From contig OZ024742.1 of assembly GCA_964016885.1 (NCBI GenBank), positions 256,990,001 through 257,054,000 of the forward strand: a stretch of DNA of 64,000 bases. The letters are read 5' to 3'. Both the position numbers and the translations under genes were made by a program. Numbering within the stretch: position 1 is the first letter of the stretch; every line of letters begins with the position of its first letter. Shown here in pieces: positions 1 through 64,000 of the stretch. The notes beneath the pieces were generated by a model. The model had not been told where the DNA came from, searched no databases, and worked only from the letters and a program-made list of their open reading frames with translations. Origin of the DNA: Eledone cirrhosa (Eukaryota).

Positions 1-383
1 TGCTTTATGTTCATACGAGTTATCACCAAGTCACAACCAGTGACCTCAAGAGACAACAAGGTCCGCCATGTTCAAGAAAGAACATACATATTCACACATG
101 CATCTTTAATGTTTAGACTTGTGATGTACTTATATTGACAGAATCTTCCTTAGTATATGGGCAGTTCCCATTAGTACTATCTTTTGTATCTCTCCTATAC
201 GCGGGTTTCCTGGGATCTGCAATAAGTAATCATTAGCCCCCTTAGGTATCATTCCCAGAGCGCCTACAACCATTGGTATTGTTTTAGTTCTCAATTTCCA
301 CATTTTTCCAATTTCTATCTCCAGGTCCTTATACTTGCTCAATTTTTCAAATGTTTTTATAGACACATTCTTGTCTATTGGAA
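1..383 (-). mobile_element. 5'-truncated 3' end of an RLE-endonuclease non-LTR retrotransposon (R4/Dong-like)
   Basis: ORF 130..366 reads EKLSKYKDLEIEIGKMW...IPMVVGALG...LMGTAHILRKILS*, the typical C-terminus of restriction-like endonuclease LINEs. The truncated 5' end abuts (ATT)n at 384. Confidence 0.75.

Positions 384-459
<76 letters not shown>
384..459. repeat. (ATT)n microsatellite, 5' flank of Tx1-like copy 1
   Basis: Direct reading. Confidence 0.97.
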
Positions 460-675
460 GGCGGCCTACGTAGTAAATCGTATCATCGTGAGATCCGCTA
501 AGGTATTTTTTGTTTGCAGTTGTTTAAAATTGCCATTTATGGAAATGTTTTATTGTTAACTGTATATAAGTGCAGATACATTGTTTTCTGAAAAGGACAC
601 TCAAAAAGATTGGGTCCTTGAGCCCAAAATTTAAACATTTATAATTATCAAACAAAAATGTATTTGAAAAAAACA

Positions 676-2598
676 TGGATGAATCACAATCACACCTTCC
701 TCACAAACTAACACCTCACACCGACACCACCATTGTAAATATTACTACGTTTGCCAACACTAAAAATATAAGCAGTAGAAATATTTTAAATTTGTCTTAG
801 GCAGACATTCATTTCCCGCCATTGCCAATGACTGCGGGTGTTAAAGACGCTACCTCCACCACCACCACAGCGACAACAGAAACAAAAGAAAAAATAAATT
901 AACTCGTGATATCGAAATTAATTCAACCAAAATGAACTCTTCCACACCGAACACCAGTGACGCCACCACCACCACAACTGAAACTAAAATTAACAATAAC
1001 AAAAATAACGATAACAACAACAGCAACAATGAAATTAAGAAAACCACCCTGAGTTTTGCCAGATTAGCAAAACAGTGCGAATCAATTCAGGCAACTCAGG
1101 AGGAATTAGAAGAAGCGAAAAAAATGGAAAAGAAAGATGGGTACAGGGTCAGCCCCCCCCCCCCCCCCCATAAACACACACACCTAATAAAATGGAGCAG
1201 CGGCGCCTATGCACCGTCTCTTATCGAACGATTAACATAAAATCGAGCCAAGTGGAACATGCATCCGAGTCCCATATCCAAAAAGCTTTGGGATATTTGT
1301 GGGCAAAAAAAAACCCCACATCAGACGTTTGGATAAGTATGGAACCGTGGACGTGTTCTTTGAAACACCACAGGAGGCTAGAGAACACTCCATGGCCCCA
1401 TTAAGCAGTGACGACTTCACACTCGTCCCAAGCTATTGTGGCCAGAGACTCGTAAAGATCAGGGTGACCCACGTACCACCGGCCATCGAAATTCCGTGGC
1501 TAATAGCTGCCATCCTGGCAGGCATCGAAGCCAACACCATCATAGTCGAAATAGCGAAAGAAAAGCAGCAGAACTGGACCGGATCTGGGATGGAGCTCTA
1601 GATCCAAGCGGAGCAAAAAAGCATTAAGGAGATCTCAGAGGTAATAGACCTCACTGGCGGGAGCCACCTCACGGTAATCGTCGAGGGCAGAAGGCCTAGG
1701 TGTGTCGTTTGTGGTGAAGGAACCCACCGAAGGGCTTTCTGGCCTCAGGCTAAAAGGTTGAGGCCACCTCTCTTACCCACCCCAAGGACTCAACCATCAA
1801 CACCACCAGCAGCAGAGATGGCAGCAACAACAGTAACAGTAACAACAGAAGCACATGTAACAGCAACAACCCCAGCAACAGTAGCAAAACCAACACCACC
1901 TCCACCCAACGCGCCAGAACTAGCACCAGCGCCTACACCATCCACCACGCAACAAACAAAACCAACGCCTGTGGAGGATTTTCCACTCCCCGGCCAATCA
2001 CATCTGGAGACAGATTGTGACGACGAGGAGTGGGAAACGGTATAAGGAAAAAAGAAAAAAAGAAACCAAAAAAAGATAAATTCTCTTCCCTCCGCCTCCA
2101 AAAACAAAATACAAAGGGAAACAAATAAACTATCAAACAAAAAAGTTAGGACAGATATGCCACCATCCACACCAGCATCACCAACCTCATCACCACAAAC
2201 ACCAACACCATCACCATCATTAAACCCAACACCACAATAGTCACCAAAAAGCGAAACAGAAACAAACACACAACAAACGCAAACAAAACAACCAAAACGA
2301 TACACACTACTCAGCATTAAATTTGAACAACAACCAATTATTACACTACATCCAACACAACACCAGCATCACAGAAAAAGACTACACAAGGACCCAAAAG
2401 TTCACACTACCTCCACACATACAAATCACTCGCATCACACAGAAAACGTACACGACACTAAAACAAAAATTCCCCAAAGACATCGGAGACTTCCGACAAA
2501 CACTCTTCAGGAGGATTTATAAGGACATCCTTCCTGAGGAGGCCACAAGCAGTGAAAAGGATGGAAAAACCGTCCTTCCCTTACGAGAAGTAAGGTAA
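676..2598 (+). pseudogene. Tx1-like ORF1 (gag-like CCHC knuckle, Pro/Thr-rich and basic linker), frameshifted
   Basis: Fragments 932..1240, 1299..1601, 1758..2045 and 2323..2598 are colinear with copy 3 ORF1 (RCVVCGEGTHLRAFC). Confidence 0.85.
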
Positions 2599-2632
2599 GT
2601 GGTCTTTCCCATCTTTTCCACTCCTTTTCAAC

Positions 2633-5600
2633 AGGACCTCACTCAGAATAGGCAGCATAAATACGTGTGGCTTGTGGTCGTCATGGAAGCAGGGCCACCT
2701 GCTCAACGACCTCAGGTCACTAAACATAGATGTAGTGGCCATCAGCGAGACCAGAATTTCAGAAGTACGGGCCTTCGCACCGATCTTCGGCGGAGACGAT
2801 GTGTACGCATCTCCCAGCCGTCCTGGATCGGGGGGAGGAGATGCTGTGCTTTTTCGGAGAGGTTTGGATCTCGCCATACGGGCCATCTTCCTGGACACAG
2901 AAGGTAAGTTGATGGTGCTAGACGTGACAAGATAGTCAGCTACACGGACCACAAATTCGTGATCTGTGTGCTTGACTTAGATAGGCTTCATAGACGAGGA
3001 CACGGCTACTGGAAGCTAAACGCGTCCTTACCAGCGCGCAAGACCTACAGAGACCGGTTTAGCGAATTAGTTAAGCGGGCGTTGACGGGGGCCTTCGTCG
3101 ACAACAAGTGGCGTTTGCTCTGAAAAGAGCAATCAGAATAGAGTCCATTAGGTTTAGTAAGGCTTTAGCAATAGAAAAAATAGATCAGAGGGAGAATTTT
3201 TTAGAAAATTAGATGAGGCGCTTAGCAAAGGCATCGCGACCGACGTACTTGCGGCGAAATTGGCCCTTGACCAATTCTTCAATGCAAAGCACGAAGGCTG
3301 CGTTGTCAGAGATAGGGTGCGTGCTCTCTGACACGAAGGGACGAAAGTCGTTCAATGGGCCCGAGTGGCGGAGGCGCGTCATGGAAACAAAGCCACGATT
3401 CGGTCTTTGGTGGACCAAGACGAACGCATGCTACTCGATCCCGGGCAAATGTGGGAAGCTTTTAAGCGACACTTCGCACAGCTGTTCGGGGGCAGGGGCG
3501 AGCCGGATCGAGGGATGGACGTTAGTGTCTACCTCGACGGACTGCGGCGGCTCTCGGTCACTGACGCGGAGTGTTGCGAAACGACGATAACAACCGCTGA
3601 AGTACGGTTTGGATGGTCTGCCCTATGAACTTTACGTACAGATGCCAGACTTGTTCGGAGCCCTCTTGGCGGACATCTACTGCAAACAGCTGGCAACAGA
3701 ACAGGAGAATCCCCAGCTCTGTGAGCCGAGGAGGTGTGGCGCTGCTGAGAAAGGATCCGAAAAAGGGGAAAACAGATAATGTCAGGCCCATATCTCTGCT
3801 AAACACAGAGTTCAAGAGGCCAAGGTGCTAGCAAAGAGGTTGGCGCTTGTCGTTGGTGGTCCCATGGGACAGGCGCAGACAAGCGCTATTCCCGACAGAT
3901 AAATTTACGACAACCTCCACTTCATGCGATACATGGCAGATAGGGTAAAAAGGGAACCTGGCTCGGGTGGGTCCTTAATCAATTTATATCAGTCGAAAGC
4001 TTTCGATAGGGTCGACCACCGTTACATAGCGGCAGTCCTGAGGACGGCTGGCTTTGGGCCCGTCTTCAGAGGCTGGATCGCGCCATGCACAGCGACATTT
4101 GCTCTGTAGTGAGAGTGAACGGTCACCTTTCGGAACCGTTCAACATCATGCGCTCGGTCAGCCAAGAATGTACCCTCTCGTCCCTCGTGTACGTATTGAC
4201 TCTCGAGCCATTACTGCACAAACTGGAGACGTTGAGGGGGGTCCCGCGTGAACTAGGATGCGGAAGATCCGTGTCAGCATATGCGGACGATGTCACCGTA
4301 GTGGTGTCGAACGCCAATCACATAGAAGCGATAGGCACTACACTAAGAGAATAGGAAGCGGTGACAGGAGCAATGATCAACCAGGAAAAGTCAGTGGGCT
4401 TGCAGCTCGGCACCTGGAGAGGCAGGTCCATGCCGTCCAACAGCGTCGTCGGGGGCTGGACGGACGGACCGATAAAATGCTAGGGGTGTGGTTCTGTCCG
4501 GACCTCCAGACGGATAAAAACTGAGACGAGGTGACGAGCAGGGTGGCTTCTCTCACCCAGAAATGGGCGGAGAGGAAGCTATCCCTGAAAGTTCGAGCGG
4601 AGGTGGCTAACGCATACATCGCGTCCGTCATCTACTACCGCCTGACCGCCGTACCTTGTTCTAATCCCCGCCTGACTGTGCTGGAGCGTTTGCTCTTTCG
4701 CTTTTTGTGGAAGGGACGCGCTCCGATGGTCAGGCGGTCCATCTGCTGTCAACACCCGCTACGTGGAGGGCTGGGCCTGCCGTGGCTGATGATGCGCAGA
4801 CACGCGCTCAGGATACGACATCTCCACCTCTTCCTCAACGGTGATCAGGTGTTGTCGCCCTTTTGCGAGACACGTCTTTCCCCAGCTCGTCTCCTTGACG
4901 GAGCTGCACACCTGGGTCAAGCGAAGACCGAGAGGGAGCGCTTGGAGACTGGAATGTCTTCAGGCGCTCACAGCCCTCGACAAATCTGGCAAGGTGATCG
5001 GTGGAAACTCCACCTTGGCGTTCTATAGAGGATTAGTGGAGGGGAAGAGCGACGACGTACTTGGGGAAACTCTAGGCGTCGACGAAAATCAACTAGCCAA
5101 TCTCTTCGGAAGAACTTTCGGGCCGGGGCCTATGGACAACTTCCAGAAATCCCTGGCCTGGCAGTGCTATCGAGGAGCTTTGCCAGATGGGGATAAACTC
5201 TACAGGCATGGAAGTGCCGTCACCGGGCATGTCGGAGATGCGCGCAGGGTGACGAAACCATCTGCACGCACTTGTCCAGTCACTGAGCATTGCTGACTTG
5301 TGGTTTTATGTCGAACAACTGCTGTCACGTGTAGGACAGATCCGGCTATCAGCTGAGTCCATCGTGAGGATTGCCCCGCCCTCTTCCTTTAGCCGGGAAG
5401 GGCAGGCAGTTTTTATCTGTCTGGTGGCCATGTCGAAAGAGATAATATGGTGAAAACGTTTGAAAGGGCTGAAGACGAGCACTTACCTCTTCGGTGATGC
5501 CCTGATTAACTTTTTCAAATTTCATTTGAAAAGGAAAATCAGGGTAGAGAGGGAAGTGCTCTCTTCCCAGCATTTTGTTGAAAGATGGGTGAGAGAAGCA

Positions 5601-5645
5601 AGTATGGCCCGAGTGAATGGGCCTATTCTGAGTATGTGTCTGTAA
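2633..5645 (+). pseudogene. Tx1-like ORF2 (APE endonuclease, reverse transcriptase, C-terminal Zn motif), disrupted, with ~360-bp deletion in APE
   Basis: DVVAISETR, RPISLLNTEFK, QSKAFDRVDH, SAYADDVTV, KLSLKVRAEVAN. Junction GACGTGAC|AAGATAG at ~2928 skips 60550-60909 of copy 3. Confidence 0.9.
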
Positions 5646-5890
5646 ATTAAAGATGGAAAACTGGGAGAGGGCACTTGCCCTGGTGGTCAGGGTCACTGTG
5701 GCCATTTAATGGGCTTTCTCCACGAATGTCCCTCGGAAGTCTACCCCCTATTGGGGAATTTTTCATTGTTATTTTTTAATTACATCCTCTTTTTTTTTAC
5801 ACGCAGAAATGCCCATTTATACTGTCCTGTATTGTCCTGTACTGTCCTTAATGTCTACTTTATGTAAACCCTTGTGGTTAATAAAGAAAG

Positions 5891-5891
<1 letters not shown>

Positions 5892-5949
<58 letters not shown>
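5892..5949. repeat. (ATT)n microsatellite, 3' flank of Tx1-like copy 1
   Basis: Direct reading. Confidence 0.95.
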
Positions 5950-6148
5950 GAAAATGAACCACACATTATATAACAACTCGACTATCAAAGGTTTCAGGAC
6001 CCTAGATAATAATAACATACGTACAATTTGCTCACCAGATGAAAAGTTATCTTACATTTTCATCTGATGGGTGAACTGGACGTATTGTCTAGGTTCCAGA
6101 AACCTTTGGTAATGAAGTAGTTATATATTGTGTGGTTCACTTTCTAAT
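5947..6148. mobile_element. ~200-bp imperfect palindrome of two head-to-head PLE pLTR fragments, each with a degenerate hammerhead
   Basis: AGAAAATGAACCACACA...TGTGTGGTTCACTTTCT arms. The + arm reads TTCAT-CTGATGG...GAAA-CCTTTGG-TA-ATGAA (6058-6117); the - arm has CTGGTGA. Confidence 0.65.
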
Positions 6149-6568
6149 TAAATAACTTTGTATTATACATAGTGTACACTTTTTTCCTCTGTTCATTCTT
6201 CGGAAATTCTTAAATCTCACACACACATACACACACACATATAGATGATAATTGTTGTAAACCAAATTTCACTGTTGTACAGCAAGTACTATTCGGTTTG
6301 ATTCAGGCTATTTGGAAGCATTCAGTGGATCGAAATTTGAAATCAAACATTAAGTCCAGATTGAAAATCGACCGAAGGCACCGGCGATATATATTAGAAA
6401 TACGATATATATATATATATATATATATGAAAAGTGTAATTTTCTACACAAAACGTAGGTTATAGAGAAAATTGAGGTTGGTAATGGCACATGGAATATA
6501 TAAGAGACAGAATACTTTTTTGTGAAAAAACATAATTTTATAAGGTAAGGAAATAATAAAGGGTATAC

Positions 6569-6617
6569 AAAATGACCGGTTTCGATGGCGCTGCAAAAGC
6601 CATCTTTTCAAATGTTG
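6569..6617 (-). ncRNA. Minimal type I hammerhead ribozyme (U3-A8 variant) in 3' pLTR
   Basis: Sense: TTGAAAA-GATGGC ttttgcagc GCCATC-GAAA-CCGG-TC; palindromic stem III ACCGGT. Confidence 0.8.
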
Positions 6618-6929
6618 ATTAATATTAAGAAAAATTAATAATACGAAGAGTTAAAATTTGAGACTTGAAAATTCAAGTATAAAATTCATTGTGGGATTTC
6701 ATAGCAGTTTTCATCTAGGTAGCAACAACAGGTTGACTGCTGTGTCCCTTTCTGGTAGTGAATGAGAAGTTATTTGGGGTGTGTGTTATTTTATAAAGGT
6801 CAGATTTAGCAATCACCAACTGGCCAGCTGCTGGTCAGTGAGGGGGTGGAAGCAATATACATACACATATCTTCCTGTGATGGGTAGGAGAGTGGAGCGT
6901 GATAGAAAGGGATTTAGTGCACTTACACC

Positions 6930-7076
6930 TATATATACACACATACCTTCATCCACACATACATACATATACATATACATATATATATATACATATATAT
7001 ACACATATACACACATACATACACGCACACATATACATATACATAGACACATACACACACACATATATATACACAT

Positions 7077-7129
<53 letters not shown>

Positions 7130-7198
7130 TATATATACATACACATACATCCAGATACACACATACATACACACACACATACACACACATATATATAT

Positions 7199-7254
<56 letters not shown>

Positions 7255-7592
7255 CCACACATACATACACACACATATATATATACACACACACACATAT
7301 ATATATATACATACACACATACAAACATACACACACCCACACATATATATACACACATACACACACATATATATACACACACACACACACACGCATATAT
7401 ATATATATATACACATACGCATACATCCAGATACCCACATACATACACACACACACACACACGCACACACAATACATACATCCACATGCACACACATACA
7501 CACACACACACATATACACATACATACACCCACACACAGAGAAATGGCCTTCAAATATATATATATATATATATACATACAGACACATATAT
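6930..7592. repeat. Mixed (CA)/(TA) microsatellite inside the PLE 3' untranslated region
   Basis: Direct reading; lies between ORF stop 7875 and the pLTR. Confidence 0.95.
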
Positions 7593-7874
7593 TTTTTCCA
7601 TAATATAAGAAGTTGGGGCAGTGAAATTAAAATAGAAGTCATTCTGATCACATTGAGTTCTTCATGTAGATTGGGCCCCGCAACCGACAGTGGTGAATTC
7701 TGTGTGCGCATATATATATAGATATATGTGTGTGCACGTGCAGGGTTTAACATGGATGTGTTGGTCACACAAAGGCATGGTCTGTCAATGAATAAACCTG
7801 ATTCTACAGAATTGGTCTCTGGTCTTTAATAGTAGTGATTCCGTGCGTATGTGTGTTTATATTTTATGACAATT

Positions 7875-10310
7875 CTATTGGGGTGATAACCCGTTTAGTT
7901 TTGGTTTAAATTTGTTGAGGAATAGATTTTCTTTGTTTATTCTTTGTTGCTGTGTGAACGAATCTGAGCACTTGTAGAAGGGGAAGATTTTAAAGTTGGG
8001 TAGTGTCATTCCTGCGCAGTTCGCAATATGGCTGCTCAAGGGGATTTTTCTTGTGTTAGCGTCCCGGATTTGTTGGCGGTGGATGGTCATTCTTTTGCGT
8101 AATGAGGTGCCCGTCTGTCCTATGTAGTTGTGTTTGCACCCACCGCAAGTTATTGCGTAAATCAAGTTCTCCGAGTTGCAGGTGAAATTGTTTTTTACTG
8201 TAAATGTTTGGCCATCTTTGAATGTAAATGTTTGTCCTTCAGTGAGGTAGAGGCACATTCCACAGTTTGTTCTACCACATTTGGTAACTGTAGGGTTGAG
8301 GATTGGTTTGGGTATATTTGGTCCAGTGAGAATGCGTTTAAGTGATTTGGGTTGTCTTTTACTTTTAAGGATCTTGTGTGTTTCAAGAATAGACTTCATT
8401 TTTACATCTTTAAGTAGGATGGGGAGGTTTTTGTGTAGGTGATCAAACATTTCGGTATTTCTGGGGTTGAATGTGGATACATATGGAAGGGTGTTGAGTG
8501 TAGTTTTCTGTTTTGGATTGTTAAGTTGATGGGGATTTAGGTATTTTGCCCTGTCTATTCCATTGTTGATTATTTCAAGTGGAAAGGCTCTTAAGATAAG
8601 TGTGTCTTTTAGTTCCTTTAGTCTTTGCTCCCGTTTAGGTGGATCTGATACTATGGTACATATACGTTTGGCCAAATTGTAAGGAATGTTAAGTTTTGTA
8701 TGTTTTGGGTGACTTGATGTGAAAAAGAGGTATTGCTTGGAATCTGTGGGTTTATAGAATATATCTGTATCTAATTTCCCGTCTATTACAGATATGAGAA
8801 TATCCAAGAAGGCTAATTCCTTAGGATTGGATTCCATTGTGAATTGTATGTTATTATCTATGTTGTTTATCATGTTTTTAAACGTAGTAAGTGAGTTCAT
8901 GTCTTCTTGCCATAGGATAAAGCAGTCGTCTAGATATCTTTTCCAATTGGCTTTGAGGTGTGTGTGGAAAGAGTCTCCAAATAAGAGAAGGGACTGACTG
9001 TTTATTTGTTGTTCATGGAATCCCATGACTAGGTCGGCATATGTGGGTGCTACTTTCGTGCCCATTGCCGTACCTGATACTTGTCTGTATGTTGAACCAT
9101 TGAATGTGAAGTAGTTATTTTGTAGGATAAAGCGGAGTCCGTCAGTGATAAAATCTGTGTTGATGCGTGTCGGTATTTCTGATGGGTGTGTGTTAAGCCA
9201 GTATTGGACTGCTGTTATTCCATAGTTGTGAGGTATGTTTGTGTAGAGGTTTATTACGTCAAAGGAGACAATAATTGTATTTGCACTTACTGTTTTAGGG
9301 AGGTGTTTCAGCATGTCAAGGTCATCTCGTATGTAGCTCTGTATATGTTGTAGAAAGGGTTTCAGTAGGATGTCCAGAAAGTTGCTAAGTCTGTGGGTTT
9401 CACATGTAGGGCCTGCTATAATTGGCCTGAGTTTTAGGTCTTCTGGTGGTGTTAGTTCAATGTAATTGTTGGTTGAGGTATCACATGCATCGTTTATGGG
9501 TTTACATTTGTGAAGTTTCGGTAAGCCGTAAAAAGAGCTTGTATTGCATTTGAAGTGGCTTATATAGTTAAACTCTTTTGTGGTTAAGCTGTTGCGGTAT
9601 TTATTCAGTAAGGTCAAAAGGTTCCCCATTGTTTTGGTGTGTTTGTAGTTTTCTGTTTTTTCATAGTATGTGTTGTTTTCTAAAATGTTAAGTGCGAGGG
9701 TCCTATAGTAGTCCGTATTCATAATGACAACAGTACTGCCTTTATCGGCTTCTTTGATAGTTATCTCAGGGTTGTTTCTAAGTGTAAATAATTCTTCCCA
9801 TTCGTGTGTAGATAGGTTTGATTTCGTGTGTTTATTTGTAATTTTTTCATAGGGAAAGTTGGTGATGTGTTCGCAGTACGTGTCCAGTGCTTTATTTCTT
9901 CCCTTTTGTGGGCAGAAATTGCTTTTATTTCTAACCAGTGATTCGTCTTCAGTGTTGGTGTCGTTGTGGAAGAATTCCGTTAGTCGCAGCTTTCGGCAGT
10001 ATTCCATGATGTCATCCTTCATTTCGGGGAAGTTTGGTTTACGTGGTGTAGGTGTAAATTTCAGGCCCTTACTTAAAATGTTGATTTGTGTGTTGGTTAG
10101 AGGTGTCTTTGAGAGGTTGATTATTTTTGGTTTCTCCTGAGGGGGGGGCCATCGAGTATCCTGGTATTTCAGGCTTTTCCCTAAAAAAGGAATGTAGTTT
10201 TGTGTGTGATTATATTTTGTTGGTCTGTTGCGTGTGGGTCTGTAGCTTGTTGTTTCATGAGGGTGAATGTGATGGTGGGGGTGGTATGTGTTGTGGTTGT
10301 TGATGAGCAA
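7875..10310 (-). CDS. PLE reverse transcriptase + CxxxxCxxC linker + GIY-YIG endonuclease (uninterrupted 811 codons, no obvious own ATG before the conserved region)
   Basis: IINLS..LSKGLKFTPTP, EADKGSTVV, YGLPKLHK, LRPII, FDVINLYTNIP, GTAMGTKVAP, RYLDDCF, FLDI, CGRTNCGMC, LIYAITCGGCKHNYIGQTG..RKRMTIHR. Confidence 0.95.
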   Translation of the reverse strand: MLINNHNTYHPHHHIHPHETTSYRPTRNRPTKYNHTQNYIPFLGKSLKYQDTRWPPPQEKPKIINLSKTPLTNTQINILSKGLKFTPTPRKPNFPEMKDDIMEYCRKLRLTEFFHNDTNTEDESLVRNKSNFCPQKGRNKALDTYCEHITNFPYEKITNKHTKSNLSTHEWEELFTLRNNPEITIKEADKGSTVVIMNTDYYRTLALNILENNTYYEKTENYKHTKTMGNLLTLLNKYRNSLTTKEFNYISHFKCNTSSFYGLPKLHKCKPINDACDTSTNNYIELTPPEDLKLRPIIAGPTCETHRLSNFLDILLKPFLQHIQSYIRDDLDMLKHLPKTVSANTIIVSFDVINLYTNIPHNYGITAVQYWLNTHPSEIPTRINTDFITDGLRFILQNNYFTFNGSTYRQVSGTAMGTKVAPTYADLVMGFHEQQINSQSLLLFGDSFHTHLKANWKRYLDDCFILWQEDMNSLTTFKNMINNIDNNIQFTMESNPKELAFLDILISVIDGKLDTDIFYKPTDSKQYLFFTSSHPKHTKLNIPYNLAKRICTIVSDPPKREQRLKELKDTLILRAFPLEIINNGIDRAKYLNPHQLNNPKQKTTLNTLPYVSTFNPRNTEMFDHLHKNLPILLKDVKMKSILETHKILKSKRQPKSLKRILTGPNIPKPILNPTVTKCGRTNCGMCLYLTEGQTFTFKDGQTFTVKNNFTCNSENLIYAITCGGCKHNYIGQTGTSLRKRMTIHRQQIRDANTRKIPLSSHIANCAGMTLPNFKIFPFYKCSDSFTQQQRINKENLFLNKFKPKLNGLSPQ

Positions 10311-11389
10311 GGGTTCTGTTGTTGGTTCATGTGGTCTGGGTGCGTTATTTCTGTGGTACAGAGTGTTGAGGCTGGGGGGTTGTCTTTTGTTGGATTGAGG
10401 GTGATGTCTGGTGTGGTTGTGGGTAAGTTCTGTTGTGATTTCAAGTGGTCTGGGTGGATTTCTTCTGAGGAATGTGGTGTGTGTGTGTTGTGAGTTGGAT
10501 CTATGTTATTTCGTCGTTGGTTTATGTAGGGGGCATTTCTACGGAAACCTGTGTTGTGGTGGTTGGGTGTGTTTCTTTTGGTGTAGTTGGCCGTATTTGG
10601 TTTGTGTTGGTGGGGGATGTGCCTGTGGTTAGTGTGTGTTGGGTTTGGTGGTGTAAATGTGTCTGTTGTAGTTCTTGTTATGTTCAAATGCTTTATAAAG
10701 GGGTTACCTGTTTGGTGCGTCCTTTTAAAGTCTTTTTCATATTTGAGGAACCAGTTTTCGGATTTTTCCCACCGTTTAAGGGAAATAGTTTCTGCATTCT
10801 CGCAGTCCTGTTTCCACGATTTGATTAAATTTTGTAGGGTTGTTCCCTCGGCCTTTTTAGTGCATTCTTCCTCCATATTTTTATCAGTATCCTTATACTC
10901 TTGCTCGTTTGAGGTGGCCCTTAATTTTAGGAGTTCTATTTCCATGTTTATCCTGTTGAGTGACATTTGTTCACGGAGTTTTCTTTCTGGTTCAGGTTCG
11001 TTTGTAATATGCTTTATTTGGAATTTACGTGGTAAAACTATCGGTGTTGAGTTAATCCATTTTTGGTAAATTCCAGCTTTGTTGAGGTTTTTTATCATAT
11101 TCCAGAAAGTGAATTTTCTGGTTTTTAGATGTTTTTTCCAGAGGTGTCCCATTTGGTTTTTGATATGGAGCAATGTCGTTTGTTCTGTGTTGGTATTCAT
11201 AAGTTTTTCGATGGAGTTGCATACGTTTTGAACGTTTAAATAAATTTGGTTGTCAGTCGGTGTGGTGGTTTGGGGTATATCCTGTTTTTTTGTCAGAATG
11301 GTGAGTTTTCCATTTATCTCTTTTAGGATTTTCAGGATTTCCTCATTGATATTGGAGTTTGAAGTTGTGTTGTCTTGTTCCAGTGCCAT
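10181..11389 (-). CDS. PLE upstream ORF1 (402 aa; predicted coiled-coil N-half, H/N/T/P-rich C-half)
   Basis: Open 402 codons from an ATG just downstream of the pLTR. Heptad-like segments INEEILKILKEINGKLTIL and RINMEIELLKLR. Overlaps the RT ORF by 130 nt. Confidence 0.8.
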   Translation of the reverse strand: MALEQDNTTSNSNINEEILKILKEINGKLTILTKKQDIPQTTTPTDNQIYLNVQNVCNSIEKLMNTNTEQTTLLHIKNQMGHLWKKHLKTRKFTFWNMIKNLNKAGIYQKWINSTPIVLPRKFQIKHITNEPEPERKLREQMSLNRINMEIELLKLRATSNEQEYKDTDKNMEEECTKKAEGTTLQNLIKSWKQDCENAETISLKRWEKSENWFLKYEKDFKRTHQTGNPFIKHLNITRTTTDTFTPPNPTHTNHRHIPHQHKPNTANYTKRNTPNHHNTGFRRNAPYINQRRNNIDPTHNTHTPHSSEEIHPDHLKSQQNLPTTTPDITLNPTKDNPPASTLCTTEITHPDHMNQQQNPCSSTTTTHTTPTITFTLMKQQATDPHATDQQNIITHKTTFLF

Positions 11390-11849
11390 TTTCCGGATTT
11401 GCGTAGGTTAGTATATATGAAAAGTGTAATTTTCTACACAAAACGAAGGTTATAGAGAAAATTGAGGTTGGTAATGGCACATGGAATATATAAGAGACAG
11501 AATACTTTTTTGTGAAAAAACATAATTTTATAAGGTAAGGAAATAATAAAGGGTATAAAAATCCCTTTCTATCACGCTCCACTCTCCTACCCATCACAGG
11601 AAGCTATGTGTATGTATATTGCTTCCACCCCCTCACTGACCAGCAGCTGGCCAGTTGGTGATTGCTAAATCTGACGTTTATAAAATAACCCACACCCCAA
11701 ATAACTTCTCATTCACTACCAGAAAGGGACACAGCAGTCAACCTGTTGTTGCTACCTAGATGAAAACTGCTATGAAATCCCACAATGAATTTTATACTTG
11801 AATTTTCAAGTCTCAAATTTTAACTCTTCGTATTTTTCTTAATATTAAT

Positions 11850-11898
11850 CAACATTTGAAAAGATGGCTTTTGCAGACCCATCGAAACCGGTCATTTT
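11850..11898 (+). ncRNA. Hammerhead ribozyme in inverted pLTR
   Basis: TTGAAAA-GATGG...CCATC-GAAA-CCGG-TC-ATTTT. Confidence 0.78.
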
Positions 11899-12161
11899 TT
11901 ATACCCTTTATTATTTCCTTACCTTATAAAATTATGTTTTTTCACAAAAAAGTATTCTGTCTCTTATATATTCCATGTGCCATTACCAACCTCAATTTTC
12001 TCTCTCTCTCTCTATATATATATATAAATTTATTTATTTATTTTTTAAAATAACAGATTAACGTTTAAGCAAAGAAATGCTGCTTTCACCCTTAACGGCA
12101 TCTTCTTTTATGTATCCTTATCGAGCCCTCTTTGGATTTTAGTCTTCACAGTTATTATTAT

Positions 12162-12526
<365 letters not shown>

Positions 12527-14342
12527 CTTGAACTTGTTTGTAACTGAATCGTGCTCAAATACCAGATTTACAATATAATGGTTTCAAATCTAAACACAAG
12601 ACCATCAATTATGAAGTAAATAAAAGTCGTTTAAAATGACCCTACTTCTTCTCGGTCCTTAATTCTATCGTCTACGCAAGGCTGAAAGATTCAAATAACC
12701 TCGATGTTTATTTGAACACAGAATGTAGAAACTTGTAACCAAGTTTCGCAAAAACAATTATCCCATCTATAACATTTCTGTCAATCTACAGACTCTTCAA
12801 ATTTAAAATGTAATAAGATGCAGTTATATTTCACATAGTTTTCTACACTTGCATTGTCGTTAGAACAATGAATATTTATTCTGGCCGCCTGCGCTCTGAG
12901 TTAAAAGCCTTTCGAGTTCCGTTTTGGTTTTCATCAATTCGATGTCGATAAATATAATATCAACTTAGTATTAAGGGCGATTCAAATCCCCCTCTCTATT
13001 GTGTATTTCGGATGTGTTCTCTTGTTATGTCAGGGCCCTATTTTTCTGTTCTATTTCTATGTTTATTTTGCTTTTTTGATCGCCTCGGAATTATTAATTT
13101 TTTTTCACAGAATATTGAATAAATGTTCACTTAAATATTCTCAATTCTTTGAAAATACCTCAAAACATGACATTTTAAAATGGGTATATATTTTCTAAGC
13201 GTTAACTGCAGCCATTAATAAATATACAGATCACTCTCAAAATCTTATTATCAAATAAAAATCGACTATTTTCTACTGAAAAATATAATCAATATTTATT
13301 CTTTCTCTTTCCTTTTGGCCTAGTAATATAATTCAATTTTCTTTTTGTTGTTTTGGTAAAACAAACGCTGAATATGACATATACATCAGTTGCTTTATTG
13401 CAACTTTTATCGTCATCGGAGACGTAATGAGACAATCTTTCAAGAAATATAATCGTTAATTATCCCTGTCTTTATTTACTTTCTGACATCGCCTGCAACT
13501 TAGTTAATAATTGGTGGTTTACTGGTTTGATTTCATTATATTTCTTCCATTCAAATATGTCCAATGTTCTGCATTGTATAGAATATATTGAATAGAAATA
13601 TCCATTTCATTCTTTTGTCATGTTTCTGCAGCTTATATTGTAAACATTTCTCCATGCTCAATCAACATGTAAGGACAAGGTTATACAATATAAATGAGTT
13701 GTTCAACAATATTTAGTGATAGTGTTTGTTCGAATGTGTTGTGTTAAAGTTTAATTGTTGTGAATATACAACCAATGCATGAGGGATGGGAACTGGTACT
13801 GCGCTCATCAAAGCAAGATTGAACTGTCATGATTCGGAGTTAATCTAGATTAACAAATATAAGAAACAATACAAAGTTCTCGTCACAGATTCATGGTGTA
13901 CGAGTAGTATAATTTCATTGAAATAACATCCTACAATATTGGAAAATAAAAAAATCATGCATTGGAGAATATGGAGTTGAGTAATACAGATCTACTGTAT
14001 TATGTCAGTGTGGAAAAAGAACGGATATATACATCCATACCTTAATAAATATGATAAGCTATATATTACATAAAACCACATACTAACATACATCTGCTAT
14101 ACTGCACGAATACTAAACTATGTACACATGCTTTACTATTTCAAATGTATATATTTGATGTATTTCCCTTTGATATAATATGTTTACATAAAAAATGAGT
14201 TAACGAGCTATAATTTTAACGGTATTTTCAAACTCATCTTTGCCCCTGAGGGTCACGAATTTGATCCTCTTATAAGCTGGAGATATGGTCAATGTTGGGC
14301 TCTGAAACCTTAGGTAGCGCTTCTGATCCGCAAATGAACATA

Positions 14343-14423
<81 letters not shown>

Positions 14424-15575
14424 GTATAATAAACAATACAATATAATCACCTCATTACCAGAGGTTTCCCGAATAAGACGAATACGAAAGAAACGTCCTC
14501 ATTCGTTCGTCGGACGAGACAATATAAAACATAATGAAATATTTGGAAAGTCCCCTCAAGAAATGCAAAAAAAAAATATATATATATAAATAAAAGTAAT
14601 GCAATAGACAAAATATAGTTAGGTGTGTGTATATGTATGTATATACACTCACAGATTTACATATGTATGTATGTACAAATGCGTGTGTATGGTGAAAATG
14701 TGTGCGTAAATATATGTATGAGGGCAAGTATAACTGTGTGTATGTAACCACAAATACGGATATAATATGAGTGTCTGGTTGACACATATACAGAAATCAG
14801 GGTATTAGATACAATTATATGAATATGAAGGCACGCGTATAAACACACACACACACGCGTACACTTATATGCGGAAGAAAAAGATGTAAGGGAGTGTTTA
14901 TAGTTAAAAGAAAGTGTCATTCTCAATATATTTACAAAAATGGAACAATATATTAGAAAGAAAAAAAATTTAAATGAAAGAGAGAGTAGTCAATTAACAC
15001 TAGAGAAGAGAAAAGAAAAGAAAAGAAAAGAAAAGAAAACAAAAAAGGTACACGCGTACATACACATATATCTATAAGAAACATATATCTATAAAAAAAA
15101 TAAAAATATATATATATACACGCAATACGTGCAGACAAACGAGTATGCAAGCGTACATACACACACAGGATGCACATATATATATATACATACATATCGC
15201 TTACACGCACACACATAAAAATAAGAATGTAAAAAAACATAGATGTAAAAAACACAGATATAAAAACACACATACATACACATATATATATACACGCACG
15301 CACGCGCACATACGGAGGCGTTCGTGTACATATACAGAAAGTATACACACATAAAGACGCTCAGACAAATAGATACAGAGTGTAAAAACAGCCTTATGAA
15401 TAAGTGAGTACAAATATAAAAATATAAAATTGGCTGCGAAATAAAAGAAAATATCTGGGGTGGAAAACGCAAGTGACCTGTATAATCAGGTAGTAAAGAA
15501 AATAGTGAAGTAAAATGTGGAAAGTGAAGATATTAGGTAAGTGACTTACCAAATATTTCACTATGTTTTATATTG

Positions 15576-15645
15576 CCTCGTCCGACGAACGAATGAGGAC
15601 GTTTCTTTCGTATTCGTCTTATTCGGGAAACCTCTGGTAATGAGG
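15576..15645 (+). ncRNA. Hammerhead-like motif (core CCGACGA); mirror copy at 14450-14519 on - strand
   Basis: Stem I CCTCGT/ATGAGG, stem II CGAATGA-GACG/CGTC-TTATTCG, GAAA, stem III ACC tct GGT, triplet GUA. Confidence 0.7.
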
Positions 15646-15869
15646 TAATTATATTGTATTGTTTATTATACATTAAATTTTGCTCTGGTTCTTACATAGA
15701 GCACTCTTCACTCCTATGACTTTTTCAATTTTCAACGGAAACTTCAATACTTATACAGCTCCTAAGGAAATGATCCCAGCATATTCTACATTTTTATGAG
15801 ATTGGCACCTTCCAGCCCTTTTAAAGTCGACCACTCTTCAGTCAATAGGATTTTAAACCAATACTGAAC

Positions 15870-18025
15870 ATGGATAAATACCCTTTGGATTACTCTATGA
15901 AGAATATCCCAACACCTTCTAACACTTTCTACACGAAAATGCTGATAAACAAAGTAGAGAAATTTGTTAAAAGAATGAGATGGACAGCTTTGATTCTCGA
16001 TGGACAATTTAACACGGATTCTACGGAACATTTTGACATCAAAACTCATAAATACCCGCAAAGAGTAAAAGATATGACCGCTTTTGAACTAGACTTAGTT
16101 AATCTAATCAAAAATATCAATTTTCGTAAGTACTCTAACCCTTTTCAATCTAAACTATCTAATGACATTTCAATATTCAAATCTTCTAAAAATAAGTTCA
16201 TTTTCTCCGACAAAATTAAAAAAACCTATATGAAGTTAATAATAATTTACACGACCAACTATTAATAGATAATATCACCTCTAAATACCAAATAGCTAAT
16301 ATAAACACGTATCATAATATAAATAAGGAAGGTAAAGAATTAGCTGTTTCTTTAAAAATAGATAATAAGACAGAAACACTTGCTAAACGTAATGAATGTA
16401 TCACCCTTAAAGATCACAAACCTGACTTTATTAATCGTCCTAGTTGTAGATTAATCAACCCTGCTAAGACTGATATTGGTCTTTCCAGCCAAAAAAATTT
16501 AAATAATATAAACACACACATTAGAAGTAAGTCTAAATTACTCCAATGGATAAATAGCTCTTCTGTAGTACATTGGTTTAATAAAATTAAAGACAAAAAT
16601 AATTCTAGATTCACCCAATTTGACATTGTAGATTTCTACCCATCTATCACTCAGACTGTTTTAGCGAAAGCTTTAAATTTCGCTAGAAAGTTTACCAATA
16701 TCTCTGATATTGAAGAGAATGTCATCTTGCACGCTAGAAACACTCTACTCTTTACTGATAATGACACTTGGGTAAAAATATCTAACCCAGGGAGCCCATT
16801 CGATGTCTCAATGGGCTCTTTTGACAGTGATGATGTATGTGATTTAGTCGGCCTATTCCTGCTGCACACACTTAAAGAAACATTCCCTAACCATATTTTT
16901 GGGCTTTATCGCGACGATGGTCTAATACTTTTCCCATACCACCATAGGCCATAACTTAGATAGATTAAGGAAAGACTTAATAAAAACCTTTGCTAGTTTT
17001 AATCTTAAAATTACTATTGACACTAGCCTTTCCAATGTTAATTTCCTAGATATAAACCTAGATTTGCCTACTGCTTCTTATAAACCATACCATAAACCTA
17101 ATGAAAATATAAAATATATAAATAAAGGCTCTTGCCATCCTCCTATAGTTTTTAAAATCCTTATCCCTAATATTAGCCGTAGGATCTCCACCCTCTCTTC
17201 CTCAGAAGCTATTTTCAATAAGGCATCACCCTACTATAATAAAGCCCTCCAAAACAGCGGATTTAGCGAATCGATTAAATACATACCCAACTATACTAAC
17301 TCTATTAAACATAAAAACAGGAAAAGAAAAATAATCTGGTTCACACCCCCTACTTTCTAGCAGTTAAAACTAATGTAGGCAAAAGATTCCTAGAGCTCTT
17401 AGATAAACATTTCCCTAGAACACATAGATACTATAAGATCTTTAATAGAATATGTGTCAAAATTAGCTACTCATGCGGTCCCCCTAATAATTCTTATATC
17501 ATCAACAAAAAATCACCTAGAGAACATCAAAATTGCTCCTGTAGAATCAAAAGTGAATGCCCATTACAAGGTAAATGCAACACCAAAGCCATTGTATAAG
17601 CGGGTAAAATGACAGCCATCAGCAACAACCAACCAGCCACCAGTGAACGATATGTGGGTATGACGCAAGTCAAATTCAAAACGCGTTATTACTCACATGT
17701 CGCATCCTTTCGACATCCAGAAAAAAGATTCACAACAGCTCTGGCTAGCAGAATATGGGATTTGAAAGACCAAGGTATCCAATATAAATTGGATTGGTCA
17801 ATTTTGAACCAATCTAAAGAATATGCAAGAGGAACAAGAAATTGCACGCTCTGCATAAATGAAAGATATTGGATTTTGCAAAACCTTAAATCACCAAAGA
17901 CCTGCCTAAACACAAAGAAAGACATTTTCACCAGTTGCCCACACATGAAATCACACTTGCTTTCCAGCTCATATAAACTTAACACACTTTCAGATACTTA
18001 TCCTCACTTGAATTATTCTCTTTAA
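15870..18025 (+). pseudogene. PLE RT + GIY-YIG polyprotein with frameshifts and stops
   Basis: YSMKNIPTPS..KRMRW, CRLINPAK, FDIVDFYPSI, FDVSMGSFD..VCDLVG, GLYRDDGL, CSCRIKSECPLQGKC, YVGMTQVKFKTRYYSH, CTLC. Confidence 0.9.
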
Positions 18026-18629
18026 AGACTACTCTTTCTGATTTACTTTCATTTTTAACCTTATTATTAATTTTATTTTTATTTTTATTTTTATGTTTAT
18101 TTTTATTTTTATTTTTATTTTTATTTTTATTTTTATTTTTATTTTTATTTTTATTTTTATTTTTACTTCACAACCACCAGTAACCCCCTCCCCTTTATTC
18201 CCCGATTCACATACCTAATATCTTCACCTTCCACATTTTACTTCCCTATTTTCTTTACTACCTGATTATACAGGTCACTTGCGTTTTCCACTCCAGATAT
18301 TTTCTGTTATTTCGCAGCCAATTTTATAATTTTATATTTGTACTCACTTATTCATAAGGCTGTTTTTGCACCCTGTATCTATTTGTCTGAGCGTCTTTAT
18401 GCGTGTATACATTCTGTATATGTACACGAACGCCTCCGTATGTGCGCGTGCGTGCGTGTATATATATATATGTATGTGTGTTTTTATATCTGTGTTTTTT
18501 ACATCTATGTCTTTTTACATGCTTATTTGTACGTGTGTGCGTGTAAGCGGGTCAATGTGCGTGAATGTATGTATGTGTGTATGTGTGTGTATATGTGCTG
18601 CATGTATGGATGTGTATGTGTACGTACAT

Positions 18630-19338
18630 ATTTGTCTTAAAATAAGTCTTTTAAGACAAATATGTGTGTGTGTGTGTGTGTGTAATAAAGAGGTTCATTG
18701 TTGTGATAATGGTCAGTAGGGATGTGTGTGTGAATTGCAGTCATGTTGAAAAATCAACAGTTCAGGTGTCTATTAAGACAATTATGTGTGTGTGTGTGAG
18801 TGTGTGTGTGTGTGTGTATATATATGTCTTGGTGTATGTTAGTGTACTGACCATTATCACAACAATGAACCTCTTTACTACACACACACACACACATATT
18901 TGTCTTAAAAGACTTATTTTTCAGTGACTTCTCAATCAGGCGAAAAAGGGCACTCTTCGACAAACCTACATTTGACGCTAAATCAATTTTTAACAGTCAC
19001 GTGACCTCTACCGACCAAACAAAATTGTTTTGACTACAAGAATTTTTGCAACACGAATTGGCGCGAAACTTATAGTACTCATTCACGTGACATTCAACAA
19101 CCAACCAAATCTTAATACCTTTGGAGCCATTTTTTTCACATAAAACAGGTAGAATTTCCAAAACTGATCAGATTAGAGCAAACATCACGAGCGCTCTATC
19201 TCAAAATTATTTTTGAAAAGCATTAGAAATGCGCAACCGGTAAAAATTTAAAACTAAAACTGAATACTAACCAATACTTACTATTCATTTTTCTTAATCC
19301 TAATTAAACTATTTTTCACTGGGAAAAAATTGTCAGCA
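18630..19338 (+). mobile_element. Non-autonomous pLTR-type element with internal inverted repeat (18643-18718/18845-18920), E2F/E-box module and degenerate HHR (19209-19247)
   Basis: TTGAAAA-GCAT tagaa ATGC-GCAA-CCGG-TA-AAAAT; ends in (TA)n. Confidence 0.6.
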
Positions 19339-19354
19339 TTTTCTTTTCCTTTTA

Positions 19355-19440
<86 letters not shown>

Positions 19441-19444
<4 letters not shown>

Positions 19445-19601
19445 GACGGAACATAGGTCAATTGCATAAACTCATAATCCTTTATTTACTGCTATATATA
19501 TGTCGATGATAGCCATTGAATGGCTATGACCTCATCAGACAGTTAGTCAGTTCTTAGATATGCCAGCTCTGTGTTTATGGTGTTGATGGTATCAAAGCCT
19601 T

Positions 19602-19603
<2 letters not shown>
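19441..19603 (-). mobile_element. Short pLTR fragment with HHR (19488-19543, GAAA mutated to GACA); same family as 31200-31370
   Basis: Reverse complement matches 31211-31369; flanked by (TA)n on both sides. Confidence 0.8.
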
Positions 19604-19637
<34 letters not shown>

Positions 19638-19749
19638 TCCAGTTCCTCAGAGAAATAACAACACAACCAGGAGCTGGACATATCGATATATTGACGGAGT
19701 GAAACACACTTCAACAACATGTGTACCTCTCTTTCCCACACCAATTCGG

Positions 19750-19804
19750 ACTGCCTGAAAAGGTCACAACGAATGATGGCTGTCACCGAAATATATATAC
19801 CAGT
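19750..19804 (+). ncRNA. Degenerate hammerhead motif
   Basis: ACTG c CTGAAAA-GGTCACA...TGTCACC-GAAA-TATATA-TA-c CAGT. Confidence 0.55.
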
Positions 19805-19951
19805 ATATCTATAATTTATAATAATCGAAGCCAAATTTTACGTATTTGACTTAATTATTTTATATATATATATATATATTTGAAGAGAAAGAGTGAGAGA
19901 TAGATAGATAAATAGAGAGAGAGAGTGATACAGAGAGATATATATAGAGAG

Positions 19952-19982
<31 letters not shown>

Positions 19983-20436
19983 TCTGTGTATATGTGTGAG
20001 CCACTATGTGTATGTAAACATACCTTTAATTTGTAGACATGTAAACATGCCAGATGATACGAATTAACCTGTAAATTGGAAAACATTGGTAAACATTGAT
20101 AATCGACTTTCAGAACTATTTTGCTCCTCAACTAAACAAAAACACAAACACAAGTAAATATGTATTTGATGTGCTTATATACACATGCGGTCATAGTAAT
20201 ATTCTGATATGAGCTTACTAATTTGCATATAACTAGCACACGTTTTGGTTGTTAATTAAGCTATATATTAAGAACTATACTTAATCATGCAAACACAACA
20301 CCTGTGTTTTATTGCCTAAAATTCAAATACACATATCTCAGTGAGAAGACTGATAGATTATATCCCTGGATTTAATATCGTAATCTATAGTTTGACATGA
20401 GATATATCGCTTGCCAGATGGGGACTAATAAATAAT

Positions 20437-20626
20437 TGTTTCTACATTTGGCATAAGGCCAGCAAATACCCAGGGTATTACTGGTACTTTATTTCATCGA
20501 CCCCGTAAGGATGAAAGGCAAAGTTAACCTCGGCGGGATTTGAACTCAGATCATAAACGGCCGTAACTCTTTACTGCAAAGCAAGGCGTCCGACCGTCTA
20601 CCGATACTGCCAATCCACCGCCTTTG
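20437..20626 (-). mobile_element. Full-length tRNA-derived SINE with ~16-bp target-site duplication
   Basis: A box TGGCAGTATCGG, B box GAGTTCAAATCC, core GCCTTTCATCCTTACGGGGTCGAT, tail GTAGAAACAATT. TSD GGGACTAA(T/A)AAATAAT at 20421 and 20627. Confidence 0.88.
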
Positions 20627-21262
20627 GGGACTAAAAAATAATATTAGAATATTACAAAAGTGAGTCATAAAAAAAGAAACATTAATAAAACTCATATCTG
20701 TCTATTGCATTGGAATCACGTATCTGTTGCTAAGCGATAAACTCGATACATCCTCTGATATCTTAAAAGCGAAAAAGCTGCGTACGTTATAAGGGGACAC
20801 AACATATTTAGGTGAGGAGGAAGTTCGATTCCCGTTTTTTAGGATACCTTTATGTATCTTGAGCAAGTGACACTTTCACTATTCTTGGGAGTAAATTTAG
20901 GTTCAGAAAGACTGTTTGAAGCCTGTAAGATGGTTTGAAACACAAATCAAATGTTCACGTTTGTTACAAAGGTTTCACGTTGATACTTATGTTCGAATTA
21001 CATGCATTTTAACCAAATAAATATGTGCTACTTCATAAACGAAATAGGCATGGAAGAATTAAAACAATTGCAAATATGTCATGAGCTCTATTGACTGTTA
21101 GTTATGTCATAGATATAACCTTTTGTGGCCGACATAATCAGAAACGTCGTGATTTATTTGTGTGTGATATGTGCTTCCATCTTAAGGGTATATGTCCCCG
21201 ATTCTTCTATAGTGGTTATGTTTTTCAGTAACCTTTCAAAAAGCAATATATATATATATATA

Positions 21263-21329
<67 letters not shown>

Positions 21330-21330
<1 letters not shown>

Positions 21331-21514
21331 ACGAAGGAAGTGTGGTAAGGAACCAGGTGGACCATAACGCACCAGAGTACTCAATATTTAGAGTAGTAGA
21401 GTGAGTAATAGGAAAATGTTTAACCCCGACGGCAGACCTCAACCCGTTTCGACGGTTATTTCTGAAAATAGCCGTCGAAACGGCCTGAGCTCCGCAGTCG
21501 GAGTTAAACATTTT

Positions 21515-21517
<3 letters not shown>
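21330..21517 (-). mobile_element. Short TA-flanked fold-back element (palindrome 21409-21518); second copy at 37727-37910
   Basis: GTGGTAAGGAACCAG(G/A)TGGACCATAACGCACCAGAGTACTCAATA is shared by both copies; arms contain GAAA-CGG..CCG-TC. Confidence 0.8.
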
Positions 21518-21565
<48 letters not shown>

Positions 21566-24189
21566 ATTTTTGAAAGGTTACTGAAAAACATAGTCACTAT
21601 AATAGAATCGGGGACATAGCCCCTTAAGATGGAAGAACATATTGCAGACAAATAAATCACGACGTTAAAAATGGCAAATACAATCAGAACCTTCGAAGAT
21701 GAACTGGCGCAACATTTATTGTACTTATTCATAAACCAACCAATTATTTGGAAAATGAGGGTTTAATAATAGAGATGTCCCAAACGTAAGATTGAGGTGG
21801 AGGGTTTGTGTTTCTGTTGTGGTTTGTCTCGGTACGTGTTCAAAAGTTCTTTGTCTTATGCGGAAAGAGTGGCTCAAATTGCTGGGGTGGGGTGGGGGGG
21901 GCTTAAAGGAATTGGTTGGTTGATGACTATCACGAGAATAAGTACAATAAATTTTGCGCCATGTTAGAAGGTTCAAGTTAGAAGGTTCTTATTGTATCAC
22001 GATTGGGCATAAAATAAAGGTGACACAAAAGGATGGTTTGTCGGAAGGGTTTGTGCCTAACAAAGGATAATGGTCATCAGAGTGGCAGAGATAGTTCTGG
22101 TTTAGAGAGTATGGCTGATCTCATGCTGAAGTGTCAAAATTCAGTCTTTCTATTGAAATAAGTTGAATGTTGGCCTAATGCATTTGTTCCGACTCATTCT
22201 GCTATGAGTACAAATCCCTCAGTCTTCAACATTCCCCTTCAGATTTTGAGGTCAATAAATATGCTAACAATTGATTAATGGGTTCTTCTACCTCTGTATC
22301 ACTTTCTCACTTATGGTTTCTTTTAATTTTTCTCTTTTTTTCTTTTTATATTTCTCTCTTTCTTTCTTTCCCTCACACACCGAGTAATTCCGCGTCTGTA
22401 AAAGGACAGTCTTCAGTTAAATACGCAAGACTCGCTTAATATAACGATAGCGCTCCTACGACCCCATTGAGAGCTAAATAGGTATGGAAGCAATTATATT
22501 TATGTCCAATAGCAGGAATATATATTCCTAGAAATATTATAAATTTGATAATGTGTTCCAAACATTGTCATGTCAGTCATTACCGCAAAATCAAACAGAA
22601 AGAGATAATTTAAACGGTTTATACATATATTCAGTATTAACCAATATTTGCCTGTCATTATCAATCTCAATTCCCTCATAAATCAATAAATTCCAGTTAT
22701 TTCTAGGAACCATTACCTTTAAAATACACTTTAATGAAAAAACAATAAGATATTATTATAAAATGTGAATTCAATATTGTTTTCGAAACATTTACAGGCA
22801 TAACTATCTGATATATTTCGATTAGAATGATTACTCCCGTATTATACATAGCTCGATTACCCTACATCTAAAGACATATCTATTTCTTTAATATTTTATC
22901 ACTTGGTAATTAATCACGCATTTTAGGGAAAATCAATTTTAAGGAAATATCGATTACATTGATCTCATTATTTCAGGGGTATGCTATTTGATCATTGTTA
23001 CCTCGTAGTCCAGAAAACAGCCAAAATAATTACAGCTAGATATTCAATCCTGGCTCTAATGACTCTGATAATTCGCCTCCTCTTCTGTGGAAAATGTATC
23101 GAAATGACTTACAACAATTTTGAGGATGATCGTTCCAGTTGTTAGATCAACAGAACAAACATATGAAATTAACATGAAAATTGCTAAGAATTCCACAGAC
23201 ACGTGTATCTTTAACTTCATTCTCTAGGATATTCCGTCTGAATAAGAGATGCGGTCAATCTATCACGCTTCCAAACAGTTTCTATCCACCAAATGTCACA
23301 GTATAACTATTGTAAATTTTGCTAGATTATGATGTGAAGCTGTGAGATACAATCCAAGACCTAATGATTGCGAAATGAATGTCAACTATTTTGCTATCCT
23401 GCGTCATTCTCTCTATATATAGAGAACTACTGAAACTCACAGTTAAAATGCTCTATGGATTACATTTGCTCGTTAATCGTGTCATGTGACAAATTCAATG
23501 CCCGATTATTATTCAATTCAAAGTTGACAGTAATAATCGGAACTTTTCAAATCAATGCTTATTTATTAACTTTTGTATCACCTTTTTTATTATTGCCGTC
23601 ATCATAGTTGTCATTAATGTTATTGTTATTGTTACTGTAAATAATATCATGTTTATACAGCTTTCATCATAAGTAAATTGTTATTTCTTTTCGAACCTGA
23701 CCTCAACGCACTAAGCAAAAGTTAGCATGTCTTCACTCTATTCAATAATTTCGGATGAATAAGGAAACTACCTTCCTTCAGAGACAATACACGAATATAA
23801 ATTACAAAAATGGCTTATGTCAAACATTTTCATGGAATGAGATAATTATTTTATTTAATATTAATTTTTTGGTATTAATGCTTTTTTTTTTTTTTTCGCT
23901 TTGGATTTAAAGTAGGGTTATTTGTGTAGGGTTATCATGTGATCCTAGTTAATACGTAAGGTTGGGAATTCGAATGAACGGTGCATTATGTCCTTGACCA
24001 AGCCACTTTATATCACGTTGCTGCAGTCCACTAAGGTGGCAATAATTAGTCGTAACAATGTGTGTTTTACTATGTATTCTTATGTTTCAAAATGTGTAAA
24101 AGAGTTTAGGCTATCACTGAAAACAAGCAAACATATATACGCACGCCCACCCATACACACACACTCACAATCACACACACATAATTATG

Positions 24190-24234
<45 letters not shown>

Positions 24235-24238
<4 letters not shown>

Positions 24239-25640
24239 GGAAAAAAGATGAAATGGAAAATGCAACTGGAGTCTTTTTTTAAAAGAATATATATATCTAT
24301 TTGGTTCCTTTACCGGTTTCGCAGTTCTTCTGCTTTTCAAAAGTAGAGTTGAGATGGAGGGTCTATGGTTTTTCTCACATCTGGATGGTCTTTGAATGTT
24401 ACTTGTTTTATATGGAAAACAGTGGCTCGAAATGCCAGGTTTTAGAGAAGTAATTTGATTGGTTGTTGAATAAGTAAAATAAATTTCGCGCCATTTCGCG
24501 TTACAAAGTTCTTCAAACAAAGGAGGGGCTCAGGTTGTTTTTTTCATATATGAATGAAGTTTGGTTGGTTGATGCAGTGACGTGAATAAGCACATCAGCT
24601 TTCGCGCCAGTTTGTGTTTGAATTTCTTTTTACTTAAAAACCAAAAAAAGTGACTCACGAGGGCTTTTTTTTTATAAATGTAATTTGATTGGTTATAAAT
24701 GAAATTATGACTGTCACGTGAACAAGTACATTAAATTCACGCCCGTATTTTTGGAATTTTTTCATAGCCGTTTAGAGAATCTTGTGCTAATAATTGTCAA
24801 GAAAAAAGGGATGGACAGAGTTGTTCTGAGTATGACTGATGCGCTGAAATGTAATTTGATTTGTTATAAATGAAATTATGACTGTCACGTGAACAAGTTC
24901 ATTAAATTTCGCGCCCTTATTTTGGAATTTATTTTATAGCCTTTTAGAGAATTTTGTGCAAAAACAAAAGGTAATGGTCAAGAAAAATGGGATGGGGAGA
25001 ATAGTTCTGGTTCAGTGAATATGGCTGGTGCGCTGGGGTGTCAGAATTCAGATTTTCTATTGAAATAAAGAAAGTAGAGATATGTATGTTTATTTGTGTG
25101 CTTCTGTGTGTGTGTGTGTGTGTAGTAATATCATTCTATTAGTAGAAATGGGGGAGGGAGTTGTGTGTGTGTATGGGCGTTATGTGTGTGGGAGTATGGT
25201 TAGTATGTTAAGATGGAGAGAAAATATATATTTGTGTGTGTTTGTAGGAGAGTGATTCTATTAGTAGAAATTGGGGAGGAAATTGTGTGTGTGTGGGTGT
25301 TATGTGTGTGTGTATGAGTGTGTGGGAATATGGTTAGCATGTTAAGATGGAGAGAATATATATATTTGTGTGTGTGTGTGTGTGTATGAAAATGATTCCG
25401 TTAGTAGAAATGGGGGAGCGAGTGATGTGGGTGTGTATGGGTGGGTGTAGCATGTTAAGGTGTTAGAGTATTAGCGTATGTTAAGGTTTATTTAGTTCTG
25501 GTTTTTATTTTCTAAAGTAGGTGTTATGTGTGTGAGTATATATGTGTCTGTTTGGATGGTAAGCATGTTATGGTGTTGATATAATGTATATTAAACTATA
25601 TATATAATGTATATTAAACATAGTTTTGATTATTCTGTAA
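24235..25640 (-). mobile_element. Non-coding pLTR-type element with tandem internal modules; related fragment at 21760-22160
   Basis: HHR near the left TA array; 4 repeated ATTGG..CACGTG..TTTCGCGCC modules; sub-repeats at 25130-25420. Confidence 0.65.
24308..24343 (-). ncRNA. Minimal hammerhead ribozyme, U3-A8 variant, intact core
   Basis: CTT-TTGAAAA-GCAG aagaa CTGC-GAAA-CCGG-TA-AAG. Confidence 0.82.
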
Positions 25641-25646
25641 TTTATA

Positions 25647-25711
<65 letters not shown>

Positions 25712-25721
25712 TTATATATAT

Positions 25722-25853
25722 AAATGGAAAAAATGAAACGAAATTTCATTTCTCACTCATAGTACGGCTGTTACTTAAATATAAGTATGTATGCGTACAT
25801 ACATATATGTACACAGACGTACAGTATTATGTATATATCTATATACATACATG

Positions 25854-25886
<33 letters not shown>

Positions 25887-26431
25887 GCACGTATGGGTTT
25901 ACCGAACATTTATTATAATGCTCGGTTTGTTTCTAAAAAAACAAAAAGCCAGAATTAAGCCGTACAGTGTTTAGCAACCATCGTTGCCCACTAACAAAGG
26001 AACGCTGTACTAATTTCAAGCTTATTAGCTATCGTCAGCATCGTATACCTTCCTGTGAGATAATTGAACGTCTGAAAGTATATACTTTCCTCATGCATAT
26101 TAACGGCTGAGCAGCCTAATTTGCATATCGAGTGAATTAGTCGGCCGGGAGCACCGAAAACGATAAATGGAAAAAATGAAACGAAATGTATACGATGCTG
26201 ACGATAGCTTGAAACTAGTACATCGTTCCTTTGTCAGTGTTGAATGAAAGGGCAACGATGGTTGCTAAACACTGTATGGCTTAATTCGGGCTTATTGTTT
26301 GTTTACAAACAAACCGAGCATTATAATAAATGTTCGGTACACCCATACGTGCATATATATATGTGTGCATGTGTGTATATATATACATGCTACTGTACGT
26401 CTGTATACATATATGTATGTACCTATACATA

Positions 26432-26436
<5 letters not shown>
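25722..26436. mobile_element. Non-autonomous PLE-like element with inverted duplication and two HHRs (26002-26044 -, 26192-26226 +); second copy at 38231-38926
   Basis: ACGATG-CTGACGA-TAGCT aata AGCTT-GAAA-(C/T)TAG-TA-CA(T/G)CGT; TA arrays on both sides. Confidence 0.8.
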
Positions 26437-26466
<30 letters not shown>

Positions 26467-26619
26467 TACAGAATAATCAAAACTATGTTCAACATATTTT
26501 ATGGCTGACAATCATTTCTTCCAATCATTCGTTTGGATTCGGCGGGGCACCAGCAAAGTTTAGACATATAATTTACCTCCTATTCTATAGAACAATTGTA
26601 AAGACACGTAGATATTAGT

Positions 26620-27470
26620 GATATAACAAATCGGTTTTACTGATACTGGAACACAAAAAAACAACACTAATAATTCCAAGATATTGGAATAGCCAATATT
26701 GGAAGAATTAAAGTTTCTTCATCGAAAGGAGAAATCTGGGATTAAAGGGAGAATGTGTATGCATATCGTACATACCATGTGTTTGCCAGACCGCATGGTG
26801 AAAAGCATCCCTGAATTACTATATGAATATATCGCTCTCAATGTATTAGGACAACATGACGGGCTCATAATAATGCTGGAAATAGCAGCCAAAATATACT
26901 CAACAATGAAATAACAGTTCATAAATATTAGTTCACAACGTTAACTTCTTCTAATACCTATAAATCATCATAAAAGTTAAGTTTTAATAATAAATTATCT
27001 ACTCCGAGAAGTAATAAAATATATTAAACGTAAGCCAATATGTCAAGTCGGGGTATATATCCTAGCTAAAATCAGTGAATTTTAAATATACAGGTCCCCG
27101 ATCATAGATTTCTGGAAAGCACAAACCGACACTAATAATTAGGAGAAATTAGAATTACCAATATTGAAAAAATTACCTTCATCAGGAAAATAATTCTTTG
27201 GAATAACGTTGATAATATGAATACATATCATACGTACCTTGTAGCTGTCGGACCGCATAATGAACAAGGTGTTGCATAGCTAAATTACGATATGAATATA
27301 TTCCATTCATTGCGGAAGAATTAGCGTTGACATTTTAGTTCCAGAAACCATGGTCGGGAAACTGTATCAGTAAAACGGACTTATTTTTGACAGTCGAGCT
27401 TATATCCCTCCCAATTGTATATTGGCTTATGTTTAATATATTATTACATCTCTGAGTAGATAAGTTATTA
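26620..27470. mobile_element. Old pLTR-type element with diverged direct (26660-26830/27120-27300) and inverted (26985-27060/27398-27470) repeats; HHR at 27095-27188 (-)
   Basis: TTCC-TGATGA..GAAA-TC tat GA-TC-GGGG on - strand; half motif GAAACCATGGTC at ~27344. Confidence 0.5.
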
Positions 27471-27582
27471 ATATATCTTATCCTTTCATTAAAGATGGCT
27501 AATTAATCACCTCCTTTACACAGACGAGAAAACCATATATTTTCGCCTGTTTACAAGTCCAGCAGTCGCAAGTTTGGGAGGG

Positions 27583-27626
27583 ATCATCCTGATGAGGACC
27601 ATTTATGCTCGAAATGCATCGACGAT
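27583..27626 (+). ncRNA. Minimal hammerhead motif
   Basis: ATCATC-CTGATGA-G...GCTC-GAAA-TGCA-TC-GACGAT; palindromic stem III ATGCAT. Confidence 0.7.
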
Positions 27627-27750
27627 TGTCACCCTTGCTTCTGCTGGTCACCAACAGAGGGCGTTAGCTCCGGCGTTCGTGCATAACAATGGCTTTCTAA
27701 ATGCTTACCTGTAAACATAACGTATTTCTTTAGAAATACGAAATTTTAAT

Positions 27751-27795
<45 letters not shown>

Positions 27796-28049
27796 CATGT
27801 GTGTGTGTGTCTGTGTGTAAAATATAAAACGAAGTTTTATATTTGCATTTTTATTGACTATTAACCTGTTGCGTACATTTCACAGACAATGGGCTCAAGA
27901 TCCATATGCATGTTTTAAACACAACATCGACATCATACTTTTTATTGAAGCTAAAAATAAAATATCATATCGGGCATGCCGTATCGCATGGAATATTTAT
28001 TTATACACACATACAATTATCTACAAGAATTAATTATGTGGTTTTGTAA

Positions 28050-28076
28050 GTATGTGTGTGTGTGTGTGTGTGTGTA

Positions 28077-28162
<86 letters not shown>

Positions 28163-28215
28163 TGTGTGTGTGTGTGTGTTTTGTGTGTGTTTACATGTAT
28201 ATGTGTGTGTGTATG
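28050..28215. repeat. (GT)n microsatellite (others at 30060-30265 and 50170-50300)
   Basis: Direct reading. Confidence 0.95.
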
Positions 28216-29378
28216 TGTTTAAATTCACACGCATACTATGAATTATACACATTATATGTTTTCTAGACGAATCATATTCATGATTATTATCATCCATCAC
28301 AAATTCAAGATAATCCTGATCACGTGGGTAATGATACAATACACCAGTAAATTAGTTGTTTCGATCTAATCGATTTTCTTTTAACTCAAAATTGCTGGCC
28401 ATTTGCTTAAATTAGAAACCATTTTCATCATCATCCTCTTAAATAGGTTTATTTCTTTGATTTTTATGGATTACTCAAAAAATATTTTGATATATTAAGA
28501 TAATTGCATTCCTTGTAAAAGCAACAAACCAACAACTAATACAAGAAGAAAATAACAAAAATACGTTGATGAAACAGGCAGATGGATATTGTATCTTGAT
28601 ATGACACCCATGTATAATTTTGAAAATGTTTCTTCGAAACTGAACGTGCAATTAATACTTGAGTTTTACAGTAATATTATTGATCGAAAACATATTAAAG
28701 TGGATTGCCTTAACTGCATGGTAGGCTGTGTACTATGTTCTTGGGTTGTGCATGCATTATATCTTTGTGTGTGTGTCTGTCTTTCTGTCTGTCTTCTGTC
28801 CGTGTGTGTGTGTCTTTATTTATTTATCAATGCGTTTATTTCCTTGTCACTAGTTGGCTGCTCCTTCTATGTTTGTGTATGGGTTGTTTTATTATTCTGT
28901 GTCTTATGTATCTGTTTGTGTCTTTATCTTGTCGTTAATTACTAGTTGTGGTGCTGTTGCTATTCCACTCATTTTGTGTTTCATTTTGGTTAGAGTTCGT
29001 TTATATTTATCGCTTCAGAATTTGTTAGACCATTACGCCTTTTCTCTTTGTGAACATGATCTTTATTTCTATGTTTTCTAGTGTACTCCCTTCTTCCATT
29101 TTGGCAGGCTGGTGGAGAAATGTTAAGTCATTTCTACTATGGTGCGAGCTGTCTCGCCATGTAAGTTGTGTTCCCATTCCTACACAGTGGGCTTACTTTG
29201 CATTTATATAGCTTCATTGATATAAGAAGTTCCGAAAGTAAGTGAATGAACTTACATAAAGATGGTAAAAGATCAATTTTTTTTCATATACACATATGTA
29301 TACATATACACACACGCTCTCTCACACCTATACACACACACACCCGTGCGCGCACGTGCGCACACACATATACAAACA

Positions 29379-29418
<40 letters not shown>

Positions 29419-30056
29419 TACACACACACATATATATATATATATATATGTATATTTATGCAAAAGGCAAACAGAAATAAGAAAGCAAATGACAAAGTAC
29501 AATCAAGAAATATCTTATTAGATTTACGATTGATATACACTTTGAAATTTGTATTTTGTTCGTTGTCTTCTCCTCGCTATGTTATTTTCCTCAAATGTAT
29601 CAATACTCATGTGACGAACATGTTTTTGATTCTGCCCCCATTTAACAGACATCTTACTGTCTTTTTCTTGCTTTTTTTTCCTTTCTGCTTCGTTTTTTTT
29701 TTTTATTCATTCATGACTCTCCTGCTGTAAGAAGCCCAAAATGTTTTCATTGACATGCCATATAATTCTACGTGTACCAGCTGCAGCTTAATGGCTATTA
29801 ATTCATGTTTTGTATCTCATCACTTACTCCACTGACAGCGTTTTGCTTGTGTCAGACGTGGTGACCCAGTGTGGGACAGCAGTATCGTTGGTGGGGGCGG
29901 AAACTGCTGAAATCTACGTTACTAGAGTCCCCTATCCTTCGTTTGTCTTTTTATTTAAAAAAATAATATTTTAAGTTTCCCCATTTAAAATATTTTTCGT
30001 TCGTTTCGTGTCCTCTGTTATTATTTTGCTTAAACTATATATATATATATATTATA

Positions 30057-30155
<99 letters not shown>

Positions 30156-31258
30156 GTCTGTGTGTGTGTCTGCGTGTGTGTGTGTGCATGTGTGTGTGTG
30201 TGCATGTGTGTGTGTGTGCATGTGTGTGTGTGTGCATGTGTGTGTGTGTGCATGTGTGAGTGTGTAAATATAGATAGATAGGTAGATAGATACCTTGACA
30301 TAGAAAATCAGAAAGATTATAAAAGTACCTTACATAAAGATGGTAAATTCCTCTGTTTCTCTATTTCTATACAGCTGCCTCGGAGAGTAATACCGCTGGT
30401 GCCAAATACCAAATAAATCGCACCATTAAGGCAACCCAAACCCTCATCAATAGATATTTATCTTACGGAACCTAAAGGGTGAAAGCAGGGTGAAAGGGTA
30501 AAAGCAGCGATTATTTGCTTAAACTTTAATCTGTTATTTTAATAAATATATATATTGTATATATATATATATTTTATATATATATATATATATTATATAT
30601 ATATATATATGTATTTTATATGTATATATATATAGTTGTGCGTACATATATATATATACACACCTGTATGGATTTGTGTGTGTAGATGTGTGTGTGTCTG
30701 AGTGGGTAGGTGTGAGTGTATATATAAGTCAACCAACATAAGCCTTTTATTTCTAAATTTTCTAAACTATCTAAGTATTTGACTCTAACCATTATTTTAA
30801 GTATTACCACCCCACATTAATTCCTCAATTTGTATGTGTGGATGTGTGTGTGAGTGTACGTGCAAGCCAACCTACATAAGTCTTTTTATTTGTAAATTTT
30901 CTACTCTAACCATAAATTTCAGTAGCACCACTCCACATTAATTCCTCAATTTAAGAATGACCTGTAGTATCTATTTCATACTATTAACCTTAATTGAATA
31001 GATATCTGACCAGGAATGCTTTTTGTGAAAATCAGTCATATGGAACTATTATCACCTTGCCTGACGGTTTGAACTTTATAACACCACCTGCCTCTTTAAG
31101 GTCAAATACCAACTCTACTAGCATCTACAAACTGACCAATGAGAATTAAGACTATTCCTGCTGACAACATTAAATTATTCCTAACAAGCTCATATGTACC
31201 AATGTTCTGACACCATCAACACTATAAACACAGAGCTGGCATATCTAAGAACTGACTA

Positions 31259-31323
31259 ACTGCCTGATGAGGTCATAGCGATTCAAAGGCTCTCATGGCT
31301 ATCATCGAAATATATATAGAAGT
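31259..31323 (+). ncRNA. Hammerhead ribozyme at the 3' end of a pLTR-type element (~30660-31370)
   Basis: ACTGC-CTGATGA-GGTCATAGC...GCTATCATC-GAAA-TATATA-TA-GAAGT. Confidence 0.75.
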
Positions 31324-31392
31324 AAATAAAGGATTATGTGTTCATGCAATTGACTTATGTTTCGTCACTATATATATATATATATATATATA

Positions 31393-32390
31393 TACTATGT
31401 TTAATAAATGTTATTGCTGACAATCGTTTCTGCCAAACAACCGCTTGGATTCATCAGAGCATTGGCAAAGCTGAAAGGTGAACATTGTGAAGCAACAAGT
31501 TTCGTTGACGCATGTATTAAGAGTGGATCCGATAAATCATTAAGTGAAAAATCTAAGCAGGAGTAAAGCTGTTGTGTGGTAACAGAAATGTTATGTAGTA
31601 TTAAGATCTGTATATGTAGCGATATAATCATATTTAAAACCGTTTCTATGTGAGTTTATGGTGGATGTAATGTGATAAATGTCTGGTAATGTTTAAATGT
31701 ATATGTGCTGTGTGTATAGATATTGAGGTTTCTTTTACCATTTCATTAGTTATATTTAAGAAGTGTTTTTAAATAATATTTAAATAGATACAATTATTGG
31801 TTGTATATTGCCCTTATTACAATCATATTAAGGGTTAGAGATGTTCTGGAGTGATCTATTTTTAGTCAGATATTAATTTTTCGAGTTGGTGTGGTTATGT
31901 CTAACGATTTCAATTCAAGGAAGTGATTGGAGATCTTCCAATGTTCACCTTATATCCTACCCATGTATTCCTTACTGCTTAATATCCTATTACACCTATA
32001 TTTTGTGACATATTTGCCATATTATGTTATATATGCTTAATACTTTTGCTTTCTTTACTATATTATTCTTTTTATATGCCTAATACCCCTGTATTCTTAC
32101 TGTCTATATGCATATGTGCCACTAATGTCCTCCTTTGCGAGTAACTTTCTTTTATATTTTTTAATAATCTTTATTATACCCATTGCTACTGACCACAACA
32201 TCTTCACTCTCTTCAAATATGTCACTATTGATAGCAACAATATCAACATATCTTTATGATTGTTCTGTAGAATAGGAATTTAATTACATGTTTAAGCTTT
32301 GCCAATGCTCCGATGATTCCAAACGGCTGTTTGGAAAAAAACGATTGTCAGCAATAACATGTATTAAACCAAGTTTTGATTGTTCTGTAC
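31393..32390. mobile_element. Element with head-to-head inverted pLTR ends, each bearing an HHR (31416-31460 -, 32307-32352 +); degenerate relative at 26465-26600
   Basis: GCT-CTGATGA-..CCAAGC ggtt GTTTGG..-GAAA-C gatt G-TC-AGC. Confidence 0.72.
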
Positions 32391-32815
32391 ATTATATTCC
32401 TACTCTGCAAGACATCTGATGTATTTATATTGAGGTAGTTTTCACACCGGTAATAAGGTGGTAAAAGAAAAAAAAAGAAAAGAATACTGTTTATAATTAT
32501 ATATAGTTTATATATAAGTATAAATAATAATATCATTATTATAATATATGCTTTTTACATTCATTTCATTTATTGATTTATTAATAATTTATTTGAGTGT
32601 CCCGAATCTTCCATATCGAAATTTTTAGGTTATTTAGTTGATTGTAGACATATTCTACGTGTAACGGTATTTTAACGATAGTTATAGCTCTGGTTTATTT
32701 GAATTATAGAGCCCTCTGCCGCTCATCTCGAATTTTGTTTATCGTGAACTCGTGCGCCGATTTTTCGATACTCGATTATTCTACTATATATATATATATA
32801 TACAGAAAGAAAGAA

Positions 32816-33048
<233 letters not shown>

Positions 33049-33172
33049 GGAAATGTGTAACTACGACTTTGCTTATCTATTTATGAATATTAAGAAACCC
33101 AATACATGGACATGTAAACATTTCAAAAAATACTAATTTCCCTACGAATTGAAAAACAAAAACGATAAACAA

Positions 33173-33215
33173 CTTTAATCGGTTTCCGGACCAAATTGGA
33201 TTCTCATCAGAAGGC
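33173..33215 (-). ncRNA. Hammerhead-like motif, weak stems
   Basis: CTT-CTGATGA-GAATCCAA tt TGGTCCG-GAAA-CCGATT-AAAG. Confidence 0.45.
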
Positions 33216-34959
33216 ATATATATATCATGTAAACAACCAGAGGCCTCATACAATCATTCGCTCCTAACACTATACTGGAATTGCCATACTAATTTTCATA
33301 TAATTAGCGGACCTCTGTGTCGTCAACTAAGATATATATTACGAAGAAGCCGTCGAAATGTGCAAGAAATTAATATCTGTATATATTCATAATGGATAAC
33401 TGAGAATGCGCCAATGTCTATATAGACATACACATATCTAATAAGCCTATTTAGTCTATTATGTCAAGTATTCCAATCAAATGGTCTTCTTAGACATATG
33501 TGTTTTATTACTGAAGGTAGTTTATCTGCTAATGTCATGGATAATATATTTATGCTAAGAATAAATGATTTACTATTATACATTGCTTTTCTTTTAAATT
33601 TATTATGAAGAACTCTTGCCGGTAGTATTTTCCTATGCCATAATGTTGCTATTCATAATCAATGTAGCTGTCTACATGTGACCTGTCTGTTGCAGGATGT
33701 GGTGGCATGCTGCTGTGTGGTTTAGGATTAAGCTTAGCATCGTAAAGTTAGGATTACAATTCCGGGTGGTGTGCTGTGTCCTACCGTAAGATACTTTACT
33801 TCACGTTTCTGAAACCCACTTAGGTGGAGAACCGGAGATCGTACCCGTGATTAAAGAGCCAAACTGCCACACACAATGTCGAGATTACTATCCCTTTGAA
33901 TTAGGTTAAAGATACAAGCGTAAATTTCCGTTGATCACACTACTGACATTCTAGCGGTCATTTATATGGGATCGCAATTACAGGAGACATCCTCAAATAT
34001 GTCTTGAGCCGACATAAGTACTCATCTTTGTAGTATAGAAAAATGCAATAAAACGACACGAGTTACCCCTTTCGGGTGTCGAATCCATCATATTATGATC
34101 ATGAGGCCAACATCCTAACCACTCGGCTATACTCCTTCTGATTTTTCTGCATACGTAGATCATGAAAATCGTACGTCTGATATATAATTTTAATCAACGT
34201 ATATGAAGCAAATGATTCTATCTATCGCTAGGTTGTGAGGAAAATCAAAATTTCTATTTTATTATTTAGATAAACGTGATGTACACTAATATTGGACTAT
34301 TGTCAGCAACTAACTTGAAAATATATTTTACGAACAATGGAATTTGCTCAAAGGAAAATAAAATCGATGTTGCCACTGTTTATGTTTGTCTCACGAAAGC
34401 TTCAGATTGTAAATTTGTAAACATGTATATTAGTATGGGGGAATGTATAAGAAAAAAATATATTTGTATATATTTATATACTTATTCTGAACTATTCTTG
34501 GATATAATTTCCCTATGAGATTTACATATTTACACCTTCTTTGTTCCAACACCTCTTGCCAAGTAAGAAAGCAGTAAACATTTGATATTATATTATATTT
34601 CAGCTGCAGCAGGAAATAACTCACGACATTTAGATGTAATTTTCTCTCTGTCTATGAAATGGTGTCTTTAAAAAAATCACAAAATACCTTTACATGAAGG
34701 GGCTTGCAGGCGATATTTATGGTACGCACATGAGAAATGAATTTTATACACAGGCACAAATTTCCATGCACAGAAATATTAATGCCCACCCTTACTTACT
34801 TACAATGTGTATATATTATATTATATATATATATGCGTGTGTGCGTGTGTGTGTGTGTGTGTGTGTATGTGTGTGTACGTACTGCTATGTATATATATAT
34901 ATAAATATATAAGCGGGACTCAAGTGCAGTACCCGCAAAAATAGAGCACGAGTTGAGGT

Positions 34960-35300
34960 ACAATATATGTGGCCGATTTCTTCTCACATGGGTTGGTTTT
35001 GTAAAGAATCTGAAATCACAAGATCGAGAAAGAAATCGAGCCAAATGTGTGATAGTTCTACCACCACCTCCTCCACGGTTCATATGCAGTGAGTATGGCT
35101 TAATTTAGATGTCAGCAGGTGGACTGATCAAATGGAAAAATGCATGAAGACACACCCCATCCAGTTTTGTCAGGGAGACAGACAGATAGTCCATGTGTCA
35201 CATCTGTGAAGGTACCGGCAAAACAATATCTGGTCGGAAATGTCACCTGCGTGCATATAATCGTGCAATTTTGAATGGAACGATGGCATTCTTCTGACAA
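34960..35300 (+). pseudogene. Decayed C2H2 zinc-finger repeats, probably the 3' end of an RTE-clade LINE
   Basis: Manual translation: ICGRFLLTWVGFVKNLKSQ, FICSEYGL..SAGGLIK, CHICEGTGKTISGRKCHLRAY. Confidence 0.45.
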
Positions 35301-35333
35301 GAATTAGCAATAAGCATATATATATTTATATAT

Positions 35334-37686
35334 AAGAAGAAATTAAAAGATGGTTAAAAAAGTTCTATATATTTTATTATGCGCATTTCAAAAACAAATA
35401 TCATCCTGGGACGATAGTTGCGTTCTCATCAGAGAAAATAAGGTAACATGATATGATGGCTAAAAAAACACTTGTGAACAAGAAAGTGTCCAATCAACAT
35501 ATGATAAAAAAATATAAAAGGAGAGAGAAGATTGGAAAAAAGAAGGAAGAGGGAAAAGGAAAAACAAGGAGAAAATAATGGAGGAAAAATTTAAGAAGGA
35601 AGGAGGAGAGAGAGAAAGAGAAAGGAGAGAGACTTTTAATCGTGAAACACTGTCAACACTGAAAAACAGCTGTGAATAGCGGCTAAAAAAATAAATATAT
35701 ACGGCTACGAAATAAATAAATAAATTGATGAGGTTTAAGTGCTTAAATTACAGATATAGAAACAAGGTATATTATTTATTTCGGTTTTATATACTAAAAA
35801 AAATTGATTAAGAGGTGTGAAAATGTATTATTAAAATAAAATAAAGTAAAATAAATTGAAAGATTTAGAAGCGTAGAAGCTATATAATGTCATAGTTTGT
35901 TTAAATAGAGTTTAATTGAAAAAGTGAGAAAAATGTGTGAAGAGATATTTATGTGAAAAAAAAAAAATGTATGTAGACAAAAATAAATAAGAATCGTCAA
36001 ACCATGTCAAAAATTAAAAATTAAAAATTTACTATTAAAAATTATGGATTATATATAAAAATTATAGATTATATATAAAGAAATTATATATGTGGGAAAA
36101 CTATTTAAATATTTAAATATTATTTTAATCAATAAGTAAATAAAGGAAAATGTTATAATTATTTAAGCGTAGAAAAAAGCGTAGAAAAAGCGAAGGAAAA
36201 AACAAAATCTACGAAGGTTTATACTGAAAAAAAATTGATATGATAAAGGAGGAAAAATGAGCGCCTTAAAAAATAGTGAGAAAAAGAATATAAAGAAACC
36301 TTAAATATGAACTATTTAAATATTATTTTGTATCACCAAGTAGATAAAGGTATTTGCTAGAGCCTTTTAAAGCGTAAAAGACCAAATAACGTCATAGTAT
36401 GTTTAAAACTTTGTAGAATGTACTGAAATATGCGAGAAAAAGTTTTAAAAGATATTTGTGTAAAAAAAGAATATATATATATATATGTGTGTGTGTAAAA
36501 AATGTTAACCTTTATTCGTGGAATGAGATATAAGGTACTAGCTGTATACTTTGTGAAATGACCTAAGAGATTTATGGATGCAGAGAGCAAATAAATCGGT
36601 GCGTCTATTTATTATAGTGTTAAAATTCAAGATAATGGTACATTTTTCAGCTAGACATAAACGACAAGCCCAAGATAGGGAAGCATTAGAATATAGTATT
36701 GCATATTTTACGCCAATAAATTTTGTAATTAATGTTTTTGTCTTTTAAGGACCAGATGAGTTCTGAGAATGCAGTGTTTGTCCTTTTAAGTGGATATTTA
36801 AATGAAGAAGAATGGTTATATAGTCTTGCCTTAAAAGAAGTAGAAGTAAAGCCAATGTAGGTATAAGAATTGGTGATAGTTAGCACTTTACATTCGTTTC
36901 CTAGATTTTTATCGAGACAGAAATTATTATGAGAACATTTAGTTCTATTAGGATAGTTGCATTTACGGTTAATATTATTAACAGAGTTATTTGAAAGTGG
37001 CCCAGGATTAATTATAATAGGAATTGTAGTGGGGGAATTAGCTAAAGGAGGTGCTAATATTTATTGATTTAGATTACAATTTGAAGCACTCATCAAAGTT
37101 ACGTTTGACGTCGTATTTATATTTAAGTTATCTTGTCTAGAGTTTACATTGACGTGGGGCCTTATAGTGTTATCATTATGACGCTCAATGTTGAATGCAT
37201 ATGAGTTATTATTTAATATTTTAGTATTATATTTTGAGATAATGTTAGAAATGTTGGAAGTGGTGGGATATGAGAATTTAATGTTATGCTTATTAAAAAT
37301 CTTACTATAAGTATGTGAAGGAGGGAAGCAATTATCTAACGCCCTAAAAAATAATTTAGAGATATTACTAAAGAGAGAATAGAGCTTTGTACCAAATGAT
37401 ATTTTTATATCTTGGTCTCTTCTTAAGTTATTGGTATGCTTATAACTAGCTATATTACTATAATTTCTGCCAAGATTGGTTTATTTAGTGTATTTAATTT
37501 TTTCTGGATATCAAGCTCGGGACAACGCATTATTGTAATAGTTGGCGTTAGCATCAAATATAAGTTTATTAGAAGATAGATAAGAGATTATTTTTTCAAC
37601 ATTTCTGACTAAAGCAGTTTTAACATTAATAGGGTGGTTTGATTTAAAATGTACATATTTAGGTTCTCATTATCCTTATAGTATGG
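35334..37686 (-). mobile_element. 5'-truncated decayed PLE (Naiad-like thumb + GIY-YIG) with pLTR HHR at 35371-35439; inverted pLTR copy at 39365-39532
   Basis: YIGFTSTSFKARLYNHSSSF..FSELIWSLK; YVHFKSNHP; 35334-35480 is the reverse complement of 39392-39532. Confidence 0.75.
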
Positions 37687-37687
37687 G

Positions 37688-37727
<40 letters not shown>

Positions 37728-37904
37728 CAAAGGAAATGTGGTAAGGAACCAGATGGACCATAACGCACCAGAGTACTCAATACTTAGAGTAGTAGAGTGG
37801 GCAATAGGAAACAGTATGAAGCCGACGGCAGAGCGCAAGCCTTTCCGAAATAGTCCAGAAATAGCCGTCGAAACGGGTTGAGCTCTGCCGTCGGGGTCAT
37901 ACAT

Positions 37905-38021
<117 letters not shown>

Positions 38022-38193
38022 ATCAGTTTATCCCGAGTTCAATTGGGGGTAACCACATTAAGTAAGGTAATCAATACATAGCAAAGTATAAATATTTAAA
38101 AGAGAAATTGCTTCTACAAGAGTAGAACTGTTTCATTCGGGAACAATCATCATGATTTCTCCCGAATGTAGCAGTTCTAGTCTTGTAGAAGGC

Positions 38194-38230
<37 letters not shown>

Positions 38231-38235
<5 letters not shown>

Positions 38236-38923
38236 GAAATTTCATTTCTCACTCTTAGTACGGCTGATACTTAAACATAGGTATGTATACGTACATACAT
38301 ATATTCATACAGCCGTACAGTAGTACACTGTACTGTTTAATGCAGGCTGTTTGTTTACAAACAAACTGAGCATTATAATAAATGTTCGGTAAAACCATAC
38401 GTACATATATATATATATATGTGTGCATGTATGTATGTATATACATACTACTGTACTGTAAGTCTGTATACATATATGTATGTACGAATACATACTTATA
38501 TTTAAGTATCAGCCGTACTAAGAGTGAGAAATGACATTTCATTTTTTCCACTTATCGTTTTCGGTAAACCCGGCCGACTAACTCACTTGATAAGCAAATT
38601 AGGCTGCTCAGCCGTTAATATGCATAAGGAAAGTATATACTTTCAAACGTTCAATCTACTGACAGGAAGCTATACGGTGCTGGTGACAGCTAATAAGCTA
38701 GAAACTAGTTCACCTTTCCTTTTTCAGTGTTGAACAAAAAGGCAACGATGGTTGCCGAAGACTGTACGGCTTAATGCGGACTGTTTGTTTACAAACAAAC
38801 TGAGCATTATAATAAATGTTCGGTAAACCCATACGTACATATAAATATATATGTGTGTGATTGTATGTATGTATATACATACTACCGTACGTCTGTATAC
38901 ATATATGCATGTACGTATACATA

Positions 38924-38926
<3 letters not shown>
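38231..38926. mobile_element. Second copy of the 25722 non-autonomous family; HHR with A6G change at 38676-38714
   Basis: Shared CATTTCTCACTCTTAGTACGGCTG and GAGCATTATAATAAATGTTCGGT; GGTG-CTGGTGA-CAGCT aata AGCTA-GAAA-CTAG-TT-CACC. Confidence 0.78.
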
Positions 38927-39006
<80 letters not shown>

Positions 39007-39431
39007 TATGTTGAAAATGTAGCACGCTAGAGAGATAGTGCTCCATCAATAAAACAGGTAAAACCACCAGTGTATGGAATCTATATCTATGGAAGGCAGG
39101 ATAGACACACAATAATTAAAAATATAAATTAAAATGTATATACGCACCTCTATAACTATATAACACACGCGTACAGATTCAAAGAGATCTGTTTCGCCAG
39201 TAAGTTGTTGACTGAAATGGAATAGCCTATGGTTCAACAGCGCGTGCTAGACTATACATTCCAGACAACTCTAAGAGAATCTCAGTATTCCTTTTCCTTT
39301 GAGCACATTGACAGGGAATAACGAGAGTCTATGTCTCCGTTAATTTATCGTGATATTTCGCTCCTTATAACAGTCTTTCCTCTGCACTGTCCACAAGTGT
39401 TTTTTTTTTAGCCTTCATATCATGTTCCACT

Positions 39432-39502
39432 GTATTATCTGATGAAAACACAAATATTATTGCATGATGATGTTTGTTTTTGAAATGCGCATAATAAAAT
39501 AC
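39432..39502 (+). ncRNA. Hammerhead ribozyme, intact core
   Basis: TTAT-CTGATGA-AAACACAAATATTA...TGATGTTTGTTTTT-GAAA-TGCGCA-TA-ATAA. Confidence 0.75.
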
Positions 39503-39529
39503 ATGGAACTCCTTTAACCATCTTTTGAT

Positions 39530-39591
<62 letters not shown>

Positions 39592-40383
39592 ACATGTTAA
39601 ATATCTGATAGCCCCACTGACAAATAATATGTTATGTAGAAAATATATCTAACAATGGTTTGAGCATGGCCGAATTGTAAAGAATATCGGCCACTCTCTG
39701 CTATTTATATATTAACACCACAACACACATACACACATGCACAATAACTCACGCACACACACGTAAGCACACAAATACACATCGACACCCACCCACACAC
39801 AAATGCACAAAAACACACACACATACACACACATGTACAAAAAACACACACACACAAGCACACAAATACACACACCCATCCACAAGCACACACAAAAATG
39901 CACAAAAAACACACACACACACAAACCCATGCACACAAACACACATGCTACACACACACACGCGCGCGTGTGCGCACGCTAACACTCACCCAGATGCACA
40001 CAAACACAGGCACACACAAACACACACAAATACACACACATGTTAACATTTAAAAGTGTAATATAGACACCAAATAATACGACAGCTAGAGTCTGACAAC
40101 GTTGACACGTAACCGTAATATTATTAGGTATGAATGTTGTTATGCTGGGAGAGATTTGGCAAGGCGTAGAGAACTGCGATTGGTTTTAGTTTTTGTCTAG
40201 TCTAATATATATCTGGTAGGTAAGACAGTGTGTAGGTTGAAAGATTATGGTTGATTGAATTCGTAAATTGCCTTTAAGTTTTGTTGGTTTGTCTAGGTGT
40301 AAATTAGGCAATTAACATTCTTACACAAACACATACGCACACACACATACACGACCACATACACACAGCCACACACACGCACG

Positions 40384-40477
<94 letters not shown>

Positions 40478-40699
40478 CGTGTGTGCGTATTACTTCTTGC
40501 AGTTGATGTGTAAGTACAGCACTGTTTTCTGTGAACACAGTATGCCAGTGAATAGCAAAAGCCATACTTAATCTGCAGTTAACCTCGCTGCCTACTTAAC
40601 ACACTGATGCTAAATGTATCCTTACTAAAAGCATCCACTCCTATGTTTACATATATTTCTACTTAAAATAACCGTAGCAGTAGTCTTTTAATTGCTTCT

Positions 40700-41425
<726 letters not shown>

Positions 41426-43528
41426 TTGCGTTCTTATATGTGTGTACGTACTAACGCACACATAACTGTCCTATGTGTCTGTTAGTTCTTGTGTTTGATA
41501 ACAGGTTAAAAGTTCATAATTAAAGTGCATGTAATATTTCTGTGTTTACATTACCACACTTATCCAAAGCGAGCTTCTCTGTGTTACGTGACTGTCAACG
41601 TGCGGATTAGTATGTTTTCACTAGCATAAGTTTTGCTCTGCTTCATGCAACATACCTATTATTTAGCAGAATTTTTAAATATGTCTACTCGTGTAAATAT
41701 TTTATAAGTATAACATTATGCCTTCCAATTGACAGCTGTTTCCTATTATGATGAATAGCATTTGGCAACATCTATCTATCTAGCATATATATGTATCTAA
41801 ATATATGTTATGTACCATTGACATTAGGTTTTATATGATCGTACGAACGCATCAATTCCATGCTTAATGTAGAGTTCCGTGACAATCAATCTGTCACTCG
41901 ACAGTCCAGTATCTGTTTAGACGAGTGCAATTTATTTGATTGATCAACGGAACTGCCTGTTCATGAACTTATCATTTAGGTGACTTTCTCTTTCACTGTC
42001 AAGTGTACCGTTAACGTAAATCTCGGGCTGAATCAGCATGTGACAATGGTGGTTTCGGGGATTACAGGTACAGTCCAACATTCGAGTTTCCTCACAGTTT
42101 CATTCTACCCAATTCCATTCTCAAACCATAGCATGAAACTGCTCTAAGAATGATAACCATTTTGAAAGCAAAGCTTGCAAAACGGTCTCTAGTTTTATGA
42201 AATAAAACCACGTAATTTAAAAGATTACTATTGATTTAATAATTTTAATTCAGAAACATATATTAAATTACTATTTTAGTAATGAAATAGTTTAAATTAT
42301 CCGTAAATCCCTCACAATCCATCATTAATAGATAGCGATAGTGAGTATTTTATAAGAAAGGGTTAATTACTAATGGGCTTGATATACCCGAGAAATGACT
42401 TTTAAATCATTACTGAAAATCCCCTTTATTAAATACTACAGTGAAAGCGTAAACAGAGTAGACTAAAAGTGTACTGGCGTTTAATTGCACAGCAAAAACC
42501 GAAATGCAGGTGTGCTAGGTTATGTTCTTTATAAATGCAACGTAAATGACATAAGATATATATTTATTATCCGTATATATATTCATGTATTCGTTTAATC
42601 CATTTAAGATCGTATAGCACTGCTAAGCCATGGCAGACAGGAAATGTAACTAGTATCCCTCGCAGCTAAGAAATAAAACTAGGAAATGTACAGTGCAAGA
42701 AATAATAGAAGTCAACGAGAGGTAAAATAACAAACAGAAGCATGAATATGTTTCAAAAATAAGATGAGAAACGAACATTACTATAAAGCAGTACAAATAT
42801 TATTTTATTGAATTTAACCTCCGATTAGCTGCGAATCTCATGAAACAGCCCATTTCTCAATACGCACAAAGTTGACTAAATAAAATATGTTACCCGTTAT
42901 TGATTCTGTGCCATATTAATGATATCCGGACGAGCTACTTTCTTTATTTAGGATTCAGTTATATATTCGACTGCAATATCTCTTAGTTTACGAGATATTT
43001 TTCTAGTTATATTCCATACTTCAATTATTTAATGACGACGTTTGAGGTGCTTAAAAGATTATTAATTGTTTCGTCACTAAGTTAGTCACTTAATGATACG
43101 TAAATGTACATAGTTCTAACTCGTAGAAATATGTCACGATTATGTTATCCGATTTTGAATACACATGTGAATAAAATATGTAATGTAGAATAAAGTATAT
43201 ATTATTATAAACAATAGAAATTGTATGTCACAACTAAAATATGCAATGTATTATACTTACAGGAATGTATAGAAATGTTTTGATTCGAGTTTCTCTTCGG
43301 GGTCACAAATAAAATATTGCTGGTTACATTTCTTCACGTATATTAGATTTCACAACACACCAATTGTTATGAAATATTCGAGCCATCATTAGATAGATTA
43401 TTCTTTATATACACCTTAGGGTTTATAGCATACTTCGTGTAACGCGTTGATTCATGTCAATGGATTGGCAGAATCGTTAGAAGCTTGGATGAAATGTTAG
43501 GTTTGAGAACTGGTGATAACGTACTCTA

Positions 43529-43560
<32 letters not shown>

Positions 43561-43704
43561 GAATGTATATATAGTGTATTTTGCAATACACTGTATGCTT
43601 AATTAAAAGCATTTCGAAGACATTATACTATTGTTTTAGCGTAGTGATAGTCTCACTTACTTTAATTTTCAGCAAACAGGGGAGATCAAACAGGAGGAGT
43701 AGTT

Positions 43705-43749
43705 AGCCTTGATAAGCATCAACAAATGCGAAACAGGACTCTGTCGGCT
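43705..43749 (+). ncRNA. Hammerhead ribozyme (U3-A8), fully paired
   Basis: AGCC-TTGATAA-GCAT caacaa ATGC-GAAA-CAG gact CTG-TC-GGCT. Confidence 0.88.
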
Positions 43750-44024
43750 TTATCTCCCCTGTTTGCTGAGAATTAATGTAAGTGAGACTATCACTACTCT
43801 AAAACAATAGCATAAGGTCTTCGAAATGCTTTTAATTAAGCATACAGTCTATTGCAAAATACACTATATATACATTCATATATATATAGCTATTTCAGAG
43901 CACCAATTCTAATTTTCAATTCATGCTTGACCGGCAAACGCTCTGTATAATCAGTTACTGATTATTTACTAGAATTCTATAAGAATCAAACATCCATGGT
44001 TTTCAGCAAACAGGAGGAGTAGTT

Positions 44025-44069
44025 AGCCTTGATAAGCATCAACAAATGCGAAACAGGGCTCTGTCGGCT
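44025..44069 (+). ncRNA. Hammerhead ribozyme (U3-A8), second tandem copy
   Basis: AGCC-TTGATAA-GCAT caacaa ATGC-GAAA-CAG ggct CTG-TC-GGCT. Confidence 0.88.
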
Positions 44070-44181
44070 TTATCTCCCCTGTTTGCGGAAAATTAAAGTA
44101 AGTGAGACTATCACTACTCTAAAACAATAGCATAACGTCTTCGAAATGCTTTTAATTAAGCATACAGTGTATTGCAAAATG

Positions 44182-44216
<35 letters not shown>

Positions 44217-44942
44217 GGATGCATCAAGTACTTTTCATGTTCAGCAGCTTCTATAAAAGCACAAATATGTCAGGGAATTGAATGAAGCACCTTCGTTTTC
44301 GACAATGATTTATCCATTTATTCGAACTGCGTAACACCTGCGCATTAAATTAGCGTTTAAGTGGTTGAGTATTACATAGGTATGAGTATTACATAGGTAT
44401 GAGTAATTCTAAGGAGTATATTTAAAGTAATTCAGAGTGTATGGAATAGCGTTGACAATTGTATTACAGATATAATTCATAAGTCAGGATTCCCCTTTCA
44501 ACCCACCCAATTTCTCTCATGAAGAAATCGGTTGACACAAGGCTGAGACAAATGTCACTTTCACATGAATGCCCTCAATGGAACCTAAACCGGAATCTAA
44601 TGATTGCGAAGTAAACGAGTTAGCACGTCTACCACAAGGTTTATGTAATTATAAAATAAAAGTATGCACTTTTCTACATTTTCTTTTCTACATTCCATTG
44701 GATTTGTTATATTATGATGTTAACGATTCTAGATTATATCATAGACTCAATTAATTATGTTTGTCATATGAAATTATTTATGCTTGTTACACTATGAAGG
44801 TAATAGTTCAATATTATACTAGGGACTGAATTAATGATGCTGAAAATGTAAATCTTTTAATTTGATGTAGAATATAAACTTATTATATAAAGTGGTTGTG
44901 TCTGCGCACGATTACATAGGAACGTAACATTCTTAATGATAA

Positions 44943-47707
44943 CTTTCTTTTTATTTGCCACCAGGGCGTCAAAGAGTGGAACAAGTACAAGGGGGGAGTT
45001 TACATAAAATGGCGTGCTCAATAAGGAGGAGGCAATAATAACATATAAAAATATAAAAATATAATAATATAACAAAAATAAATTGAATAACAAAATCCTC
45101 AATAGGGAGGAGGGGCATTGGTGGGTCGCACACACCCCCGCGAAAAATGTGCAACCCTTCTCCTCAGGAGCACAGAGAGCGGGTGCTCCCTTGATATTTT
45201 ATCATTCTAACCTACAGTCTGATGTAGAGTGAAGGCCCATTCACACGGGCCATTCTTGCCACTTTCACCCATCTTTCATAAAAACGGCTGGGGTGCAGCA
45301 TCTCTCTCTCCATCTTGATCCTTCTTCCGAAATGATATCGGAAGAAACGGACCAGTTGTTGGCAAGAGAGATAGGTGTCTGACCTCAGTCCTTCAGACGC
45401 GTCCACCATACAACCTCTTTCACCATGTATATTACGCACAGAAACACCCCCTCTCCTTCGTTTTTGAAGTGGGGAGGCGTTTTGATCGTTACAATAGACT
45501 CGGTGGTCAACCGGATCGGTCCCACCCGTGACAGCAGTCGTTCGACATAGCCCCACAGATCGGCAATGCCCGAGCAGTGTACCAATGCGTGTGCAACGGT
45601 TTCCTCGTCGCACACGCATCTGGGACAGAATTTTTCGAGGGGGCCCTACGCAGCCGCCCGTGTCTGTAGAGCCTTTCTCGAACGGGCAGAGCCCCTCGGT
45701 AGCACTGCCAGGCATGCGACCACTGGAATGTATCCATAGATCCCGGGCTGAATGTCCTACCGAACCGGTCGTCCAGTTCCTTTTCCTCCATGTCTAGGTC
45801 TTCTCCGAGGGCGTCGTCGCACCTGCTAACCACCAACCCTCTATAGAATGACGAGGTGGATTCTCCACTGACAGCTATGAGCGCCTGGGCACACTCGGTG
45901 TGCCAGGTGCCCATTTTTCTCGGTCTTTGCTTGATCCGGGATTGCAGCTCGGTGAGCCAGACGAGTCTGGGAAAGGCTCGCCTCACAAACGGGACCCACA
46001 CCGGTTGACCGGTGAAGAATACCTGGAGGTGTCGTAGCGTTTTTACGCATCATCAGCCACGGCATCCCCAGCCCTCCTTTCGAAGGGTGTTGACAGCAGA
46101 TGGATCTACTCACCATAGGAGCCCGCTTCTTTCAAAGGAATTGGAAGAGTGCACGTTTGATCTTGGCGAGCGTTTCCCTTGGGCAAGGCACGACGGTCAG
46201 GCTGTAGTAGATGATGGACGCTATATAAGTGTTCGCAACTCCGCCCGACCTTTCAGGGACAGGTTGCACTCGGCCCACTTCTGGGTCAGTGCAAACACCC
46301 TGTTCGTTACCTCACCCCGGTTCTTCTCCGCTTGGAGGTCTGGTCGGAACCAGACCCCGAGCAACTTCACCGGGCCCTCTGTCCAGCGTCCGACGACGCC
46401 ATCGGAGAGCGTCGATTTGCCCCTCTACGTGGCGAGTTGCAAACCGATCGACTTGTCCCGGTTCAGCTTAGCCCCTGTAAACATTTCGTACGCCTCCAGT
46501 ACGGTGCCGATCGCCCCGATTATCGACGCCGTCGACACCATTACTGTTACGTCATCGTCGTAGGCCGACACCGTTTTCCGCAATCGCGGTTCCAACTGGT
46601 TGTGTGGGTGTTTGGATAGGGGGTGGGGAAGTTCTTTAGGAGGACGCGGTTAATGGGCCAGACGCAAGGGGGGGGGGGGGTCACGTCCTCTTTAAATTTG
46701 TTTTTTAGTGTTTTACATGTGTCCTCTGGGGCCTTAATCATTTTGCGGTGGGTGATGTTAGGCCCTTGGTTTGTTACTAAATTGTTGTTGTATACAATCT
46801 TTAGCAGTTTTTTTTTATTTCTTGTGTTTATGTATGTTTATGCATGTTTTTATTTTTGTAGTGGTGGTTGTGGTGATTGTGTTGTTTGTGCAGTTGTTGT
46901 TGGTGTAGGCAGGATTGAGGACAGACAGCCCTCTGGTGACCTCTGGCTCCACAGAAGTAACAAGAGTGCCGCCTACCCTCACCGGTAATGTTGATAAAAG
47001 TTTGATCATCCAGTATGACGCGTTCAGGGATCTGGGCGATCCTTTCGGGCCTCATTTGAACTACAAGTTCGAGGCCCGTTCCACTGAACGCGTCACCCGA
47101 TGCCTTCCCCATGGATATTAGTGTGTCATCGTCTAGGTCCAGGAATCCTGTTAATAACCACCTTATGTCCATAATCGGAAGGATGTTGTGAATTTTTATT
47201 TTTTGTGTCCTTCTACCAATGTACGTAGAGTAGAAGGTGTATGCTGTGGATGAGATTGGTTTTATTGACAGTTTCGCTGCCGTGTCCCTGTACTTTATGA
47301 GAATTGATAGACTCCCGTAGAGTCTATCCTTCTGAATGAATATGATGTCTTTCATGACATCGTTTAAAACCAGCTCTATCTCACTCTGTGATAGTTGAGC
47401 TGGTTTTTTGCTTTTGTTTGAGACTGTCCTAAACATGGCACTGTTTAGGAGTCTCTGGCTTTTTAGTTCCGGGGGGGGGGGGGAGGGGGGAGTGGATCGA
47501 AAATGATCCATTTTCCTCATTCACTATATATTTTTTGGCATCTGCCAGTAGCTCCTTCGCTTTGCTTATATCTACTGGCAGATAGTCGAGGGTTTTCCTT
47601 GCAGTCTGGGCGAAGGAGATTTTCCTTGTTCGTGTTGCAGTTGTAGTTGGTGGTGTTGTTGTTATCATTGTTGTTGGTGTTTTTGTTTTTGTTGTCTTTA
47701 TTGTTGC

Positions 47708-47738
<31 letters not shown>

Positions 47739-48000
47739 GTTTTCAGTTTCTTGTGTAGTTGTGACTACATCAAGTTGTCGGTCAGCAGGTCGGTCATCTG
47801 CTGCTGTGACACTGGCAGTGGAAAGCTGTGAGTTTAGCTTCCCTTTTCTTTCTTTGAATGTTGGTGAAGATGCTTCAGCCATTTTATCAAAGTAGGAAAT
47901 TTTTCGAAAGATTTTTTTTCAAAAGATTTTTTTTCAACACAATTTCGCCTAAAGGCGTAGAATAATTTGAGAGACTGACCAGATTAAAATTTGACCTGGC
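44943..48000 (-). mobile_element. Tx1-like LINE family B with large internal deletion (ORF1 joined to RT C-half)
   Basis: ORF1 from 47882 with CYFCGARGHQRAVC knuckle; junction at ~46590 to VSAYDDDVTV; C-terminal CDEETVAHALVHC; ends AATAAAAAGAAAG. The 5' boundary is approximate. Confidence 0.85.
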
Positions 48001-48333
48001 AGTCCCTCTACAAAATGTTACAGAAATGAAAGTTTACAGTTTGGAATGTCTATGGAAATTTAGGCAGAACTTACCCAGCAAATTTTATGCGTGTGTCCAT
48101 CCCAGAAGGATAGCTATGTATTTAGAACCGACTAATGTTCCGTAGCATCTGATGACAGTAGGATACATACATACACACACACACACCCACACACACACAT
48201 ATATATATATATATATACATATATATAGACTTGAGGGCGGCCGACAGGGGTAGAAACTGCGAAATGTTCGGTCGCCCTCAGATTTTCAGCGCCCCATGGA
48301 ATTTGTCTATTATTTTCCTTTGTTATATTTCGA

Positions 48334-48391
48334 ATACCTGATGATGTCACCGGATTCATACTGAACCCGGTCATTGAAATGATCATAGTAT
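48334..48391 (+). ncRNA. Hammerhead ribozyme in a short TA-flanked element (~48228-48588)
   Basis: ATAC-CTGATGA-..ACCGG aTTCA tac TGAAc CCGGT..-GAAA-TGATCA-TA-GTAT. Confidence 0.72.
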
Positions 48392-48620
48392 AATAAACCT
48401 TTTACAGAATTACACCAGTCCAGCCTCCTGTTATTATATAATAATTAACTTCGTACTCGCACCACCAACTACACAAAAGAAGACGGCTGAGTTGCATTAC
48501 GTTGAGCACTCTCCATAATATTACATCGAGGTTGACCATACGGACAGACCAGTTCTATCCAGTGGTGTACCAAATAAACCTAAATAAATATATATATACA
48601 TACATACATATATATATATG

Positions 48621-48783
<163 letters not shown>

Positions 48784-49372
48784 TACATATATATATATAT
48801 ACTTAAACGCAACCACACAGCCCGCCATTTTATTCATATAATTTTCCTTATCCACCGTGATCCAACATTTTCTCCCCTTGTTACTATCATCTCTCTCGCT
48901 TTTCTCTCTCCTTCTCCCTCTTACCTCTTCTGCGAGTCACCTTCTCTCTGCTAGCCTGCCACTATAGCTATCTCCTTCTTGATTCATCTTACTTTCACTC
49001 ACTCCCTCTCTGCTAGTCACCCTGTCTCCGCTAGCCCACTTCCCCCCTCGCCCGCCACTGGAAGCAGTCTCTTTTCTCTCTCAAACTTCTACTGTGAAGA
49101 CGTGTCTGTTCTCTCGTCAAACTTGCTAGGATTTATGTCCGAAAAAAGTCTGTTGACTTCATATTTATCCTCACTTTACGATGCTTCACTTTTCGTGTTT
49201 GTTTACGTTTTCTCTCCCCCTCCCCTTTAACTTATTTTAGTTATTGCTGGCACTAGGTATAGGTATATTGTCTCTAACGCGAAGAAATACCTATGATTCC
49301 TAGGAGACAACTGATGATTGATATTACCCCCTTTCGCCCGTAACTTTTATTTTCCTTATATATATATATATA

Positions 49373-49800
49373 TTCGAGGGCCAATCAAAATAGAAACCTG
49401 TCTGTTTCATTGCAAGACAAATAAGGTACAAACAAAATGTGTTAGACATCAAAATGAAGCTTTACAAGAGTGGATCGTATTCCTACTTCTCAACATGAAT
49501 ACCAGCATCGTAAAACTTAATGCAGCATTCACTTCCTCATAATTTCCTTAATGTTGACCTCTCAATGCATATTTATTGGGACCGAAGAGGTGCTAATCCG
49601 ATGGTGCTAAATCAGGTCTGTATGAAGGGTTCGCCAGATTTGTCCACCCCAGTAAGGTGATTTCCTCCTTTTTTCCTGGTGTTCGTGTGAGGTCTGGAAT
49701 TATCGTATTGAAGAAGAAATGTATTCGCCTCCAAGTTCTCTGACATCCTCAATGACAAATTTGTTGTTTGGTCTCTATAATTTGTTCGGTTTTAACACAA
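49373..49800 (-). mobile_element. Tc1/mariner transposase remnant with one TIR-like end
   Basis: Manual translation LQYDNSRPH..LGWTNLANPSYRPDLAPSD*HLFGP resembles mariner HDNARPH..HPPYSPDLAPSDYHLF; end reads TATTCGAGGG. Confidence 0.75.
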
Positions 49801-50132
49801 TTTTTTGTGAACGGTGTGCAGTATACTTGGGTTGCGCATGCGGTATAAACGGGTGGGTGTGTGTTTTTTTTATTTATATATTATACGTGTATTTACTTGT
49901 TACTAATTGGTTGCTTGGTGTAACTGTGCGTGTCTTGCTTGTTATAATAGTTTGGTTCTTGTGTAAACCTCTATGTCTTTATCTTGTCATTTGTTAATAG
50001 CTGTACTTTTCTACTCATCTTTTCTCATTAAATTTGGTTAGAGTTCGTTTAGTTCAATACTTCAGTAATCTATTTCAACACATGTTCTCAGATAAGAGAC
50101 CTTGCTAAGCAAACACAAACATGAAGTATATA

Positions 50133-50236
<104 letters not shown>

Positions 50237-50424
50237 CGTGTGTGTGTGTGTATATGTGTGTGTGCGTGTGTATATGTGTGTGTGTGCGTGCGTGTGTGTG
50301 TTTGCGCGCATGCACTCACACACACACTTACGCACACACACGTATATATATATAATAAAAAAATAGTAACATTAATGATATTAATAGTAAATATAACAGT
50401 GATAATAAATTTGCCATTAATAAT

Positions 50425-53400
50425 GCTTTCTTTATTAACCATAAGGGTTTACATGAAGTAGACGTTAAGGACAGTACAGGACAGTACATATGGGCATTTC
50501 TGCGTGTACAAAACAAAAACAGAGAATGTAACAAAAAAATAACAAGCACAAATTCCCCAATACGGGGGAGATTTCCGAGGGACATTCATGGACACAGCCC
50601 ATTAAAAAGCCACAGTGACCCTCACCACCAGGGCAAGTGCCCTCTCCCAGTTTTCCAAATTAATTTGCAGACACATACTCAGAGTAGGCCCATTTACTCG
50701 GGCCATTCTTGTCTCTCTCACTCATCTTTAAACAAAATGCTGGTAAGAGAGTACTTCCCTCTCTACCCTGATTTTCCTTTTCAAATGAAATTTTAAAAAG
50801 TTAATCAGGGCATCACCGAAGTGGTAAGTGCTCGTCTTCAGCCCTTTCAAACGTGTCCACCATACTATCTATTTCACCATGGCCACCAGACAGATAAAAA
50901 CTGCCTGCCCTTCCCGACTAAAGAAAGAGGGCGGGGCAATCCTCACGATGGACTCAGCTGATAGCTGGATCCGTCCTACACGCGACAGCAGGTGTTCGAC
51001 ATAAACCCAGACGTCAGCAATGCTCAGACACTGGACGAGTGCGTGCAGGACGGTTTCGTCACCCTGCGCGCATCTCGGACATGCCCGGCTGATGGCATGT
51101 CAATGGCTGTAGAGTTTATCCCCAACTGGCAAAGCCCCTCGGTAGCACTGCCAGGCCAGGGAATTCTGGAAGTTGTCCATAGACCCCGGCCCGAAAGTTC
51201 TTCCGAAGAGATTGGCTAGTTGATTTTCGTCGACGCCTAGAGTTTCCCCAAGTACGTCGTCGCTCTTCCCCTCCACTAATCCTCTATAGAAGGCCAAGAT
51301 GGAGTTTCCACCGATCACATTGCCCGATTTGTCGAGGGCTGTGAGCGCCTGAAGACATTCCAGTCTCCAAGCGCTCCCTCTCGGTCTTCGCTTAACCCAG
51401 GACTACAGCTCCGTCAAGGAGAAGAGCTGGGGAAACACGCGTCATCATCAGTCACGACATGCCCAGCCCTCCACGTAGCGGGTGTTGACAGCAGATGGAC
51501 CGCCTGACCATCGGAACGCGTCCCTTCCACAAAAACGTAAGAGCAAACGCTCCAGCGCAGTCAGGCAGGCCTTAGAACAAGGTACGACGGTCAGTCGGTA
51601 GTAGATGATGGACGCGATGTATGCGTTAACCACCTCCGCTCGACCTTTCAGGGATAGCTTCCTCTCCGCCCATTTTTGGGTGAGAGAAGCCACATTGCTC
51701 GTCACGTCGTCTCAGTTTTTGTCCGTCTGGAGGTCCGGACAGAACCACACCCCTAGCAATTTAAACGGTCCGTCTGTCCAGCACCCGGCGACGCTGTTGG
51801 ACGGCATGGACCTTCCTCTCCAGGTGCCAAACTGCAGGCCCACTGACTTTTCCTGGTTGAGCATTGCACCTGTCACCGCTTCGTATTCTCTTAGTGTAGT
51901 GCCGATCGCCTCGATGTGTTTGGCGTTCGACACCACTACGGTGACATCGTCCGCATATGCTGACACGGATCTTCTGGATCCTAGTTCGCGCGGGATCCCG
52001 TCAACGTCTCGAGTTTGTGCAGTAATGGCTCAAGAGTCAATACGTACAATAATGACGAGAGGGTACATCCTTGGCGGCCCGAGCGCATGATGTTGAACGG
52101 TTCCGAAAGGTGACCGTTCACTCTCAACATAGAGCAAATGTCGCTGTTCATGGCAGCGATCCAGCCTCTGAAGACGGACCCAAAGCCAGCCGCCTTCAGG
52201 ACTACCGCTAGTAAGGATGGTCGACCCTATGGAAGGTTTTCGACCGATCTAAATTGATCAAGGACCCACTCGTGCCAGGTTCCATAGCTACCCTCATCAC
52301 ATTGTATCGCATGAGGTGGAGGTTGTCGTGGATGGATCTGTCGGGAATGGCGCATGACTGCGCCTCTCCCACCAGACCATCAATGACAAGCGCCAACCAC
52401 TTTGCTAATACCTAGCAAAATCTTGAACTCTGCGTTTAGCAGAGTTATTAGCCTGAAATTATCTATGTTATCCTGATTATTCGGATCCTTTCTCGGCAGC
52501 GACACTGCTCCTCGGCTCACAGAGCTGGGAATTCTCCCGTTCTGTTGCCAGTTGCAGTAGACGTCCGCCAAGAGGCCTCCGAAAAAATTTGGCATCTGTA
52601 CGTAAAGTTCATAGGGCAGACCATCTAAACCAGGTGATTTACCCCTTGTGCAGCCAGCCATTGCTTCCCGTAATTCAGCGGCTGTTATCGGCTTTTCGCA
52701 ACACTCCGCCTCAGTGACCGAGAGCCGCCGCAGTCCGTCGAGGTAGACACTAAAGTCAATCCCACGATCCGCCCCGCCGGTGCCCCGAACAGTTGAGCGA
52801 AGTGTCGCTGAAAAGCTAACCCACATTTTCCCGGGATCGAGTAGCATGCGCGTGTCGTGGTCAACAAAAGACCGGATCTTGACTTTATTTCCACGACGCG
52901 GCTCCGCCAGTCGTGCCCATTGAACAACTTCCGTCCCCCCGTGTCTGAGAGCACACACGCTAGCTCTGACAATGCAGCCTTCGTGCTCTGCATCGAAGAA
53001 TTGGTCAAGGGCCGATTTCGCCGCAAGTACGTCGGTCGCGACGCCTTTGCTAAGCGCCTCGTCTAATTTTCTAACTAGTTCTCCCTTTGCTCTATTTTTC
53101 TCTATAGCTTACTAAACCTAATGGACTCTATTCTAATCGCTCTTTCCGAGCAAACCACCACTTGTTGTTGATGATGGCGTCCGTCAACGCCCGCTTAACT
53201 AGTTCGCTAATCCGATCTCTGTAGGCCTTGCGCGCTGGTAAGGACACGTTTAGCTTCCGGTAGCCGGGTTGTCGTCTATGAAGGCTATCTAAGTCAAGCA
53301 CACAGATAACGAATTTGTGGTCCGTGTAGCTGACTATCTTGAAATGTTGAAAGCCTATGCTAGACCTATCTATTTCCCTACAAAATACTCTATCTAGATA

Positions 53401-56027
53401 TGATCTGGATGACCTGATGCGGTTTGACCAAGTTCACATTGACACATTCGGGAATCCAATCGGTACCTGTCAGACAGTTCAAAACGCTTGAGCACGCTAG
53501 TGAGGATCTTGCACTCTGCTCCAGTCGCCCACTAACACTAAAGAGAGGGACGTTCAAAGAAATGTATCAAGACGCGGGAAGAAATCAGGCCGCCCTGCTC
53601 TTGTCAGGACATAGACGGCCACTAGCCTGAAATCTTGCCCGTCTCCGCTGATCACGTCCAGCACCACCAACTTACCTTCTGGATTCAGGAACATGGCCCG
53701 TATGACGAGATCCAAACCTCTCCGAAAAAGCCCAGCAACTCCTCCCCCCGATCCAGGACGGCTGGGAGATGCGTACACATCGTAGCCGCCGAAGATCAGT
53801 GCGAAGGCCCGTGCTTCGGAGATTCTGGTCTCGCTGATGGCCACTGCATCTATGTTTAGTGACCTGAGGTGGTTGAGCAGGTGGCCCTGCTTCCATGACG
53901 ACCCCAAGCCACGCGCATTTATGCTGCCTATTCTGAATGAGGTCATGTTGAAATGGAGTGGAAAAGATGGGAAAGACCACTTACCTTATTTGTAGTAGAG
54001 GAAGGATGGTTTCTCCATGCTTTTCACGGCATATGGACTCCTCCGGAAGGATGTCCTTATAAATCCTCCTGGAGAGTGCTTGTCGGAAGTCTCCGATGTC
54101 TTTGGGGAAATTCTGTTTTATTGTATTGTACGTTTTCTGTGTGATGCGAGTGATTTGTATGTGTAGAGGTGGTGTGAACTTTTGGAGTGTTGTGTAGTAT
54201 TTTTCTGTGATGCTGGTGTTGTGTTGGATGTAGTGTAATAATTGGTTGTTGTTCAAATTTAGTGCTGTCTAATGTGTATCGTTTTGGTTGTTTTGTTTTG
54301 CTTGCGTTTGTTGTGGTTTGTTTCTGTTTCGCTTTTTGGTGACTTTTGTGGTGTCGCGTTTAATGATGGTGATGGTGTTGGTGTTTGTCGTGATGGGGTT
54401 GGTGATGCTGGTGTAGATGGTGGCATAGCTGTCCTAACTTTTTTGTTTGATAGTTTATTTGTTTCCCTCAGTATTTTGTTTTTGGAGGGGGAAGGAAGGG
54501 GATATTTTTTTCTTTTTTGGCTTCTTTTACTATTTTTCTTTTTTCCTAATACCTCTTCCCACTCCTCGTCGTCACAATCTGTCTCCAGTTGCGAAAGGTC
54601 GGGGAGTGTAAAATCCTCCACAGGTGTTGGGTTTGGTTGTGGCGTGGTGGATGGTGTAGGCGCTGGTGCTAGTTCTAGCGCGCTGGGTGGTTGTGGTGTT
54701 GGTTTTGCAACTGTTGCTGGGGTTGTTGCTGCTACAGTTTCTTCTGTAGTTGCTGTTACATTTGTTGCAGCCATTTCTGGTGCTGGTGGTGTTGATGGTT
54801 GAGTCACTGGGGTTGGTAAGAGAGGTGTCCTCAATTTTTAGCCTGAGCTCAGAAAGCCCTTAGGTGGGTTCCTTCACCACAAACGACACACCTAGGCATT
54901 CTACCCTCGACGATTACTGTGAGGTGGCTGCCGTCAGTGAGGTCTATTATCTCTGGGATCTCCTCAATGCTTTTTTGGTATGCTTGGATCAGGAGCTCCA
55001 TCCCAGATCCGTACCAGTTCTCCTGATTTCTCTTGCTATTTCTGTTATTTTGGTGTTGGCCTCGAAGCCGGCGAGGACGGCAGCCATTAGCTAGGGAATT
55101 TCGATGGCCGGTGGGACGTGTGTCACCCTGTTCTTTACGACTCTCTGGCCACAATAGCTTGGGACGAGTGTGAAGTCATCGCTTCTTAATGGGGCCATGG
55201 AGTGCTCTCTGGCCTCCTGTGGTGTTCCAAAGAACACGTCCACGGTTCCATATTACTGCCGACGTATGATGTGGGTTTTTTTTGCCCACGCATGTCCCAA
55301 AGCTTTTTGGATTTGGGACTCGGATTTCCCATTCCACTCGGCGCGATTTTATGTTAATCGTCCGATAAGACACAGTGCAAAGGCGCCGATGCTCCATTTT
55401 ATTTGGTGTGTGTGTGGGGGGGAGGGGGGTGACCATGTACCCATCTTACTTTACCATTCTCTTGGCTTCATCTAATTCCTCCCGAGTTACCTGGATTGTT
55501 TCGTATTTGTTGGCTGCTTTGGTGAGGACACGGTGTTGTTGTTCTCATTCTTGTTGTTGCTGTTGTTGTTATTTATTTTTTTATTTTTTTTCTGTTGTCG
55601 CTGTGGTGGTGGTGGGTGTGACGTCTTCAACAGCTGCAGTCATTGGGAATGGCAGGAAATTAATATCTGCATGAGACAAATTTAATTATTGCTACTGCTT
55701 ATATGTTTAGTGTTGGCACACGTAGCAATATTTTCAATGCTGGTGTTGGTGTGAGGTGTTAGTTTGTGAGGAAGGCTCTCCGGGCTTGGTGTAGCTGAGA
55801 ATCTTCCATGATTTTTTCGAAGACATTTTTTGTTTGATAATTATAAAAGTTTAAATTTTGGGCTCAAGCCCCCAATCTTTTTGAGTGTCCTTTTCCGAAA
55901 GCAAATTCTGTGACTTTATAAACAGTTAACAACAAAAGTTTCCCATAAATGGCAATTTATGGGAAACAAACGAAAACAACAAACATTTGCGGAGCTCACG
56001 ATGATACGATTTCCTACGTAGGTCGCC
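50425..56027 (-). mobile_element. Tx1-like LINE family A, copy 2 (full-length ends, decayed)
   Basis: Same termini as copies 1 and 3; MTSFRIGSINARGL (53946), SPGLDGLPYELY, SAYADDVTV; ATT-rich flanks. Confidence 0.93.
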
Positions 56028-56297
56028 AATAATAATAATACTAATAATATTAATAACAATACGACTGATAATAATAAAGATAATGCCAATAATAGTAATA
56101 ATAGTCCTTATGCTGGCAATGGTGGTACAGTATAGATATATCATGTATTGAAAGGTGGAATATGTAAGAATAAAGTTTTAAAAAAAAAATAGAAGAAATA
56201 AATAAAAAGTAAAAATTAAAAAGGAAACATGAATAAAAATGGAAAATGAATATATATATACATATATAACTATGTGTGTGTGGGTGTGTGTGTGTTT

Positions 56298-56400
<103 letters not shown>

Positions 56401-56405
56401 TATAT

Positions 56406-56505
<100 letters not shown>

Positions 56506-56899
56506 GCAAAGATACTTTCATACACGGGTGTGTGTATGCGGAGTGAGTCTCATGAAATCGTCTGGTGAATATACCACACCTATTGCACATATTGGTTTTG
56601 ATATTTCGGGGGAAATGTCATAATTTATATTTACATTCTAAATTTTAGCTGCTGATCCAACAAAAATATATTAATAAGTAGAGCAGCAACAACAACGACA
56701 ACAAAAACAACACCGAATCAACAACAGACAAAAATAACAAGCCATGAATGACGACAATATATCCGTCAAGGAAATGTTGAAATTGACCATATGTAAAGTC
56801 TGAAGGTAGAAATAACACGAACATGGATGATGAAAACAGAAAAATAAAATACTGATAATAATAGGTGCTGTGGGAATGATAGAAAAACAACCATACAAG

Positions 56900-57835
56900 C
56901 AACGAAAAGACTAATATTGAGAAATATATGCGCCATACACAAAATAGCACTGCTAGGAAGTGCACACATTTTACGAGGAGAAATAACAATACCAAAAATA
57001 ATGACACAAAACGCCGGATATTTGAGAGAAATACTGAAATAGTGGAACAACTAATATCTGCATGCACACATTTAGCGGCAAATGTATACGACAGAGTTGC
57101 GTAGTACATTGAATGACAAATATGTATTCCTATGCTAAAGGTGTAAACAAACAAAAAAATAAATAAATAAATAAAAACATTGTATCAACATCATCCAGAC
57201 CCTGTAAATGAAATTGATAAGGTAATAATACGGTGTGATTTTTAAATAAAAACTGACAGAAGAATCAAAGTGAGCAGACCTGATATTATAATTGTTTCTA
57301 CATTTGGCACAACACCAGCTATTTACGAGTACATTACTGGTATTTTATTTTATCGACACCGTAAGGATGAAAGGCAAAGTTAACCTCGGCAGACCTGATG
57401 TTATAAGAAAAGATGAAAACAACAGTATATGCTTCATAACAGACATGTCAGTACCTGCAGATTAGCATGTGTCTTTCAAGATATGTGAAAATATCTCAAA
57501 TGAGAAGGATCTTGAAATAGAGATTGAAATAATGTGGGGTATGATGGCCACCACTATTTCTGTTGTAGTTGCTGCACTGGACCCGATAAACAAGGAAACT
57601 GTCAAACTCTTGGATCCATGCCAGGTAAACATTTTATAAATGAAATCTTAAAAATCGAACCTAAAAATACTGCCCTAGGTTTGCGAAGACCATTATCAAT
57701 ACAATGGAGGGAGAGCAAATCACGTTGCACTCATGGAAAAAGGGTCCACTTCATCCATTATATATTTTGTAACAGTAAGTTATTTATGGTTAAGTCCCGA
57801 GGGATGTATGTTAATATACAAATAGCCAAGGGAAA
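56900..57835 (+). mobile_element. Decayed R4/Dong-like RLE LINE 3' portion, ending in (AAT)n
   Basis: Manual translation: EIVEQLISACTHLA..DRVA (Zn knuckle region), KTDRRIKVSRPDII, DMSVPAD, KDLEIEIEIMW. Confidence 0.65.
57292..57388 (-). mobile_element. 5'-truncated SINE inserted in the RLE remnant, 18-bp TSD
   Basis: GCAGACCTGAT(A/G)TTATAA at 57274 and 57389; SINE core in reverse. Confidence 0.85.
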
Positions 57836-57865
57836 TAATAATAATTATTATTATTTTTATTATAT

Positions 57866-57959
57866 TACCAGTAATGTACTGCGTAATTGCTGGCCTTGTG
57901 CCTAAAGTAGAAACAATTATTATATTATAATTATAATTATTATTATTATTATTATTATT
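57866..57959 (+). mobile_element. SINE 3' fragment with (ATT)n tail that forms the 5' flank of Tx1 copy 3
   Basis: TACCAGTAATG..GGCCTTGTGCCTAAAGTAGAAACAATT followed by ATT repeats. Confidence 0.8.
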
Positions 57960-58176
57960 GGCGACCTACGTAGTAAATCGTATCATCGTGAGCTCCGCAA
58001 AGGTTTGTTATTTTCAGTTGTTTCAAATTGCCATTTATGGAAATTTTTTTTATTGTTAACTGTATATAAGTGCACATACATTGATTTCTGAAAAGGACAC
58101 TCAAAAAGATTGGGGCCTTGAGCCAAAAATTTAAACTTTTTATAATTATCAAACAAACATTTTTCTTTTAAAAATC

Positions 58177-60224
58177 ATGGATGTCTCAGAGTCACACCTT
58201 CCTCACACTCTAACACCTCACACCGACACCACCATTGTAAATATTGCTACGTTTGCCAACATTGGAAATGTAAGCAGTACCAATATTTTAAATTTGTCTC
58301 AGGCAGACGTTCATTTCCCGCCATTACCAATGACTGCAGGTGTTAAAGCCGCCACCACCGCGACAACCACCACCACCACCACCACAGCGACAACAGAATC
58401 AAAATAAAAAAATAAAATAACTCGTGATATCGAAATGAATTCAACCAAAATGAACTCTTCCACACCGAACACCAGTGACGCCACCATCACCACAACTGAA
58501 ACTAAAATTAACAATAGCAAAAATAACGATAACAACAACAGCAACAATGAAATTAAGAAAACTACCCTGAGTTTTGCCAGAGTAGCAAAAACGTGCGAAG
58601 CAATCCAGGTAACTCAGGAGGAATTAGAAGAAGCCAAAGGAATGGTAAAGAAAAATGGGTACAGGGTCAGCCCACCCCCTCCCCACCTAATAAAATGGAC
58701 CAACGTTGCCTGTGTACCGTGTCTTATCGGACAATTAACATAAAATCGTGCCGAGTGGAACGGGCATCCGAGTCCCAAATCCAAAAAGCTTTGGGACATG
58801 TGTGGGCAAAAGTAACCCACATCAGACGTGGGCAGATGTATGGAACTGTGGACGTGTTATTTGAAACACCACAGGGGGCCAGAGAACACCCAATGGCCCC
58901 ATTAAGAAGTGACGACATCACATTCGTCCCAAGCTATTGTGGCCAGAGATTTGTGAAGATCAGGGTGACCCACGTTCCACCGGCCATCGAAATTCCCTGG
59001 CTAATGGCTGCCGTCCTCGCTAGCATCGAGGCCAACACCAAAATAATAGAAATAGCAAAAGAAAAGCATGAGAACTGGTCCGCATCTGGGATGGAGCTCC
59101 TGATCCAAGCGGACCATCAAAGCATTGAGGAGATCCCAGAGGTAATAGACCTCACTGAGGGCAGCCACCTCACCGTAATCGTCGAGGGCAGAAGACCTAG
59201 GTGTGTCGTTTGTGGTGAAGGAACCCACCTAAGGGCTTTCTGCCCTCAGGCTAAAATGTTGAGGCCACCTCTCTTACCCACCCCAGTGACTCAACCATCA
59301 ACAACACCAGCAGCAGAAATGGCAGCAACAACTGTAGCAGCAACAACAGAAGCAACTGTAACAGCAACAACCCCAGCAACAGGAGCAAAACCAACACCAC
59401 TACCACCCAACGCGGCAGAATTAGCACCAGCACCTTCACCATCCACCAAGCCACAACCAAAACCAACGCCTGTGGAGGATTTTCCACTCCCCGGCTTATC
59501 GCAACTGGGGACAGATTGTGACGACCAGGAGTGAGAAAGGTATCAGAAACAAAAAAAGAAACCAAAAAAGAAAAAATTCTCTTCCTTCCCCCTCCAAAAA
59601 CAAAATACAGAGGGAAACAAATACATTAACAAACAAAAAAGTTAGGACAGATATGCCACCATCCACACCATCATCACCAACCCCATCACCACAAACACCA
59701 ACACAATCACCATCATTAACCCCAACAACACAATCACCAACACCACAAAAGTCACCAAAAAGTGTACCAGAAACAAACACACAACACACACAAACAAAAC
59801 AAAACAATCAAAACGATACACACTACACAGCATTAAATTTGAACGCCGAGGTTGACTTTGCCTTTCATCCTTACGGGGTCGATAAAATAAAGTACCAGTA
59901 ATGCACTGGTAATTGTTGGCCTTGTGCCTAAAGTAGAAACAATTAAATTTGAACGACAACCAATTATTATACTACATCCAACACAACACCAGCATCACAG
60001 AAAAAGATTGCACAACAACCCAAAAGTTCACACCACCTCCACACATACAAGTCCCTCGCATCACACAGAAAACGTACACGACACTGAAACAAAAATTTCC
60101 CAAAGACATCGGAGACTTCCGCCAAGCACTCTCCAGGAGGATTTATAAGGACATCCTTCCGGAGGAGGACACAAGCAGTAAAAAGGATGGATAAACCATC
60201 CTTCCACTACGAGAAGTAAGGTAA
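58177..60224 (+). pseudogene. Tx1-like ORF1, disrupted
   Basis: 58593..59534 contains GRRPRCVVCGEGTHLRAFCP (CX2CX4HX4C). Confidence 0.85.
59846..59941 (+). mobile_element. 5'-truncated SINE inserted in ORF1, 14-bp TSD
   Basis: ATTAAATTTGAACG at 59832 and 59942; the insert is absent from copies 1 and 2. Confidence 0.92.
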
Positions 60225-60258
60225 GTGGTCTTTCCCATCTTTTCCACTCCATTTCAAC

Positions 60259-63200
60259 ATGACCTCTCTCAGAATAGGCAGCATAAATGCGCGTGGCTTG
60301 GGGTCGTCATGGAAGCAGGGCCACCTGCTCAACGACCTCAGGTCACTAAACATAGATGTAGTGGCCATCAGCGAGACCAGAATCTCCGAAGCACGGGCCT
60401 TCGCACCGATCTTCGGCGGCTACGATGTGTACGCATCTCCCAGCCGTCCGGGTTCGGGGGGAGGAGTTTCTTTTTCGGAGAAGTTTGGATCTCGCCATAC
60501 GGGCCTTCTTCCTGGACCCAGAAGGTAAGTTGGTGGTTCTAGACGTGACCATCGGAGACGGGCAAGATTTCAGATAGCGGTCGTCTATGCCCCGACAGGA
60601 GCAGAGCGGCATGATTTCTTCCGGCGTCTGGAGACCTTTCTTGGAACGTCCCGCTCTTTAGTGTTAGTGAGCGACTGGAACGGGATCTTAGATGCACGCT
60701 GGGACTGTGTTGGATTAGCGAATAAGGGAGGAGGGTGCAAGAGCCTCACCAACCTGCTCAGGCGTTTTGAACTGTCTGACAGGTACCGATTGGATTTCCC
60801 GAATGCGCCAGTGTGGACTTGGACAAATCGCATAGGGTCATCCAGGTCATATCTAGATAGAGTAGTTTGTAGAGAAATAGATAGGTCTAGCATAAGCTGT
60901 CCACAATTCAAGATAGTCAGCTACACGGACCACAAATTCGTGATCTGTGTGCTTGACTTAGATAGGCTTCATAGACGAGGACCCGGCTACTGGAAGCTAA
61001 ACGCGTCCTTACCAGCGCGCAATGCCTACAGAGACCGGATTAGCGAACTAGTTAAGCGGGCGTTGACGGGGGCCATCGTCAACAACAAGTGGTGGTTTGC
61101 TCTGAAAAGAGCAATTAGAATACAGTGCATTAGATTTAGTAAGGCTTTAGCAATAGAGTAAAATAGAGCAGAGGGAGAATTAGTTAGAAAATTAGACGAG
61201 GCGCTTAGCAAAGGCGTCGCGACCGACGTACTTGCGGCGAAATTGGCCCTTGACCAATTCTTCAATGCAAAGCACGAAGGCTGCGTTGTCAGAGCTAGGG
61301 TGCGTGCTCTCAGACACGAGGGGACAAAAGCCGTTCAATGGGCCCGAGAGGCGGAGGCGCGTCGTGGCAACAAAGCCACGATTCGGTCTTTGGTGGACCA
61401 CGACGGGCGCATGCTACTCGATCCCGGTCAAATGTGTGAAGCTTTTCAGCAACACCTCGCTCAGTTGTTCGGGAACAGCGGCGGGCCGGATCGAGGGATG
61501 GACTTTAGTGTCTACCTCGACGGACTGCCGCGGCTCTCGGCCATTGAGGTGGAGTTTTGCGAAAAGCCGATAACAACCGCTGAAGTACGGGAGGCAATGA
61601 CTAGCTGCACAAGGGGTAAATCGCCTGGTTTGGATGTTCTGCCATATGAAATTTACGTACAAATGCCATACTTGTTCGGAGACCTCTTGGCGGACGCCTA
61701 CTGCAACTGGTAACAGGACGGGATAATTCCCAGCTCTGTGTCCGAGGAGCTGTGGCGCTGCTGAGAAAGGATCCGAACAAGGGGGATAACATAGATAATT
61801 TTAGGTCCATAACTCTGCTAAACACAGAGTTCAAGATTTTGGCCAAGGTGCTAGCAAAGAGGTTGGCGCTTGTCGTTGGTGGTCTGCCGGGAGAGGCGCA
61901 GACATGCGCCATTCCCGATAGATCCATCCACGAGAACCTCCACCTCATGCGATACATCCTGAGAGGGTAGCTAGGGAACTTGGTACGGTTGGGTTTTTGA
62001 TCAATTTAGATCAGTCAAAGGCTTTCGATAGGGTCGAGCATCGTTACCTAGCGGCAGTCCTGAGGGCGGTTGGCTTTAGGCCCGTCTTCAGAGGCTGGAT
62101 CGCTGCCATGCACAGCGACATCTGCTCTGTGGTGAGAGTGAACGGTCACCTTTCGGAACCGTTCAAAATCATGCGCACGTTCCGCCAAGTATGTCCCCTC
62201 TCATCCCTCTTGTACGTATTGACTCTCGAGCCATTACTGCACAAACTTGAGACGTTGATGCGGCAGATCCGTGTCAGCATATGCGGACGATGTCACCGTA
62301 GTGGTGTCCAACGCCAAACACATCGAGGCGACTGGCACTACACTAAGTGAATACGAAGTGGTGACAGGAGCAATGATCAACCAGGAAAGGTCAGTGGGCC
62401 TGCAGCTCGGCACCTGGAGAGGAAGGTCCATGCCGTCCAACAGCGTCGTCGGGCGCTGGACGGAAGGACCGGTTAAATTGCTAGGGGTCTGGTTCGGTCC
62501 AGACCTCCAGACGGACACAAACTGGGACGAGGTGACGAGCAGGTTTGCTTCTCTCACCCAGAAATGGGCGGAGAGGAAGCTATCCCTGAAAGGTCTAGCG
62601 GAGGTGGCTAACGCGTACATCGCGTCCGTCATCTACTACCACCTGTCCGTCGTATCTTGCCCTTAGCCCCTCGTGACTGCGCTGGAGCGTTTGCTCTTTC
62701 GCTCTTTGTGGAAGGGACGCACTCCGATGGTTAGGCCGTCCATCTGCTTTCAACACCCGCTACGTGGCTGATGATGCCCAGGCACGCGCTCAGCTACGAT
62801 ATCTCCACCTCTTCCTCGACAGAGATCAGGTGTGTCGCCGTTTGCTAGACGCGTCTTTCCCGAGCTCTTCTCCTTGACAGAGCTGCATGCAGTCCTGGGT
62901 CAAGGGTAGACAGAGAGGGAGCGCTTGGAGACTGGAATGTCTTCAGGCGCTCACAGCCCTCGACCAATCGGGCAATGTGATCGGCGGAATCTCCACCTTG
63001 GCGTTCTATGGAGGATTAGTGGAGGGGAAGAGCGACGACGTACTTGGGGAAATTCATGGTGTCGACGAATATCAACTAGCCAATCTCTTCGAAAGAACTT
63101 TCGGGCCGGGGCATATGGACAACTTACAGAAACCCCTGGCCTGGCAGTGCTACCGAGGAGCTTTGCCAGTTCGTGATAAACTCTACAGGCATTGATGTGC

Positions 63201-63630
63201 CGTCAGCCGGGCATGTCCGAGATGCGCGCAGGGCGACGAAACCGTCCTGCACGCACTCGTCTGGTGTCCGTGCATTGATGACGTGTGGGTTAATGTCGAA
63301 CAACTGCTGTCGCGTGTAGGTCGGATCCAGCTATCAGCTGAGTCCATCGTGAGGATTACCCCGCCGCCTTCCTTTAGCCGGGAAGGGCAGGCAGTGTTTA
63401 CCTGTCTGGTGGCCATGGCGAAAGAGATAGTATGGTGGACACGTTTGAAATGGTTGAAGACGAGCACTTACCCCTTCGGTGATACCCTGATTAACTTTTT
63501 CAAATTTCCTTTGAAAAGGAAAGTCAGGGCAGAGAGGGAAGTGCTCTCTTCCCAGCATTTTGTTGAAAGATGGGTGACAGAGGCAAGAATGACCCCAGTG
63601 AATGGGCCTACTCTGAGTATGTGTCTGTAT
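60259..63630 (+). pseudogene. Tx1-like ORF2 (APE-RT-Zn), disrupted
   Basis: MTSLRIGSINARGL, SDWN, SYLDRV, YTDHK, GPGYWKLN, LDQSKAFDRVEH, SAYADDV, CPRCAQGDETVLHALVWC. Confidence 0.92.
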
Positions 63631-64000
63631 ATTAAAGGTGGAAAACTGGGAGAGGGCACTTGCCCTGGTGGTCAGGGCCACTGTGGCTTTTTAATGGGCT
63701 TTCTCCACGAATGTCCCTCGGATGTCTCCCCCGTATTGGGGAATTTTTTCATTGTTATTCTTTGTTACATCCTCTGTTTTTGTTTTTTACCCGCAGAAAT
63801 ACCCATTTGTACCGTCCTGTATTCTCCTGTACTGTCCTTAATGTCTACTTTATGTAAACCCTTGTGGTTAATAAAGAAAGCATTATTATTATTATTATTA
63901 TTATTATTTTCCTTATTATATTTAAAATTTGCACCCTACAAACACGTTTTTGCAAATGGAGAAGCCTACGCCTCTTTCGGTCCACTTAACAACACAGCAG

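Follow-up and report, generated by a model that had tools for sequence, protein, structure and literature searches.

The hammerhead motifs of Penelope-like elements (PLEs) have been proposed to process precursor RNA (Cervera and de la Pena, 2014, PMC4209133), and the same article, which notes the lack of in vivo evidence, also proposes circles and describes a U3-A8 core and a helix I of 2 bp as variants of PLE hammerheads. Circles have been shown for retrozymes (available part of PMC7229834). What hammerheads do in EN+ PLEs is described as unclear in the accessible sections of Craig et al. (PMC8557442). The 5′ junctions of R2 follow the cut of an HDV-like ribozyme and vary by small deletions, according to the accessible text of PMC3774820, and for PAc two-site internal priming on both strands has been shown (available part of PMC11167929). 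No report of PLE junctions at a hammerhead cut was found in the literature searched, supplements excepted; one of these, Fig. S2 of Frangieh et al., is a map of genomic ends and could affect the novelty.

The window analysed here, a stretch of 64,000 nt from Eledone cirrhosa (contig OZ024742.1), contains on its minus strand, at 6422-12003, a two-ORF PLE of the Neptune/Nematis type with an inverted 5′ pLTR (Table 1). The element, its architecture and its ribozyme type are all already known. As in EN+ PLEs, a GIY-YIG endonuclease that has two cysteines between its motifs GIY and YIG lies C-terminal to the RT, and the pLTRs, direct and inverted, are accompanied by a tail, with arm ends at +110 and +152 relative to the predicted ribozyme cut, a difference of 42 nt. 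The ORF2 protein contains the motifs DKG and YLDD, a C-x4-C-x2-C linker and a GIY-YIG with CxxC between GIY and YIG. Its RT domain matched RVT_1 with an E value of 1e-6 and 29.1 bits, just below the cut-off of 29.6, and its relatives carry PF00078 and PF01541. Among 7878 candidates 1174 were relatives of the RT-endonuclease protein, the best of them with 59% identity, and the linker cysteines C608, C613 and C616 are invariant across 29 aligned proteins. The linker has the form CX2-5CxxC between RT and EN, and by the linker definition in the available part of PMC8557442 the predicted protein assigns the element to the Neptune/Nematis group. ORF1 matched no Pfam family. An additional, upstream overlapping ORF lies near ORF1, and likewise in four related loci (L001, L002, L012 and L081).

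Table 1. Features of the PLE and its hammerhead motifs (window coordinates; signed positions are relative to the predicted cut).
Feature	Coordinates	Strand	Remarks
3′ pLTR	6422..6915	-	tail to +152, terminates in (TA)n; private changes vs 5′ copies
Hammerhead, 3′ pLTR	6567..6617	-	intact, core 6611-6605, predicted cut 6574/6573; copied through uncut
(CA/TA)n microsatellite array	6930..7720	.	between ORF2 and 3′ pLTR
Open RT-endonuclease frame	7875..10505	-	876 aa stop to stop; overlaps ORF1
ORF1	10181..11389	-	first ATG 11389 = +175 after predicted cut
Sense arm start	11412..11561	-	copy of pLTR +3..+152, without ribozyme core
Inversion junction	11559..11561	.	3-nt microhomology: sense arm +3..+5 / inner end (-335) of inverted arm
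Inverted 5′ pLTR	11559..12003	+	spans -335..+110
Hammerhead, inverted arm	11850..11900	+	U3-A8 core 11856-11862, 5-bp stem II, palindromic stem III, weak stem I; predicted cut 11893/11894

The 3′ pLTR (6915-6464, minus) and the inverted pLTR (11559-12003, plus) are 97% identical over 452 columns. The two 5′ arms overlap over 108 nt with 100% identity, and the sense arm start differs from the 3′ pLTR copy at 2 positions. The outer end of the inverted arm adjoins a (CT)n(TA)n tract, and its +110 end reappears as a loose end in 4 contigs of sequencing run X2. The outer ends at +110 and +152 agree with the two-start model of priming established for PAc. A TATA-like box at 11679 and an initiator-like TCATTC at 11709, 32 nt apart (11679..11714, plus strand), match the respective consensus and are taken here as a predicted promoter, the start of which would lie ~183 nt upstream of the cut.

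Several other repeats surround the element. A sequence of ~110 nt flanks it on both sides (6320-6428 and 12248-12386), inverted and each time adjoining (TA)n, possibly because a different family had earlier inserted twice into one and the same microsatellite. A broken LINE, in which fragments of an endonuclease and an RT are left, is present at 460-5891, 50418-56027 and 57960-63881 in three copies that are 87-92% identical, with a more distant copy at 45226-47918; judged from the translations, these are presumably Tx1/L1-like. Numerous short inverted-repeat elements, several of which adjoin (TA)n, were observed at 5938-6155, 14449-15646, 21143-21666, 25887-26352, 26972-27486 and 38087-38545, and no hammerhead core was found in them.

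Both pLTRs of the PLE contain a U3-A8 minimal hammerhead according to a descriptor of our own, and both motifs close with GAAAC-CG-GTC followed by ATTTT(G/T)TATACCC, so that the ending ...CCGGTC^ATTTT(G/T)TATACCC given in the initial annotation was recovered in each of them. The minimal type I core, (C/U)UGAN(G/A)A...GAAA...UH with a paired 3-8 position, is present in both. Helix II has 5-6 bp and is closed by G-C, helix III is a CCGG palindrome, and GUC is present. Helix I, which in minimal type I hammerheads usually has 4-6 bp (2 bp in D. virilis), here consists of 2 bp, a mismatch and 2 bp, and stems I and II together amount to +1.4 kcal/mol. As a search of Rfam at E<=1 returned 101 matches but no hammerhead, the call rests on the descriptor. 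The active shape did not appear in the monomer fold of the inverted copy or in a prediction for a two-copy dimer. In the minimum-energy fold of the inverted copy the core is instead paired with -4..+7 in a predicted 11-bp hairpin; this hairpin does not exceed shuffled sequences in stability (z -0.73), and the 3′ copy takes a different fold. Related loci were collected from metagenomes (80 loci from a scan of 19 of 64 parts) and genomes (7 loci). Among these 87 loci, 26 contained together 32 motifs by the descriptor, including close relatives with a hammerhead-like motif at the same place (L002, L005, L006, L008 and L081; by eye also L001 and L009). Judged by its sequence, the pLTR motif is a credible hammerhead homologue. 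Seven loci with a PLE reverse transcriptase (L081-L087) stand within bacterial MAG records, most likely as host contamination. Viral contigs yielded no RT relative among 187 pattern matches, and a single 19-mer match proved to be unrelated; none of 120 pattern loci in viral contigs had a structured hammerhead or an RT.

Comparison of the pLTRs confirmed that the sense arm upstream of ORF1 carries no ribozyme sequence and is fused directly to the inverted arm. The arm had been thought to start exactly at the predicted cut. Its ungapped homology, however, starts at 11561, which is +3, and an exact match would need a deletion of 1 nt. At the junction an A is followed by five T and ATACCC, in the inverted pLTR by six T and ATACCC, and in the 3′ pLTR by six nucleotides, with a private G, and ATACCC. 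As the arms share 3 nt, the possible ungapped start of the sense arm ranges from +3 to +6, i.e., 2-5 nt past the predicted cut. The microhomology comprises only these 3 nt (11559-11561) and not the 4-nt AAAT originally described. In the sequencing runs the form with six T is the family norm (A at 6568 in 772 of 784 X13 reads and in 82,760 of 83,079 depth in X2), the form with seven T was found in 12 of 785 reads, and the form with five T was absent among the 12 indel rows listed from runs matched to the 3′ pLTR. The lost T could stem from T slippage after insertion or from assembly. The full pLTRs that had served as reference do exist, but they are just two copies; as both come from the same insertion, the window gives one junction of this PLE family.

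It appears about evenly balanced whether, in this copy, the long cDNA ran off a 5′ end made by the predicted ribozyme, which is the explanation preferred here. A nick in the microsatellite on each DNA strand would have primed one cDNA per strand, at two internal start sites. Of these cDNAs, the short one would have halted at -335 and the long one would have copied ~5.1 kb up to the end of the RNA, after which 2-5 nt may have been lost and the two cDNA ends joined via the TTT/AAA microhomology. As the downstream hammerhead and the hammerhead of the inverted arm of the same insertion were copied intact, cutting by the ribozyme would have been partial; a re-ligated circle or a template jump might account for the intact hammerheads as well.

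The near-coincidence on which the initial annotation had built this reading is real. The breakpoint lies within 6 nt of the cut, and under a uniform null the chance that one ORF1-complete start falls in a 6-nt (10-nt) window is 0.012 (0.020), or 0.023 (0.039) for either of two ends, post hoc figures for a window around the cut that was chosen after seeing the data. Since the long arm had already run ~5.1 kb, a stop at this place would suggest an RNA end. The presumed promoter start is farther upstream than the cut, the core has the known U3-A8 covariation and a palindromic stem III, and ends just past a cut were also found in a second family of the window (+7) and in the loci L007 (+18) and L038 (+19). 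Against the reading stand the offset by one base, with a deletion unseen in the matched runs, the two intact hammerheads, the weak stem I and an active shape that was not predicted, as well as the upstream position of 10 of 15 measured ends and a flat depth across the cut in X2. The hammerhead of PAc was moreover dispensable in vitro, uncut RNA was the main template there, and no RNA-seq reads were found to end at the cut (PMC11167929). The typical published structure, too, is a full direct pLTR beside an inverted one (PMC3846280).

For the second U3-A8 hammerhead family of the window, at 43574-44184, the predicted cuts lie before 43746 and before 44066. The end of the inverted arm is at +7, or at +4 if one mismatch is allowed, and the sense arm begins at -59. 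In the copy at 43686-43775 the hammerhead is the minimum-energy fold, with a canonical three-way junction. The stretch 43550-44210 has a 4-bp helix III, a long extended helix I and two units 320 nt apart plus an inverted arm, and lies in (TA)n without an ORF; going by these predicted features, it is a retrozyme-like or non-autonomous PLE insertion. A third U3-A8 hammerhead-like motif was observed at 24236-24560 (minus), with a cut before 24310, and terminates in (TA)n. Its decayed relative at 19045-19244 (plus) is 69% identical and reads through the cut. Two palindromic inserts between (TA)n tracts (21330-21522 and 37726-37915; 83% identical) have unequal arms and a GAAAC half-motif, and resemble a MITE-like unit that arose from a PLE junction of the head-to-head type and has no catalytic core left.

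In the window and the 87 related loci 15 ends could be measured, 10 of which lie upstream of the respective cut. For the PLE of the window they are +3 and -335, and for the family at 43574-44184 +7 (inverted arm) and -59 (sense arm). The related loci gave +18 and -277 (L007, cut taken from L006), +19 and +428 (L038, cut from L047/L060), -110 (L047), -194 (L050), -122 and -106 (L027), -74 as a bound (L043), -6 (L059) and -219 (L060). In L007 (2076-2238), which is a relative bearing ORF1, the sense arm runs from +18 and the inverted piece comprises only -277..-178, short of the usual priming site. Left out of the tally were ends at contig edges (L002, L020, L053, L055, L071, L072 and L087), read-through copies (L019, L001, L002, L006, L008 and L009), second arms that could not be measured (L043, L050 and L059), the window motif at 24310, where no junction was seen, and the window palindromes at 21330 and 37726, which lack a core and are copies of one master. 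Within the pLTR range 2 of 14 ends fall at +1..+10 and 4 of 14 at +1..+20. Minus the discovery case, 1 of 13 ends falls at +1..+10 (P 0.26) and 3 of 13 at +1..+20 (P 0.018), where P refers to a crude uniform null with a window set afterwards and with families and hosts mixed. Under a geometric null for short arms, derived from the depths in X2, the probability per arm is 0.044 at +1..+10 and 0.091 at +1..+20. As short arms end near their start more often than the uniform null allows, the support from the family at 43574-44184 and from L038 is weakened. An enrichment of ends just past the cut across families is thus a hint, not a result, and ribozyme-set ends as a general rule are unsupported by the measured ends.

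Of 15 listed sequencing runs, 4 were matched to the intact 3′ pLTR, three of them consisting of short contigs and one of RAD-seq reads, probably from other individuals or species. The summed depth in X2 was flat across the cut (89,504 at 6554, 83,079 at 6568 and 87,923 at 6589); most short copies therefore continue across an intact ribozyme. Among the 18 loose ends listed, none lay at 6568-6574, and the listed joints, three skips, included no change of strand. As the same runs also missed the PLE's own junction, this lack of a hotspot is weak evidence and says little on rare full-length copies. In the RAD-seq run 84% of the matched reads continue into dissimilar sequence, accumulating at 6534 and 6636, which are probably restriction ends. 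Run X6 (organism C) had a summed depth at 6442-6680 of ~150,000-300,000 over the ribozyme region and of ~15,000 or less upstream, which suggests a highly amplified short derivative of this pLTR.

A second explanation, possible though given less than even credence, leaves the template uncut. The RT would have stopped or switched at the run of six U that forms the base of the predicted 11-bp hairpin (-4..+7), with TTT/AAA setting the join, and the nearness to the cut would result from sequence and structure at this place. This agrees with the minimum-energy fold of the inverted copy, but not with the lack of extra stability over shuffles and the different fold of the 3′ copy. Between the predicted start and ORF1, a distance of 367 nt, there are only 3 T-runs of at least 5, among them the run that follows the cut. 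The same 367 nt, however, offer 28 TTT starts, so that the microhomology alone does not single out the junction site. Ends on either side of the cut, such as those of L059, L007 and L038, and the excess of upstream ends speak for an uncut template, as does the use of uncut RNA as the main substrate in vitro (available part of PMC11167929), whereas the stop in the family at 43574-44184 does not appear to lie at the base of its long hairpin.

It is improbable that the RNA 5′ end was a transcription start. The hexamer TCATTT at 11892-11897, which we take to match the initiator consensus, has as its A the +1 base of the ribozyme, and the 445-nt pLTR contains just one other such hexamer. That one, however, lies 32 nt downstream of a TATA box and is to be preferred as a candidate, and L001, L002, L006, L008 and L009 lack the hexamer at the cut. 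The internal promoter of Penelope, with Inr/DPE, is LINE-like and has no TATA box (available part of PMC2377424), but in D. virilis the start precedes the hammerhead by ~120 nt, made up of 46 nt and an intron of 75 nt (available parts of PMC4209133 and PMC2377424). An intron around the ribozyme of the present element, for which an acceptor-like site exists near +134, was considered and dropped, as a convincing donor after the predicted start was not seen. That the junction formed after insertion, when the inverted arms recombined or suffered a deletion, or that it stems from the assembly, can be given very little credence, for although it was unseen in the 4 matched runs, which are probably of other individuals or species, ORF2 is open over 876 codons, the overlap of the 5′ arms is fully identical and the architecture is typical of fresh PLE insertions (available text of PMC3846280 and PMC8557442).

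The run-off from a ribozyme-cut RNA is thus plausible for this copy, and the value of the finding lies in the genome-wide junction count that it suggests. A wider claim, that in vivo a real fraction of PLE templates owes its 5′ end to hammerhead cleavage, so that inversion junctions pile up a few bases past the cut across families, is for the present doubtful. If true, such a pile-up would document PLE ribozyme activity in genomes for the first time and would point to cut monomers or re-ligated circles as templates, the upstream pLTR being rebuilt by a template jump or by read-through of the ligated junction. Should breakpoints cluster just past the cut, assembled genomes already contain the evidence, as for R2; should they not, the locus is an ordinary PLE insertion.

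Among described systems, the R2 HDV-like 5′ ribozyme (Eickbush et al., 2013, PMC3774820) shares the notion that the site of the cut can be read from genomic 5′ junctions, allowing for small deletions and microhomology that arises by chance. R2 is a different class of element with a different ribozyme, and according to the available part of that article the cut was assayed and many junctions were sequenced, whereas here one junction is set against a predicted cut. With the minimal type I hammerheads of PLEs, as presented in the accessible text of Cervera and de la Pena (PMC4209133), the putative motif shares the U3-A8 core, the G10.1-C11.1 pair and a short palindromic helix III. Its helix I is very short, as in Penelope from D. 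virilis, and, unlike those described there, has a central mismatch. The Neptune/Nematis EN+ PLEs share, in the available parts of Craig et al. (2021, PMC8557442) and Arkhipova et al. (2013, PMC3846280), the RT with C-terminal GIY-YIG, the CX2-5CxxC linker and the pLTRs, and also an inverted, 5′-truncated 5′ copy, a one-sided tail of ~40 nt, (TA)n targets and an optional ORF1. In contrast to them, the direct 5′ pLTR of the present element is neither full nor partial upstream of the ribozyme but starts just past the predicted cut, and a microsatellite array of 800 nt precedes the 3′ pLTR. PAc, a Poseidon element from Anolis, shares two adjacent internal RT starts that explain the tail, AT-rich targets and the extension of both strands (Frangieh et al., 2024, available part of PMC11167929). 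In PAc the cut lies inside the ORF, whereas the predicted cut of the present element lies 174 nt upstream of ORF1, so that a cut RNA would keep both ORFs.

Follow-up and report, generated by a model that had tools for sequence, protein, structure and literature searches.

We analyzed a 64,000-nucleotide stretch of the Eledone cirrhosa genome (the window) and found that an element at positions 43550-44190 is probably a high-copy, non-coding animal non-LTR retrozyme, whose RNA circle would be copied into (TA)n by a putative Penelope-like reverse transcriptase-endonuclease. The observations behind this reading are the anatomy and abundance of the element, the covariation of its hammerhead stems, a palindromic helix III, two fixed 3′ ends, head-to-head arms, and insertion into (TA)n. 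On its own the locus is ordinary and its class of element is already known: it fits the sequence-level definition of animal non-LTR retrozymes given in PMC7229834. The assignment to retrozymes made in a first-pass annotation of the window is borne out by the tandem unit, the covarying stems and the many copies. What is new lies at the family level: the copies, above all those of a sister family, bear footprints that were likely left when each was copied from one RNA circle.

Anatomy and predicted folding of the locus

As the first-pass annotation had noted, (TA)n tracts bracket the element on both sides (43529-43573 and 44185-44213); GC content near it is about 31%. A direct repeat pair (43687-43893 and 44007-44213) shows 94% identity, and a left inverted arm is 91-94% complementary to each direct copy. 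A description as two repeats and a spacer, on the model of LTRs, does not hold: the "spacer" is the remainder of a 320-nt unit, and the locus consists of 1.6 head-to-tail units of one 320-nt monomer plus a 5′-truncated inverted arm. With unit position 1 set at 43889, the direct arm (43687-44190) runs from unit 119 to 320 and then from 1 to about 300, and the inverted arm covers unit about 185-320, with its 3′ end facing the left (TA)n. The inverted terminal repeat previously placed at the 5′ end is indeed an inversion, but it is a 5′-truncated copy of the 3′ part of the unit and not a terminal repeat. One variant is common to all three arms of the locus and to 15 of 124 family units. The features are as follows.

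43529..43557, no strand: left (TA)n tract, the target microsatellite, with no sharp edge against the TA run that belongs to the element
43550..43686, minus strand: inverted 5′-truncated arm, the 3′ 135 nt of the unit; hammerhead core absent
43687..43888, plus strand: direct arm, first unit, 5′-truncated (unit 119-320)
43689..43763, plus strand: hammerhead 1 and its distal stem; the minimal ribozyme is 43705-43749, with cleavage predicted after 43745
43746..44065, plus strand: predicted cut-to-cut 320-nt monomer and would-be circle, from fold prediction
43826..43865, plus strand: two small hairpins 5′ of the 3′ end, recognised by eye in an alignment
43889..43913, plus strand: Penelope-type "tail", internal only at this locus; the 3′ end of other copies, then (TA)n
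43929..43944, plus strand: 16-nt motif just 3′ of the tail, common to the sister family; one mismatch in this copy
44007..44190, plus strand: direct arm, second unit, to the first internal TA run, which is the 3′ end of the insertion
44009..44083, plus strand: hammerhead 2 and its distal stem; the minimal ribozyme is 44025-44069, with cleavage predicted after 44065
44185..44213, no strand: right (TA)n tract, a TA run

The element is non-coding, as had been claimed: no ORF of at least 150 aa overlaps it, and an ORF with reverse transcriptase (RT) and GIY-YIG endonuclease is absent from the element, whose unit is only 320 nt. The tail is missing from both ends of the insertion at 43550-44190. 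A TSD is unreadable because the insertion lies within (TA)n. With type I hammerheads and permuted tandem units, the element is not a plant-type LTR retrozyme, which has a type III hammerhead, true LTRs, a PBS, a PPT and a 4-bp TSD.

Direct reading and a script agree on TTGATAA cores at 43709 and 44029 and on GUC cleavage sites that follow 43745 and 44065, a spacing of 320 nt. In hammerhead 1 the U3-A8 core spans 43709-43715 and helix III spans 43733-43744. Both ribozymes are type I, helix I being the open helix, and in both of them stems I, II and III have 4 bp each and are fully paired; a longer distal stem is present beyond each. These results confirm the two tandem U3-A8 hammerheads of the first-pass annotation, with their 320-nt spacing, predicted cuts and distal stems. 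Our hammerhead descriptor found two matches in the 64-kb window, both at this locus, against two in 30 shuffled windows (0.07 per window). An Rfam search of the whole window returned nothing at gathering score; the two Hammerhead_HH9 scores, 20.7 and 20.0 bits, lie below that model's gathering score of 52, and none of 18 genome matches to Hammerhead_1 (clan CL00010) is a member of the 320-nt family. Matches to Rfam miRNA models were rejected as hairpin or TA artefacts.

In fold predictions that treat secondary structure only, without tertiary contacts or kinetics, the double-hammerhead fold takes a share of 0.13 in a tandem transcript, against 2e-5 for two single folds; taken singly, outside the tandem, hammerhead 1 has a share of 0.42 and hammerhead 2 one of 0.005. 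The 320-nt monomer is predicted to fold stably (z = -5.6; 0 of 100 shuffles as stable) in a form that holds the ribozyme inactive. When the inverted arm is included in the transcript, it pairs about 135 nt in the first part of the monomer, and the predicted double-hammerhead share falls from 0.13 to 2e-9. Any transcript with both hammerheads starts left of 43705, where only 18 nt 3′ of the junction avoid the inverted arm. Because the inverted arm would almost certainly be co-transcribed and would pair with the monomer, release of a circle is doubtful here: this copy is likely a poor circle source, its monomer predicted to be trapped in a hairpin. The earlier proposal that the element releases a 320-nt monomer is reasonable for the family but, given this predicted trap, doubtful for the copy on which it was made.

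Copies, covariation and insertion ends in the 320-nt family

A likeness search of the genome (3.0 Gb) listed 1,731 candidates; the 40 that were scored contained 135 matches. A tight hammerhead pattern has 520 exact matches genome-wide (control 0) and the terminal 20-mer has 4,280 (control 1), counts that include copies in tandem or inverted but not those that have mutated; the genome-wide copy check proposed in the first-pass annotation was positive. From retrieved loci, chosen by likeness or pattern and not at random, we assembled 75 insertions of at least 140 bp, three of which are a local triplication of one. Smaller clusters and TA-only matches were dropped, and simple-repeat noise was thereby removed. 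All but two of these insertions (73 of 75) have fewer than four units and are dispersed; the others are long old arrays of about 41 units (G000:C2:208895065-208908289) and about 17 units (G000:C1:82390457-82395955), with about 30 differences per unit pair and about 10% unit divergence. In locus L047 a Hydra-like ORF is flanked by two copies at a distance of 4.5 kb; the pair resembled the pLTRs of an autonomous element, but the copies are separate (TA)n insertions.

Across 47 copies (45 distinct), 95% of stem cells are paired. Changes on both sides of a pair occupy 25 stem cells against 9.1 in shuffles, a value that none of 500 shuffles reaches but that is inflated because the copies are related. 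These changes come from just three pairs, a number reached by 229 of 500 shuffles, and the distal stem has no covarying pair among the 47 copies. Core conservation is also inflated, since the loci were partly chosen by hammerhead patterns. Counting one unit per insertion (n = 51), the first pair of stem I is U-A in 28 and C-G in 20, and the last pair of stem II is U-A in 40 and C-G in 7. Helix III together with its loop is perfectly palindromic over 12 nt in three versions, carried by 8, 7 and 7 of the 51 units, and forms a wobble palindrome in 6 of 51. The two outer "loop" bases of helix III are complementary in 46 of 51 and cannot pair in a monomer hairpin, which matches the prediction of pairing between two copies; the palindrome kept in helix III likewise favours cleavage as a dimer. 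The hammerhead stems appear, then, to covary across the family, as the first-pass annotation had expected, through three pairs and with the distal stem apart. Ribozyme cleavage looks to be under selection, judging from the both-side changes in stem I and helix III.

The ends of the insertions fall into few classes. In orientation, 47 of the 75 are head-to-head and 28 are single-orientation. Among 122 3′ ends, 58 are body ends at the TA run of the unit, 47 are tails that end ~25 nt beyond the body end (at unit 22-35), and 17 are of other kinds. The flank is TA-rich at 39/47 tail ends, 38/58 body ends and 1/17 other ends, against a background of 146/3,199 window bins; free 5′ ends are TA-rich in 11/28. 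The head-to-head insertions comprise 25 with a body and a tail end, 2 with two tails, 6 with two body ends, including the locus described above, and 14 with an irregular end. In two runs of one sample, independent contigs (36 and 32) leave the element at 43913 and continue as (AT)n; these depths are not copy numbers. We read these features, namely inverted 5′-truncated copies, partial tandems, a one-sided tail and (TA)n insertion, as marks of a non-autonomous Penelope-like element.

It is quite improbable that the family is instead a DNA-level satellite or foldback, grown by unequal crossing-over or conversion after insertion of a Penelope pLTR fragment and carrying the hammerhead as a passenger. 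Such a process would suit the two old long arrays (17 and 41 unit equivalents), and local amplification after insertion is the preference of a 2026 preprint (10.64898/2026.07.22.740005). The other 73 of 75 insertions speak against it, being small and dispersed and having 3′ ends at fixed sites but 5′ ends that scatter, as do covariation at the RNA level and the private alleles that span the inverted arms of young arrays in the sister family.

The sister family and the template of insertion

The sister family has a unit of 310-311 nt and was first found in L081 (1-1265); it also occurs in L210-L221. It is identical to the 320-nt unit at 219 of 331 aligned positions, and its hammerhead has a canonical core and a minimal palindromic helix III. 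The two families have in common the start of the tail, a 16-mer and the 3′ hairpins (43826..43865), both of which the sister keeps via changes on both sides in an alignment read by eye. The 16-mer common to both has 18,504 exact genome matches (control 0), and we consider the motif at 43929..43944 a candidate protein-binding or promoter site. A role as an snRNA-type promoter was rejected in a comparison with U2 only, where the best match upstream of two genes has 7/16 mismatches. The U2 snRNA genes form a tandem array with a 2.2-kb period (G000:C3:307349000-307454000). A pattern for a third family gave 48 matches, of which the 30 retrieved all belong to the two known families; another such pattern yielded only a subfamily.

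Sister arrays lie head-to-head in (TA)n and hold up to about 18 near-identical units (for example, G000:C1:1239700-1244450). We retrieved 20 regions, 13 of them with two or more units. Within an insertion 442/512 unit pairs are identical (mean 0.14 differences), and between insertions 3/78 are (mean 6.0). Of these 13 insertions, 12 are head-to-head, and every one of the 12 has one body end and one tail end. Both arms of each young insertion carry the same allele; the 12 young insertions hold 10 distinct alleles, with three insertions sharing one, and single odd units are retained in 5/12 young arrays. The older 320-nt family carries a weaker single-template signal: units differ at 10.3 positions within an insertion (25 pairs) against 24.6 between insertions (2,390 pairs), and only 14/38 units have their nearest neighbour in the same insertion.

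An assembly artefact is a very improbable source of this uniformity and would affect the single-template argument alone. The sister-array evidence does rest on the assembly, the available runs being short contigs. Against an artefact, the odd units in 5 of the 12 young arrays and alleles that vary by locus indicate that the sister units appear resolved.

In the 320-nt family, 102/122 arms cross the cut site and only 3/96 5′ breakpoints fall near it, so the template was not a linear cut monomer; these data point to a circle or an uncleaved multimer. Linear copying mutates one unit only, and private alleles fill both arms, so a monomer pass is needed; one such pass per insertion best explains the sister uniformity seen in the assembly. 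Repeated jumps on one linear RNA would look identical to a circle in genome data.

We consider it rather unlikely that the same element, integrating in the same Penelope-type manner, uses a linear uncleaved multimer or template jumps and needs no circle, with the hammerhead merely trimming transcripts or cutting rarely. Arms that cross the cut site fit uncleaved RNA equally well, and for Poseidon PAc, the one Penelope-like element assayed in vitro, cleavage was dispensable and uncleaved RNA was the main template (PMC11167929; Frangieh et al. 2024); unprocessed RNA dominated, with no reads at the cut site (PMC11167929). The allele shared by three of the 12 young sister insertions, as if from one parent, and the 3.9-kb tandems that a full-length Hydra-like element forms in the same genome also agree with a linear template. 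This template fits poorly with 10 alleles in 12 sister insertions, each present throughout both arms, and with the both-side changes that keep helix III and stem I, which make cleavage look selected.

In the circle-based reading that we prefer, a source array with at least two direct units would be transcribed, and the palindrome in helix III would bring adjacent hammerheads together as a dimer, whose cleavage yields the 320-nt monomer. A host ligase would close the monomer, as in other animals (PMC7229834). A Penelope-like protein would then nick both (TA)n strands, and reverse transcription would begin at two internal sites ~25 nt apart, one per strand; a variable-length run round the circle would give two arms, joined head-to-head at random 5′ breakpoints. 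More tentatively, and with slightly less than even confidence, we suggest a joint reading that combines one circle per insertion, arms with private alleles, palindrome-gated cleavage and a helper that reads a cis-signal. The palindrome would allow cleavage in tandem transcripts and not in the circle, and the cis-signal would consist of the two hairpins, the TA run, the tail and the 16-nt motif, the helper's own end sequence being different.

Candidate helpers and related systems

Several young Penelope-like families whose endonuclease is C-terminal occur in the genome; their clade names are provisional and come from motifs compared with PMC8557442. One near-intact Neptune-like element lies in the window (7875-11407, minus strand; 7875-10505 is the RT/endonuclease part), with an upstream frame of 408 aa and an 876-aa frame for RT and GIY-YIG. 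Its family is very young (150/150 scored matches at ≥99%; 23,621 candidates), its 3′ UTR leads into TG/TA repeats, and the descriptor found no hammerhead in the window's element. A 134-bp tandem repeat (2.6 copies) at window positions 25105-25449 looks, by eye, like a TG-rich repeat beside a Neptune-like element in L048. A young Hydra-like family (L358, L359) has an 821-aa frame, full-length 3.9-kb tandems and (TA)n ends, and by eye a hammerhead-like motif with a long helix II near its 3′ end. A second Hydra-like family (L047:3220-7170; L160-L189) has 55,169 candidates and a long AT-rich 3′ UTR, and no hammerhead was found among the matches listed (descriptor, helix II <30 nt).

Two further families carry hammerheads. 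Family C (L290-L307, L308, L312) is unrelated and scores above the Rfam Hammerhead_1 cut-off; its 3′ end, flanked by (TA)n, falls at either of two sites some 100 nt from each other, and at two loci a Hydra-like endonuclease frame is found about 2 kb upstream of it. Family D (L302:1920-2070; L316-L345; 2,018 candidates, 98% alike) forms the 3′ end of a longer element (≥1.1 kb), and a short inverted copy often accompanies it. Its core is like that of the sister family, but the comparison was negative: the local score of 73 is below the shuffle maximum of 81 (300 shuffles).

Among the five Penelope-like or hammerhead-bearing families compared, in a genome with tens of thousands of further candidates, none shows end homology to the retrozyme families. 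The retrozyme ends had no match in the Neptune-like family of the window (30 loci plus 2 tandem loci), the Hydra-like family with the 821-aa frame (2 tandem loci) or family C (18 and 8 loci). For a Hydra-like family (30 loci), the matches listed included only two, from loci flanking known copies, and the comparison was rechecked on 28. The first-pass proposal of mobilisation by a TA-targeting PLE finds agreement in the insertion marks in (TA)n and no helper among the families compared.

Cleavage and circles have been demonstrated for animal non-LTR retrozymes (PMC7229834; Cervera and de la Pena 2020), whereas the present element is known from sequence and fold prediction. Like the elements in PMC7229834, it has a non-coding tandem unit within 150-450 bp that carries a single type I hammerhead, together with a GC content below 50%, thousands of copies and a structured monomer; Penelope-like helpers were proposed there. 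Unlike them, it has a U3-A8 core and a 4-bp helix III within a 12-nt palindrome, together with head-to-head arms, a tail and a (TA)n target, on which a term search of the main text of PMC7229834 brought up nothing. A Penelope-like origin of animal retrozymes, and with it the pLTR bridge, was already proposed in PMC7229834, and Li, Clavereau and Pollet argue in their 2026 preprint (10.64898/2026.07.22.740005) that retrozymes are non-autonomous Penelope-like derivatives; the first-pass claim that this structure bridges PLE pLTRs and retrozymes was to that extent overstated. Retrozymes in the preprint resemble ours in mean unit length (about 315 bp in amphibians and insects), in having mostly few units per locus, and in co-occurring with Penelope-like elements. 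The link drawn there is pLTR homology (24/57 Xenopus families match known elements) and co-distribution; here it is the insertion footprint, with no pLTR homologue among the families compared. A term search of the preprint's main text brought up no treatment of inverted arms or tails, and 8/9 of its Xenopus retrozyme dimers failed to cleave (10.64898/2026.07.22.740005).

Partial tandems, an inverted 5′-truncated copy, a (TA)n bias and a hammerhead near the end are also found in Neptune and Hydra PLEs (PMC8557442; Craig et al. 2021), as is an optional tail at one end, of 30-40 bp in PLEs (PMC8557442) and about 25 nt here. The present element differs from autonomous members of these clades in having no ORF. 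MRC1 and its kin (PMC8557442) are likewise non-autonomous forms with multicopy head-to-tail insertions, but their 3′ end resembles that of the autonomous partner and they are mostly without hammerheads (PMC8557442), in contrast to our element. With PLE hammerheads (PMC4209133; Cervera and de la Pena 2014) the element has in common the U3-A8 core variant, already described in Schistosoma PLEs (PMC4209133), a palindromic helix III and proposed cleavage as a dimer. It differs from them in three ways: helix II is of canonical size (4 bp), position 9 is not followed by an additional base, and helix III, with 4 bp, could also fold within a monomer. The minimal form is found in the sister family. Unlike the present element, Poseidon PAc is autonomous. 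Its tail is set by two internal RT start sites, and both target strands are cut and extended (PMC11167929); the two 3′ end sites that define the tail here would correspond to such start sites, and the target is AT-rich in both. Poseidon PAc also needed RNA 3′ of the start sites (PMC11167929), and the best-conserved motif of our element is located just beyond its tail, on the 3′ side.

That a circle might serve as template for copies longer than a unit was proposed in PMC4209133 and PMC7229834, and the circle-to-genome step of animal retrozymes has so far been a proposal (PMC7229834). In a search mostly of titles and abstract openings, largely of open-access papers, we found no report of within-insertion uniformity as evidence for a circle. 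The value of the present locus is its family context, in which Penelope-type integration marks and the uniformity of the sister family suggest that each insertion was copied from a single template molecule. The genome also contains several Penelope-like families that are young and intact, which makes the pairing of retrozyme and helper, and rolling-circle reverse transcription, testable. If the joint reading is true, both families would be a direct genomic record of rolling-circle reverse transcription, and the sister family of 310 nt, being very young, would offer an active system in which the proposed retrozyme life cycle can be tested.
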